Source: Bilabrum cf. latius (Eukaryota). From it: a stretch of 64,000 bases of DNA. Made by a program: the position numbers and the translations under genes. The notes under the pieces are model-generated. The model worked only from the letters and a program-made list of their open reading frames with translations, searched no databases and was not told the origin of the DNA. The DNA lies in NCBI GenBank assembly GCA_965178125.1, contig OZ237755.1, positions 868,001-932,000 on the forward strand. Direction: 5' to 3'. Position 1 is the stretch's first letter, and each line of letters starts with the position of its first letter. Below, in pieces: positions 1-64,000 of this stretch.

Positions 1-450
1 ACTTGGCGCTGTTCTAAATCGTGCAGGTTGACCAACCTGCGTCAAGCGAGCAGCGCCTGCAATAATTTCAAGATTTGGTGACAAAAAAGCGAGCATCAAC
101 CCGATGACACATCCGCCAACGACCGCTCCAGCTTCGCAGCGGCCCCAGGATGCTCTTGCTTCCGTAGGTCGAGCCGTACTTGGAACGGACTTGTGGCATA
201 ACTTTTAAAGACTTATCGCACAAATAAAAACTCGTGGAGAGCCTCTAGGCGTAATCTTGCTTGCTGTGGTGATTTGGTGTGTGGTGCAGTCATCATCATC
301 AAATGCGTGATGCCCGCTCGGCCCGACAGCGCATGTTTGCACCATTCAAGCGCAAGCGCGACGTAGTGTCGAGGACATTTAATTTCAGTTTGCTGTCGCT
401 TCAGAGAGAGGGGCGTTGCAGCAATGTTGCCGACGAATGAGACCGGTAAA

Positions 451-2124
451 ATGAAGAAAGGTGCACTGGCGCAGCTGTTGTCAACTGGTGTGATTGCCGG
501 CATTTCGCTGGCTTTATGCTGGTTGGTTGGTGCCATCAGCAGTCATGGAACTGGATTTCACCATCGTGTGAAGCCAACCCATAATAATGCAACTCTGCTA
601 GGCAGCGTGGACCTGGACCAGAGGGACTCTGCTTCAGATTAGGGGTGTTCCCAATAGTAGCTCGGAGAGGCATTGACATAGGAGAGTTTGCTTTAGATTT
701 TTTGCCAGTACCACACGGCAAGTCACAAGAATGGGCCCAGCTGGTCCGATTGCATCCAGATTGCTCGCCAGCAGCTTGAGTATGCACAATCAGCAGCCCC
801 CGCATTAGAAAGTACCGACCATAATTCCAAAAGCAGCCTTAGTGATCTACAAGGTATTGCTGGATCTAATCTCAAGAAAACGGGAGTGGGATCTGAACAC
901 GAACTTGGCATGATTCGCCCTGGTCGATTCAGCGAGCTGCAGGGCGAGCTGCAGAGGATCCTGCTGGAGAATACTATCTTGGAGAGCGCTCGGTTCACCG
1001 ATAGGTCCGTGACACAGTTCTTTGGGAGGATTCACCCGCTTTCGCTGGGTCTTACAGCGGAGCAGCGTGCCAGGCGGCCACTTGATGTGGTGTACCAGAA
1101 GCAGCCATTCCACTGGCAGTGGCACATCGACCAGCACATGCAGAAGGTGCAGCGCCCTATACGCATGATCCTGGACCCCAACTCCCAGCGGTACTAGAAT
1201 AACGCCATTATCGCCGTGAACCACCTCACCTTCAAGCACTCGGATCGGTACTTCACGGAATAGGCCAAGCGAGGCAACACCAACATCGCGGCGCTGCACT
1301 CGGGGGATATCACGATGTCGCAGTCGTACGGGTGGTACAAGAAGACCAAGTTCGTGCTCAGAAATCACTATCCCTCTCGCTCCGTGGCGGTCAAGAAGGG
1401 TATGGCGCTAGACAGGATGTACGTTCTCCCGCTGGGCTCGCTCACCCACGACTCGATGAGCTTCGTGAACAGGGGCGAGTTCGGCAGGATCCAGCTGGCT
1501 AGCAAGCGAAAGCACCTGTGCAATTTCGTGGGTAGTCTCACTCACCACGGCACGAGGATGGCGCTTGGCAAGGCCTTGCATGCGGCCGGCATGGGGCCTG
1601 ACCCATCGAAGGCCAAGTACGAGAAATGGGGGACTGCAGGAGGCGTGAAGTGCTTCACGTACTACTCGGGAGACTGGAAGAATAAGAAGCAGATGCCACC
1701 GTGGGAGTACAGAGCCGTGATCTCGAACAGCGCGTTCACCTTTGTTCCCCGGGGGACGGGCCCCTCGAGCTTCCGCCTAACCGAGGCATTGGAGCTGGGC
1801 TCCATCCCTATAATCAGCGACATCGACAATTTCAACTTGCCGTACGGGGAGCACCCGTTGCCTACCATTAAGGACAGCCAGTGGGGCACGCTGCCACCGG
1901 TACTTGTGAAGATGTATTCGGAGCACCCGGAGGAGCTAGACGCATTGCAAGAGAAGGCCTTCACCTGGTGGCACGCCTGGAAACAGACATACCAGTGGAA
2001 TATGGCCTGCCTCGTGGAGCGGGACGTGATGGCATCCCCGGGTGCGCGGCAGGACTGCCTGTCGCCCGGGCAGTTCGCAGGCTACCAGCTTACTGCGAAG
2101 GACAAGCTCAAGTTTAAGAAATGA
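451..2124 (+). CDS. Exostosin/GT47-family glycosyltransferase, type II membrane protein (7 in-frame TAG read as Gln; alternative ATG at 424)
   Basis: ORF pieces 424-642, 886-1197 and 1315-2124 share one frame and are separated only by TAG. N-terminal hydrophobic anchor; GT47 motifs LCNFVGS and SAFTFVPRGTGPSSFRLTEALELGSIPII; ends in TGA. Confidence 0.85.
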
Positions 2125-2443
2125 TCACTACTATGCATCGTCAGCAGTCTTTCATTGCGCCCGGCTGAGTCGGCACCTCGCCCATCCGACGAATTGCCGA
2201 TAGGCCCTGCTTGACCCATCGGTACGCACGATTGTGCTCTCAATGTTCTCCATTTCCATGCTACACGCAAGCAGCCAGTGAGTGGGCTCAGCCGCAGGGT
2301 GAACCGCAATTCAACCGGATGTGACGACCACGGCATTCTAGAGATATCAGCTTGCATGCATGCGAATCAGATCTGGTACAAATACCTGCATTGACATCGA
2401 AACCCCAGCACCTATAGTTGAGGCGAATGCTGCAAGTTGGCCA

Positions 2444-4747
2444 TCACCGCACCAGTAGCTCCTCACGCAAACTAGCAGCTGCGGCACCAGCTGGACTGAA
2501 TCGCTCAAGCACAGCAGCGCAAGGCGCAGCAATCGAGCTTCCTTCGCCCCACACGGCTCCCCAGCCGAGTTCCCTCACTAAAAGCTGGGCTTGCATGCCG
2601 TGGTCCTTGCGGGCCAACGCTGCCATCTGCTACGCAGCTGTGATTTCTTGCAGAGACACGCCGCGCTCCGCTGCTGCTGCCTCCACCCGATCCCTCGCAT
2701 CTGGGCTCAGCGAGTGCAATGGCGTGTCCAGCAGGGCCTTGATCTCGACCGGGCCTAGCTACTCCACGATGTCTGCCTCGTCTTGCTGTGAGCTACGGAC
2801 AGAGCCCTGCAAAGCCCGCTGTTTGGCCGCCGTGGTCGCATTGCCAGCTTGCAATGTGCCTGTGTCGTTCGCTTGAACTCTCTATGTTTCATTGGCTGGC
2901 TCTACCTGCATTGATACCGCAGTTTGCAAACTGGCAAGGACGCCGCGCGAAGGCTTCGGGATGGGCCGATTCACGACAGGAGTGGCGTCCTGCCTGATCG
3001 TGCAGGCGCTGGCACCGGCTGGTCCGGATTCCGGCGCAACGTCGAGCTTGAGACCACCCTTGTTATCACCTGCATTCCAGTCGAAGCTGCTCCACTGCTC
3101 CCTCTTTGGGTTGTTAAAGTCGGGAGGGGGCAAGACCGCCACCACCGACGCCGAGAGATCAGCTGCAAATACCCGCGAGTACCCGGCAGAGGGCTCCTTC
3201 GGCACTCCCTTGACTCCGCCTGTGCCCAGCAGCCACTGTACGGTGAGCCTGTCCCAGTACAGCCGATCGAACGCTATCTTCGGCATGCTACCAAACACCT
3301 TGCTTGCTGCCTTGCTTGCCGCTGCACGGATGTCTGTCCTGATCTTGCTCGGATCGACGGCTTGGTCTGCCGCAGCTGTCTCCTCCAGCCTCCGCCGGAG
3401 CGCGCGCCTGGGCCCAGCTTCGGCCGGCGGCTGCACTTTCGGCTGACTGTTGGCGTGTTGCACGATACTCCTCGCTCCAAGAAAGGCAGGGTTTCTTACA
3501 GCGATAAACTTGTGCGTCTTGGCGCTGGCCAGCCCCCCCCTAACTGCAACTGCCTCGAGCGCGTCGTTCAGCTTGCCTACCCTCTCTCGGCTTCCGGGGC
3601 GGGCCTTCACCGACCATTGCTGTGGTGGGGCAGCGGAAGATAGATTCCCAATGACCCTGGGAAGTGCGCCTGCAGGCAGGTTGGCAGCCAGTGCCTCGAT
3701 CTCGTTGGTGTCGATGAGGCCCGCGCGGGCGCGGATCTGCTGCCGCACGTCCTTCCCGTCCAAGGGCTCTTGCACTGGCCCGATGCTAGGACTGTCCGAA
3801 GCAACGCCACCCAATTTCAACAATGCATTTGTCTTGATTCCGAATGATCCACGAGCTAGCATTGCGTCAATGCCGCTGTATCCATCCATGACCTCCGCGT
3901 GACGAAGCGTCGCGACGGGGGCACCCTTCAGGTGGCCATCTGTTAATGGCTGCAGGCCATTGCTGACCTGGCTAGCGTTGATGCGTACCGCGCTGCCCCC
4001 CCACTCTTCATAGGCATCGAGAGCTAACAACGAGTCGGCCAGCCCGGCTCCTATCATGAGCTCGGGATGGGCCAGTGCGATGAAGGGTGACTCTGGGGCT
4101 GCGTAGGCCGCAGCCTGCAAGAGTTCGGGGACCAGGGCAGCCCCCCTTCCATTCGTCTTCACCCAGCCCTTCAGTGCCTCGCAGCCCAAGGCCTCCACAG
4201 CGATCACAACGTCCGCGCTGTCGGTTGCAACCAGGCACCTCACGCCGGGCGCATGCCTCCACGACAGCAATGCAGCGGCTTGGTTCAGCCAAGTGCGGAC
4301 GAACGGGCTCAGGACGTGAATGTGCGTGATAATAGCGACCGCAGCACCCCGCCCTGGTTGTGAACCTGCAGATAGGAATTCGATCGGGTCACTGGTGCCT
4401 ACATGGAGTGCCTCCATAGGCTCATCTAGCTGCGCAATTTCTTTGGACCGGCTCCTTGATGATTGCGATGGCAACGATGGGAACTATGAGACCCGAAGCC
4501 GGTCCAACACATCAACTGGTCCTTGCAGCCAAGGCAGAGCTTCATCTTGTGCTTGACCCGGTGGTCGGTTGGACTTGGACTAGAGCGCAACTTTTCGCAG
4601 CACAGCCTGGACTATGGCAAGATTGGCTGCAAGCTACTCATGCTGCAGATCGACATTATGATTTCCCGTCGATTGCTACGCTCTCAAGACACCTCTGCGA
4701 CAGGGCGAACTAGGGTCATTTTGCAGTGCCAGTGGGGTTCTCGACAT
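2444..4747 (-). CDS. Uncharacterised ~767-aa protein, possibly with a degenerate GT-A-like region
   Basis: ATG at 4747. Frame continues through 2882-4474 and 2444-2626 with only TAG interruptions and ends in TGA at 2444. No family confidently recognised. Confidence 0.6.
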
Positions 4748-5049
4748 GTATTGCGACTTGCGTTTCGCAATACACTGCCTCGTGGACACTCACGCTTGAT
4801 AGATCCCATTCGACTCGTGCACTGAGCTCAGCTCGAGACCAAAGGAAACGTACAACGCCCAACCAAGCGCAAGCCCAGCCACGATCTCTAGCACAGACAC
4901 TCGCCAACCCAAGCGGCCTGAAATCATTGGTTATCACAGGAACAGGAAATATTTTAGTGTCGATAATGTTTAGATTAGCTATGCCTAGCGATCATCAGAT
5001 TCTCGGGATATCGGTGATTTCAACACCTAACAATGCTGCAAATCCGGAT

Positions 5050-6770
5050 AGGGGAGGGGGGCTCGGAGTTCAGGGTCATCGCAATCCAGCCTCAGTGGCA
5101 TACATTTGTGAGCCGAGCGCTTCGGCCCGAATTGCTGCCGAAGGTGTAGCGAGCTTGCGCCCCACACCAGATGGGGGCGGGGCTCAAGTGCGGGATGGAC
5201 GGAGCCATTGCAACGATCCAGGTTCTTCTCAGCGCTAACCCTGAGTGGGTGGTCGCTGCGCTGGATGCCTCGGATGCATATGGCTCCATCCATCGGAGGG
5301 CGACCTTGCAAGCTTTGGCGTCGCTGTCTACCGGACTGGGCACTTATGTGCACTAGTGTCTGCAGCACGCAGTACATGGTGTTGTGTCTGGCGAGGATGG
5401 AACAGAGCTTGTGCAGAATCTGGAGGGGGTGCTGTAGGGGTCGCCATTGTCTCCAGCGCTGTTCTGCGCAGCCATTTAGGGCGCTCTGAAAGCGACAAAG
5501 ATTGCCCACATGGATGTGTACCTTGTAGCGTACCTTGACGACGTGTACCTGTTGGGGGAGCTAGACAATGTCAGGGCAGCCATCGCCACGTTGGAGGGGA
5601 AGTTGGGGGACGTCGGCCTCTCCCTCAACTAGAAGAAAATGTCGTTCTTCTCCCCCTCCCGAGCCACCTATTAGCGCCTGGTCCACCTATTGGCACCAGA
5701 CCAGGAGGATAGGCTCGAAGGAGTGGTCCACGAGCATGGGCTGAGGATCCTGGGCGTCCCGGTAGGGACCGAAGTCGGAGTGGCCGAACAAGTCTTGAAG
5801 GGACGCTTGGAAGAGACGGTGGTTCAGACTTTTCGCCTGGCCTACCTGGACCCAATCAGTGCGCGCGCACTGTTTGCCCGGTGCGTTGTGCCGGCGTGGA
5901 CGCACGTGCACAGGAGCGGGTGCCTCTTGCCCGAGCTCAAGGACGGGGTGACACCCCATTTGAAGGAGGTGTAGGGAGCGTTTCTGGAGTTCCTGACAGG
6001 GATGCGTGTAAGCGCTCTCTCGCAGGCCCAGAGACAGGTGTTGGACGTGCTGGGTCCGCTATCCGTTGCCCGTGGGGGTTTCGGAGTGGGGCTCGTGCCT
6101 GCCGATTTAACCCGGGAGGCAATGTGCGTCGGGGGGTTGTTGGATGTGTGGCCCTGGTTGGCGAGGATAGCACGCGACTTCAACCTGCCACACCTGCAGG
6201 GGGCGCTCAACCAGTGGGATCCGGCGGAGGAGGTCGGGGAAGGTGCGGCGGCAGGTGCCGGGGAGGCACCCCCTCTGCTGAACCCACCGCGAGGGCGCAC
6301 CGCGCGCCTGAACTCCCTTGTGGACACTGTGATGACCGCAATCTCGAAGTGCGGGGGACTCGTACAAGAGGGGAAGCAAGACAATTTCGGGATGGCTGGT
6401 TTCCCGAGTCCGTTGCTTTTCACTTGTTCCGGAGGCTGACGTCCCCCCACGCTATGGTATGGTTTGGGACACAGCCCGCACGTTGGAACTCCTGGGCAGC
6501 CCAGCCGAGAAGGCAGCCCGTATGGAGCTGTGCGGTGGGGCCACGAAACCCTGGCGCCGGGAGGTGAAGGACCTTCGGGCATGGGTGACGAGGCAGCTGG
6601 CTGGGGAGCAGCCGGCACCCACCGCATCGCAGGCGGTTATTCGTTTTCTCGAAGGTGCCGCAGGAGGGCACAACCAGAGCCATGTGACACGGGGTCGGCA
6701 CGTGGTTCAGACCAGTGGTGCGCTGCTTGGTCGTCATGGTGGCCGCGGCGTGCGCCGCGATCACCGCTGA
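5050..6770 (+). mobile_element. 5'-truncated, decaying non-LTR retrotransposon fragment (CRE/SLACS-like reverse transcriptase)
   Basis: One frame from ~5050 to TGA at 6439 reads FRVIAI..., APHQMGAG, LDASDAYGSIHR, GVL(TAG=Q)GSPLSPALF, YLDDVYL, GLSLN(Q)KK and GLRILGVPVG. Sequence is frameshifted after ~6400; no endonuclease recognised. Confidence 0.8.
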
Positions 6771-6829
6771 CAGCACGTGCCCAGGGTTCATCATCGGCCT
6801 ATCCTCGCCGTCATCCCCGTCTTCCTCGT

Positions 6830-9800
6830 CATTGCCATCGTCCTTCATTGCAGTGCGCCACTTGGAGCGAGCTCTTTCTCGTACATGCCTGAAAGCAACC
6901 ACGCCAGTACCTCACACGCACGGCCCCGCTACAGTACGCCAGCCAGGTGCATGCCCGCCCTGGACACCGCTGCCAGCTGCCCGGCGAGCGCATGGTGCAC
7001 CGCGCACAGCAGCAGGTCGACCTCTTTGTCCGACAGGCTAGCATCGATGAGCAAGGGCAGAATCCAAAATAGGCTCGACCACAGCCTGGTTGCTAGCGGC
7101 TGCGAAGGAGGTCGACCTGCGGAGGCGGAGCCAGCACCCGACGCGGCTTCCGCCCCCGGCTCGTCCGGAAGCGGCAGGAAGATTTCGGCTCTCGGCTGGC
7201 CGGTTTGCTCGGGCTCTGCATTTCCACCCGGCTTACGCGTCAGCGACTTGTGCTGCGAGGCAGCGGTCGTGTTCCCCAGCCTGTGGATCATGCTATCCTG
7301 CCCGGTCATTGTGTACAGAGCCAAGCAGGCAGACATATAATCCATGCCGCAGTAGTCTTCTTTCAAGTACTTCTCCATGCTAGTCAGGAGCGCCTTGAGA
7401 CTGTGCAGCACCTTGTCGTCTGTAGACTAAGTAACCAAGAGCTTGATGACTTTCTGCTCCATCAAAGTCACCTCACGCAGGGGCGCCCCAGACCGCAGCT
7501 GCAGGAACGGGAGCACGGCCTCGAGGCAGAGGATCGCCACCAGTCCCGCCGACATTCTTGCTGTAAGGCAGCTCGACCCACGTCCAAAAGTGCTTGCAAC
7601 GTACTCTCGCTCGAGTTCTAGGTACTTCTATGGAGACGCATCGCTTGCTTAGCGACCGTGGCCGTAGCTGCTGCAGCATCGTCAGCGACTTCGTCTCCAT
7701 CATCTTCCCCATCGCAGCCGGCGGCCTTGTCTCCAGGGGCTGCAGCAGCTTTCCCAGCGACAGGTGCGTCGTCGACTGCCTTGACCGAAACCAATACCCA
7801 GCCATCGTGCTGTGCTCTACGGCGCCAGCGAGTTTCGCAGCGCCGGCCCTGCGAGCTGCCGCACCCCCCCAAGGCAGTACGCCTAGACAACACAATCATC
7901 CTCCGAGGCCACGCTTTGACTTGATGGCTCGATTGTTCTATCCGCGAAGCAGTCCGGGTCCCAGAGCGCTGCCAGCACCCCGTCCAAGACCGGGCGGCGG
8001 GTTGGACTACCTGCGAGCTTTGCGGTCGAGTTCCGTCCGGTCGGGCCGGTGTAGTTGCAGTGCGGAGAGCTCTCGCCCACCAGCCTGCGCACGAGTCGTA
8101 CCTCGTCGGTGTCTGCTTCCGCACCGTCTAGGCGGTCTCGAAGCGACTCCTCCTGTTGCAGCGTCCGGGTCATGCCGCCTGACTGCTGCGGGGGAGACCC
8201 GGCCACGAGGTATGCCTCATCCTTTGGTGTCGAGCCCACCAGGACGACGGCATCTCCGCTTCCGTCCATCCCGCCGCACGCAGCTGTGGCCGCCGTCCAG
8301 ACGCGCATGGGACCGCCCCCCTTCAGAGCGCTCAGCTTGAACGCATCGTTGCCAGTCGGGAGGTTTGCATACGCATAGGAAGTTGCTACCACGATGAGGC
8401 GTGGCGTGGCGCTGAAGCAGAGTCAAGGGCCTGTGGGTCCATTGCGTAAAACTTTTGAAGAGAGGAGCTCGAAGGTCCCCGTCTGGGCTTGCCGCTGGGG
8501 TCCAGACAGGCCGAGCCCCTCTCATCCGACCTAAGAACAACCACCAGCGCCTCTTTCAGGCACGCTTCCGAGGCCTCGGTGGCAACCACCGTGTTCATCT
8601 AGGCCAGCAGCAGGGATTGCTTGCTCATGTCACTGCTTTCGCTCCCCAAATCAAGCGAGTTGTAGAGCACACCCTCATCCGAGGCGAAGCCCATTGCTAG
8701 GGGCCAGCACGCGGTTCTCGGCTCCTGCCGAGCAGCCAGACCGGCTCGTCCTAGCTCTTGTGTGCCTTAGCAAGCTGCTTCAAGTCGGTGATGCTCCGTT
8801 GCGCAAAAATGATGAGCCAAACGTCTGGCCTGCAGTTCCTGTCGATAAGCCCCAGCTTGACGGACGAGCACGCGCCAGTCGTCGAATTGCTCCTAAGGGT
8901 ATGTCGCCATGTTTCTGCTGCTTGCATCAGAATGTGGGCCGCTCGCCGCGGACCTCGGCTCGTGCTACCGTGCCCCGGAGGCCTTTCTTTTGGCCGTCTC
9001 CAGCACAGCACGCCCAAGCAGCATCCACCGCTTAGCTTCGTCCTGTCCTGCGGGAACGCTTGTGCACAGCTCGCCTTGCATTGCCATAAGCACGACTGGA
9101 GTCTGCACCGTGGCACGATCAGCCCCTCGAGCCCGCCTCGCCCGCTTGGGATGCCTCCAGCTTGATGTTCGAAAGTCCGGCAGCGTTTCGCATCCCAGAG
9201 GCACCCTGCCCGCAGGCTGACCCAGACGATTGCTGCAGGGCCCCCATGACGACTCGCTCGCTCAGCCAGTCGCCTGCGCTCGGCACCCCGGGGGCCGTCG
9301 TGGCCTCTTGCAGGTGGTCGGCCAGTGACCCGGCCACATCCGCCTCGCCTGGTGCAGCGGCATACATCGGCTTGATCAGGTAGAGGGCGTCCACAGTCTT
9401 GTTCGCAGAGCACAGATGCTTCCCGCCGATCACCTGCGCCACACTGCAGATGCTATCCATCAGACCAGAGTACGACCCTGTTGTGCCCAGACTCGTTGCA
9501 GACAGCCCAGCGGCTGCATCGATGGCTGTCGCCGCAAAGAAGGATTGCATCCGGATGACTGGACGATGATCGATGCATGCTTCCACAGGGCATGCTGAAG
9601 CACAATGGCAGCAAAGAATAACTGTATGACTTCGGCACCCAGCCCGGTGATTCGATCAGAGGGCCCGGTTGAGGCGGAGCCGGATACTATGCCTGTGCTG
9701 TAGCTTTGGCTTGGTTTTGGGCTGGTGCCTACGCTAGAGCTTAAGCTCGGGCCTGAGTCCGAGCCCAAGCTTGCGCTTGAGCTCGCGCTTGGGCTTGAGC

Positions 9801-11923
9801 CAGAAACTGTGTCGGTGCCTGAAGTCACCGACTTCAGCTTCTCAGCAACACCGACTGTCCTACGCACGAGTAGCTTACCAACCGCCTCTGGTGCGGTCGG
9901 CTGCCGTTCCCTTGCCTATCGCTTGGTTCCTTTGGCGAACCCAGGTAGTTCATGTAGATGGCCGCTGCCAGCATCGGGATGAACTTTTTGAAGTTCTCGT
10001 AATTCTTACCGTTCGTCTGCGAGTCCAAAATGTTGGCTGCCCTGCTGACGACGTCGCTCTGCTGCGCGTTGCCTCCGCGCCGTTGCTGCGGGTCCGAACT
10101 CAAGCGTTGGGCTGCTTCGCTCACGGACCACGCGTCATGAGCGGGAGCGCAAGCATTTGGAGCGTGCCCCCGATGAAGTGGTCCACCACAAAGTCCCTGT
10201 GCATCTCTGCTACCGGGTGCAGCACGGGCTTCACCCGCTTGTCCTTGAGGCTCTGGGGCATGAGGGATCTGGAGATCTGCTGGTCCGTGGTCAGCCTGAA
10301 AAACATGTTCGCGAGCAAGTCTCGGAAGCCAGGGTCGTTCCGCCGCAACGCATCCTCAAACGCTTGCAGCACGTCGGGAAAATTGGAATACTTCCCCATG
10401 CTCGGGCTCAGCACTCGAATGTACGACAGCAGTCTAGACATCGTAGGCCTCGGTGGCCTCCGCCTGAGCAGCAGCTGCGTCTGCTTGCCGAACGGCCCTC
10501 CCATCGAATCGCGGGCCAAGCTGCGGCGGTGCAAAGAATCGCGGGAACGCTATCCTGTAAGTTCCTTGCACCGCCGCAGCTTCGCCACGGTTGGGCATTC
10601 TGTATGCAAATCTGTCGGCTGATTCTACCGATCCCTGGTTAGACATTATGCTCTTTGGGCTGAATACTCCCCCGATTGAGCATCGCCCTGGAGCTACTGG
10701 CTGTCGGTCTGCTGGGTGGCATGAGACTTGCCCCCGGCCCGCCCCCTTCCTCGTTCACCTCCCTGACCACCACCCGGCCTCGGAGGCAGGCCGCTGGTCG
10801 CACTGGCTGCTGCTCCTCTTGCACGGGCTATAGCCAGTGGTGTTGGGGCTCACGCTCCCAGAGTCGAGAGTTCTGGCTCAGTTGCTGGTGCTGGGTCAGG
10901 TGCAGGGGCTGGTGCAGTGGCTGGTGCTGGAGGTGAGGGCGCTGACTGTGCCTCAGCAGCGACAGCAACGGCAGCGTCATCCTCCTAAGGGAAGAAGTAG
11001 GATGCAATGGCAACTCCACATGACTCGATCCAGACTGGAGCATCGAGCAGCGTGGGGCCGCCGCTCGTGGTGTACGCGGTCTGCAGGAAGGCCAGCACGG
11101 GCGACCCTGCGGTCGATAGTTTGCCGTGGCACTCCTTACACCGCATGTGGATGACGCTCTCAGGGAGCCCCCTCTGTTGGGATGGCTTCGTCGAGGACAG
11201 GCGCGCGTGGCACTTGCACACCGGGTTCTGCCCCATGGGGGGGCTCTCTTCACCCCCCGCCTCGACGATATCACGGGCCAGCTGGACGGCGGCTTTACTG
11301 GCGGCAAAGGCCCTCATTGCTAGCTTCGGGCAAGCGAGGGCCGCGGGCACGCATGCCGACGCATTTCCCGCCGCGGCAGCCGCCTCCATCTCGGGAAATA
11401 GTGCCTCCTTGCCGTGCACGCGGTGCAGCAGCTCGCCGCCCATCACGTGCAGCAGGGCCCCGAGGTCGCTCGCCCGGTCACACACATCCTGCATGGTGCA
11501 GTCGTGCACCTTCTGCTTCCAGCTCGGCTTTTTCTTTTTGCATTTGTCGTTCATCTTGGCAATGCCCTGCTGCAGCACCTGGATTCCTTTCGCCATTGTC
11601 TGTTTGACGTATTCCGACCGGCTGGCGGGGGGAGCAAGGTATAGGAATACAATGCGCTCCATCACAGTTTCCCACGAGTGTAACGAAGCGCTGAAAACGC
11701 GATTTGCCACACCCAAGACTCTGCATTCCCTTGATAATGACCGATCCGTTGAGTACGGCCTCGCAGAACTGCCCACACATCCACAGCCACTCCTTCTTTG
11801 CCAAAAAGGACGTGTAACTTGCACCAAGTTGATGAGATACACTGCCTCATCGACTCCAAAGATCCATTCCAGCGATAGCATTGACTGTGCAACTTGTTTA
11901 AACCATACAGAAATGCAATACAT
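6830..11923 (-). pseudogene. Large frameshifted/stop-interrupted ORF of unknown family
   Basis: Chain of protein-like minus-strand pieces (10985-11923, 10121-10534, 9834-10124, 9460-9867, 9119-9586, 7883-8392, 6929-7411). They need TGA stops and frameshifts to join even with TAG=Gln. Confidence 0.4.
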
Positions 11924-12719
11924 TAGGCTGAAAACGATTTAGCGAGCTGTACACCCGCGATTCTCGTACGATCACGGCCAAAAAAAGGAAAAAAGGGCCA
12001 CTGGTACATGTGTTTTGGCTCACGGGTTTCTCTTCATCCCCATCGATCTACGACATGACAGGCTGCACAATGTAAGTTTTGTACATTATCAATGAATTGA
12101 ACGCATCAAATTTTGGGGGAAGCCGCTGGGTCATACGGTGCAGTCGCTTGAACACGTCTACGATTGCTAGCCGGCATTTCTCCGGTCAATATCTGATGAA
12201 CATCCCAAAGCTGACCGAACTTAAATTCAAATACATATTAAGTATATATTGAAGCGACAGAGAGGTGCATTCGACGCGTTGCAGCGGATTTGCAAGTCGG
12301 ACCCCAGGCCTTCCAAGCCCCGGACGATTTTTTCCTAAACGATCCCAAACGCACCATCGTGTCGTTGAATATCAACATATTAATCTAACCTGATTTGGGA
12401 TAAACACAACTCACCCTGTACCGTCCGCAAATCAGGGAGAAGCAATTTCAGCGATACAGCCCGAAATGCAAACGCCAGCCGACACGATTCAAATCAGCTT
12501 CTTCGACATAATGAACCCAACCCAACTCTCGTATAGATGCATTTAAACATATTCAGACGCAGAAGCTACACATTGTATCGCAAGAAATCGCGTGATGTGC
12601 CACGAAAGGCTCCCGAGGTGATCGAAACTCCGAGTCCCCAAGCGAGCACTCATCAGAATGATGACACTCGTTGACTAACGTATCGCCGGGCTCGGGCAAG
12701 TTTGGCCGAAGGTGTGTGC

Positions 12720-12800
12720 ATGTCACGTAGCCGAGCAGGGAATGGCGGGTCCCTTGGGTGGCTCTCTCTTGCAATTCTTGCGGCGGTCTCCTTTGGAATC
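12720..12800 (+). CDS. GT61/EOGT-like glycosyltransferase, 5' piece (start codon and signal anchor)
   Basis: Reads MSRSRAGNGGSLGWLSLAILAAVSFGI. Joins in frame, via the ATCA shared by 12798-12801 and 36526-36529, to TLFVATHSF..., which completes the hydrophobic anchor. Confidence 0.7.
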
Positions 12801-12809
12801 ATGATTCAA

Positions 12810-15800
12810 CTAGACATGGCCTTAGGCCCCTTCCCCCGTCTGCCTTATAGGGGGGAAGGGGCCGGGAGCAGGGCGCGCCTCGTTCCGAAGCGAGGGAAGC
12901 CCAGCGCGGGCGTGACTCGCAGGGTGGTCGCGCAGCTGGTCGCAAGCTGGTCCTGTGGGTGGCCTGGGGGGAGCCGGATGAATGGCCTTGCCGGCTGCTG
13001 CCCTACGATATTCCGTGCAGACATTGTTGCAACAAACATACTATGCAATCCATAGCCATGGCGTATGAACGTGTGCGCGCAGGGTTGCCGGGGTCGCTCA
13101 CCGTCACGGGTTGTCACTGCCACTGCACCGTCGTACCCAGTGTTGTACACACGAAAAAGCTGCGAGCCAGCAAGTTTAGTTTAACTCGATCTCTACACGA
13201 CTTGTTGGTATTGGTGTATAAGTCACAGCTCTTGTGAGCATCGCCACGTATCCCAGTCGTGTCCAGGAAATCGCCACGTCACGGTGGCGTTGCCGAGCGG
13301 CGAAGATGAATTCCTGAAACACACACTCGCCTCGCAGCGATGCATGCACCTCGAGCAACCGACTGCCACACACAGAGTTGGAACGCAGCAGTCACGCATC
13401 GTGGAGCCAATATCTGTCCCAACGCAATGGCGCCGGTGCGGGCGCCGTCTGATCTCTCTGTGAGCAGCGAGGTCCAGATTTCGGATGGTCGGGCCGCTCA
13501 GGAAGATGAGTGGAAATCGGTTTCGGGCTCGGCCGTCGGGGCAAATTTCCAATGCATTGCCAGCGTCGGAGCTCATCGGAGTACGGCGCCTAGGTTACTT
13601 CAGGTCTCAATCTAGCGATCCGGCGGGGCGGCGGGGCGGGTTGGCGTGGTCGAGCAGAGCGAATCGCGAAAACGACGGAAAGTTTTGCAGCATTGCTCGC
13701 CCAGCGGATGCCGTTGCTAGTGGGTGCGTTGCAATGTTTGTCGAAATACGCAGAGATTTGCAAGATGAATTTTCGAGTTAGGTCCTCGTTCGCGAGCGAG
13801 GTCCCCGGACGTCCGATTTCGGCTTGCTGCCGACGGAATTCTCGAGGTTTTTCGCCCCGGCATGCGCTTTCCCAGCGGTGGGCGTGAAGCCGACTGGCAC
13901 GAAAAGTTGCGGATGTGTGATAGCAAATGTTTGGTGGGGGTCCGATGCCGGGTCCGGCGCGCGTGCGCGGCGCTAAATCCTTGTGCCAAGGTAGGGTGGG
14001 AGCGAGCCTATATATAATATCCTTAACTAGACATGACCTTAGGCCCCTTCCCCCGTCTGTCTTATAGGGGGGAAGGGGCCGGGAGCAGGGCGCGCCTTGT
14101 CCCGAAGCGAGGGAAGCCCAGCGCGGGCGTGACTCGCAGGGTGGTCGCGCAGCTGGTCGCAAGCTGGTCCTGTGGGAGGCCTGGGGGGAGCCGGATGAAT
14201 GGCCTTGCCGGCTGCTGCCCTACGATATTTCGTGCAGGCATTGTTGCAATAACTGACAAATATATTATGCAATCTACAGCCATTGAATTTGAACGTGTGC
14301 GCGCAGGGTTGTCGGGGTCGCTCACCGTCACGGGTTGTCACTGCCACGGCACCGTCGTACCCAGTGTTGTACACTCGACCACAGTAAAGCTGCGAGCTGA
14401 AGGTATGCAGCAAGTTAAGTTGAACACGATCTTTGCAAGACTTGTTGGTATTGCGGTGTAAGTCACAGCTCTTGTGAGCATCGCCACGTATCCCAGTCGT
14501 GTCCAGAAAATCGCCACGTCACGGTGGCGTTGCCGAGCGGCGAAGATGAATTCCTGAAACACACACTCGCCTTGCAGCGATGCATGCACCTCGAGCAACC
14601 GACTGCCACGCACAGTGTTGGAACGCAGCAGTCACGCATCGTGGAGCCAATATCTGTCCCAACGCAATGGAGCTGGTGCGGGCGCCGTCTGGTCTCCCTG
14701 TGAGCAGCGAGGTCCAGATTTCGGATGGTCGGGCCGCTCAGGAAGATGAGTGAAAATCGGTTTCGGGGTCCGATTTCAGGCCAGATTACCGGTGCATTGC
14801 CAGCGTCGGAGCGCGTCGGAGTGCGACGCCGAGGAAACTTAAGGATTCAATCTGGCGATCCGCCGGGGCGGCGGAGCTGCGCAAAATGGTCGGTTTGCGC
14901 AGGTTGCCAAAACGACGAAAAAGTTATCTGGGCCTCACGTCCGTCGGCGGGCGTAGCCGCTGGGTGCGTAGCATATTACATCTGAATGCGCTCGGAAGCG
15001 CAAGAGCACATTTTTGAGTTAGGTCCTCGTTCGCGAGAAAAGTGCCGGAACGTGGGTTTTGGGCCTTGTGCCGACGGCCGCCGAGCAGGAAATCCGCCCC
15101 GGCATGCGCTTTCCCAGTAGTGAGCGTGAAGCCGACTGGCACCAAAAGTTGCGCATGCGTGATAACAAATGCTTGGTTGGGGTCCGATGCCGGGTCCGGC
15201 GCGCGCGCGGGGCGCTAGGTCCAATTGCCAAGGCAGTGCGGTAGCGAGCCTATATATAATATCCTTAACTAGACATGGCCTTAGGCCCCTTCCCCCGTCT
15301 GCCTTACGGGGGGGAAGGGGCCGGGAGCAGGGCGCACCTGGTCCCGAAGCGAGGAAAGCCCAGCGCGGGCGTGACTCGCAGGGTGGTCGCGCAGCTGGTC
15401 GCAAGCTGGTCCTGTGGGTGGCCTGGGGGGAGCCGGATGAATGGCCTTGCCGGCTGCTGCCCTACGATATTTCGTGCAGAGATTGTTGCATTAAACATAC
15501 TATGCAATCCATAGCCATGGCGTATGAACGTGTGCGCGCAGGGTTGCCGGGGTCGCTCACCGTCACAGGTTGTCACTGCCACTGCACCGTCGTACCCAGT
15601 GTTGTACACTCGACCACTAAAGCTGCGAGCTGAAGGTGTGCAGCAAGATTAGTTTAACTTGATATTTACACAACTTGTGGTATTGTGGTGTAAGTCACAG
15701 TTCTTGTGAGCATCGCCACGTATCCCAGTCGTGTGCAGGAAGTCGCCACGTCACGGTGGCGTTGCCGAGCGGCGAAGATGAATCCCTGAAACACACACTC

Positions 15801-16490
15801 GCCTCGCAGCGATGCATGCACCTCGAGCAACCGACTGCCACACGCAGTGTTGGAACGCAGCAGTCGTGCATCGTGGAGCCAGTATCTATCCCAATACAAT
15901 GGCGCTGATGTGGGCGCCGTCTGGCCGCCCTTCGAGCAGCGAGGTCCAGATTTCGGATGGTCGGGCCGCTCAGGAAGATGAGTGGAAATCGGTTTCGGGC
16001 TCGGCCGTCGGGGCAAATTTCCGGTGCATTGCCAGCGTCGGAGCTCATCGGAGTACGGCGCCTAGGTTACTTCAGGTCTCAATCTAGCGATCCGGCGGGG
16101 CGGCGGGGCGGGTTGGCGTGGTCGAGCAGAGCGATTCGCGAAGACGACGGAAATGTTTGACGCACTGCCCGCCCAGCGCCTGCCGTTGCCGCTAGGTGTG
16201 TTGCAATGTTTGAGTGTGTGCGCACCTTTCTACCAGAGGAATTTTCGAGTTAGGTCCTCGTTCGCGAGCAAGGTCCCCGGACGTCCGATTTCGGCTTGCT
16301 GCCGACGGAATTCTCGAGGTTTTTCGCCCCGGCATGCGATTTCCCAGCGGTGAGCGTGAAGCCGACTGGCATATAAAGTTGCGGATGCGTGATATCAAAT
16401 GATTGGTTGGGGTCCGATGCCGGGTCCGGCGGGCGTGCGGGGCGCTAGGTCCAATTGCCAAAGTAGGGTGGGAGCGTGTCTATATATAAT
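12810..16490 (-). repeat. Three tandem ~1.2-kb non-autonomous Helitron units (12810-14026, 14027-15268, 15269-16490)
   Basis: Recurrent junction atatccttaa|ctagacatg. Unit lengths 1217, 1242 and 1222 bp; the third lacks its first 8 nt where it joins the helicase. Confidence 0.93.
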
Positions 16491-19400
16491 GGGTCGGCAG
16501 AAAACGTGCTTGGGTTGAGACGGTGCGGGGTTGTCCATCTCTAGGGTCGCGTAGCCTTTGTGTCCTTCCTTAGTGCATACTGAACCTAAAAGACGTGCTG
16601 CCATACCGGTAGCGAGGCCGATCTCTGGATAGTCGTTCGCAATTACCACCACGGGGCACCCCGGAGCCAGTGGAAGGGACAGGGGTCTTGGCCTCACGCC
16701 GAAACCGCGCTTCCGATGCATCGCCAGAATCCCGTTGAGCATTTGAGAGTCCTCGGCCGTGTTCATGTCCAAGGCACGTATCAAGTCGCCGGCTCCCGAG
16801 ACCAGGGAGCAGACGGCACGATGCTCTCGGTAGCCTGATGCTAGGACGGTAGGATTGAGGCCATCCCTTGCGTGCCGCATGCAACGTTCGTTGATCTCTC
16901 GCAGTTGTGCATTCGTAGACACGAGCGAGAGGCTGTTTCGAACGCCGGCCATGGCCTCAGGCGTCGATCGATGGCATTGATGAAACCTGCAGCAGCGCTG
17001 CAGTACTTGCCCTACCTCTGTCGCAGTGCATGAACCTTGGCGAACGGAGTTCAGCAGCGAAGCAAAATCGGGATCTTCTCTTGCCCTCATGTTCCGGTGC
17101 AGCGGGAGCTGCATCATGGATCTCCAGTGGGGACCATCGTAAAATTGATCCACTGTGGGGGACAGGCGTGCCACAAATGTTTCACGAGCGTCCTTGTCGG
17201 CCTGGACCTGGTCCGGTGTGAAGTTGAACTCTGCATCTAAGGCTTCGAATTGGGCATCGGGAAGTGTGTTGAGCTCGAAGCGCAAGGCAGCGGCGTCCAC
17301 GATAGGATCGGTGCGAGCCGCAAATCCACGCTTGGTGATCCCTGGCAGCTGCTGGCTATCTCCGATGAAGAGACAGGACCTGTACCCGAACGGTTCGATC
17401 GAAGCAAGCGCTTCCTCTTGCGATCTGCCCTCTTGCACGGTGAGAAACTCGTAGGTGTCTGTTGCCTGACGCAGTGCACGGTCCACCAGATTAAGAAGGT
17501 GCTTATTCATGAACAGGCTCTCGTCGATGATGAGCAAGTCAATGGCGGATAGCGTCCGCCTTCGCGCTCGATCCTTCTTAGGGTCGAGCGAAGCTGGGAT
17601 CTGTAGCGAGAAGCAACGATGAATGGTGACTCCGCCTGGGCCCAGCTGGATGGCTGCCTAGGCTGTAGTGCCAAGAAGTTGCGTCGCTAGGCCAGATGCT
17701 GTGGCGATTCCGTGGATGATAGATGTCGTGAAGCTTTTGCCTGACCCAGCCGGGCCGGTCAGCAGAGCAACGACACCTGTCTGACCGCGAGATTGATTCT
17801 CTGCCCATGGCAAGAACCGCTGGTGGCCCACGAACCGACGTAACGCAGTTTTTTGATCGACGCTCAACTGCGCGTATCTTGTTGGCATGCCGGACACCTC
17901 CTGGGAGACAGCACTGACTGCGATGCGCATGGCTTTCCGAAACAGTTTCCGCATGTCCGCGTCTATTCGAAGCCTCGGATTGAGAAGAATCTCTCTTGCT
18001 CGACTTGCATTGCTCCGAATGAACTCCAGCATCTACGTCGACATGCAAACGACGTCAGAGGACAGCAGAGTCTGCTGCAGAGCCGACACTACGGAGTGAT
18101 CGTGCACGGCAGACGATGCAATGCAGAGAGCGTCGAGGCCGTCCTGTAGTTCCGCCACCTTGGAGAGCCTGTCGCGCGCCTGCACGGCTTGGCGCTCAGT
18201 ATCGTCCAGCTCTAGCTCCTCCTACTCCAAAGGCGGAGCGAAGCCAAGTACATGGGCCTATGCGAGAATGTCCGCCGTGTCCTGCTCAGCAGAGCCTGTC
18301 GCATTGAAATCCACGAGCTTATCTCGAGCGGTGGCGCGCAAACGAATCAGATCTAGCTCGCTCCGAACCTGGTCGGTAGAGTCCCCGCTGGTACCCTCGG
18401 CACCAACCAGCGCTATCTCGGCCAAAGTCTCGTCAAGCTGCGGCTCGCGGTCATCCACTGCCAGCGGAAGTGGCGTGGCGCCAAGATGCATGTTCTCGAT
18501 GGCGGCAGCATGCATTTGCTGGAGCTGGCTCACGTCAACCTGGGCGGCCAGCAGGACATCAGCGTGGTCATTGCAAAGCTTCATGTCTTCGCGCATCGAA
18601 GCTGCCAACTGCAAGAATCGCTCCGTCGCTGGGTCCTGATGGAGAATGGCCGTCGGGACACCGCGAGATGATGCGGCGGCTAGAGCTCCGTTGTATACGT
18701 AGATCATGTCAGCCACTCCGTGTTCGAAATCACGAAGCTGGCGGATATCTCTGCCCGGTCCGCTCAAGGGCGCATTGAGGTGCGGGAACGGTAGGGATCC
18801 GGGCCTAGGAGGCAGGAGCACTTGCCGGTGCATGGGCTCCTGTAGCAATCCAGCAAACTGGCCGTGTCCGATATACAACACCGAGAGCAGGGGCACTTGA
18901 CGCGATTCTGCCTCTCTTGACCAACCTTGAGCATCAGTGCGTATCGTCTTTACGTTGCCTGTGGCCGTGTCCGGCACCACACCCATAGAGAACTCTATCG
19001 TGCACAGTCGCGGGCAGTTGTCCGTGCCTTCGATTGTCTCGGCAGCCACGACATCCGGTGCATCCTCAGTCTGATCGAAGTCCTGCCTAGGATCGGCTTG
19101 CTTGGCCTCCCCACTTGGGATGTACACCGCAATGGCGGCGCCAAGTGCCCTTGCGTGGCCAACGATGGCCGGAAAGCCTTCATAGCCGCCGTGCTTGCGC
19201 AAGAAGGAGAGCAAAGCACCAGCAAAATGTGGCCGCTGAATCACTTCATCAACATCAACAGACCGAGCTGGCGGAAGTAGCTCGTGCGGAATCGACCCAT
19301 TGGCGATGCGTTTGCTCCAATGCGCGTAGAGGTGCGATTTCACGGTCATTGCGTCTACGCCCCCGCTCCGAGCATGCGGTATCCTCAAAGCAAGATCATG

Positions 19401-22400
19401 CGACGGCTGCGTATTTGAGCTACCTACGGGCGCGGCAATGGCAGAGAAGGCACGGGCAGCAGCCAAGCCTGGCATGTTGCTAGCAGCTTGGCCCTGAGTA
19501 TCCTCGACACCTTCATCGAGATCATCCAGGTCGTCATCCATGAGAATGACCTGGGCTGGGCTCGCTCGAGGTGCACCGGCGCCAGTGGATGGGCTACGCG
19601 TGAGCCTGGCGGGAGCTTCACCCTACGTGAAAGCAAGGGCAGCATCCTGAGGTTGGTGCATCTGAACGGCAAGTGCCGCCGACAGGCTGCAGTGACGCGG
19701 GGCGTCAAGCGATCTGCAGCAGGTAGCCAACACCGCTGGCTAGGTAGCTCTCTGCAACGCCTCATGCACACCAAACGTAAGGGTGGCTTGGACCGGTAAA
19801 TCCGTACAAAGAATACCGTCTGGCACCGGACAGATTGGTGGCAAAAACGGCTGAGGTGGTCCCTCCGCAGGCTTGGTGCCAGCTGAGTCTGCGGTGCAAT
19901 CGCTGATGTACTGGATGTGCTGGACCACAGCGCGAAGCACGGCAAACTTTTGCTCGTACGATGCGTCCTCACAGCCCCTGGTCCTGTCCAAGGACACGAG
20001 GACATGCTTGAGCACAGTCACCAAGGCACCGAGCTGCTTCTAGGACTTCTGGCCAGCCGCTGCCTCCGAGAAGAGCACTAACCCGGCCGCGTCGGCGATG
20101 CCTCTAAGCATGCATTCGGCATGCCACGGAGTCTTCGATTTCATCGCTTCTGGACTCAGAAGCGAGTGCTCGTCGAGAAACGGAACGTGACGCACGAGCA
20201 GTCCTCGAAAGTGCTGTTCGACAGGATCCGTCCCTGTGTGCGTTTTTACAATCACCAAGCGAGGACGAGCAAGCATCCTGTACGCTCTGCCGGCTCTGTC
20301 AAAATATAGCGTATTGACGCCCTGTGATATCGAGCAGTTCCTGGGCTGCACATCCGCCGCCTTCGTGAGTCCCTTTCGCCGCATCGCTTTCTCGTACGCC
20401 TTCACGACGGAGGACTACTTGGCCTGGTACACTGGTACAAAGTACTTGAAAAACTCGGGAGCGGTGAGATTCGACGTAGTCAGAGGCTGGTCAGGGTCTC
20501 CGTGCACGGTGCATCCCACCCAACCGCCCGATGCTTGCTTGTATGTTTCGTCTCCGAATGCACTTGGGTCTGTACCACGAATGACCAGCAGAGGAGCACC
20601 CGATTTCGTGGCGGCAGGAATGCGCTCGATGCGATCAGGAGACACCAGCCGCCGTGGTTCAGCGAACGCATTCCGTACGATGGCTTCATGTTTGCGCAGA
20701 TGACTGCTCCCTGCCTCAGCATCGGATTCGTCAGACTCCAGGCTCTCACCCTCTGATTCAACCTCGCCTGTGGCAGCACCACCACGACCGGTAGTCGCGG
20801 CGAAGTGATCGGTTGCAGCACGTGCTCTCCTCCTCGATGGGTGATGAGTTCGTGGCGACAGCAGCAACGCATCGCCGTCAGCATCGCGGCAATCATCCTG
20901 CATGTTGGATGCTGCTCCCATGGGTGCAGTGGCATCGATGATCGCATCATCCTCCTCATCATCATCATCATCCTCATCGAGAGCGCGATGTGCCGCCCAT
21001 GCCGCTCCAGGACTCGGTCTATGAGCACCTGAGGCTGGCCTTGCCGCAGCATTTGCCGCTGCTGCGGCCCATCGCTACGGGGCACCTCTCGCCTGCTATT
21101 GACCATCATCCAGCCCAAAGCAGCGTCCAAAAGCCTGCATATCCGGTCCATGCAGCCTCTAGAACGTCTCACTTTCCAATGACATGGGCTGGTTCGAAGA
21201 AGCAAATCCGGGTACAATGCCGGTGCCATCCTGCTCAGTTTTGTCGAGGGTCAGGTTGGTGTATCCGGCAATCAGCGGAGCGGACTGCGTCCGAGAAGCT
21301 GCCTGCATGTCACTCCTCAGCCGAGCGGGACCACGCAACGTGCTGGTTTTCGTGATGTCTGAGGCGTCAGGCCTTCGCACGAGCCAAGGCACTGGAATCG
21401 ACAGGAAGCGCTCTTCGTATCGCTGCATGTTAGTTGTCCTGAGCACGTCCGGGTCAGCTACCGCATGTGCGCGCTTGGCGGATTGTACCGCGGCGTCTCG
21501 AGCAGCTCTGGATGTGTCCTCGGCGGTCCCTAGCGTATCGTCCATGGCTGCAGCGCCCGTGGCCGCGCGCAGATCGCGTCGGTTCAGAGTCATGTGTCTC
21601 GCTAGCGATCGAGCATGCTACAGCTTGCGCGTGGAGGCTCGTGCAGCACCGCTAACACCATTGTCATGGTCGTCGTCGGGAGGTCTGCCATGCCTTCGTG
21701 CCAGAGCCTCTCTCTCCAGTTGCGTCGCCGACTTGGCCATGAAGGTCCTCTGCTCTGCGGGCCTGAGGTCAAGCACAATATGGCTGCTGGTGGCGTTAAA
21801 GGTCGGGTATCCGAGCAGCTCTGTCACCAAGCATTGCATTCCCCTGGGCGTGCTCTTCGCGTCCCGTATGTGAGCAGGGAGCGCAAGCTGTTCTTCCTCG
21901 GTGAGGATCGCAGTGGTGTCCGTCTTCGTGATGTACCGGTTGATGTACAGCGCCACCCTTGCAGAGTCACACCCTTGCACGTTCACGTGAGCCCGCAGCA
22001 TCTGAATCATGTGGCAGCTCGATGGAACCAGGGAGCACTCGTCCTCGGAACGGGGCCATGTGCCCATCCTCGTCCTCGCAAGGCACTCCTCATCGCCCCC
22101 AGGATCAAATGGGATACCATAGCGGCAGCTCGCAGCCGCTCGCTTCCCGCTGCCCGAGCATCGGATCCTGCACCGGTCGCTGCACACATGCGTGCAAGTC
22201 TTGCGGAAGCGCTCGTACGCCTCATCGAGCAGCTCGTCGCCAGTCGAAGCGAGAGAAGTTGAATACTTGCCGCGAGCATCAGCGGTTGTACTCCTTGCCG
22301 GCAACGTGGAGTTGATGACGTGCTGTGGCATCGTGGTCGATTCATCCACAAAGTAGAGGCTGTGATCGTGGGCATGTCCCCTCACCTGGAACTCGGTCCT

Positions 22401-25400
22401 CGTCAGTGCGTCGTGGACTGCTCCATACGGGCCGCAGCAAGGATCGGTAATAATCTGATGAGTAATGTGTTTTACGCTGTAGTACCCCACGATCTGCTCG
22501 ACGGGAAGATCTCGGCTGTCGTACTGGCCTTGCACCAACCACGACTGCGACCCATACTCTCTGATGAGCTTCTGGGAGGCCCAATCGTCGCTCTGTGTCA
22601 CCGTGCAGAAGTACCTGGGGCGATCAAACTCGTTCACGAAAGCGTCGCCTGTGTTCATCGTCTTCCTGGCTTGCGCCTGGGAACCGGGCAGGGACACGTT
22701 CAGGTCTGGTTCCTTCCTGAGCGCGGCGGCTCGGTGCCTTATCACCTGCTCCGCAGTCGGACGACGTTGCATGTGCTGTGCGGAGAAACCCAGTCCGTAC
22801 GCCCCAGACTGCAGCTGAGTCTGCTGCGCCAAACACACTACCCGGAGGAACGTGTCGTACACCCCAGCAATGAACGAATTGCTTGCTCGATGGGATCGGC
22901 TCGGCTGCAACAGCAGCGTCTTCAGTCACGCCTTGAACCCATTGATGATCTGGGGCTTCCCAGCAACAAATTGGTACATGAGACGGCCGACTTGCTCTGG
23001 CGTGGCTGTCTCTGCTGCTGCGGTCGATTTGGACGACACCGGCCCCTTTGCCTTAGACGACATGCTTGGCGTGAATTCCAGCGGAACATCGCTGCAAACC
23101 TCATGCATCCCGGCTGCTATAAACGATGGCAGGTTCTGCAGGAAAATGAGCTTGGTGTCGCGGATATCCATGTGCGTGCCGGGGTCCACTTCCAAGTACG
23201 ACGGGATCGTGATGTGCACGTCCGTGATGGCTTCAGACGGCAAGCCTGCCGGCACGTGATGAGGGGCCGCTGCGGCCCTATGGCTGCCTTGCGACAGATT
23301 GCCCCCAGCAGCGTTAGCCCGTAGACGCAGTCTCGCCTGCTCCTTGGCATAGCGCATGGCTGCCTCGCCATTGACAGCCACTGTGTTCGGCATCATGTCA
23401 GGAGGAATCGCGGCTGCCTGCGTAAAGTGCGTGGCGTGCACGCCCTGGTGCTGCAGCTCAGGGATGGAACCAAGTCTCATTGCAGGCATCGCAGCAGGCA
23501 GCTGTTCGTCAAATTGTCTGTGTTGCGCGTGCGGCCTAGACTCTAATATTGCATGTCCAGGATCCTGCATGTCAGCTCCAGCCCCTGATGCTGCAGGCCT
23601 CGCTGGTACTCCTGGCCACTGTCCGATAGCATACATGCGACGTGGCTATGGTCCCTCGCCGTCACTTTCTTGCCCATCTGTCATGGTCCAAGCATTCGTG
23701 GCACGTGCCGAGGCTGCCGCACTCGAAGAGGACTGCACTTGCAACACAGGATCCACTGGTGCGCCATGCATTGCTGTCAGTGGCGAATGGTCTGCCCGCT
23801 GACTTCCACCAGATTGAATCGCGCCCAAGGTAGCTGATGATAAGCCAAGTCCGGAACGCCGTCTAACATGCAAGGCCTCGGTGGTACGTGAGCGGTGCTG
23901 CCTAGCGTCCTGCGCCAGGATACCATCACCATCACCCTCGCTGTCGCTGTCGCTGTCACTATCATTGCCACTGGCTGCACCTCTAGCTTGAAACGCAACA
24001 GCTGAGGATGCCCCAACACGTTCATGTAGAGCAGGTTTGCCGTCCATATCGCCGTCACTCCCACCGCTCTAGCCTGTACCAAGGGATTGAGCATTTGCTG
24101 CAGCTCCTTTTGTCTGGAGAAGCTATCCACGAACTCCCTCATCATCGAAGCAACTGTCATCACTGTCCATAGCATCGGCCATTGGCTAGGCAACAGCACC
24201 ACGGCTATCCATATCGGCAACCACAGCTGCGACGCGTGACTCGAGATCGGACAGGTGATGCCCAGGCGAGTGATAGTCTGGGTCACCCTCCATCAGTTTC
24301 AACTTGATGTCATGGCAGGCCTGCTACACCACAGTTTTCAAAGCTCCTCGCTAAACCCTACGTTCCCATTCAATGAGTACCGTGGTAAGAACCGCTCGGA
24401 ATGGGAGCGTGCGGTACCCTAGCAAGTACACCAGCGCGAGGATGACTTTGGCCACACGGAGACCGCGGCTCTGCTTGGTGCACAACGCAGAGGTGAGCAG
24501 CGATACGATCTTTCCACCCTAAGCATCGCCCTCGCGCTGGTAGGATTCCAGGCGCTTCAAGATGTCCCTCGAGATACGATGATCGCCATTTGCGCCAAGC
24601 ACCACCCTGTCATTCATCCGAGACTTGTCCACGTTACTGCCACACAGATGAGGAGTCGCATCCGTGGCGAAAGATCGGCTGGCAGAGCCCCTGAGCTTGG
24701 TGTCTGCATTCTTCATGAACCGGCCCGGGGCCATGGTAAGCAGGCACCTCACTTTGCAGCTGGCTAGGCACAGCAGGTCCGTCTCATCCTGGTTTAATCC
24801 GCGGAGCGGCAGCGGGACTGGAGCCTTGTAGCTGATGGCGCGGCCAGAGGGTGCAACAACCTCAGCCATGGCCTTGCTGCACTTTGCCTTCAAGCTGGCC
24901 ACGTCGTCGCAGTTGGCTAGCGTCTCGGCATCTGCGGGCACAGTTCTGCTGAACACATCCATGGCTTCCTTACATTGAACGCTGCTGCAGTATCCCACAA
25001 AGTACTTGCGTGAGTGGAGACGTGTGCCAGCTGGTGGTGGGGACCGGTCAGCTGCACCCGTGTACAGCCCCCTGGTGCGCGATCGAGCTCTGGCGGCACT
25101 GCCTCTACGGCGTCGCTTGCGAGCAGGGGCGGCATCGCTGCCCTGCGCTGCTTCTTCCTGAGCATCTGACCGCCGACACCCAGCGATCCACGTCTTCCAT
25201 CCTGGCTTCGCGTCGCGCACGAACACATCGTTCTGCCGCTTGCCTTCGCCACGCGCCATGATCGGAGCCGAATCCAGCATGAGATGCCTGGGCATGGAGC
25301 CGTCCGTATCCTTGTTGTGCTCGTGCATGGTTTCCCTGAACGTCTCGCCATAGAAGTGGTACGCCCCAAACCACTCCACATCGAGCTGCTCTCGAACTTC

Positions 25401-26557
25401 ACCCTCACGGTAATCAGCGGCTGGCAAAGGCTGGAAGCAGAACTCAGGGACCTCCTTGCTGAGAGCGGTGATCACAGATACCAGCCGCCCGCACGCCACA
25501 CAGTGCCCCAGGTGCTGTGAAGCCATGCTGACTGCTTGCCATCCTCTGGCCATGGGGCTATGCAACTTGCCTGCATCCGAGCGGACGGGCACGTGCACGT
25601 ACCCCTTCGATTCATTGGCAACCACTTCCTTCACTTGCATCGCGGGAAGAGCCATGAACTTGGCTGTGAGATCCAGCAGCATCTCCACCCAACCTGATTT
25701 CAGCCTCGTCAACGTCAGCCCTTCAATGCCGTCCCTGGCTATTGCGTTCGGAAGCAAGTGCCCGCAGCTCCGCAGCCTGTCCAACCAGCCCTTGTTGCGA
25801 TGATACCGATCATCATACGGCCGCCTATGCTTTGGAAGCCCCTCACCGAGTTCCTGGAAGGGGTACACAAACTTGGCCATGAGCTATAGCGCTCTGCTGT
25901 CCCACGACTCAGTATCGAAGAAGATCCCATCAAGTACCTCGGCAATGGTGCTTTCGCTTGCTTTGCTGATTCTGACGCCGCCTAACTAACCTAAACCATA
26001 CTATCTACTCAGAGCAGTTTTTACCAATGTATCTATCCTAGATCCTTTGATCTGCTTTGTCTCTGGGTTGAATGCACCCTACGACAAACATGCCTACAGA
26101 TGCTCCGCCTCAAAGCAGCTGCAGTCTTCGTGTCCCATTGTGCCTTCCGGGTGCTCATCCAATTTATCTGTGATAACATAATGGCCATGGATACATTCGA
26201 GGACATAATCACTTTAGGGTCTCATCGATACGTGTGCATCATCCAACACCTGGATGCTACTCTTGAACAGTTCATGTTCTTACCTATATCATATTCAGCA
26301 CTCTCATACGAAGCTTTCGCATCCTGGAGAGCCCCTGGTAACTCCACAGCCATATCAAATGGATCGACCTGCAGCTTCTGTTCGAGTTCACAGCTGAGCA
26401 CTTGAGCATTGCTGGCATCCTACGGATAGTTATGCCCGTCTTGCTATCCGCTTTGATCCTGGTAGCCGCTTGCATGTTGGCGCTCTCGCAGACCTGCAAC
26501 GTGTCTCTGTTGTCGAACTCTTTTATCTGTTCGAGCTCGCTTACGTCCTCGTGGCAT
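16491..26557 (-). CDS. Helitron RepHel transposase (HUH Rep + Pif1 helicase), ~3300 codons, 3'-truncated, one in-frame TGA at 22926, probable intron 26168-26283
   Basis: Eleven ORF-track pieces from 16395 to 25880 share one frame and are joined by TAG (one TGA). Rep motifs YFCTVTQSDDW, EFQVRGHAHDH, YINRYITK. Pif1 motifs GPAGSGKS, GVTIHRCF, LLIIDE, GDSQQLP, LHRNMRAREDPDFASLLNSVRQG, LAPGCPVVVIAN. Putative exon 1 MPRGRKRAR... with a GTAAG..CAG intron. Confidence 0.88.
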
Positions 26558-26781
26558 ATTCCGTATTTGATTTAGCTGCAGCGCCAGTGATCTGCTGCCA
26601 CTCTGAGCTACTTGGCACGGACAAAAATGAATAATATACTTGACTTTAATTAAAAATATGATGTTTCAAGTTGTGCTCCACGGCTTACTCATATCTCTCA
26701 CCTTTACAGGTGTACCACTTATCCTGGTTCGGCACGCACTGTTCAACAATACAACACTTCAGCTCCAGACAATTCACTTAT

Positions 26782-29700
26782 AGCAAGCTTAGCTTAACTC
26801 GATCTTTACACTAATTGTTGGTATTGTGGTGTAGGTCACGGTTCTTGTGAGCATCAGGACGTATCCCAGTCGTGTCGAGAAAATCGCCACGTCACGGTGG
26901 CGTTGTCAATCAGCCTGCTGACCGAAGATGAATTCCTGAAACACACACTCGCCTCGCAGCGATGCATGCACCTCGAGCAACCGACTGCCACACACAGAGT
27001 TGCAGCGCAGCAGTCGTGCATCGTGGAGCCAATATCTGTCCCAATGCAATGGCGCTGGTGCGGGCGCCGTCTGGTCTCCATGCGAGCAGCGAGTTCCAGA
27101 TTTCGGATGGTCGGGCCGCTCAAGAAGATGAGTGAAAATCGGTTTCGGGGCCCAATTTCAGGCCAGATTACCGGTGCATTGCCGGCGTCGGAGCGCGTCG
27201 GAGTGCGACGCCGAGGAAACTTAAGGATTCAATCTGGCGATCCGCCGGGGCGGCCGGGCTGCGCGCCGTGGTCGGTTGGCGCAGGTTGCCAAAACGACGA
27301 AAAAGTTATCTGGGCCTCACGCCCGTCGGCGGGCGCAGCCGCTGGGTGCATATCGAATTACATCTGAATGCGCTCGGAAGCGCAAGAGCACATTTTTGAG
27401 TTAGGTCCTCGTTCGCGAGAAAAGTGCCGGAACGTGGGTTTTGGGCCTTGTGCCGACGGCCGCCGAGCACCAAATCCGCCCCGGCATGCGCTTTCCCAGC
27501 GGTGAGCGTGAAGCCGACTGGCATATAAAGTTGCGCATGCGTGATCACAAATGCTTGGTTGGGGTCCGATGCCGGGTCCGGCGCGCGCGCGGGGCGCTAG
27601 GTCCAATTGCCAAGGCAGGGTGGGAGCGAGCCTATATATAATATCCTTAACTAGACATGGCCTTAGGCCCCTTCCCCCGTCTGTCTTATAGGGGGGAAGG
27701 GGCCGGGAGCAGGCCGCGTCTCGTCCCGAAGCGAGGGAAGCCCAGGCCGGGCGTGACTCGCAGGGTGGTCGCGCAGCTGGTCGCAAGCTGGTCCGGTGGG
27801 AGGCCTGGGGGGAGCCGGATGTACGGCCTTGCCGGCTGCTGCCCTACGATATTCCGTGCAGACATTGTTGCATTAAACATAGTATGCAATTTATAGCCAT
27901 GGCGTATGAACGTGTGCGCGCAGGGTTGCCGGGGTCGCTCACCGTCACGGGATGTCACTGCCACGGCATCGTCGTACCCAGTGTTGTACACACGAACGCA
28001 CCAAAGCTGCGAGCCAGCAAGTTAAGTTGAACACGATGTCTACACGACTTGTTGGTATTGTGATGTAAGTCACAGCTCTTCTGAGCATCGCCACGTATCC
28101 CAGTCGTGTACAGGAAGTCGCCACGTCACGGTGGCGTTGCCGAGCGGCGAAGATGAATTCCTGAAACACACTCTCGCCTTGCAGCGATGCATGCACCTCG
28201 AGCAACCGACTGCCACACACAGAGTTGGAACGCAGCAGTCGTGCATCGTGGAGCCAATATCTGTCCCAATGCAATGGCGCTGGTGCGGGCGCCGTCTGAT
28301 CTCCCTGCGAGCAGCGAGGTCCACATTTCGGATGGTCGGGCCGCTCAGGAAGATGAGTGGAAATCGGTTTCGGGCTCGGCCGTCGGAGCAAATTTCCGGT
28401 GCGTTGCCAGCGTCGGAGCTCATCGGAGTACGGCGCCTAAGTAACTTCAGGTCTCAATCTAGCGATCCGGCGGGGCGGCGGGGCGGGTTGGCGAGGCATG
28501 TTGCAGCTTTTGGCGAAAATGACGATCCTGTTTGCCGACTTACGTGCCCGGCGCATGGAGTTGCCGCTGGGTGCGTTGCAATGTTTGTGTGTGTGCGCAC
28601 CTTTCTACCTGATGAATTTTCGAGTTAGGTCCTCGTTCGCGAGCAAGGTCCCCGGACGTCCGATTTCGGCTTGCTGCCGACGGAATTCTCGAGGTTTTTC
28701 GCCCCGGCATGCGCTTTCCCAGCGGTGGGCGTGAAGCCGACTGGCATATAAAGTTGCGGATGCGTGATCACAAATGCTTGGTTGGGGTCCGATGCCGGGT
28801 CCGGCGCGCGTGCGCGGCGCTAAATCCTTGTGCCAAGGTAGGGTGGGAGCGTGTCTATATATAATATCCTTAACTAGACATGGCCTTAGGCCCCTTCCCC
28901 CGTCTGTCTTATAGGGGGGAAGGGGCCGGGAGCAGGCCGCGTCTCGTCCCGAAGCGAGGGAAGCCCAGTGCGGGCGTGACTCGCAGGGTGGTCGCGCAGC
29001 TGGTCGCAAGCTAGTCCTGTGTGGGAGGCCTGGGGGGAGCCGGATGAATGGCCTTGCCGGCTGCTGCCCTACGATATTCCGTGCAGACATTGTTGCATTA
29101 AACATAATATGCAATCTACAACCCTGGCGTTTGAACGTGTGCGCGCAGGGTTGCCGGGGTCGCTCACCGTCACGGGTTGTCACTGCCACGGCACCGTCGT
29201 ACCCGTACCCAGTGTTGTACACACGAACGCACCAAAGCTGCGAGCCAGCAAGTTTAGGTTAACTTGATCTCTACACGACTTGTTGGTATTGTGGTGTAAG
29301 TCACAGCTCTTGTGAGCATCGCCACGTATGCCAGTCGTGTCCAGGAAATCGCCACGTCACGGTGGCGTTGCCGAGCGGCGAAGATGAATCCCTGAAACAC
29401 ACTCTCGCCTTGCAGCGATGCATGCACCTCGAGCAACCGACTGCCACGCACAGAGTTGGAGCGCAGCAGTCGTGCATCTTGGAGCCAATATCTGTCCCAA
29501 TGCAATGGCACCGGTGCGGGCGCCGTCTGATCTACCTGCGAGCAGCGAGGTCCAGATTTCGGATGGTCGGGCCGCTCAGGAAGATGAGTGAAAATCGGTT
29601 TCGGGCTCGGCCGTCGGGGCAAATTTCCAATGCATTGCCAGCGTCGGAGCTCATCGGAGCGCGGCGCGTAAGTTACTTCAGGTCTCAATCTAGCGATCCG

Positions 29701-32620
29701 GCGGGGCGGCGGGGCGGGTTGGCGAGGCATGTTGCAGCTTTTGGCGAAAATGACGATCCTGTTTGCCGGGTTACGGGCCGGGCGCTTCGAGTTGCCGCTG
29801 GGTGCGTTGCAATGTTTGAGTGTGTGCGCACCTTTCTACCTGATGAATTTTCGAGTTAGGTCCTCGTTCGCGAGCAAGGTCCCCGGACGTCCGATTTCGG
29901 CTTGCTGCCGACGGAATTCTCGAGGTTTTTCGCCCCGGCATGCGCTTTCCCAGCGGAGGGCGTGAAGCCGACTGGCACATAAAGTTGCGGATGCTTGATA
30001 ACAAATGCTTGGTTGGGGTCCGATGCCGGGTCCGGCGCGCGCGCGGGGCGCTAGGTCCAATTGTCAAGGCACTGCGGTAGCGAGCCTATATATAATATCC
30101 TTAACTAGACATGGCCTTAGGCCCCTTCCCCCGTCTGTCTTACGGGGGGGAAGGGGCCGGGAGCAGGGCGCGCCTTGTCCCGAAGCGAGGGAAGCCCAGC
30201 GCGGGCGTGACTCGCAGGGTGGTCGCACAGCTGGTCGCAAGCTGGTCCGGTGGAAGGCCTGGGGGGAGCCGGATGAATGGCCTTGCCGGCTGCTGCCCTA
30301 CGATATTTCGTGCAGGCATTGTTGCAACAAACATAGTATGCAATCTATAGCCATGGCGTTTGAACGTGTGCGCGCAGGGTTGCCGGGGTCGCTCACTTCC
30401 ACAGGTTGTCACTGCCACGGCATCGTCGTAGTACCCAGTGTTGTACACACGAACGCACCAAAGCTGCGAGCCAGCAAGTTCAGTTTAACTTGATCTTTGC
30501 ACGACTTGTTGGTATTGTGGTGTAAGTCACAGCTCTTCTGAGCATCGCCACGTATCCCAGTCGTGTACAGAAAATCGCCACGTCACGGTGGCGTTGCCGA
30601 GCGGCGAAGATGAATTCCTGAAACACACACTCGCCTTGCAGCGATGCATGCACCTCGAGCAACCGACTGCCACACACAGAGTTGGAACGCAGCAGTCGTG
30701 CATCGTGGAGCCAATATCTGTCCCAATGCAATGGCGCTGGTGCGGACGCCGTCTGATCTCCCTGCGAGCAGCGAGGTCCAGATTTCGGATGGTCGGGCCG
30801 CTCAAGAAGATGAGTGAAAATCGGTTTCGGGGCCCGAATTCAGGCCAGATTACCGGTGCATTGCCAGCGTCGGAGCGCGTCGGAGTGCGACGCCGAGGAA
30901 ACTTAAGGACTCAATCTGGCGATCCGCCGGGGCGGCGGGGCTGCGCGCCGTGGTCGGTTGGCGCAGGTTGCCAAAACGACGAAAAAGTTATCTGGGCCTC
31001 ACGCCCGTCGGCGGGCGCAGCCGCTGGGTGCATATCGAATTACATCTGAATGCGCTCGGAAGCGCAAGAGCACATTTTTGAGTTAGGTCCTCGTTCGCGA
31101 GAAAAGTGCCGGAACGTGGGTTTTGGGTGCCGACGGCCGCCGAGCAGGAAATCCGCCCCGGCATGCGCTTTCCCAGTGGTGAACGTGAAGCCGACTGGCA
31201 TATAAAGTTGCGGATGCGTGATAACAAATGCTTGGTTGGGGTCCGATGCCGGGTCCGGCGCGCGCGCGGGGCGCTAGGTCCAATTGCCAAGGCACTGCGG
31301 TAGCGAGCCTATATATAATATCCTTAACTAGACATGGCCTTAGGCCCCTTCCCCCGTCTGTCTTATAGGGGGGAAGGGGCCGGGAGCAGGGCGCGCCTCG
31401 TCCTGGAGCGAGGGAAGCCCAGCGCGGGCGTGACTCGCAGGGTGGTCGCGCAGCTGGTCGCAAGCTGGTCCTGTGGGAGGCCTGGGGGGAGCCGGATGAA
31501 TGGCCTTGCCGGCTGCTGCCCTACGATATTTCGTGCAGGCATTGTTGCAACAACTGACAAATATAATATGCAATCTACAGCCATGGCATTTCAACGTGTG
31601 CGCGCAGGGTTGTCGGGGTCGCTCACCGTCACGGGTTGTCACTGCCACGGCACCGTCGTACCCAGTGTTGTACACTCGACCACAGTAAAGCTGCGAGCTG
31701 AAGGTATGCAGCAAGTTAAGTTGAACACGATCTTTGCAGGACTTGTTGGTATTGGTGTGTAATTCACAGCTCTTGTGAGCATCGCCACGTATCCCAGTCG
31801 TGTGCAGGAAGTCGCCACGTCACGGTGGCGTTGCCGAGCGGCGAAGATGAATTCCTGAAACACACACTCACCTTGCAGCGATGCATGCACCTCGAGCAAC
31901 CGACTGCCACACACAGAGTTGGAACGCAGCAGTCGTGCATCGTGGAGCCAATATCTGTCCCAACGCAATGGAGCTGGTGCGGGCGCCGTCTGGTCTCCCT
32001 GTGAGCAGCGAGGTCCAGATTTCGGATGGTCGGGCCGCTCAGGAAGATGAGTGAAAATCGGTTTCGGGGTCCGATTTCAGGCCAGATTACCGGTGCATTG
32101 CCAGCGTCGGAGCGCGTCGGAGTGCGACGCCGAGGAAACTTAAGGATTCAATCTGGCGATCCGCCGGGGCGGCGGAGCTGCGCGCCGTGGTCGGTTGGCG
32201 CAGGTTGCCAAAACGACGAAAAAGTTATCTGGGCCTCACGCCCGTCGGCGGGCGTAGCCGCTGGGTGCGTAGCATATTACATCTGAATGCGCTCGGAAGC
32301 GCAAGAGCACATTTTTGAGTTAGGTCCTCGTTCGCGAGAAAAGTGCCGGAACGTGGGTTTTGGGCCTTGTGCCGACGGCCGCCGAGCAGGAAATCCGCCC
32401 CGGCATGCGCTTTCCCAGTGGTGAGCGTGAAGCCGACTGGCACCAAAAGTTGCGCATGCGTGATAACAAATGCTTGGTTGGGGTCCGATGCCGGGTCCGG
32501 CGCGCGCGCGGGGCGCTAGGTCCAATTGCCAAGGCAGTGCGGTAGCGAGCCTATATATAATATCCTTAAGGTCTAATTGCCAAGGCAGTGCGGTAGCGAG
32601 CCTATATATAATATCCTTAA
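26782..32620 (-). repeat. 5' end of the autonomous copy (26782-27650), four full ~1.2-kb units (27651-28873, 28874-30104, 30105-31327, 31328-32569) and a 51-bp terminal duplication
   Basis: Same unit and junction sequence as at 12810-16490; unit lengths 1223, 1231, 1223 and 1242 bp. Confidence 0.93.
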
Positions 32621-32714
32621 TGGCACCCCTACTGACGAATACAGAGCATCCATGTACAGTGATGTTTGGGCCGATAGTGGTATACTGATCGGATCAATTC
32701 CGAGTACGAGCTGA

Positions 32715-35096
32715 GCGAGACCAGCGCTCTCACTTAGGGGAATTCAGAAGAAGATAAAGGAAATAATTCAAAAAATCCTGGCTCAGCAGAAGACTCCGAC
32801 CCTACAGCGTGGTGAGCCGAGCCTGCGGACACTGGATGGGCGGTGCATTGTGACGGACATCATGGAACACGCGGACGAATTGTTGGACTAGGTTGCATCT
32901 GCAGGCCCCTCGAGACGATGGCACGAGGTGCAGATGGAAGCAGCCGGCTATTCTGTGGACAATGACGGTGATGCGGGAGCGGGGATGACTGGGGATGCGC
33001 CGTCAGCATTGGGTGCGGACGGGATGTGGTAGGCTTGGGCACGATGCCTGGCAAAGCGGGACAAGATTGACTTGCGGTCATTCCCACCGGGCTAGGCACC
33101 ATCATCTGCTTTGGACGTCTGGTATGGAACGTTGTCACACTGGGAGCGTAGGGGCGAACTGCAGCAGGGGGAGCGATGGGCAGCACGCTAGCCGTGTACG
33201 CTGTCACCTCGTGGAGCATGGCAGGCACATTTGGCTCGTTGTCGACGCTGCGGGGCGCGGGGCGCAGTGGAGCCCGATTGTGTAGCGGGCCGGGGGTTTG
33301 TTGGACTGGCACGACATGGGCTTCGGGCGGAGGCAGTCTTGAAGGTGTTGGGGGCGCAGCCGGTACGGGCTGACCCGAAGGACTTGCCGGCGGACGAGGA
33401 GGATGTAGTCCCGTTCGTGGAAGCAGCAGCGAGTGCAGGCAAGATTCGACCGGTGGAGGGCGCCGCGGTCTAGGTGACGCCTATGTTCGTTGCCAAGAGG
33501 ACCGCAATCGAGGTACAGCAGCGGGAGGGTCAGACACCACGCTTGGTGCAGCGGGAGGACACGACTGGCAAGCAGCGCCTAGTCACGGATATGAAGCGCT
33601 CGGGCGCGAACGAGGCATTTCTTGACTTGCGTTTTCGGTATGGTGATTTTGCTCGGCATTTAGCAGAGCGAGTGGGACGTGACAGGCACGAATGGGGGGC
33701 AGCCTTCGATTTCAAGGCGGCATATCATAGTATAGCGCTGGCACCGGGGCTGCAGCGATGGATGGCAGTTCGCGGAGTGGGTGGCAGCATGTTTTAGTTT
33801 GTGGTCTTGTCGTTTGGTTGCAGAATGGGCTGTTTTGTCGCATCAGTAGTGTTGGCAGAGTGTCTAGCGGGGGTGCGACTGCGCACCGCACATTGGGCTT
33901 TTGGGTACATTGATGATGGCTTTCTGTCAGCACGTACGGAGTCCCGCACTATGTAGTTGTTGTGGTGTGCCGTGCTTGTAGCGCGGGGGATTGGCATGAG
34001 GATATAGCCTAGCAAACTTACCTTTCCAACATAGGTGATTGAGTTCCTTGGGCTAAAGATTACCCTGGGAGCCCACTTGAAGGTGACACTGCGCTCGGAT
34101 CGATGGCCACGGATCCACGCAGTGCTGAGGACCGTTGAGCGAATGCGAGCTTTCAACATGCTAGCAACGAGTGCGCTGGCGGTCAAGGCTGTGGAGAAAC
34201 TGGCAGGACAGTTGGGCGCGGCTGCGGCAGTAATCCCCCACGCTTCGCAGCACGTGTTTGCGATATACTAGGCGGCTGCAAAGGCTCGCAAAGGTGGTAG
34301 GCACATCTGGACGGCAGAGTTCAACGAGGAATTTGAGTGGTGGCTGACATGTAGGGACCGCGGTATCTTGACAGCGGCAGCAGCTGCACCGATATACCCG
34401 TTGCCGGAGGGGAGAGCATCCGTGTTTTGTGCTGACGCGTCAGCCCATGGACTGGGTGCAATGTGGCGCCGAGGCAATGGTGATTCTGGCTTGATGAAAA
34501 TGGGTTTCCACGAGGACATGCAGTTACTATCCAGTACGGCACGCGAACTAGCATCACTACGAGCTTTTTTGTCAGGACCAGGCTAGTTGGCGAGGAGCCA
34601 GACTTGCCCAGAGGCGCTCTTCGTGCTGTCAGACAATCAAGCCCTGCCAAATTTGCTGCGGAAGGGCGGCTCGATGAAGGCTGGGTAGCGAGATGAGCTG
34701 CGAGAGATTGGAAGGCTGGCTGAGAACTTGGGATACGTTATCTTCCCCGTGTGGTAGAGGCGAAGTACACCGATCATGGTGGCATGCGATAGATTGAGCA
34801 GGGTGGAGGACGGTGCTGGTCAACTGGTGTAGACGGCGGGGCAGCGCGTGGGCAAAACGGGGTTTGTCTCGGCGGCAAGGGCGACATCTGACTCAACTTT
34901 TCATGCACCATTTCATCTTCGCAGGACCATTTGGGGAGCTGATCCCAGTGACTGGACGAGCAGGCTCAAGTGCTGCGGCACAACGGCGAGCAGCGGTGGC
35001 GGCGACTAGGACCCTGATGCTGTAGGAGAGTCAGCAGCTCGGCAAGGGAGCTCTGGACGCGCGCAGGCGGAATCTGACCATGCAGGCGGAACTTGA
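32715..35096 (+). CDS. Reverse transcriptase + RNase H of DIRS/Ngaro-type element (first ATG 32862)
   Basis: Single frame with ~15 TAG, ending in TGA. RT motifs KQRLVTDM, FDFKAAYHSI, F(Q)FVVLSFG, GYIDDGF, PT(Q)VIEFLG. RNase H motifs CADASAHGLG, SSTARELASL, LSDNQA, CDRLSR. Confidence 0.88.
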
Positions 35097-36141
35097 GGTC
35101 GTGGATCCGGTGGAGGCCATGTGGGCTTTGCTGACGGAGTAGTGCGCCGCCGGGTTGAAGTATGCCACAGTGTTGCGATTGTTCCAAGCGCAAACGGCGT
35201 GGTTCAGGTCAGCGGAGTTCCCGCGTACCCCACTCGCAGACGTGGAGCACAGGCAGGTCAAACTGGCCCTGCTCGGCTACAAGCGTAGATGTGCCGGGGC
35301 GACGGATCCGGACGCGGTACGTGCCCTACGTGTCCTGGTGGACAACCCTGTAACGTTGCGAGCACTAGTGATGATGGCCTGGTAGCTGCAGGCAGAGTGG
35401 GATTCGATGTGGCAAGGCCCAGCTGCGCTGGCCCGTGCGGACTACAACTCAACACCAGCGGTTCTCGATACATTTATGTGCTGCTATGTGGGGACATTCT
35501 GTGGCTTGGCCCGGTGGCCAGATCTGGTGCATCTGGCAATAGGGGAGATAGAGTGGACTGCAGCGTCTGATGACAACGAGGTTGTTCCCGTGGCACTGAT
35601 TGGGTGGCAGCGGTACAAGTCGCGGGTGCTCGGCGGCAACCCCGAGCAGCGCCCGCCAGCGGTCATTCCATGCTTGCCGGATGGATTCGAGGAGTTGTGC
35701 CCGTATCGGTGGCTGAAGTGGTGGGTATCAGTTCGGTAGCCAACATAAGGGCAGCGCGGGGAAGTATTCGCCTCTCGAACACGGGCTGCGCACAGTGCCA
35801 CGCTGCAGTGGATAACAGCGCAAGGGATTCCTGTGCACCGCAAGGGGGAGGGTGTGTACGCCTTCAAGAGTGCGGGAGTGTCAGCATTGCGCCAGACGGA
35901 CCCAACCAAGGACGAGAAGTACGTGCACGGCCAGGCTGGGTGGTCTCTGCCCAACATGCCAGCGGTGTATGATCGTTACTCATTGATGGAAGCGGCAAGG
36001 GTTACGAGGAGTGGGATTCTTCGGGCTATGGTGGGAGCTGGCTCCATCCCAGAACTTCTGAAGATTTGGGAATCCCAACGCAGGGAGCTTCACCGGAGCC
36101 CAGTGAGCAGTGGTGGGGGTGAACGGGATTCAGGGCTCTAA
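34813..36141 (+). CDS. Tyrosine recombinase of the retrotransposon; overlaps RT ORF 3' end; one internal TAA at 35746
   Basis: GLARWPDL (Arg), YKSR (Lys), LCPYRWL, GVYAFKSAGVS (at the HxxR position), QAGW, MPAVYDR (Tyr). Overlapping-frame layout is typical of DIRS-order elements. Confidence 0.75.
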
Positions 36142-36528
36142 CTGGGCCAGTGGGTGTTCCTTGCGGCGTTCGATGGGCGAACAGCCAAAAGGGGGGCCCA
36201 GTGTAGATCCCGTGGCCAGTGGCAGGTAGTCCCCATAGCGGCTTGAAAGGTCCGTGCCGCCTGCCCAGTGCCCGGGGAAGCACCAGCCAAAACCAAAGCG
36301 CCACGGAAGGAGGAGATTACGAGGAGCAGGTACTAGGTACGAGAGTGGAAGCTGAGGGCAGGACAAAGCGGCCAGCCGGGCCTAGGCGGCACGGAGACGG
36401 CCGTGCTAGCGACAGACGAGTGGGCGACGGTGGGTAGCGGCGCACGAGTGGCGCGTGGCGGGAGAGGGAGAGTGCTGGGGGAGCGAAGCATTGAGCGGTT
36501 GATCGACAGATCCACATTACCAACCATC

Positions 36529-38294
36529 ACACTGTTCGTTGCAACGCATAGCTTCAGTAGACCGGATGCATCCGGTCCAATCTTCACAAAACAAAATTCG
36601 GTGATATCTTACGTCCCTTGCATTGCTGCTACGGACGCAGAGCTCGCAAAAGCGCACGAAGAAATCGAGAGGTTGAAACACTAGCTGGCCTCGGCCCGGC
36701 AAACTGCCGCTGAAGCCGCTGGCCTGCTCCGAGCTAGACAGTAGAAAGATAAGGATGATCCGCAGGTTGAGCCTGCAGAGAACCCAGCAGATAGCCAGGT
36801 ACCAGCGCAGCCTGTAAAGCCTAGCAAAGAAGGATCCGAAGCAACGGCCGAGCGGAGCCCGTCCATTGAGTCGCCCCAGGAGGCCCAGAGAGCCCAAGAA
36901 ACCTAGGCTGCACTAACAAAGGATAGTACGCAAATGCTTTTACCTGCCACATCCAGCGCAGTGCCGCTCGCCTTGATGGATCCGCGGCTACCTCCGGTGG
37001 GAGGGCCCCCCCAGCCGGGCATCTGCTGGAAGGGCTTCGATTTCGGTTTCATCAAGGAGTGGACGGGCCCGTAGCACACCAAGCACATGTGCAACACTCG
37101 GTCGCAGGGAGATGCACGCCTCACGTGCTACTCGGCAAGGCATGCTCACCTCTCGCAGCCCGCGGCTCCCCACGCCATGTGCTCTCTAGACGGCGGCGGA
37201 TGGCTCGACTTCACGAAGATGGCCCCGGCGTAGTGCCCCGCCAGCAGACCCGGCTGGAAATGTGATGGGTAGCCCGTGTACCACCGGTTCACCAGAGGCT
37301 TCACCAGCAGCCGATGCGAGCCAACGCCAGAGAACAACCCCGTGCAGCACCTGTCCCAGGACCACCTCAGGGACATGTTCAAGGCCTTTCAGCCGCTGGG
37401 AGCGACAGAAGGCGAGGCGCCCCCGAGCGATGCATGGGGCTTGCCCTCTGGCCCCCTGGCTTTGTCTCCGGACAGTGCAGAGCTTGAGAGCCCAACCGCT
37501 GCTTCTGGCAATGGAAATGGCCCGCGCATCGTGCTTGCAGTCACCAGGGAGCGTGGGGAACACGCGAACCTGTTCCATGCCACGACGGATTTCATCAATG
37601 CGTTCATCGCACTGCATGGCATGGGTGTCATGGACGGGGAGCAGGGCAGGATTGCGGAACAGCGAGAGGCAGTCACCGGCAAGGTGGGCGTGCTGCTCCT
37701 CGACGAGCAAGCGGAGGGCCCCTTCGACGTAGTGTGGGAGAGGGTATTCGCGCCTCGGTGGGGGGTCAGGAGACCCTCAGTGTTCAAGCCGGCGGGGGAG
37801 GCGGGTGGCCTGCCGCAGTCCGGGGTGGGCCAGCACTAGAAAGTGCCGGAAGCGGGAAAGCCAATGCGCGGCCCTTAGTTGTCTGCCGACCGTGTCTTGT
37901 TTGTAGCGCCGGGTTATGCCTCCGCGTTCTTTCACCAGAACAAGGGGGATTCTCTGTGCCGCGAGCCGGTGAGGATGTACAGGGCATACAGGTCATTCTT
38001 CCTGGCCGGGCTGGGCGTGCAGGAGCCCAGGCCTGATCCCAGTGCGCCTCTGAAGGTGCTATTCGTGTCCCGCAGGCCGTACAACAAGTTTGTGGAGCAT
38101 TCGTTCGTGGGTCGGCAGATATCTAATGAGGATGAGGTGCTAGCCAAGCTGGGTCACGATGGCGGAAGGATGGTGTTCGGAACGAGCGGGGCGGTCGTGG
38201 AGAGAGTGGATTTCGTGCATTTTACGTACGAGCAGCAGGTGCAAAAGGTGGCTGAGACGGACATGCTGGTGGGCATGCACGGTGCAGCTCTGAC
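36529..38294 (+). CDS. GT61/EOGT-like glycosyltransferase, main piece
   Basis: One frame broken only by TAG. Motifs EHANLFHATTDFINAF, LKVLFVSRR, RQISNEDEV, YEQQVQKVAETDMLVGMHGAALT. Confidence 0.85.
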
Positions 38295-39949
38295 CAGGGC
38301 TGCGCGTTATTAAGGGCTCCTTAATAACGTGGATTTTCACCCGCGGAGGCCTTAATAACGGAAGTCACTTTGTCGCCTCAACACCCCATAACAATGGGCA
38401 AAAATACTAAATATAGTTTAAATAATTAATATTTTATTCGTATGGGCAGATTTATTATCGATGTTGGTATTATTGAGCCAGTATGAGCGTGCTACAATTC
38501 AATCCTTCAACGTCCAACCCACGCAGGTCGGCATTAGGCCAAGAAAAGGCAGACAACGCCGCCAAAGTCTAGCACGCATAGCATGGTCGAATAATGCCTA
38601 CTCAGAATAGCCTGCTGGTATTCGTAAATTTCACCAGGCTAAGAGTGCAGCTGAGCTACTACTGAAGCTAGGTGCAGGGCTCCTTTTGGGTGCAAGACTG
38701 TGTGGCCCGACCGGACATTACTCTAATGTACTCCACATTGTTACTGGTATTGATACAATATCCGGTGCGAAGGAGCTTGAGGCGCGATTAATGCGTCTGC
38801 TGGTGCAGCACGACGATCCGGGATCTGCACACCCTTGTACCTGGGCTCCCCAACACCTTCTCAGAGAGCCCGAAGCAAAGGCTATGGCGTCTTGCTGGCG
38901 GACTCAGCGTGCTAGAACTATACAGGCGTAGGAAACGAAGGGAAAGCACGCCATATCCGCGATACTGAAGATGAATTTGGATGCATTATCGTTGGCTGTT
39001 CGGGCTCCTCGGGTCTTGGGCAAGGCATGGCTCGAGAAGAACAAGTGGTGGATGCTGCCAAGCACCGCCGTTGGCTTTGCGTTCATCACTGCTGAGGATG
39101 GGCTGGTGCTGATGGATTCGTACGAAGCTTAGGCATACCACAAGCGTGAGCTTCTCCGACCGAAGCAGACGCAATAGCATCTGTTGGGTAGGCAGGCCGC
39201 AATGACGCCCTTAACAAGGATCTCGCACCAGGAATAACCATCGGACAGGCTGCAGATGACGGTAAATGTTTGTTCAACTCGCTTGTGCAGCTGCTTCCTA
39301 AGGGCCCGACCACCTCATAGCCTTGTAGGTTGCGCAAGGCCATCGTTGACGAGGTCGAAAAGGGCATGGGCGACTTCGTCAGGGGAGGCTCGACAGTTCT
39401 TGAGAAGATGATGCAGACACCTGACGGCACGGAAAAGATGCTGATCTTGTAGTAGTACGTGAACATGCGCAAGGACGGTGTGAGGGGTGGTCAAATCGAA
39501 GAAATGGCTGCAGCGAGGGCGCTATCGTGGTCTGTACCCTTGGACCTGATGCGTACTTCTACTCGGTGCATGTCCCCTCCTCATCCCGTCAAGTGGTCGC
39601 CATACACTTGATGGGCTCCCACTACAGCCCGTGCCATGCAAGCCATGTGGTTCTGCGAGCCTTGGTCGTCGAGCACGAGTGAAGGGTGTCATGGCTTCTT
39701 GTGGCTATCCGGCAAGCGTCACAGCCTGGATAACTACCAGAATGTATTGCTTTGTAGTATACTAAGATGTTGTTTATAGTATGTGGCATATATATCATGC
39801 ATAACTCCCAATGTAAGGACTAAATGAAGAAGATCCAATGACCCGATCTTAATAACGTGGATTATTTTGAAAATCCTGTTAATCACCGGCTTAATCACGG
39901 ATCTTGAGTCCCGGTATTAAGGTTTTGGCCTTAATAACGCACAGCCCTG
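38295..39949. mobile_element. Non-autonomous hAT-type DNA transposon (1655 bp)
   Basis: 21-bp TIRs CAGGGCTGYGCGTTATTAAGG with one mismatch (38295-38315 / 39929-39949). 8-bp TSD GCTCTGAC (38287-38294, 39950-39957). Subterminal CTTAATAACG repeats. Confidence 0.92.
39240..39635 (+). pseudogene. OTU-like cysteine protease remnant inside the hAT element
   Basis: AADDGKCLFNSL, LRKAIVDEV, YVNMRKDGVRGGQIEEMAAARAL, then after a frameshift AIHLMGSHYSP. Confidence 0.7.
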
Positions 39950-39957
39950 GCTCTGAC

Positions 39958-40222
39958 TCACTCTTTGCTGCTGCCTCCATGGGGCGGTGTGCTCGAGTTC
40001 TGGCCCACGCAGGAGGATATGTGGCGGTGCTTCGAGCACATGACCGAGCTGGCCTCTGGCAACTACGCAAGATGGGCCAACTCGGACCCCCACAAATTTC
40101 GGAGCGACTCCAAGGGTGACTATACGGAAGTGGACGTAGTGGGAATGGTGGGGGAGGCCTCGAGGCTGGCCGAAAGGGTCGTAAGATCCAGGCAGACCTT
40201 CGCAGACCTTGCTGGTGACTGA
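39958..40222 (+). CDS. GT61/EOGT-like glycosyltransferase, 3' piece
   Basis: Removing the element and one TSD restores GMHGAALT-HSLLLPPWGGVLEFWP; ends in TGA. Confidence 0.85.
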
Positions 40223-40645
40223 TAGGCTAGCCTATGTCTATCACTATGATAGCTGTGATATGAATCCATAGGCTAAAGCATCCGGGTGTTGCAGAGGTGT
40301 ATCGTCTAGCCCTAGATACCTAGAAGTTTGTGGACGATCCGGGATCCGGATGTCGCAAAAATTCCTGCTTGATCCATGAATGCCAAAAATTCTTGCCCCA
40401 GGTCCCGCGGACCAACTGGAACTCACCCCGAGCGACTGTTTCTTAACCAGCCCACCTGAATGCGGTATCACTGCGAATAAACACACCACTTTCCCAATCC
40501 GGATGCACACGACTGGCTGGCGATGGCGGCTGGCCCCGCAGGCTGTGTCGACCTAGGGGGACGTGCTTGGTTGAGTTGAACTCGAAAGTACGTATGAAAC
40601 CATTGGCTGCAACGGAGGTCCGGGATCCACCAGTCTAGCATGCAG

Positions 40646-43600
40646 TCACTCCCCACCACCACCACCGGCGGGATCGGCCGCCAGCAACATGTCGAGCACG
40701 CTCTGCTCCTCGGCTGGCCCACGTCTCCCAGTCTGTGGCCCCAACTGCCCGTCGGCCTTGCCGCTTGCTTTCTCCACCGAGCCTGCTGCATCGTCGACCA
40801 CTTCCTCCCCATGCTCATCTTCACTACCAGTGTCATGCTCGAAAGCAGGGTCCACGACCACACCCACGGGCAGCTGCTGATCCAGGCCGCTGATCGCATC
40901 GCTCACCGCGAACACGTGCAGCGGCAGCCACCACGCGCCGCTCGACAGCCGGCGAGCATACCTCGGCATGCTCTCGGGAATGAACACACGCAGGTCGTGC
41001 GTGGCAGAGGCCCCTGATCCGATCCTCTTGAGCGCCAGCAGCTCCTCATCAGGCTACTCGTCATCGTCACCATCGTCGCCATCCACGCTGTCGCCGTCCT
41101 TGCGGTCTTCATCGAGACCTGCACCACCGACATGCCCGGCAGCGGTCCAGCGGTCCAACCCCGAACGATACCCAGGCGCCGACCCACCGCTGGTTGCTGC
41201 TGCTGCTGCTGCTGCTGCGTTGGCTTCGCCGTCCTCTAGCCCTCCAGGGCATGCCCCGTCAGGCGCGCACCCAGCCATCAGCCACCACCCAGACTCCTTC
41301 TACCTCGGCCACCGAGGCGCGAACACGCGCCTGCTGGCAGACCTGCCGTTCTGCAGCTGCCATCTCACGCGGATCACGAGCTCCTCGCCAGGGGCAGCGC
41401 GCAGGATCAGCTGCGACCTGCGAGTTGGAACGTACACACTGCTCTTGCCTGCCAGCAGGTGCCTGTCACGGCCCTGCAGCTCGCCAGTGCTGACAACGCG
41501 GTCCCCTGACAGCTGGCTCAGGCCCCGCAGTGCCGACGATTTCGCCGCCCCTGTCCCTCCGGTCTTGTGCAGTGGCAGCACCTCGCAGCCCAGGGACACG
41601 CGGGGAAGGCCGCGGATGGCCTGCTCCAGCGCCCCCTTGCCCCTGGCATCCAGGCCTCTCACGGTCCTCAGTGCCTTGGAAATCGATGCCTGTCTCTCGG
41701 CCGCAAGCTCCCCCAGTGAGGGCTGCGCGAGGTCCTTGGTCACCTGCTTTGCACCATCCAGCGCAGGAGAATGCGGCAGGGGGGAAGCGATTCCCGGAGT
41801 CTGCCCTCTCTTAGAACCCATGCCGAAGGGTAGACCCAGCGCACGCGCGGCTCGTTCCTGCGTGGACGAGAGGCAGGCCAGGGCCAGTTGCCTTTGGACC
41901 TAGGAGGAGGACCCGTGCGGCAGCTGGGTGCAGTCTGCCGCCCCTGACGATGGCATCCTGGCCTGCACCAGTGCCTGGCTCAACTCTGCCAGAGCTAGGC
42001 AAGCGGACAGCAGGCCCTTGTCGGCCGACATGTCCATCAGCGCATTGAGCACTCTCGCGCATTGGTCCAGCACGGTCTTGGTGTCGTTTGCGTAGTCCGA
42101 GATGGGCGGCGGCAGCCTGCACATGTGCGACTGCAGCAGCAAGAAGGCCTTCGTGTGCGCGTCTCCGAAGTCCCTCTCGTCAGTGTCCACCTTCCATGGC
42201 AGGCGCCGGGCCAGCTCTTCGTTCAGCTGGTCCTCGTTGTGCCTGACGGGCAGCTCGGCAAACTCGCTCGCGTCAGCGAGGAGCTGCGCCATCCAAGGGA
42301 AGGACCGGAGCTGCTCGTCATCGGCCTCGTCCAGCCTGCGGTTGAACGTGCCCACCGTCTCGTGCCGAAGATAGTAGAACGATGCGATGAGGCCGAGAGT
42401 GGAAGGGGCAACGGCCTCCTGCCGCACAAGCCGCTACCGCTCCATCCGTGCGGCGCGCCGCGCCTCTCGCACGGCCCACGCCCTCGAGGCAGCCGTTGGT
42501 CGAAGCATGTCCATCTTCGTAGGCACTCTGGAGGCGACCCCCTTGGTACCCTTGCCCTTTCCCTTGCCTTCCCCTGACTTTTCCCTCTCGCGACGCGCGG
42601 CACGCTCCTCTTTACGAGCAGCCGCCACCTACTGCATGAGCTCAGCCTTGGTGGCGCGCGCCCCGAGCACCTGCCTCGCCCTCGCCAACTCGTCCAGCGA
42701 CACATCGTCTGGCTCCCGGTTCGAACGGCCGCTCCCACGCGCCTGCGCCCCCACGAGAGCAGGGCTGCCCTCGGGCTGCGCACCTGCCACAGCGGAGTAC
42801 TCCTCGTCCGCTTCGTCATCGGAAGAGTCCTCCTCGTCCACAGCATCGGCGGCTTCCTCCTCTGTGACCATGCCGAACGCGTCTGCCGCAGCATCCCCAA
42901 GCAGGACGCAGCCGTCCTCCTCGAGGTCCTCCAGCACGCCATCGACCAGCCGCCGCAAGAAATCAGCCACGCCCCTCGGGCTCGCATCCCGCAGTCCATA
43001 GTACGCAGGGTTCTGCACGAGCCTGCGGAAGAAGTACGTCCATGTCAGGAAGTCAACGGCGTCTGACCTAGAGTGGATCGTGCCCGAAGCCACTTCCGCG
43101 GCGAGGTGGTCGTGCAGAGACTCCCGCAGGTGGCTCTCAACAGGGAAGGGCGCGTACAGGAACTTGCGGTAGAAGTCCTTCTTGGGCTGGTGCACCAGCA
43201 CCACGGCCACTGCGCTGTCGTCAAACTGCGGCCTTCCCGCCCTGCCGATCATCTGCAGCACGTCGGTGATGGGGAAGTCCTGGTATCGCCCCGACTTGCC
43301 GTCGAAGAACTCCGTGCCTTTGACCACCACGAGGTGGGCCGGCAGGTTGACCCCCCACGCCAACGTTGCCGTGCACACCAGCACAAGGATCTTCTGCTGC
43401 GCGAAGAGACTCTCGACCAGGTTCCTGTCCCTTTCGTTGAGACCCGCGTGGTGCAGCCCCACACCGAAACGGATCGTGTGCGCCAGGGCGGGGTCCTTGC
43501 ACCGCGCCGCTGCCTCCTCGGCCTCGGCGTCGCTCATGCGGAGGAAAGGGGAGGTGGGCACGCCGGTGCCCATGGCGACTCCGGACGCCTCCATGGACTC

Positions 43601-46600
43601 CTGATCGCCTGCCGCGAGCGCGATCAGCTCCAGCGCGGTCAGGCGCGTCTGCCTCCTGGACGACACAAACACGAGGGCAGGCTTCCCGGGGCTGTGCGCC
43701 AGGATCGCCTGGTAGGTGGGCTTGTTCATCGTGGCCATTCTCGGGCAGTAGTGTCGCCCGGGGAACCCCTCAACGTATACTGTGCAAGGGACGGGCCGGA
43801 CAGAGGGCGAGAAGTTGAAGAGCCCGGCGCGCGTGACTCCGAGCCAGTCTGCCAGGTCACCAGCGTTCGCCAGCGCAGTTGACAGGCCCACGAGCCTCAC
43901 GGGAGACCTCGTCTTGCTCGCGATGTACCGCATGCGACTCACGATCACCTCTAGCACAGGCCCGCGGTCCTCCCCCAGCAAGTGGATCTCGTCAATGATC
44001 ACCAGACCAACCCTCCTCACGTACTCCCGCTTTCGCCATGACCTCGAGATCCCGTCCCATTTCTCAGGCGTGGTGACAAGGATGTCCGCTTCTCGCAGGG
44101 CCCGGGCATTGGGCGTGTGGTCGCCCGTAAGCTCCACCACCTTTTTTCCAAGCCCGGGGTGTCCCGCATCTCCTTGCAAGCGCTTCCTCCAGTCTTTGAT
44201 CCGCTCGCTCACCAGAGCTTTCAGAGGAGCGACATAGACCGCCTTGGCTCCTGGACGCTCGGAGAAGAGCCGAAGCAGGGCCAGCTCAGCGCACACGGTC
44301 TTGCCACTGCCAGTCGGGGCGCCCAGCAGCACGTTGTGGTCCGTGCACCGCAGCACGTGGTAGCACTGCGTCTAGATCGCGTTGAAGTGCTGAAAGCGTG
44401 GATACAGCGCCTCGTGCTTGGCCGAGCCCAGCACGGACTTCGGCAGTGGAAGCAGCGGAAGCAGCGGGGTTTGCACCGGCTTGGACGTGGGGACGGAGAG
44501 CCCCTCGAGATCCACCTGCGCCAGCGAAGCTCCGCCAAGCCACCTATCGCTCAAGCAGCGCGCCCACAGCTGGGAGGGGACCGGCTCCGGCAGCGCCACT
44601 GTACACCCCACCACGATGGGCTCGCCGGGCTCCGGAGTTTCTTCCCCTGGTGCTGCCCGCCGCCTGCCCCCTCGCCTCCCCTTGCCCATGCTTGCGAGCG
44701 CTTGTTCCCTGGTGATGGTCACCACCTCGTGGTGGTACATGCGTTCCCTGTGCCCCCCATCCTCAACCCACACGTGGAAGCTCTGCGCCTGCCCGTGCTG
44801 CCGCACGTCCCACTCGAACTCGGGCCACAGCTTCACCTGCACGCGGTGGATCAGGTGCGTCACAGGCTACACCTCGATCTCCAGAGATACCCAGGGCAGC
44901 TTCCTGGCGCACTGAATGGCGAGGCGCCCGTTCTCCTTGCCAGCTAGCAGCCTGCCGGCATCAGCTGCGGTGAGCTCCGTCACCAGCCGGTCCAGCGAGA
45001 CGTTGCGCTCGTCTGCCGCGCGCGCTGCGCTGGCTGGTAGCGGCTTGGGCACAAACTGCCACAACGGAGACGACTCCCACCAGATGCGGCGGTCGATCGT
45101 CTGGCACATCCGCAGGAGCATGGCAGCTCGTACCGGCCACATGCGCCGGAGCGCGATTTCCAGCATCCCACGGGCCAGCCGTCCCGCGGACTGCGCCACG
45201 AACGCCGTGTCAGACACGAGAGTGAACGACATGACCCTTGCCCTGGATATGTATGCCTGCAGCAGCACATTGGTCTTTCCCTCCTTGGATAGAAGGTCGG
45301 CCTTCACGTTCACTGCGCACGACCCGAGAAGCCTCCGGATCTCCTTGTGCTCCTCCTCGCGCACCTTGAGCTGGGCGAACTCCTGCGCGCAGCTCAGCAG
45401 GTGCAGCAGCTCCTCCTCGGTCGAAGCACCCCCTTTGCCCTTGGCATCGCCCTCCATGCCGGCGCGGAACAGCTCCATCGTCTGGTGGTGAATGTAAAAA
45501 TGGCTTGCGACGCGACCCAGGTCGGTTGACTTGAGCACGAAATCACCGCGAGCAGCAGCCATGGCACCCGCAGCCGTGGCACCAACAGAGGAGGATCGAG
45601 CAGCGCCACCAATCGCAGCCAGCGAGCCAGCGCCGTCACCAGCCGCAGCCGCCGCTGCGAGCACCCCGCTGCCTTCGTTGTAGTTAATCATGCGACACTC
45701 AGTGAGCCGACGTGCAGCCGTTTGGATCGCGAGGCGCCTCTTGTCCACCAGCAGCGGGTCTGCGTCCATCTCGTTCGGGCGTACGCCGTAGGACCTAGGA
45801 GACCGTAGCATCCTGACGTACCAGTACGTGTATGACAGCCACTCCACGGCTTCTCGGACGGATGTCACGGTGCCAGCCACGACTTCGGCGTTGAGGTGAT
45901 CGGGCAGCGCCTTCTGAAACGCGCTCTCGATCGGCAGCTGCTCGGTGAGCATGCGGAGGTACTGCGGCAGCTCCTGCTCCGAGGTGATGATGCATGCATT
46001 GCCCTCCGTGTCGAACTGCGGGCGGCCCGCTCTGCCGAAGATCTGCAGCACGTCGAGCATGGACAGGGACACGAAGGCGCCCTTGTCCGCGCTGTACACC
46101 TAGGTGCCTTTGATGATCACTGTGTTGGCCGGAAGGTTGACACCCCACGCCAGCGTTGCCGTACACACGAGCACCTTGATGAGCCCAGCGGAGAACAGTT
46201 TCTCGGTCAGGGTTCTGTCGCTCCGCAGCATGCCCGCGTGGTGCACCCCCAGCCCGCTGTCGAGGAGCGTCTTGAGAGCCTAGTGCCTGCTGCGCTGCAC
46301 CTGCCGGCGAAGGCCAGACATGTCTCCCGATTTGGCGGCATCACTGGCACTGATCATCATCGCAGCAACATCGTCGTACTCCCCCGGGGGCGGCCACACC
46401 TCCTCCTCTTCTTCCTCTTCCTCCCCACCGTTTCCACCGCGTCCACGCCCCCGGCCCCCACCGCGTCCACCGCCCCGCTTCGGTCTGCCCCGGGAGGCCC
46501 TCTCCACGGGGGGGGCACCGCCCCTGCCGGCCCCCCGCCCGTGCCCCTGGCCCATCTCAAAGACGCCGCCACCAGCAGCGCCCGGGCCCCTCCCAGTGGC

Positions 46601-49189
46601 CTCTGCGCCAAGGGCGCCGGCAGCCACGTCGGCTTGCACTCCTCCTGCCACGGAGCCCAGCCACTGCCTGAATTCGTCCGCCGTGTCAGTGGTGTCCTTG
46701 CGCGAGTGCACAAACACCATGCACTGCTTGCCTCTTCGGATTGCCTCCATGGCCTTCTCGAAGGCGATCTTGTTCATGGCCTCCTTGCGGTCTCGCACTC
46801 GCCGCGCCGTCACACCCACGAACGTCTACTGAAGCGGAACTGGCCTGTGCGCGGCGCCGAAGTGGTGCAGACCGGTGTCAGGGTTCACCCTGAGGAACAG
46901 TGCCACGTCCATGTAGTTGGGCAGCGTGGCGCTCAGCCCCACGAGCCTGATGGCAGTCTGCGTGAGCTCCACCAGACGCAGCGTCCTTGCCACGATCGAC
47001 TCGATCACGGCGCCTCGCCCGTCCGCCAGCAGGTGCACCTCGTCGATGATCAAGAGGCCCACTTGCTGCGCCAGCGAACCTTCGCTGCCCTTCCTCGTGA
47101 TCACGTCCCACTTCTCGGGCGTCGTGACGATCACCTGCGTCTCAGATATCTCCCTGCGGGTCAGCTGCATGTCGCCAGTCAGCTCGCGGACCCTGAGTCC
47201 CATCGGAGCCAGCCTGCTCGAGAACTTGCTGGTCACCTCCGCTGCCAGCGCCTTCATCGGGGCCACGTAGATGATCTTGATCTCGTCTTTCTGCAGCACC
47301 CCGCCCAGGAAGTGCTGCGACAGCTCGCGGCACACTGCCAGCATGGCCACGTTGGTCTTGCCAGCACCCGTGGGGGCGCACACGAGCATGTTCTCGTTGC
47401 TTCCGAACGCACAGGGGAACACAGCGCTCTGCAGCGCGTTCAGACTGCTGATCCCGCGGAACGCCGGCCTGCAGAACTCGGGGAGTGATGCGACGCTCAC
47501 CAGCGGAGGGTCCCTGGCCTTGTCCCTCTTCTGCGCGGGCACCATCACCTCCCTGATGTTCTTCTTCTTCGTCTCCACGGTCCCCGGGGGGAGGTCTATG
47601 CCCTTCTCCCGCGCACCAAGAGCGAACCCCTGCCCGCCCATGCCGCTCCCCGCAGCCACACCGTTGGCCCCCAGACGGAGAGGCCCCTCCCCCTCCCACT
47701 CCGACGGGTCCACGCCTCCCGCAAGAGCCCTGGCAGCCCCCTCCGACAGGCCCAAGCTGTGCTCCACCGCAGCCTCCTCCGCGCTCAGCATGCCTGAAGA
47801 CCCCATGTTGGGGTTGATCATGATGTTCTGCCCCTCCTCCCCCTTGGAGAGAGCCTTGGCCGCGCTCTTCTGGTGCCTCGCCTCCCTCCTCTGCACCCTC
47901 CTGAGCGCCTTCTGCCGCTGCTGCTCCTCCCAGGACACGACTGAAACGCCCACGCCTCCACGCGCCGCATAGCTGCGGGTGTCTTTCTGCGCAGCAGCAG
48001 CAGCAGCAGCAGCTGCCGACAGCCCGCCTCGGGCCCGCCCCATGCGAAGGGCCTCTGCTGCAGTGCCGCGCTCTGCCTCCCGTCGAGCCACCTGCCTCAC
48101 CTGGCTCTCCTCCAACCCGCCGATGGAGTCGGCGTGCTGCACGGCCGCTTCAATCACGTCCATCCCGCGCCCCTCGGCACCTACCACCTCGAAGAGCCTT
48201 GTCTGAAGCGCTGCCGCCCTGGCCTCTTTGCCCTGGCCCTTGGTGGACTTGCGGGCCAGGCGGACGGCTCCGATCACGGACACGGCAACTTCGACCGGAG
48301 ACAGCATCTGCTGTTCTCGGGGCAGAGAAGCCACGTGCTCGGCGCACAGGGCAAGGAGCCAGTGCGCGCTGCCTGCCGGGTATGCGCTGCCCGAGTGCGA
48401 GGCAGACTCGCCCCCAGCACCTGCACCAGCACCAGCACCTGCACCTGCAGCCGGCCCGGGCCCTGAGGCGCCAGGGGCCGAAGAGCCGGGCAGCTAGGGC
48501 GGTTTCGTTGATATTGCTCCTTGCTCGTTCAGAGGAGTCACCCGCACCGCCCTGCTCTTGAAGCGGCCGCCGAAGAGGCGCGCACGCGATGCATCAGGGT
48601 GTGCGGCCCCGCTACCGCGAGAGGCTGCGGCGGCCAGTCGCTCGGGGGCTGCCGCCTTGAGCCAGTCTACGAGAATGATACAGTGTTTTGCAAGTGCAGC
48701 GGCATCCTTGTCCGAAACTTGCAGAGAGAAGCGCAAGCCAGCACGTTGGACCTTCTCTGTGCTAGCATCGCTGCCAGCTCCAGACCCTCCAGCTTCGCTC
48801 GCAACCGCACAGAATGCGTCAAATGCGAACTCATTAGCCTCGTCAGCATCGACGATCCCACCATCTGTAGATATGGCTTGCCTAGCTGTGCGTTGCAGCG
48901 ACGCGTACGCCACTGCTGCTGAATCTCCTTGTCCAGCGGAACCATCCAAAGCGAACCATTCCTTTGAGATCGCCTCGTTCTCTGGGCAGTCCGATGAACC
49001 CTAAGTTAGCCTTCGTTCGGCCTTCTCGATCCAGTTAGTTCGACGAAGTTGGCGAATGATATCCTACCGAAGAAGCCTGCGCTGCCGGATCGGCTGCATG
49101 CCAGAGGAACTTTGTGAGTCATCCGAGGAGCGAATATATGAAGATACCCGCGGTAAGTCCAGCATTCGAACGGTTGTGTCGCTGTCCAT
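40646..49189 (-). CDS. ASCC3: Ski2-like dual-cassette helicase ASCC3/Slh1 (2847 aa, intronless, 13 TAG=Gln)
   Basis: N-terminal [10 protein letters not shown]. Two helicase cassettes ([12 protein letters not shown] and [12 protein letters not shown]), each followed by a Sec63 region; [26 protein letters not shown]. Single frame from ATG 49189 to TGA 40646. Confidence 0.95.
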
Positions 49190-49811
49190 GGCCCAAGTGT
49201 GGAGAACGAGGATCGTTCCGGTCCGGCAAGACTTTGCTTCAAACCGGAACTTCTTGAACCGGAACGCCCACGGAGGTGAAATTTGAGTGGAGATATGTGC
49301 TTTGAAACACAGTGGCGTAAAATATGGTCAATATAACAACAACAGGTAAGTGCGCTACGTGTCTCTTCCCTGCTAATCCCCAAAACCTGCGATGCAAGGC
49401 ATCAAAGTAAAGAGGATGTAAACCGGTTGTAGAAACGACCTTGGGGCGCCCATGGTCCATTGAAAGACCGCGGGGTCGTGCCCGAGGCGGTAGGGTGATC
49501 GGTTCCACATCCAGTCGGGGCCACGAATGGACCCGACCGGCAGCACTTATCTTCGCGGCACAACGACGCCCAGGCTGTGGGGAACAGCAGCCTTTCTTCC
49601 GTGTCACGGCCGCGGCCATCATCAAACAACAAGCAACCAAATCCAACACCAAGAATGGTAAAGGTTGTGGCAAAAGGGCAAGCAAACCGGCCACACAACC
49701 AGAACACGAGCACGTAGAGCGCTGATACCTTACCTCTGCTAGTCGAAAGAGCTCAACTGTTGATCGGTGCACGCAGCGCCCCGGCACCAGGTGATTACAC
49801 GGGGGAGGCCC

Positions 49812-51980
49812 TCACAGACGTCCCTCGCTCGATGAAGATGGAAATGAAGGCAGGGTGGAATTGCGCTCGTCCTGCGCCTTCACAGAGGCAGGGCGCGCCC
49901 TGTTACCTCCTCCTCCTCCTTCTTGTCCTTTCCGTCGCTGCCGCTGGCCGAGGCCTCGCTCCTGCACCTCCCTTTGCATGGGCAGCCGGCCCGCCCACAG
50001 CATGCCTTCCAGCCACGCGATTGCACGCGCGCCCGCGTCCACGGCATGCGATGGCACGCCGAGCGCACGCTCGCAGTACCACAAAAGGTCTGCTGGGGCC
50101 GGCGCGCTGACCTGCGCGCGCACCACGCCGTTCTTTCCCGCGCGGACCTTGGCCTGAAGCCACTTGGCGGTGCGGCCGGGCAGCCGGGAGGCCTCTTCCT
50201 CCTTCGTCTCGTCCTCCTCTTGATCCCTACCCCCGGCAGCGTGTTTCTGCCTTTTCTCTTCGTTGATCTCCTTGGAAACGCGCCGAGCCGCCCTCGAGGC
50301 AGCCCGTCCCTCCCTCTCCGCTGCCTGCGACACCCAGTCAGCAGGCCTAGAAGGCCCCGATGCCCTTACCACGGCAGAGTGCATCATGCACCGAGAGGCC
50401 CCGAGCCCGGCACTTACCCAATCGTCGGCGCCTACCGGCGGCAGGCCCGTGTGCGGGTCTCGCTTCAATTTCTCCTCGATTCCGTCGACAGTCTCCTCCA
50501 CCCCTTCCAGTCCAGGGAACAAGAAGGGACTGGGGCCCACGGGAGGGTGTCCCGCGGCTGCAGCGTGCACTCCAGTGACAAGCGGCGCGATGGCGCGCTG
50601 CGGCATGGACGTATGCACAGCCACCATGCCCGTGCTGGGCCTCGGATATCCCGACTGGAACTTGGGCGCATCTGCCTCTGGCTTGAGCACGTCCTGGCTC
50701 AGCAGCAAGGGCAGCACCAGGGAGCAGCCGGGCGGCATGGCCCTGTGCCTCGGACATGCAGTCAGAGTCACGGCCGGCCTCTCGGGCTGCACGAACTCTG
50801 GCCCCTCCCAGTCGGCATCGTGCCTCTTCGCCAGCAACTGCTCGCGCGTGAAGCCGGCATGTCGGCAGAGCAGCACAGCCTTGGCCAGCTGGTGCTTGTT
50901 GGCGTCGTACTCCTCCTCCTTCTCCTGTTCGGCGGGCACGCGCCGTGCAGCCGACCCTGCCCCCCCACCGCTGGAGAACTGCGCCATCTCATGCGCCAGA
51001 TCCAGTCCCATGGACTCCGCCATGGCCTGCAGCTGGCGAGGCCAGGGCCCGCCCGCTGCGTGCACTGCATTCGCAGCCTCCTGCTGCAGCGAGCTGGCCA
51101 GGAGGGCGCCTAGGGCAGCCTCTCGCTCGGTGAGAGGGGCGCCCGCTGGCGGCCCCAACGTACCCAGGCCCGACCGGCCAAGCCAGGGAGAGGCCCGTTG
51201 CGACTTCGACGGGCTCGTTTGTCCCATCTGCACCGCCTCTGACGCTGCCTCGATCCACTCGGCAACCTGGGCCGCAGGCAGAACGACTGAGCATTCCGTT
51301 GCCGAAGCAACCTTTCCCCGAAGCGCGCCCTTTACGCCAAACTGGTCAGCGTGCAGCGCCCGCACCTTTTTCAGAGCATTCCTCTTCAAGTGGCTTATCT
51401 GGAACGGTATGTCGGTCGGATTCTCGAGCACAGGCCGCTTCAAAGCCACTCCTTGCTTGTCAAGGCGTCGCTACACCTCGAATGCAACCGAAACCAGCGC
51501 TCTATCTAGTGCTGCGTCAGTTTCTGCTAAATTTTGCAGCGGAGTTGCAACTACGGCTGGTTCCTCCATAGCATCCCATGGGGTTGGAGAGAACCAGTTT
51601 GGCTGCCCCACGACGTCAATACTCCGCTGATATGGGAAGGTGGCTACCATCCACCATTGCTCCTCCGAAAATACCTGGCCCGTTGGTTGGCCACCTGAGT
51701 TTGATTGATGCCTGGCGTACCGAGCCAAGAACGCCCGATTGAATACGCTTGAGGCCCCAGACACGCCAATCGGAAGCGTCCTATTGCTGCCCGCCCTGTC
51801 GGCAGGTACAAGCTCGGATGCAATCAAAGAGCCAGCTAGTGATGCACTCTACTTGATTGGGTACGTTTCATCTGCTGTCAGCGCCACGCCTGCCGGCTTA
51901 TTTAGGATACAGAACGCCTGCCTAGCCAGCAGCAAGCTCTTGCTTGCAACCTTCCTCGGAAAGCTTGGCAAGAGCGGCAT
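49812..51980 (-). CDS. Divergent RluA/RPUSD-family pseudouridine-synthase-like protein
   Basis: ATG 51980 to TGA 49812 with two TAG. Ordered motif remnants FCILNKPAGV, NRTLPIGVSG, GKVASATECSVV, GHPPVG, CMMHSAVV, VSAPAPADL. Confidence 0.6.
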
Positions 51981-52219
51981 TCACCAGCAACCCGAGCAAC
52001 CCGACAGCCGGAGTCGATCTTGTTGCTCATGCAAGCTGGAGACGAACCATTGTTTCCTCAAAATGTGTGCCCTAAGTTGTTGCGCATTGTGGTGGATCGG
52101 ATCGTCGTCCGGTTTGAAAAGCAGTTGCGAGCACTTCCGCGAAGCAAGCATACGCGATAACCGCACTAGCATACAGCATGACCGGCATCCGTAGTAGGCA
52201 AAGCAATGCCAACGCGAAA

Positions 52220-55111
52220 TCATTCAACCCTTGCCTGCTTTACTGCAGGCTCCGTATCTTCCTGCTCGTCGGGATTCATGGCAGCCCCGAGGTCTGGGAC
52301 GAGGATCGGCAGCTCTTCCCACCGAGGGGAGCCCTGCAGCTCGCAGCCCCCGCCACTCGTTGTGCCGCGGCCTGCTTGTTCCCTCGACCGCTTCATCCCA
52401 GCGCGCTCAGTCGCATGCAGCGGTAAGGGGGTCTTCACCCCATTGCCGCCCACCCCGCTGTCCTCCAGCTGGTGACCCGCCATGGCGCGCAGTGACTGCT
52501 GCTGGATGGGCTCGGCCACCCCGCAGTGCCCCTGGTCCACGCGCAGCCCAGCCGTCAGTAGGGGCAGCTGCTGGTGATCTGCCTCCTTCCAGTTCCTCCC
52601 GAGCGCCTGCAGCTCGCCGGGCAGGCCAGCCGCAGACACGTCCGCCACTCTATTGCTCCTGCTCCTTCCCCTCCTCGCCGCCCGGGCCTCCCCGACCGTC
52701 CCGCTGTCGAACCGGAAGGGCTCCTTGTCCAGCGCGTCGCGCGCGAGCCCGGTGACCGTGGGCATGCCCCCATCCTCCTCGCTGCTGCCGCCGCTCTCGC
52801 TCTCCATTCCTGCAGCCAGCAGCAGGTCCTCAGCACCATCCGCCTCCATGGATCGCTGCAGACGCTGCTCAGTCATGGACTGCGGCCCCAGCGGGAATCC
52901 ACCACGGCCACCGCAGCAGCTGCTGCTGGTCGTTGCTGCTCCACACACTGGCTCCATCTGCTCGGGCATCAGGCGGATGAAGGGGCCGTCTGGTAGGCAA
53001 TCTTGCCTGTCGGCGGCCCTCACCTCACTGTCGCTGCTTTGTCCCCGTCCGTCAACGGCAGCAGGTGCAGGCTCGAAGATGCCCCCAGCGGACCCGGCGA
53101 TAGGCATGTCTGCCTGCCGCAGCAGCTCCGTGATCCCCCCTTCTTCGTCTTCGTCCTCTGCATAGCCCATGCCCAGCTCCGCGCAATCCTCCTCGTCCCC
53201 ATTGAGGACCAAACCCACGCCCATCCCCAGGGAGGACGAGGAACGCTCGCCGTCTGGTCCATACAGCGACGTGGACGGGGGCGGTGAAGAGGGAGACAGC
53301 GCGGGAGAGCTGCCGCCGTGTTCCCCAGCTATAGGCCCAACGGCAGCCTCAGCAGCGGCATACATCCGAGCGCTAGCGGGCTCGTTGCCGGGAGGAGCAG
53401 CCAGCGGCGCGGGCTCACCCTCCAGAGCCTCTCCGCCCCCCTGCATGGCTCGCATCGCAACCATGGAGCGGGACATGGGGCGACCAGCCATCGCTGTGAC
53501 CTCTGCCGCCAGCTTCTGCTGTTCCCTGGCGTGTTCCCGGATGGCGAACTCTGCCTGCATGCACTGCCGCGGGGACATGGGCCTGTGCTCACCCGCTGCC
53601 TGCTGCTCGGGCTGCACCACCGCGGGCACGGGGCCACCCTTCGACTGCCGCTGGATTGAGAAGCTCGATGCAACGTCGTACTGAGAAGCGGTGCCCCCTG
53701 CAGACGACGAGGCGGAGGAAGACGAGGAGTGAGCGTGCGTGGCCCGCGAGCAGCCGCTGTTGGCCCCGGCCCCATCTGGTGCGAGCTGGAACGATACGAT
53801 GGATTGGGCAAGTCCCTGCCGCTCACTGCCCTGCCCCGATCCTGACAGCTGGGCCCCTGCAACACCGGTGCCCCCTCGCGCTTGCTGCTCTATCTTCATC
53901 TTCGCGGCCTCCTCGTGTGCCGCCCAGCGCGACCGGCTGCAACCGCCCATACCGCCTCGGTTGCTGCTGCTGCTGCTGCTGATCGACGAGCCCCGAGCAG
54001 TGCGGCGCCCAGCCATGGTCAGGGCACGGGTGGTGGTCGATGATACAGACCCGGAATCATTTCTAGCCGTGTCGCGAGCACCTCCGATGGCGGCCTGTCT
54101 GCCTCCGGAGGCCTGTGGGCGAGTGCCGGGCGGAAAGATGATGCCTCCCGCGGCGCTCTGGGGGCCCGTCGCGGGCACGCCGGTGGCACTCGCAGGGGTG
54201 GGATCTGCCGCGAGTGTCGCCGCCACAGCCGCGGATGGCTCCCCGAAGGACGCCTGAAACGGCGCGGGGATGCCGCTGGCAGCGCTGAGGACACCCTGGA
54301 TGGCGGCAGCAACAGACTGCCGGGCCAGGGTGGGATCCTGCGATGGAACATGCTCGGATAAGGCGATGGATTTCCCGGCAGCTCGGAGGGCGGTAGGGCG
54401 GAGCTGCTTCAGCGCCTGGGGGTCCACGAGAGCGCCCGCCAAGAGGCAGTCGCCTGCAGGCAGGGCCCCCCTGAGGACCGCCTGCCTTGCCTTGCGAGTG
54501 AGTTCCTGCTAGTGCGCGGCCATGCTCTCTGCTTTGCCGGTCTGTGCGCTGGGAGGCTGCACGTGCTGAGCCACGGCCTCTGCAAATCGAGGGACGAGCA
54601 CGTCGTGGAGAGCACCGCCCGGCGCGCCAGCCCCTCGCTGCACGGCGACGGCAATGACCGCACGCAGAATGTCTCGCTCCGCGGAGAGAGCGGCTACTTG
54701 GGCCTAAAGACCGTCTACAAACGCCTTTTGCCGCTCTCGGTGCAGTTGCGCGGACATTCGGTTGCGCATCAGCCTGCGATGGGTGACAGATCAGCACCCA
54801 CGTGTATCTAGATCCGGCAGAAATTCGCCCGCAACTCATTACCAGCGACTACCAGCAGCTTCGTGGCTTCCAAATACACACAAATCTACATCATTCATTC
54901 AAATAGCGCGCTGGATACTTTCATTTCATCTCCATGGGGACAAGACCCTAGCCGAAATTTGGGAAAGACATAGAAAGTCTGAGGGGCACCCAACCGAGTC
55001 GTTCCTTTCTCACCTTCTTTCCTTCTTACTTTCGCTGCCATTCGTACTTGTTTTGGTAGAATGAACGGCCTCAGATCGGCGATATCGATGTCGAGCTCTA
55101 GATTCCATCAT
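52220..55111 (-). CDS. bZIP transcription factor with long low-complexity C-terminus (intron 54774-55013)
   Basis: Splicing GTGAG..CGCAG gives KKERRLMRNRMSAQLHRERQKAFVDGL(Q)AQVAALSAERDIL, a basic region plus leucine zipper; ends in TGA. Confidence 0.85.
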
Positions 55112-55556
55112 CTGCAAGGTGGGAAGTCAGGCGTCGATGTGGCAATGACGTGCTCCCATTCGCTTCTCTAAACATCAATTCAGAAGATTTTTTGGCCCTA
55201 CAAAGCGTTTGAAGATACATTTATCCATATCGGAGGGAAAACCTGTCACTATGTCTGTTCATTCATGGTAGTTTGGCGCTGACGCTTCAGGAGACGGCCG
55301 CATCACCTCGGGGTTGGGATCGCAAAAAAACTGAAAATTTTACTACATTCTTGCTGAAAATATTCTTTTTAAAATAACAACTTACGAATAAATGTCAAAA
55401 TTAGGCAAAATATCTGTCTACTGACGAAAGAAGGGCCAATTTTACCCGCACGGCTGCGCTCGCGTGCTGGATTGCCGGAATCCGTATTAAAAATTTAATC
55501 AGTGCAGTTTCAAAACACCTGGATATTCGTAATTCGCTCAGTAACTATTGAGGATC

Positions 55557-56297
55557 ATGGTTTACACGCAGATGTGCTTATTAGGCCTCGTATGCTTGAT
55601 GGTGATCACACGATCCGCAAGCGATCATGGGTTGGTGGACCTTGAGGACGCCGCAAAGACCATCCAGAGAGATCTGAGCCAGTTTAAGCTATTGGTGCAG
55701 CGAAATAAGCTAGATGAGGGAAAGAAGGCGCTTAAGAGCCTCATCGAGGCAGTTTCTAACCTTGAAGAGTATGTTGTAGACCCGTCGTAGCGTCGAAAAT
55801 AGTTGAAGGACAAATCTAAGTCGGTCGAGTTCGACACGGGGGCTCGCTGGAGCTTGGAGACAACGCATCACCCAAAGAAGTGTTCGCGCCGTGCATTACC
55901 AGGCCATAGAGTTAAGGTTCATTTCGTCATGAAGCTTCTTGGGAACAACAGGATCGCGGATTCGTCGTTTAAGACTGGCTCGATGCCGCGCCGTTTCGTG
56001 CTCGAGTCTGACGAAGCTCCGCCTGCATGGTCCCGGGCACTCCGGGGCGCTTGCGTGGGCGAACGACGCACGGCAATTGTTCCATGGAAGCTCGGATATG
56101 GGCCAGCTGGGGAGGCGAGCGTGGGTGTACCGCCTCGCGCTGACCTCAAGCTCATCTTCGAGGTGGTAGATGTGGGGTCCAAGCCGGTCCCGGGGTTCGA
56201 ACCAGCTGCGGCAACCGCGGAAAGTAGTGAAGAGACTGATACAGACTTGGGTAGTTCTGATGGCGAAGAAGAAGGGGGGCTGAGTGAGGAGCTGTGA
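55557..56297 (+). CDS. ER-type FKBP peptidyl-prolyl isomerase
   Basis: Signal peptide; two TAG at 55788 and 55800; FKBP domain CSRRALPGHRVKVHF...GACVGERRTAIVPWKLGYG...VPPRADLKLIFEV; C-terminal SEEL then TGA. Confidence 0.85.
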
Positions 56298-56767
56298 TGG
56301 TGCCGAGATTGGCTGCCCTCGCCTGCTCTAGGGATGGTATTGGATGGGTTGGGTTAGGTGCATTGCGGTCATGAGTGCTTGCAAACGGTGCTTTCAACCA
56401 AATGCTCTCTGTCTTGGCGCCCTGTCACCTATCTCCTGCTCAAAATCCATCCGTGCGGGCCGAAACTACAGCAGATGCCAGAATTACATTGCCATGAGCC
56501 ATGATGCCCAACCACACGAGAGCCCAAGCTTCCCACTGTGTATCCAACTTATGGCTGTCTATTTAGACCACCTGCGGCGCTACGTGCTGCCTCCAAATGC
56601 CGCTATGCGAGACACGGGTTTGTCACCAATCCTAGTCACGCACAGGCCCACAGTGACCCTGTATTCGCTGAGTAGTTCTCCGTTGCTAGACAATAATAAA
56701 GATATGCCCTCCGTGCGCCTGATTGTTCCAGGCTGCCGACTTGGCATGGCATGATGGCATCAATCAC

Positions 56768-57178
56768 TCAGTCATCGTCGTCGTCTTCGTCAAGTGGCTT
56801 CGGCAGGGGCTTTATCTCCAACGGCTCATCTCCAATATCTTCCATAATTTTCTGTAGTGGTAGTTTGACGATATCACGCTGGTTCAGTGCGTATGTAGAT
56901 GTCAAGGACGCTAATTTTGGTCACAGAAGTGCTTACTTTTCTTTCCTCCTCCAGCTAGAACTGTCTCTGGCTCTGATTCTTCGTACGCTGGTCAATTTTT
57001 TCATATTTTAGTGACATTGTCTGTGGCATATCTGGTATGGCAAACAAATTCAGGCTCGATTGGCTGGGAGGTAGTCGTCGACGCCCTCAATGACCTTGGC
57101 ACTTACTGAGCTCAAGCCGTACAGTCCAGCCACGCACAACACAAAGACAGGGACTCCTCGTCGAAGCAGGGCAGACAT
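56768..57178 (-). CDS. COX16: Cytochrome c oxidase assembly factor COX16 (exons 57107-57178, 56937-57020, 56768-56851)
   Basis: Two phase-0 GTAAG..CAG introns (86 and 85 nt). Protein MSALLRRGVPVFVLCVAGLYGLSSTMSLKYEKIDQRTKNQSQRQF(Q)LEEERKKIMEDIGDEPLEIKPLPKPLDEDDDDD then TGA. Confidence 0.75.
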
Positions 57179-57678
57179 TTTTCCTCAACGCTCTGTCGTC
57201 AGGTCAATGACTTATTGGCAGATTGCTGCACATGGTACGGCAGCTGCAGCGCACTGCCTTTCGTCCGCACGGCTCCTCAGGACCGGACCATGCCCCTGTT
57301 CGTCGGCTGAATCCGGCTGGCTGTCACGTGGCAGTTGAAGGGAATGCGGACAGCCTGGTCACCAGTCCAGTCGAGGTCGTCCCACCTGCCACCTACCTCC
57401 CCCTGCACCTGCACCTGCCTGCAGCACGCTTTGACGCGATGCTGTCGGCGTCCATGCGCAGTTGTCACACAAAGCGCGCGATTCAGGACCTTCACACGAA
57501 AATAAGCTCCCAAGTGCAGAGAGGGGGGAGGGGGGCGCCCTCCAGCAGACCCCAAGACTATGGCAGAAGTCCAATCCCGGCTATCCACCACGACAGCCGC
57601 ACCGTGTCGACTCGGAGCGATATCAGGCGACTCTCTGTCCGGCGCACAACCTGCTAGGATTCTACAGTAGGTAGTGTT

Positions 57679-58373
57679 TCAAACCCCGCCGCCGCTTGCT
57701 CCCGAAGCTGCCGCGCCCGTAGCTCCCTTTCCAAAGCCCCGACCTCCAACAGCTGCAGGCATCATGGAGCTGCCGGATGGCTGAGCGAGCTCGATGCGAG
57801 CCCCAGATCCGGTGGAAACTTCGAAGGCGCTGTCACGCTTGCGCCGCTACTCGCGTGTAGCGACCACGGCGGCACGCTCTGTAGCCCTGTGTTCTCGCAT
57901 CTGTTTCGCGTACGCTGCAAGCTCGTACAGAAGCGGCACGGGTCGGCCGTCCGAGCACTCCAGCCGAACGTCTGTACCAGCTTTTTCGCCAAGCCCGCAT
58001 TCAAATGCGGCCAAACGCCTTCTCATCCTGTGTTCGCTATTGATGCCAGATTCTTCCGTAAATACGCTGAGAGATGCTTCCATCCCATTGAACTCCAGGT
58101 ATTCCCGAATCAGTTCGTTCAACAGCGTGTTCATGGGGTGCTAGTCCGGTTTCATAGAACTCTGCACAATAAGATGGCATAATAAGTTTGTTGGGCGTCG
58201 TGGCAGAAACGTTCACAGTATTTTCTAGAGCTGAAATGCATTCACATTCAAAACAGACAACGTACATGATCTGCTAATGCAGAGAGTGCCGCTGCTCTCG
58301 CGCCCGCACGAAGATGTCCCATGGCTCCGTTTCGCTCTAATGCTTCGCTAAGCTCTGTTTGGAGGTCTTCCAT
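57679..58373 (-). CDS. FOPNL: FOP/LisH-domain centriolar protein FOPNL/FOR20 (intron 58162-58265)
   Basis: MEDLQTELSEALERNGAMGHLRAGARAA... spliced via GTACG..TGCAG to NTLLNELIREYLEFNGMEASLSVFTEESG...PLLYEL; ends in TGA. Confidence 0.8.
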
Positions 58374-58703
58374 CCGACTAGACCCTGTTGTGTGGTCCGA
58401 TGCCAAACTCGAATGAACGAACCTTCTTTGTCGGTGATGAGGTGTCGGCTTCGGGCACCCTCGAGGTGGTGAAAGTTTGACCTGATCAACACAGCCATGA
58501 CAATACGCGGAGCTTCAAGCTTCCGCGCATCGTCTCGAGGCAAGGCGCGCAATCTCAGCCGCCGACTGCCCGTGGTACGCCGCCTTCTTCCAGGTATTTG
58601 CGCTCGTTACATGCATGCAAGTGGGTAGATCGCCTTTTGCACGGGTTCCATAAGCATGCGACTCTATGGTGCTAGCCTGCACACCGCCTGACTCCCAATA
58701 CAA

Positions 58704-59141
58704 TCACTTGCCGACTCGCAAGCCGAGAGATTTCGCAGATGCCATCACAGTCCTGACCACGCTTCGCAGCGGAATTGCCCGCATCGTCGGATCCCACTAC
58801 TACTTTGACTTTGCAATTTCGTACACTGCTTTGATACTGACGTCCCCAACGACGTCGTGCCCAGGGCGCTGCGACCCCTTCGTGATCCCTGTCACTCGCT
58901 TCAGGTACCAGGACGAAGGCGGCGGGAGCACGTCGAAATCGAATGTCCTGTCATCGAATGCCCTAAGTTTTACTCGCATCACTGCACTTTCCTTCAGCTC
59001 CGTGGTGCGCGCGTTGAACTGCTTACAAAACTCCATCATGTTGACGCCGAGAGGGCCAAGCGCCTAGCCAATCGCAGGCGATGGCTTTGCTACCCCAGCA
59101 TTGACAAGAAGCCTTGCAGTTCCCTTGACTACCTGTGCCAT
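58704..59141 (-). CDS. MRPL11: Mitochondrial ribosomal protein uL11m
   Basis: AKPSPAIG(TAG=Q)ALGPLGVNMMEFCKQFNART...YEIAKSK(Q)(Q)WDP...MASAKSLGLRV; ends in TGA. Confidence 0.95.
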
Positions 59142-59270
59142 GATTCTCTCGTTTTGGTTTGTGCGTTGTCCCGCCGCGAAAGTTTGTGGTTGTCTTGCCG
59201 CCGGTCTTATTCCGGTTTTGGTTCCAGGTTCCACTCTACTTTTTGGCAGTGTGATCACGTTCTGCACGAA
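59142..59270. promoter_or_regulatory. Probable compact bidirectional promoter between MRPL11 and TFIIE-alpha
   Basis: Divergent start codons at 59141 (-) and 59271 (+) are separated by 129 bp. Confidence 0.5.
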
Positions 59271-61202
59271 ATGTCTGCGGTGCACCCGGATCGAACACAG
59301 GTCGTACAGACTTCTTCAGATGCCGTTCTGCGCAAAGGGAGGGAGGATGCAATGGAGCTGCTGGAGTTACATCCAAAAGTTGCAGAGCTGGCCAGGCTTG
59401 TCGGAAGGATGTTCTACAGAGACGAGCACGTAGTGCTAATTGATTTGCTTACATAGCCCCATGGAAATGATGCCAATGGCTCCGGTGGTTCTTTGCCGTT
59501 TCTGCGGGAAGATCAGCTCAGCGCAGTCATGGGCCTGCCGCAAAAGCAGACCAAGGCTATATTGGAGGACCTGGTTCGAGACGGCATTGTCGCAGTTGAA
59601 ATTGGCGTTATAGAAAAAGCGAGCACAGAGGAGCGAAGGGCCGCTCGCATCCGCGCTGCAGCCGCGGCTCAAGCTGGCGAGACCGTGGCGATGAAGCTGT
59701 CGGCCGACGAAGCCCGTCGACGAGCAGGCAGGTTAACTTTGGCAGAAGCGCAGGCAGCAGCTGCTCGAGACAAGGAACTAGCCAGGCGAGAGGGCTCCGC
59801 CCGGCCCTCAAAGAGCGGCGTCTCACTCGACGACGCCGACGCAGCGAGCGCCAACCAGGAGAAGACCAACTGCTACTACATCGACCCGCTGGCGCTGGTA
59901 GAGAACACCCGGCTCAGGCTCGCGCTCATGAGCAAGGTCATCGCAGGGTTAGAGAGGAACCAGTCTAAGCGCGAGCAGCTGCAGTGCGATACACCCGGGT
60001 GCAGGTCGAGGTACACGCTGCTGCAGGCCCTCCGCGGTAGGCAGTCGGCCGCGGGTGCTGCAGGTGCAGGAACCGGCAGCAGCAGCAGCAGCAGCAGCGT
60101 ATCTGGGGGCCATCGGCAGCAGCTGACGTGCCATAAGTGCGGCGCCCCGCTGCGGGACATTGATGGGGAAGAATCCCGCACGGCAGGCGCCATGGCAGCA
60201 ATGATGTCCGACAGGTGGCAGCTGCAGCAGCAGCCTCTGCAGCGGGTCCTAGCCAAGCTGCAACGAGTGAAGCTGCCGAGGAGAAAACCGTCCTATTTCA
60301 TCCGATAGGGCGTGGTGTCACTGCGTGCAGCTAGGGCACAAGACGCGGCAGGCGGGGCGGGTGGTGGGGCGTCTTCGGGTGCCGGTGGGGGGTACGGGGG
60401 GGGCGGCACTTTGGCAGGGGGTGTGTACTCGAGGACGGCTTCGTCTCGGGTGCAGGTGGTCATGGATGAGGGGGGTGGAAACGATGGGGGAAGTGGTGGT
60501 GCGGCAGACGGTGGAGCAGGTCTTTTTGTGCTGGATGAGGACGGGGACAGGATGGATGGGATCGGGGGGGGCATGGGTATGGGGATGGGAATGGGAGGGG
60601 ACGACTGGGGCGCCGCGGAGGATGCAGCTATGTCGCTTGGTGGAGGAGGGATGCGGGCTGCGAAGCGATCTCGGGTAGATGCTGCTCCCGGCGCGGGTGA
60701 GGCTGGAGACAGGGCTGGGAATGGTGCGGGCTCTGGGGCTGCCGGCCTGTCCCACCTGACGCGCTCCAGCATCACCGGCAAGGACACGCACGTGATGGGC
60801 ATGCTCAGCGCGCAGGAAAGCGGGGCAGTACTGGGTAAAGGAGCAAAAGATTAGTCAGGGAACAACTAGTAGGCGGTTGCAGCTGTGTGGAACGACCTCA
60901 AAGGCATGCTGGGAGGAGACAGCGACAGCGACGATGATAGCGACGATGATGGTGACGAAAGCACGAGTGACAGCGCGGCAGGCCAGAGCGCGACAGGGAA
61001 AACAGGTGCAGCTGGCCATCCCGTGCACGGCGATGCCTCGAGCGGGACAGCGGATGGCGAGGCTGGCATGCAGGGGCCCGCCGAGAAGTCGGGTGAAGGT
61101 GGCAGTGGCGAGGCAGGTCGGGGGGAAGGGGAAGGGGAAGGGGAAGAGGGAGAGGGAGAGGGAGAGGAGGATAGCTGGAGTGACGCAGAGAGTGCGGAGT
61201 GA
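59271..61202 (+). CDS. GTF2E1: Transcription initiation factor TFIIE alpha subunit
   Basis: LARLVGRMFYRDEHVVLIDLL, LREDQLSAVMGLPQKQTKAILEDL, YYIDP, zinc ribbon CDTPGC...CHKC, acidic tail. One frame with 5 TAG; ends in TGA. Confidence 0.85.
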
Positions 61203-61686
61203 TCAGACCTCTGGCTGCATGGCTGGGCTCCCTGGGGTGAGAGTCGATTCCTCGACGGGTGTTTTGGTCCTGCCAGTGGTCGTTTGCAGCTTGTCGGGTG
61301 GGTGCACTGCATTGTGTGTATTGGGGTGGACCAAAAGAGGAACGACCGACTTGTCTCAGTCACTACTGGCAGTGGGGTGGATCCAGGTTCGTGGTGCCAG
61401 TGCGAATCGTGCAGCGCAGGGCATTCCAAGTGGAGGGGCGAGCAGCGGTGAGCGACTTATTTGCGTCGACCCGAGCGGGAGATGAGCCGGTGGGACTGTT
61501 ATTTGGCGGTTATCGATGGGGAGATACATCAGGAGGTTGAGATTGGTGTCCAAAGTGGCTCTCATGGCCACCGCCACTGGCAACTGGCCGAAAGGAAGGA
61601 CCACCTGGCAGTAAGGTGGAAGATTCGGAGCCCCGTTCTTCCGGACCATCCAGACAGGCTTGCCACAATCACGGGACAGTTTTGGT

Positions 61687-63792
61687 ATGCCATTCAAGGT
61701 GTAGCTACCTGATTCAAGCATTAAGGAGAGTGATGCTTACGAAGGGCAATCGATTTCAACTGTTCTATAGAGGCTTCTGGGGGAAAAGTATGAACGTGGA
61801 ATGCAACTCAAAGCCAGCAAAGATGGGGCCCTGATAGACGATATCGATGAAATTGAGGATGGTGAACTTGTTCATCTTGTACTTCCGAGCAAAGCTGCCG
61901 GATTGATTGGTGAAACAAACCCAGCAAAATCTGCCGAGCCCATGTTTCGACAGCTTGTGGATAAGATAAAAAGCATGTGCCGAACCGAAGGCCAGCTCGA
62001 GGGTACGTTTAAGATATTGCAGTAGGCTTGCTAGCTGACACAAGCATCCGACGGCTCAGAAATGCGGGTTGATGCGGAAGGCCTTCGCCTCTTGGCCCGG
62101 AACCCGGCAGCCCTGCACTTCTTGAACACCCTTGGGTACAGCGGCAAAGCCTCCTCCAAATCTACCGGATCGCATTCATTTGTGCACGATTCTGCCGCTG
62201 TCTCACATTAGCACGCTGCCATAGCTGCAGTTGGGGGGCGAGTACTATCGTCTGTGATGAGCAGTATTCCGCGCAAACCTCGGGACCACAGCCACAGCGG
62301 CCCTTCCGGCTCGGGCCTGCCGTTGACTGGTTCGGCTTCAGCAGTACCGCATGGTATATTTTCGCGCGAGGTGCCGCCTGGAGAGCCGGCCGTGCTGGAG
62401 CCCCTACTGAGCGCGCAGCCCAGCCCTGACCCTGCCGCTGCCCCTCGCGGTGCAGGTGCTGCTTCTGGGGCTCGGCAAGGCCCCGGGATAGGTGCGAGCG
62501 GTTTGTCCCTGGCAAGTAGCAGTCGAGGCTCTGAGGCGTCTGCCATCGAGCTGGCGAGTCTCAGCCCGTTGCTGCCTTCGGTGCCGCCAGTCGTGGCCCG
62601 CGCCACCGAACAGCTGCGGGAAGCCCAAAGCGCCCTGGAGATACCATCTGCCCTGCGTTGCCCTATCCTGGCCAGGGATGCGAGTCAGCTCCGAACTCGT
62701 ATGCGATCGGCGCTGGCGGAAGCCGGCGCTGGGGCTAGAGCAGGAGCAAGGGCTAGAGCAGGAGTAGTGGCTGCACGACGCACAGCCCTTGAATATGGCG
62801 CAGCTGGAAGCACAGGGGCAACGGCCGATGCGGGCACAGACTCAGATGACGAGACGCGCGCGGAACCACGGACTGGGGCCGAGCTGCATCGAGTGCTGGC
62901 TCTCAGGGAGGCCAGAGCAGCCAGGCAGCGGATGGGGGAGGCCGAGCGGCGTGCAGCCAGGATGGCCGAGCTGGCTCGGTCTGTGGACGGTGCAGCGCGG
63001 GTGGTGCAGGCGTGGCACCGAGATAGGGAGGATCTAGCCGCTTCAGTTGCTGCTGCAAGAAGAGAGGGCGAGGCAGCAGATGGCTCTGGGCAGATGCAGG
63101 TGACTGAGCGGGTAGCAGTTGATGCTATGGCTGCCGCGAGACAAGCGGGGATGCGGTGGCTGCGCGTGGTGCTTAGTGATGGTTGTGCCCTGGGAGTGAT
63201 GGTCCATCCAGGTGAGAGTCTGCAGTCGCTGCAGCGGTGGGTCGGGTCGGTTGTGTCTGCGGCTGGTGCTGGTGCCCGTGCTGGCGCTGGTGCTGGTGCT
63301 GGTGCTGGTGCTGGTGCTGGTGCTGGTGCTGGTGCTGGTGCTGGTGCTGGTGCTGGTGCTGGCGCTGGTGCTGGCGCTGGTGCTGGTGCTGGTGCTGGTG
63401 CTGGTGCTGGTGCTGGTGCTGGTGCTGGTGCTGGCGCTGGTGCTGGTGCTGGCGCTGGTGCTGGTGCTGGTGCTGGTGCTGGTGCTGGTGCTGGTGCTGG
63501 CGCTGGTGCTGGTGCTGGCGCTGGTGCTGGTGCTGGCGCTGGTGCCAAAGCATCCCATGTAATTCTGGCTCTCAGCAGAGAAATGGGAGCATGCGTGGAG
63601 GACGGTCGCAGGGGCCTTGCAATCGAAGTCCCGGACGCCTGCCTCCGCCGGTGGGTGGATCCGGAGGTCTCGCTGAACGAGGCGGGGATCGGGGCTGGAT
63701 CAACCGTGTGGCTGTTACGAGGCACTGACCGAAGCCAATGGTTTTGGCTGGGTTCCAGCGAATTGCTGCTCCCAATGGCGGCGAGGGACTGA
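61687..63792 (+). CDS. Protein with N-terminal ubiquitin-like region, possible PUB-like region and C-terminal UBX-like domain
   Basis: MPFKV(Q)LPD...IEDGELVHLV; ALHFLNTLGY; LRVVLSDGCALGVMVHPGESLQSLQRWV...SLNEAGIG. Frame is interrupted only by TAG and ends in TGA. Confidence 0.6.
63262..63546 (+). repeat. (GCTGGT)n hexamer microsatellite encoding a ~95-residue Gly-Ala tract
   Basis: Direct tandem hexamer with occasional GGC variants, in frame in the 61687-63792 CDS. Confidence 0.95.
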
Positions 63793-64000
63793 CCACTTGG
63801 CAGACCGGAAGCCCACTGGCAGGACGAGCCAAACGACAGTAATCGCGCCCAAACCTGCGCCACCATTGACTTCGCTCGCATATTGAAGCAGCCATACTAT
63901 GCGGGTGGCTTTATTGCCTGCGGCTGCTGTGGCAGCCTTCCTGCAAGTCAACGCGCTAGCAAAAGATATTAGTGACGGCTTCAATTTCACGCTGGTTAAG

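Follow-up and report, generated by a model that had tools for sequence, protein, structure and literature searches.

The tandem repeat at positions 12810 to 32620 of the 64-kb window (the whole stretch of DNA analyzed) raises the question of whether its 1.2-kb units are Helitrons and how they came to lie end to end. The initial annotation had seen in it a satellite under construction by self-targeted Helitron insertion. The reading that we prefer, with a probability of roughly one half, is that of a short composite tandem Helitron array, which contains at least two lineages and a dead RepHel copy and which was assembled stepwise at element ends, together with recombination.

A blastn search of the window with one unit as query identified seven full units and one partial match, and no matches beyond 12810 to 32620. 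The noncoding units (n = 7) are 1217 to 1242 bp long and all lie on the minus strand in the same orientation. Read along this strand, the array starts with a 51-nt piece that repeats the beginning of the 5′ terminus (32570 to 32620, located by TRF and sequence reading) directly upstream of U7 (31328 to 32569, 1242 bp), which is followed by U6 (30105 to 31327, 1223 bp), U5 (28874 to 30104, 1231 bp), and U4 (27651 to 28873, 1223 bp). Next comes a RepHel-encoding Helitron copy of 11,160 bp without its 3′ part (16491 to 27650, minus strand, identified by protein domain searches), and then U3 (15269 to 16490, 1222 bp), U2 (14027 to 15268, 1242 bp), and U1 (12810 to 14026, 1217 bp), the last unit, with the flank TTGAATC after its CTAG. 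All seven units were delimited by blastn and alignment.

At six of the seven internal junctions, CTAG is followed by TTAAGG exactly and without spacer, which confirms the head-to-tail arrangement described initially. Perfection throughout was claimed as well, and this does not extend to the seventh junction (16490/16491) between the RepHel copy and U3, which is not terminus-to-terminus: in U3 the first 8 nt (TTAAGGAT) are missing, and a truncated helicase frame is joined to what remains of the unit. Thus, a rearrangement not due to Rep has acted at the array. The 51-bp duplication of the 5′ terminus at the array start is a further irregularity (TRF period 51, 2.0 copies, 98%); with a longest period of 500, TRF was blind to the 1.2-kb repeat and found only this terminal duplication. 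When the flanks were compared with each other, no common repeat was found, and both outer flanks are unique sequence. A reverse-transcriptase element neighbors the array. Searches of the 64-kb window for tRNAs and Rfam families found none. For seven units seen at one locus, the label satellite is an overstatement.

All units except U3 begin with TTAAGGATATTATATATAG on the minus strand. The 19-nt 5′ terminus was found at eight sites with no mismatches (six units, the RepHel copy, and the extra 51-bp fragment with its match at 32602 to 32620), compared with no matches in 100 shuffles. CTAG, a 3′ terminus of the CTRR type, ends all seven units, and each carries at the same offset, 11 nt before CTAG, a subterminal hairpin with an identical perfect 13-bp stem and a 13-nt loop (14042 to 14080, minus strand, in U2), in agreement with the 3′ end structure initially reported. 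Owing to the high G+C content, the folding z-scores of the hairpin only reached −1.4 to −3.8, and the 5′ 81 nt of a unit folded no better than shuffles.

An inverted-repeat scan of one unit revealed no terminal inverted repeats and no inverted repeat pairing the 5′ terminus with the 3′ region, the feature by which Helitron2/Helentron elements are recognized. The RepHel protein, the CTRR 3′ end, the hairpin, and the lack of terminal inverted repeats are those of canonical Helitrons (Helitron1/HLE1) as defined in passages of PMC13085455. The canonical 5′-TC is absent: all eight intact termini start with TT(AAGG), and TC appears in none of the readings permitted by a boundary ambiguity of up to 2 nt. 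The outer flanks (…GCCA and TTGAAT…) are compatible with insertion between A and T and, because TT is shared, equally with insertion between T and T. The internal junctions lie between G and T, which is not the canonical A-T target, unless the boundary is moved by one base (T-T). The units, whose ends are Helitron1-like, and the coding copy are Helitrons, and complete elements in one orientation, with 3′ ends directly joined to 5′ ends, make the locus a tandem Helitron array.

The units differ from each other by 2 to 15%, with private indels, and are therefore distinct copies rather than assembler repetitions of one unit. Their alignment resolved two cassette types, A (U2, U6, U7, and the parent, i.e. 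the RepHel copy) and B, with the subtypes B1 (U4 and U5) and B2 (U1 and U3). Between A and B, a 325-bp segment (alignment columns 176–500) is only 64 to 69% identical, whereas the rest is 87 to 97% identical. The divergence of A from B thus amounts to 31 to 36% in this cassette and to 3 to 10% elsewhere, where the units are roughly equidistant, as expected of one old amplification. It is strongly uneven along the unit (U7 versus U4, χ2 158, 8 d.f., p = 4e-30). Conservation is best at the two ends, with 2.7% divergence between A and B over the last 62 nt and eight exact copies of the first 19 nt. In 5′ to 3′ direction the types follow in the order A, A, B, B, parent (A), B, A, B. The highest identity between two units, 97.7%, is that of U2 and U7, which are non-adjacent and 17 kb apart; their downstream neighbors, U1 and U6, share just 87% identity over the first 175 nt, and the similarity of U2 and U7 thus stops at the terminus. 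Across U4, U5, U6, and U1, variants of the 5′ 60 nt, the cassette type, and two indels in the 3′ part are not linked to each other; U6, for example, combines an A cassette with the two indels of its 3′ part that are common to B-type units. Two or three unit lineages are thus interleaved and mosaic. The mosaic units attest to recombination or gene conversion, which could also produce the observed pattern without Rep.

A coding function of the units was rejected, since the codon positions do not differ in their share of variable sites (p = 0.3–0.97), and a Pfam search of a 437-aa unit ORF gave no domain. An origin of the B cassette by gene capture was likewise rejected because homology between the A and B cassettes is still evident (~70%, E = 1e-28 to 1e-39); neither has other matches in the rest of the 64-kb window.

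The 5′ end of the RepHel copy is in register with the CTAG of U4, and its first 869 bp (26782 to 27650, minus strand; 91.9% identity to U2 by blastn) are unit-like, with 93 to 95% identity to type A and 81% to type B units; the initial estimate of about 870 bp is hereby confirmed. The helicase end, the 3′ UTR, and the 3′ terminus are missing, and the truncated helicase is joined to U3. The description of an autonomous parent embedded in register thus applies to its 5′ end; its 3′ part, from within the helicase onward, is deleted, as are 8 nt of the unit that follows. The units had been taken for internal-deletion derivatives of this element. Such an origin would require matches to both ends of the autonomous element, of which the 869-bp match covers the 5′ one. 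In four of the seven units, the 325-bp segment is just 64 to 69% identical to that of the parent; these four are not simple deletion derivatives of the embedded copy. The 3′ part of the unit (last ~375 bp) gave no match in the rest of the 64-kb window.

With 20 in-frame stops at first count, the RepHel copy had the appearance of a heavily decayed pseudogene. This was rejected because 19 of these 20 are TAG and TAG occupies conserved Gln positions in host genes. Judged by these codons, the genome reads TAG as glutamine; with this code, the RepHel frame is almost intact and belongs to a transposase gene with 24 in-frame UAG codons. The host protist is GC-rich. With TAG translated as Gln, the N-terminal part of the frame spans 1095 codons (22926 to 26213, minus strand) including 12 in-frame TAG, up to a TGA at 22926 to 22928, which aligns to Trp in two homologues and is therefore interpreted as a nonsense mutation.

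The Rep (HUH nuclease) core (21930 to 22720, minus strand, coordinates derived by hand from residue numbers) matched Pfam Helitron_like_N with 38 bits (cut-off 28.9), and a 16-sequence alignment showed that the HxH motif (H186, H188) and the two tyrosines (Y327, Y331) are retained. A linker of ~1350 aa separates Rep from the helicase, whose Pif1-type N-terminal core (17322 to 17783, minus strand) with the Walker A motif GPAGSGKS and a DE box matched PIF1 with 47.5 bits (cut-off 25.9). In the 3271 codons present no Pfam apurinic-apyrimidinic endonuclease domain was found, the C-terminus of the protein being deleted. Helraiser has the ends 5′-TC…CTAG-3′, whereas the present units start with TT, and the protein similarity is remote, with Helraiser as the best solved relative of the helicase (7lcc, E = 1.4e-5, helicase core only). 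The coding copy carries two defects, the TGA and the truncated helicase, and this autonomous RepHel copy is now dead.

Further copies were searched for by several routes. An exhaustive protein search with Rep yielded 54 relatives, among them a fragment (P0121) of 91% identity; a search with the Rep ORF among longer proteins gave no matches. A protein search for translated units, using a 217-aa ORF that spans a unit junction, returned 947 candidates, none of them significant. In bacterial and archaeal contigs, a long shot for a eukaryotic element, the 3′ terminus had no matches, and of 91 pattern hits to Rep relatives none was confirmed.

Among the alternatives to stepwise assembly, ordinary satellite dynamics survives best, although we consider it unlikely. 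It assumes one or two adjacent copies, or an internal deletion of a full-length copy in place, after which the array expanded and was shuffled through gene conversion and unequal crossing-over, the transposase having no part in these later steps. Mosaic units with uncoupled 5′ variants, cassette types, and 3′ indels are as expected from such exchange, and so is the roughly equal divergence outside the cassette. The order parent (A)-U3 (B2)-U2 (A)-U1 (B2) resembles a duplicated dimer with similar divergence in both pairs (parent-U2, 92.9%; U3-U1, 92.2% identity), and the junction at 16490/16491 attests to rearrangement not involving Rep. However, the edges of blocks exchanged by unequal crossing-over fall anywhere, whereas the block shared by the non-adjacent U2 and U7 ends at a Helitron terminus. 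Neutral change in place would hardly produce the cassette difference next to near-identical termini, and the six intact junctions are all base-exact.

An origin of all copies at once, from a single rolling-circle replication event that missed 3′ termination and was followed by decay, is improbable. This explanation has been given for plant arrays (Xiong et al. 2016, as cited in passages of PMC11934779 and PMC12001565), and it fits the exact head-to-tail junctions and the uniform orientation. One template should, however, give identical units instead of two to three interleaved lineages with strongly diverged cassettes, and divergence would not be as uneven along the unit; moreover, an 11-kb and a 1.2-kb element cannot share one circle. 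That the array or its length was made by the assembler is hardly credible, since an artefact would repeat identical copies, while the units differ and unique sequence lies on both sides.

The anatomy of the array, its Helitron identity, the lineages, the mosaicism, and the two defects of the coding copy are established by the sequence. In the preferred stepwise assembly, both the order of events and the joining by Rep at element ends are inferred. Rep nuclease would recognize and cut exactly the 5′ boundary of an element and the 3′-5′ end junction, the latter being the same junction as on Helitron circles; the boundary of a resident element would hence be a preferred place for joining another copy. 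Read-through of a 3′ end could copy two neighbors together, exchange between units would give the mosaics, a deletion would have removed the 3′ part of the autonomous copy along with 8 nt of the next unit, and the outermost 5′ terminus would have been duplicated (51 bp). The initial view of the junctions as a signature of rolling-circle intermediates is in line with the precise 3′-to-5′ end junctions carried by Helitron circles in passages of PMC5876387. The unit lineages contradict a single concatemer decayed in place and thus favor assembly in several steps. Self-targeted insertion, which had been deduced from the mixed array, is plausible, but exchange by recombination among the units accounts for part of the pattern just as well. 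A more general proposal, that Rep uses resident boundaries and end junctions as preferred joining sites at which autonomous and nonautonomous lineages dock to form a mixed array, here in a lineage with UAG = Gln in its nuclear code, is doubtful at present. If true, it would amount to a transposase-driven birth of satellites that differs from both unequal crossing-over and the formation of concatemers.

Helitrons in tandem with head-to-tail junctions have precedents in plants, bats, flies, and fungi. In the arrays of plant centromeres and of Myotis lucifugus (Xiong, Dooner & Du 2016; Pritham & Feschotte 2007; via passages of PMC12001565, PMC11934779, PMC5148889, and PMC5876387), whole or truncated Helitrons also lie head to tail in one orientation and are read as a rolling-circle by-product. 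The present array mixes diverged lineages and includes a coding copy, which may distinguish it from the published ones, and it resides in a GC-rich protist with TAG = Gln. Helitrons of Fusarium and Metarhizium have the first 31 to 85 nt of the 5′ end duplicated (51 nt here) and show joined-end circle junctions, and a three-copy tandem among them was ascribed either to rolling-circle replication or to one copy inserting at the 5′ end of the next (passages of PMC5148889). These fungal elements are of the Helitron2 type with asymmetric terminal inverted repeats, unlike the present units with their Helitron1-like ends. Helraiser circles carry a precise end junction that is cut exactly by the transposase (passages of PMC5876387); the exact internal junctions of the array have the same form but lie in the chromosome instead of on circles. 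Satellite-carrying Helentrons/DINE-type elements of oyster and Drosophila share the link between rolling-circle transposons and tandem repeats, but there, according to PMC7492417 and PMC4067079, short tandem repeats lie inside the element, whereas here the repeated unit is the entire element with both termini.

The rolling-circle mechanism leaves few footprints in genomes, among them head-to-tail Helitron arrays, which have also been proposed to give rise to satellites and centromeric repeats. The locus is compact, with exact junctions, diverged lineages, a 5′-registered coding copy, and a duplicated 5′ terminus within 20 kb, and with the whole genome it could serve to separate concatemer formation, end-targeted insertion, and recombination. 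Taken alone, the array is another instance and not a new principle. The TAG = Gln code could prove more widely interesting than the array itself; it also alters the reading of every gene and transposon in this genome.

Blastn analysis of the window with a unit query yielded eight matches, all inside 12810–32620 and none elsewhere. All elements of this array lie on the minus strand, where a 51-bp fragment (32620–32570) repeating the first 51 nt of the 5′ terminus forms the 5′ edge. It is followed by the 1.2-kb units U7 (32569–31328), U6 (31327–30105), U5 (30104–28874), and U4 (28873–27651), an 11,160-bp coding element (27650–16491), and the units U3 (16490–15269), U2 (15268–14027), and U1 (14026–12810) at the 3′ edge. 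The units are 1217 to 1242 bp long. The 19-nt 5′ terminus occurred eight times without mismatch in the window versus zero times in 100 shuffles, and the junction CTAG|TTAAGG was found at six of the seven internal boundaries. Each of the seven units ends in a perfect 13-bp stem with a 13-nt loop, followed by 11 nt and CTAG; the stem is invariant, with variation confined to loop positions. The mini-Helitron array described in the initial annotation was recovered at the coordinates given there, with its units, ends, and junctions. A scan of bacterial and archaeal contigs yielded no related sequence, and a protein search for translated unit copies found none.

The coding element encodes a Rep nuclease (Pfam Helitron_like_N, 38 bits, cut-off 28.9) along with a helicase of the Pif1 type (47.5 bits, cut-off 25.9). 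In an alignment with 15 relatives from an exhaustive search, the window Rep retains the invariant E-Q-R-H-H block (HxH = H186/H188) and both tyrosines, Y327 and Y331. The closest solved structure was that of Helraiser, a Helitron transposase from bats (7lcc, E = 1.4e-5), matching in the helicase core. Compared with the canonical Helitron features listed in an excerpt of PMC13085455, the units carry the CTRR 3′ end and the 3′ hairpin, and no terminal inverted repeats were found in the unit, in agreement with a canonical Helitron; the 5′ end is TT instead of the canonical TC. The Helitron2/Helentron hallmarks, asymmetric terminal inverted repeats plus hairpins at both ends, were absent from the units. 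The outer flanks of the array (…GTGCCA upstream, TTGAATC… downstream) are compatible with insertion between A and T, a T|T target being possible as well; because the outer 3′ flank starts with TT, as does every 5′ terminus, the boundary is ambiguous by up to 2 bases.

With the standard code, the Rep-helicase frame was free of frameshifts and was interrupted by 20 stops, 19 of them TAG, within 25886–17660. The same pattern was observed in a host gene for an ASCC3-like helicase (40646–49327, minus strand) with 13 in-frame TAG codons. At four alignable sites, TAG coincided with glutamine in 11 (the helicase Q motif), 9, 9, and 6 of 11 homologues, respectively; a fifth was variable (glutamine in 1 of 11), and the other TAG codons of the aligned stretch stood opposite gaps or unalignable homologue sequence. 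In-frame TAG codons numbered 90 in eleven long ORFs of the window, and in-frame TAA was absent, versus approximately 29 TAA expected from the CAA/CAG ratio (127/394) were TAA also read as glutamine; the ORFs terminate with TGA (10 of 11) or TAA (1 of 11). From TAG at conserved glutamines, the missing TAA, and the terminators used, the genome is concluded to read TAG as glutamine, apparently as the sole reassigned stop codon. Such a code resembles NCBI table 15; UAG-only reassignment is described as rare outside ciliates (excerpt of PMC5304391). The Helitron frame (16491–26213, minus strand) has 24 in-frame TAG codons, and the transposon is thus written in the variant code of its host. The sequence has approximately 59% G+C and is intron-poor. 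The ASCC3-like double-helicase gene, with Cafeteria as best named match (67%), apparently forms one uninterrupted exon of 2893 codons; its C-terminal approximately 150 residues did not align with homologues and may represent a divergent tail or an intron that escaped recognition.

When TAG was translated as glutamine, the Rep-helicase frame comprised 1095 + 2176 codons, the last 31 being read-through into U3, with a single interruption by TGA at 22926–22928. Two homologues have tryptophan at this position, which identifies the TGA as a nonsense mutation. In full-length relatives, the 2B domain is followed by a C-terminal helicase-motif block (Pfam Herpes_Helicase/Viral_helicase1; TVHKxQG…GQxYVAxxR in the alignment); alignment and Pfam comparison with these relatives revealed that it is wholly missing from the window copy. 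Its helicase sequence ends at 16491, where the frame continues into ATTATATATAG…, i.e. U3 minus its first 8 nt. With both the nonsense codon and the truncated helicase, the coding copy is, judged from its sequence, dead twice over. The proposal that an autonomous parent is embedded in register with the units thus applies to its 5′ end but fails at its 3′ end. The protein is very large, with at least 3240 residues present; neither its 1095-residue N-terminal region nor the approximately 1350-residue stretch between Rep and helicase gave a Pfam match. A Rep-related fragment of 488 residues from a public library (P0121) was approximately 87 to 91% identical to the window Rep region (21105–22535), with glutamine at two of three window TAG positions; public data thus include either a close paralogue or the genome of a close relative.

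The coding copy and the units align over their first 869 and approximately 870 bp, respectively, at 93 to 95% identity for U2, U6, and U7 and 81% for U1, U3, U4, and U5. Beyond this point the coding copy enters unique sequence, and the units continue for approximately 375 bp up to the hairpin and CTAG. This 3′ part matched nothing else in the window, and the coding copy has lost its own 3′ end. As a result, the earlier suggestion that the units are internal-deletion derivatives, made of the 5′ and 3′ parts of the autonomous element, is supported for the 5′ part only, the 3′ part having no parental counterpart in the window.

The units fall into group A (U2, U6, U7), which also includes the coding copy, and group B (U1, U3, U4, U5). 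The difference between them is concentrated in a cassette at alignment columns 176–500, with 64 to 69% identity between groups versus 94 to 98% within A and 83 to 95% within B, which splits into U4/U5 (B1) and U1/U3 (B2); outside these columns all pairs share 87 to 99%. Divergence between A and B units was far from uniform along the unit (χ2 = 158–166, 8 d.f., p about 1e-30), the last 62 and the first 19 nt being best conserved. Unit variation showed no codon-position bias, which marks the units as non-coding. Capture of foreign DNA as the origin of the B cassette was rejected because the A and B cassettes are still homologous (approximately 70%, E = 1e-28 to 1e-39), which argues for deep divergence. 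The groups are interleaved: read from 5′ to 3′, their order is A A B B parent(A) B A B. Mosaicism affects several units, in that U4, U5, U6, and U1 differ in how they combine cassette type, variants of the first 60 nt, and two indels of the 3′ part. The closest pair, U2/U7 (97.7%), lies 17 kb apart, and the similarity stops at the terminus, as the next units downstream, U1 and U6 respectively, share only 87% identity in their first 175 nt.

We consider a multi-step assembly with Rep-mediated joining to be the best reading of this array, with a probability of about one half. Separate elements would have been joined at element ends. Helraiser makes a 3′–5′ end junction and cuts the same junction precisely (excerpt of PMC5876387), the internal junctions of the array have this form except for the non-terminal one at 16490/16491, and a boundary between host A and element T recreates an A|T site; the boundary of a resident element would thus be a natural place for a Rep nick and the joining of another copy. 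Recombination within the array would be the second process. That it acted is shown by the mosaic units and by the deletion at 16490/16491, whose junction is non-terminal; the A-B2-A-B2 order may be a further sign of it. The same three features would also suit recombination as the only process after an initial pair had formed, which we regard as possible but rather unlikely; end-joining and recombination probably both acted. A single rolling-circle concatemer of initially identical units that decayed evenly is improbable: the interleaved A and B lineages contradict it, as does the highly uneven divergence along the unit, and the lineage structure excludes its version with even decay. An assembly artefact is very improbable, and a small share of the probability is assigned to none of these readings.

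Two reverse-transcriptase ORFs on the plus strand (Pfam RVT_1, translated with TAG as glutamine) were found at 5018–6436 and 32715–35096, the latter starting at a distance of 95 bp from the array's 5′ edge, in opposite orientation. The array may be located within or next to a retroelement, in a transposon-rich region flanked by host genes. A (GCTGGT)x47 microsatellite (63262–63545, plus strand) is in frame within a long ORF (61615–63792) that had no Pfam match, and encodes approximately 95 alternating alanine and glycine residues.

Tandem arrays of Helitrons, and junctions of the head-to-tail type, are already on record for the genomes of plants and bats (PMC5876387; PMC12001565 and PMC11934779, citing Xiong et al. 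2016 and Pritham & Feschotte 2007) as well as for Drosophila, rice, maize, and Metarhizium (PMC5148889), and the same sources, each in excerpt, already propose array building by rolling-circle replication or 5′-end insertion. In fungal Helitrons, the first 31 to 85 nt of the 5′ end are repeated (PMC5148889), similar to the 51-bp duplicated terminus found here. Thus, the locus is a further example of a known arrangement, in which the presence of a coding copy together with diverged lineages in a single array may be less usual.

Follow-up and report, generated by a model that had tools for sequence, protein, structure and literature searches.

The 64-kb window (the whole stretch of DNA analysed, 64,000 nucleotides) very probably belongs to the nuclear genome of a GC-rich protist (most likely a bicosoecid-related heterotrophic stramenopile), in whose cytoplasm UAG is read as glutamine and UGA is the working stop codon, while UAA probably has no sense meaning and may serve as a rare stop. 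The reading of UAG as glutamine, which the initial annotation had proposed, is supported by several independent lines: the conserved columns of a host gene, an invariant residue in a reverse-transcriptase (RT) motif, identical sequence in the runs of four studies, and the retention of TAG in spliced RNA-derived contigs all agree.

The longest frame opened by this reading encodes a tandem helicase. Its features are given below by window coordinates, with residues numbered from the stop-to-stop frame, the TAG residue of each motif in brackets, and glutamine counts for 59 non-redundant homologues and for a second alignment of 24.

40646..49189, minus strand: ASCC3/SLH1-type tandem Ski2-like helicase coding sequence, Met at 49187-49189, TGA end at 40646-40648
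46826..46828, minus strand: TAG residue 834, RPVPLQ[q]TF; Gln in 47/59 and 19/24
46100..46102, minus strand: TAG residue 1076, IIKGT[q]VY; Gln in 52/59 and 18/24
44867..44869, minus strand: TAG residue 1487, EV[q]PVT; Gln in 53/59 and 19/24
44372..44374, minus strand: TAG residue 1652, FNAI[q]TQ, in the helicase Q-motif region of cassette 2; Gln in 59/59 and 24/24
41054..41056, minus strand: TAG residue 2758, the last in-frame TAG of ASCC3
49064, 49001, 48494, 46280, 42629, 42434, 41900 and 41300 (first coordinates), minus strand: the remaining eight ASCC3 TAG codons

The gene has no intron. Read with table 11, its minus-strand frame is broken at 46826, 46100, 44867, 44372 and elsewhere; with TAG as a residue, the stop-to-stop frame becomes a single one of 2893 codons (40646-49327, minus strand), as had been claimed of multi-kb ORFs in this DNA. 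The in-frame stops comprise 13 TAG and no TAA or TGA. Given that TAG makes up 910 of the 3055 stop trinucleotides in the whole window, the chance of all 13 being TAG under random decay is ∼1.5e-7, and that of meeting neither TAA nor TGA over 2893 codons is ∼1e-21. The product carries the Pfam domains expected of a protein of this kind (2x DEAD, Helicase_C, Sec63, wHTH), and among solved chains it scores best with human ASCC3 (8alz_B, 1590.6 bits), ahead of SLH1 (1347) and BRR2 (1298). Judged from these sequence comparisons, the helicase is a member of ASCC3/SLH1 with two Ski2-like cassettes, nearer to ASCC3/SLH1 than to BRR2. Its codon use shows a GC3 of 0.77 and a CAA:CAG ratio of 17:91.

Every TAG quoted in the initial annotation is present in the sequence, and the four ASCC3 sites that it placed at glutamine residues do fall in such columns, with glutamine in 47, 52, 53 and 59 of the 59 homologues. 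The nine other TAG sites of the gene lie in variable or inserted columns. Log-odds were summed over those 7 of the 13 sites whose columns are at least 70% filled among the 59 homologues, the columns of the other six being less complete. Over the scored sites glutamine reached +17.2 bits, followed by arginine at −9.7 and lysine at −10.6, even though three of the seven are not dominated by glutamine (1016: K, A, R; 2476: L, A, I; 2676: P, R, V). In control runs the standard residue ranked first for 10 of 10 codons, weakly so for CAA (Q −1.2). At the N-terminal TAG site 88, arginine occupies 18 of 18 filled rows in the 24-homologue alignment, and mixed residues are seen with the 59 homologues. 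Residues 2762-2871, beyond the last TAG, match the C-terminus of the Cafeteria protein, the alignment thus reaching residue 2871 of 2893, near the TGA end. Homology beyond the TAG at residue 2758 indicates that translation continues past it.

In-frame TAG is a pattern shared by 13 host ORFs and three transposon families. Those ORFs that bear on the argument, apart from ASCC3 and the genes covered by spliced contigs, are as follows.

202..2124, plus strand: GT47/RXYLT1-like ORF, 8 in-frame TAG, TGA end
36247..40222, plus strand: GT61-type glycosyltransferase gene, 9 in-frame TAG in its stop-to-stop frame, true end TGA at 40220-40222
5018..6439, plus strand: non-LTR RT ORF, 7 in-frame TAG; Pfam RVT_1, E 7.2e-17
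5426-5455, plus strand: GVL[q]GSPLSP in the non-LTR RT, TAG at 5435-5437, residue 140
32715..35096, plus strand: RT ORF, named DIRS-like in the initial annotation, 15 in-frame TAG; RVT_1, E 1.7e-11
34026-34052, plus strand: PT[q]VIEFLG in the DIRS-like RT, TAG at 34032-34034
16395..26213, minus strand: Helitron-like ORFs (Helitron_like_N, PIF1 helicase), 24 in-frame TAG and one in-frame TGA at 22926-22928

Over the whole window, 21 ORFs reach 300 aa or more (longest 762 aa); their number becomes 40 (longest 2893 aa) when TAG is made a sense codon, and 23, the longest still being 762 aa, when TAA is. When each stop trinucleotide was judged by 50 codons of context on either side, 24 of 905 TAG occurrences lay in coding-like open sequence, compared with 0 of 510 for TAA and 1 of 1617 for TGA. 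The 13 host stop-to-stop ORFs contain 298 CAG, 83 CAA and 60 TAG codons, part of the 60 being in 5′ leader portions of these frames, outside the coding sequence. The base following in-frame TAG (T19, G34, C35, A18) is distributed similarly to that following CAG, which argues against a special read-through context.

The transposon ORFs give a comparable picture. Residue 140 of the non-LTR RT, for which glutamine had been proposed from the GVL[q]GSPLSP motif, is glutamine in all 149 filled rows of a 152-row alignment, and the summed log-odds for this ORF are +10.8 for glutamine against −3.3 for arginine. A public fragment 98% identical to the same element (P0399) has an ordinarily encoded glutamine at the window's TAG site 113, and stops exactly before site 140; a 70%-identical relative (P0447) has lysine and glutamate at two TAG sites. 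A PDB search with the DIRS-like RT returned no match. Besides Helitron, RT and TIR elements, the 64 kb also hold a satellite array.

Independent sequence data bear on whether the TAGs are real and whether they persist in RNA. The relevant features are these.

58704..59141, minus strand: mitochondrial ribosomal protein uL11m (MRPL11) coding sequence, no intron, TGA end; Pfam Ribosomal_L11_N and L11
59064-59066 (PSPAIG[q]ALG), 58800-58802 and 58797-58799, minus strand: MRPL11 in-frame TAGs
49812..54790, minus strand: two expressed host ORFs, one unnamed (49812-51980) and one bZIP (52220-54790), each ending in TGA and containing 2 in-frame TAG; the gene borders are traced by X5 and X6 contigs
54773-55012, 55112-55385, 56852-56936, 57021-57106 and 58162-58265, minus strand: five GT..AG introns of minus-strand genes, joints in contigs
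49385-49731: a sixth GT..AG intron, joint in contigs

Contig sets X1, X5, X6 and X7, from the runs of four studies, show no differences from the window at the TAG sites they cover. X1 has the flat depth of DNA. The intron joints, CT..AC on the plus strand, are found in X5 and/or X6 and are absent from X1; from these GT..AG joints and the gene-wise depth, we infer that X5 and X6 hold RNA. The spliced contigs keep the TAGs and have no joints at them. Indeed, record 13, a contig of this kind from X5, spans 58266-59087 without a difference and retains all three MRPL11 TAGs. It is MRPL11 and the spliced genes next to it that carry the argument from RNA, since the X5 and X6 contigs over intronless ASCC3 may be either RNA or carried-over DNA. 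Two of the earlier claims are modified by these genes. The MRPL11 TAG at 59064 is present, but its column is not uniformly glutamine (proline in three plant uL11m chains, glutamine in two of the five alignments shown), and the description of the genome as intron-poor holds in a relative sense, there being six GT..AG introns within 40.6-60.6 kb.

UGA terminates genes: TGA ends all 15 of the ORFs examined, and TAA none of them. In MRPL11 the alignments to solved chains (PDB) do not break off at the two late TAGs but reach residue 143-145 of 145, immediately ahead of the TGA, and in the GT61 gene the terminal TGA is followed by a TAG. This last gene is split by a 1655-bp TIR element (38295-39949), and a seeming TAA gene end at 38311 was rejected, as it sits in the transposon inverted repeat. 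In-frame TAA was not found in any of 16 coding-like frames of the window, a small sample from 64 kb of GC-rich DNA.

The alternatives can be weighed against these results. It is unlikely that UAA and UAG both stand for glutamine, the code of NCBI table 6 (ciliates, Dasycladales and hexamitin diplomonads), with TAA too rare to show in 64 kb of GC-rich sequence. UAA and UAG usually shift meaning together, as two papers state (PMC11687900; PMC5304391), no gene in the window was seen to end in TAA (0/15), and the GC3 of ASCC3 would itself lower the number of TAA codons. However, if TAA:TAG tracked CAA:CAG (83:298 in host ORFs, 17:91 in ASCC3), a ratio which is itself assumed, ∼4.5 to 6.7 TAA would be expected (Poisson p ∼0.01 to 0.001), whereas open coding-like context yielded TAG and no TAA, and TAA as sense hardly lengthened the ORFs. 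A change of UAG alone is thus likelier, with TAA as a stop also absent from the observed ends. A context-dependent UAG, sense inside genes and stop near some 3′ ends as in Condylostoma and karyorelict ciliates, is considerably less probable still. Ambiguous codes do exist (10.1101/2022.04.12.488043), and the ORFs described here were defined by reading through TAG, but both ASCC3 and MRPL11 end in TGA with homology running past their last TAGs, the 15 ends examined are all TGA, and GT61 has its TGA ahead of the TAG.

We give almost no weight to the idea that the TAGs are untranslated, whether through pseudogenes, through CAG misread in sequencing or assembly, or through editing or splicing of the mRNA. 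The only observation in its favour is that the TAGs are in-frame stops under the standard code. Against it, TAG is the sole interrupter of ASCC3 (13/13, with the probability given above) and is placed at glutamine columns, the pattern recurs in all 13 host ORFs and in transposons of three families, the contigs of four studies are letter-identical, and the spliced RNA-derived contigs retain the TAGs. UAG is known to encode Leu, Glu, Ser, Lys or Tyr in other nuclear codes. That it specifies a residue other than glutamine here is similarly remote: the ASCC3 columns 1016, 2476 and 2676 (three of seven scored) and the lysine and glutamate in the 70%-identical RT relative might be taken to suggest it, but the log-odds of both ASCC3 and the RT favour glutamine over arginine (and, in ASCC3, lysine) by the scores given above, and glutamine is invariant at ASCC3 column 1652 and RT column 140.

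With UAG taken as glutamine, the ASCC3 product also places the organism. In a tree of 31 rows (LG+C20 PMSF), the window falls in a 14-row clade with Scytosiphon, Sphacelaria and Cafeteria (support 100), a clade that includes brown algae, and it is sister of the Cafeteria group (SH-aLRT 99). Exclusion of the window from that clade was rejected by an AU test (p 2.3e-5), the group having been named after the tree was seen. The placement is that of a single gene with a long end branch (0.84), from trees without ciliate ASCC3, which exclude an origin among ciliates only by an indirect route. The organism is apparently a stramenopile and a relative of Cafeteria, in keeping with the bicosoecid-type affinity first guessed from the style of the sequence. 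Cafeteria roenbergensis (Bicosoecida) is the nearest named relative by ASCC3, showing the highest identity to the window (47% over 2157 aa by BLASTP, 56.9% over trimmed columns), and its protein is likewise GC-rich in coding and rich in Ala and Gly. Unlike the frame in the window, the Cafeteria ASCC3 is an uninterrupted 2075-aa model, with glutamine in all but one of the four conserved TAG columns; in its published annotation, C. roenbergensis uses the standard code. The remaining 13 rows of the clade, database proteins ranging from ∼800 to 2800 aa, contain no in-frame stop in the code with which they were predicted.

Several known systems resemble the proposed code. In the fornicate Iotanema spirale (Metamonada), Panek et al. 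(2017, PMC5304391) describe UAG as glutamine with UAA and UGA as stops, and an eRF1 carrying a T32G change. As here, UAG alone was apparently reassigned, and the mechanism inferred, a tRNA-Gln(CUA) with a weaker eRF1 grip on UAG, would be alike. However, Iotanema is anaerobic and has UAA as its primary stop, whereas all ends seen here are UGA in a genome of ∼60% GC, the window encodes mitochondrial uL11m, and the ASCC3 tree leads to stramenopiles. The same codon and amino acid, with UAA not reassigned (the NCBI table 15 pattern, to which Iotanema also belongs), are listed for the ciliate Protocruzia tuzeti and two phyllopharyngean lineages in McGowan et al. (2024, PMC11687900); in contrast, the ASCC3 tree joins the window to Cafeteria and brown algae, and the 64 kb hold a satellite array, Helitron, RT and TIR elements. 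Codes of the table 6 type, reported there for many ciliates, Ulvophyceae, Hexamita, Streblomastix and Amoeboaphelidium, share UAG as glutamine; in the window, TAA was looked for in coding context and not found (0/510). Code 15 of crAss-like and other gut phages is an equal reassignment on paper, described in PMC9523058 as a late-gene strategy in bacterial hosts, whereas the window is eukaryotic nuclear DNA with spliceosomal introns and nuclear housekeeping genes. An independent origin of the code is plausible, since the relatives' ASCC3 genes are uninterrupted and PMC11687900 lists a fornicate and ciliates as the lineages with UAG as glutamine.

By analogy with other lineages in which UAG encodes glutamine, as described in PMC5304391, UAG would be decoded by a tRNA-Gln with anticodon CUA, which would stem from tRNA-Gln(CUG) via a single anticodon change and would be unable to pair with UAA, while eRF1 would have lost or weakened its recognition of UAG. 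TAG codons would then have arisen from CAG by C-to-T change, and they now amount to ∼14% of glutamine codons in the host ORFs. Within the 64-kb window, ARAGORN and Rfam found no tRNA genes, and no rRNA or other Rfam families were found; the eRF1 gene lies outside it. In the literature searched, we found no nuclear code change in stramenopiles, nor a report of this one for the group of Cafeteria. The conversion of UAG to a glutamine codon is a rare genetic code change.

With the standard or bacterial stop set, the minus-strand frame spanning 40.6–49.3 kb is broken into pieces, and the TAG sites at 46826, 46100, 44867 and 44372, which the initial annotation had quoted as glutamine positions, are exact borders of these pieces. 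Reading TAG as a residue, as that annotation proposed, fuses them into a single stop-to-stop frame (40646..49327, 2893 codons) with 13 TAG codons. From the Met start on, the frame contains 91 CAG, 17 CAA, 13 TAG and no TAA, and TGA occurs only as its final codon. It encodes a complete tandem Ski2-like helicase, with DEAD, Helicase_C, winged-helix and Sec63 regions each found as two stretches (Pfam), and the solved chains rank human ASCC3 (8alz_B, 1590.6 bits) above yeast SLH1 (1347) and BRR2 (∼1298). The coordinates of three coding features are as follows.

Coordinates of three coding features
49187-49189, minus strand: Met start of ASCC3
5018-6439: non-LTR reverse-transcriptase (RT) ORF (RVT_1, E 7.2e-17)
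59141-58704, minus strand: uL11m (mitochondrial ribosomal protein MRPL11), with TAG evidence for Gln weaker than in ASCC3 and RT

Counting both strands, the window has 3055 stop trinucleotides, of which 910 are TAG. By simple arithmetic from these window counts, the probability that 13 of 13 interruptions would all be TAG is ∼1.5e-7, and that of a TAA- and TGA-free frame of 2893 codons is ∼1e-21; chance is no explanation for the ASCC3 frame. Over the whole window, 21 ORFs reach at least 300 aa with TAG as a stop, the longest being 762 aa; with TAG as sense there are 40, the longest then 2893 aa. Making TAA sense gives 23, the longest still 762 aa, and making TGA sense gives 70, yet none above 1066 aa; the larger number is expected because TGA is the commonest stop trinucleotide in GC-rich DNA. 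The observation of in-frame TAG is confirmed.

The residue that TAG stands for was read from two ASCC3 alignments, one of the window protein (P0001, the translated helicase frame) with 24 diverse homologues, and one of 60 long proteins (MAFFT FFT-NS-2), in which 59 homologues were kept from 249 full-length ASCC3/BRR2 proteins by a 5-mer overlap filter for redundancy. The top homologue match, a moth protein (P0002), owed its score to internal repeats, aligned only piecewise at 27–73% identity, and was excluded from every alignment. At the conserved TAG columns of P0001 residues 834, 1076, 1487 and 1652, Gln is present in 47/59, 52/59, 53/59 and 59/59 rows. Summed over the 7 of 13 sites lying in columns at least 70% filled, the log-odds are +17.2 bits for Q, −9.7 for R and −10.6 for K. 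The same statistic placed the standard residue first for all ten control codons, CAA only weakly so (Q −1.2). The remaining six sites are inserts or poorly filled columns and are uninformative; at one TAG site, residue 88 in the weakly aligned N-terminus, Arg fills 18 of 18 rows in the first alignment and residues are mixed in the second. The support that the annotation drew from uL11m held in part: in the five alignments shown, the first TAG column has Gln in two other chains and Pro in three plant chains, and the second TAG is Gln in the three plant chains.

A second, independent family, the RT, agrees with ASCC3 on TAG=Gln. A search of 1.84 billion representatives returned 2703 matches at E ≤0.001, and the best 150 of these were aligned (152 rows after removal of four same-family fragments, P0399, P0425, P0447 and P0498). 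In this alignment of the best 150 of 2703 matches, the TAG of GVL[q]GSPLSP (5435-5437; [q], TAG codon), one of the sites from which Gln had been proposed, has Q in all 149 filled rows, and the six scorable TAG sites together give Q +10.8 versus R −3.3. Overall, we regard UAG=Gln as very probable.

One of the removed fragments is itself informative. P0399, an 80-aa protein found on three public contigs, is 98% identical to the window RT and matches 5195-5434 (RT residues 60–139). It begins at RT residue 60, encodes Q with an ordinary codon at window TAG site 113, and stops immediately before TAG site 140. This shape is what a standard-code gene caller would be predicted to produce on another copy of the element, and a TAG/CAR difference between near-identical element copies would then be implied. 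Public metagenome and Logan protein sets contain P0399 together with P0447, P0425 and P0498, which are more distant fragments of the same element family. From these environmental fragments it follows that relatives of this genome are present in environmental data, only as TAG-cut ORFs. PDB searches with both RT ORFs (the non-LTR one and the one that the initial annotation termed DIRS-like) gave no match, and of the pattern matches of the non-LTR RT protein to genome contigs (88) and viral contigs (15), none was confirmed. The sole metagenome contig matching the transposon inverted-repeat pattern (L001) has 49% GC and ordinary ORFs, and was set aside as a chance match.

We then considered the other two stop codons. 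Among 16 coding-like frames (13 host and 3 transposon families, with the glycosyltransferase gene GT61, 36247..40222 on the plus strand, counted as two pieces), none contains an in-frame TAA or TGA, and 15 of 15 ends are TGA. An apparent TAA end at 38311 was rejected, as it falls in the inverted repeat of an element (1655 bp) that interrupts GT61; the real end of the gene is TGA-TAG at 40220. Each stop trinucleotide of the window was also tested for open, coding-like sequence 50 codons either side, and this context was found for 24 of 905 TAG, 0 of 510 TAA and 1 of 1617 TGA. If TAA encoded Gln as often relative to TAG as CAA does relative to CAG (17:91 within ASCC3 and 83:298 across host ORFs), which is an assumption, 4.5 to 6.7 embedded TAA would be expected, and observing none has p ∼0.01 to 0.001. 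A UAG-only change is therefore favoured, and is probable; UAA as a terminator is not among the 15 gene ends seen.

Several repeats and elements were also noted.

Repeats and elements of the window
38295-39949: element of 1655 bp inside the GT61 coding sequence, with 21-nt terminal inverted repeats (one mismatch)
12800-16430 and 26780-32700: tandem satellite of ∼1.23 kb, at least 8 copies, 60–100% identity
63185-63610: 12-nt tandem repeat, ∼25 registers, encoding a run of ∼130 Ala-Gly residues inside ORF 61615-63792

Copies of the 8-bp target duplication GCTCTGAC flank the element in GT61 (38287-38294 and 39950-39957), and without its 1655 bp the GT61 frame reads HGAALTHSLLLPPWGGVLEF. With the insert, the gene may be dead, or the element may be excised from the transcript; the contig comparison described below started at 40600. 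The satellite array lies on both sides of a Helitron-like element (16395-26213), which looks like an insertion into the array. The TGA at 22926-22928, the window's only one embedded in an open, coding-like frame, divides two same-frame Helitron ORFs of 1095 and 2176 codons; decay of this copy, a genuine border between ORFs and read-through are all possible explanations. The 12-nt repeat has an imperfect inverted match in the Ala/Gly insert of ASCC3, 48414-48478.

Two other explanations were weighed, namely stop-codon read-through, and TAG codons that are edited, spliced out or misread from CAG. For the former, the base after in-frame TAG (T19, G34, C35, A18) is distributed much as it is after CAG, and a read-through context is thus not involved. 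The latter, which the initial annotation had itself named as an alternative, can be weighed against independent data, as the ASCC3 stretch is present in sequencing runs of several studies. Contigs of four public runs (X1, X5, X6 and X7; four studies, four organism labels) were placed on 40600-60599. X1 has a flat depth of 16–18 and two contigs (40600-48406 and 48464-60599) with 0 differences, and is thus DNA-like. In X5 and X6 the depth varies gene by gene (∼34, 180 and 550 in X5), contigs end near gene borders, and there are joints with CT..AC ends, equivalent to GT..AG introns of minus-strand genes.

Joints in X5 and X6 contigs, GT..AG introns of minus-strand genes
54772>55013
55111>55386
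56851>56937
57020>57107
58161>58266
49384>49732

Together, these three properties indicate that X5 and X6 contain spliced RNA, and none of the listed runs containing the ASCC3 stretch is registered as RNA. X5 record 13 lacks the introns and matches 58266-59087 with 0 differences, which puts the three uL11m TAGs in mature RNA. In ASCC3, the four TAG sites at conserved columns are covered by X5 records 9 and 10 and X6 record 16, with 0 differences and no joint; ASCC3 is intronless, so these contigs are not provably RNA. Variant rows occur only in X7, where they are short, low-identity pieces of other sequences. With 0 differences across runs and the TAGs kept in a spliced contig, editing, splicing-out and sequencing error at TAG are all unsupported in the contigs of these four runs.

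Record 13 as a whole (55556-59087) runs from inside the uL11m coding sequence over intron 58162-58265 into a minus-strand gene downstream, whose N-terminus is LisH-like, and continues through two further introns; either overlapping transcripts were merged by the assembler or the transcript is shared. The identical sequence 40646-49327 (runs X1–X8) is filed under four coded organism labels in four studies, X9–X14 contain only small shares of the ASCC3 stretch and are uninformative about habitat or relatives, and in X7 this sequence occurs at low depth in a far larger data set. In some of the runs its source may be a flagellate present as a contaminant or in co-culture.

As to whose genome this is, a search of 5.8 billion clustered proteins with a TAG-free piece of ASCC3 (580 aa) gave no match exceeding 66% identity (matches of 319–1015 aa), and hence these sets effectively lack both the organism and its near kin. 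Among full-length proteins, Cafeteria roenbergensis is the best real match (47% over 2157 aa). The bicosoecid-type affinity suspected at the outset was recovered, the window being sister to the Cafeteria group in 25-row LG+G4 and 31-row LG+C20 PMSF trees (SH-aLRT 98 and 99), although this is a single gene with an end branch of 0.84, a skewed composition that Cafeteria also has, and few named stramenopiles. Both are nested in a stramenopile-like clade (support 100) that also includes the brown algae Scytosiphon and Sphacelaria and consists mostly of environmental proteins; cluster look-ups yielded the names Vermistella, Heterolobosea sp. BB2, Telonema, Gefionella, Stephanoeca and Leptophrys only. 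Identity to the 13 other clade rows is 51.7–56.9%, and at most 50.0% to full-length rows outside. An AU test rejects the tree in which those 13 rows group to the exclusion of the window (delta lnL 66.9, p 2.3e-5); this grouping was defined only once the tree had been inspected. A stramenopile placement is thus likely from this gene. To our knowledge, anaerobes such as Iotanema-like fornicates have no mitochondrial translation system, and such a fornicate is disfavoured because the window encodes a mitochondrial ribosomal protein. The clade relatives' ASCC3 proteins (database entries of ∼800 to 2800 aa) have no internal stops and lack the 13 TAGs, which points to a code change on the window's own branch.

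TAG makes up 60 of 441 Gln-type codons in host frames. Its use in three transposon families as well suggests that the code is established and not a recent leak. By analogy with Panek et al. 2017 (PMC5304391), the decoder would be a tRNA-Gln(CUA), one anticodon change from tRNA-Gln(CUG) and unable to read UAA; glutaminyl-tRNA synthetase would accept it, and eRF1 would have lost its affinity for UAG. In Iotanema, eRF1 has a T32G change in its GTS motif. ARAGORN and Rfam found no tRNA or Rfam families within the window.

Nuclear code changes are rare. In McGowan et al. 2024 (PMC11687900), UAG-only=Gln is listed for the fornicate Iotanema and for three ciliate lineages (Protocruzia and two phyllopharyngean lineages), and UAR=Gln for ciliates, Ulvophyceae, Hexamita, Streblomastix and Amoeboaphelidium. 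For stramenopiles, searches of freely accessible full texts, supplements aside, turned up no nuclear code change, and a 2024 stramenopile review mentions a code change only within a mitochondrial reference. As a kind of change this is known; what would be new is its lineage, its setting in a GC-rich genome and the exclusive use of UGA for termination. We give an even chance that this is the first nuclear code change in Stramenopila, an independent UAG→Gln in a GC-rich, free-living bicosoecid relative, with UGA the sole practical stop and UAA nearly or wholly unused.

Standard-code gene callers will fragment or mis-splice the genes of this organism. Its ASCC3 is in none of the protein sets searched, and a transposon copy is present in them only as the 80-aa fragment cut at TAG. 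DNA and RNA data in several public studies make the tRNA, eRF1 and stop-codon usage readily checkable. Another origin, in a different supergroup and a ∼60% GC genome, would be a data point on why UAG and UAA usually change together, and would bear on whether reassignment requires AT-driven codon loss. If true, UAG capture would be possible without AT pressure and uncoupled from UAA.
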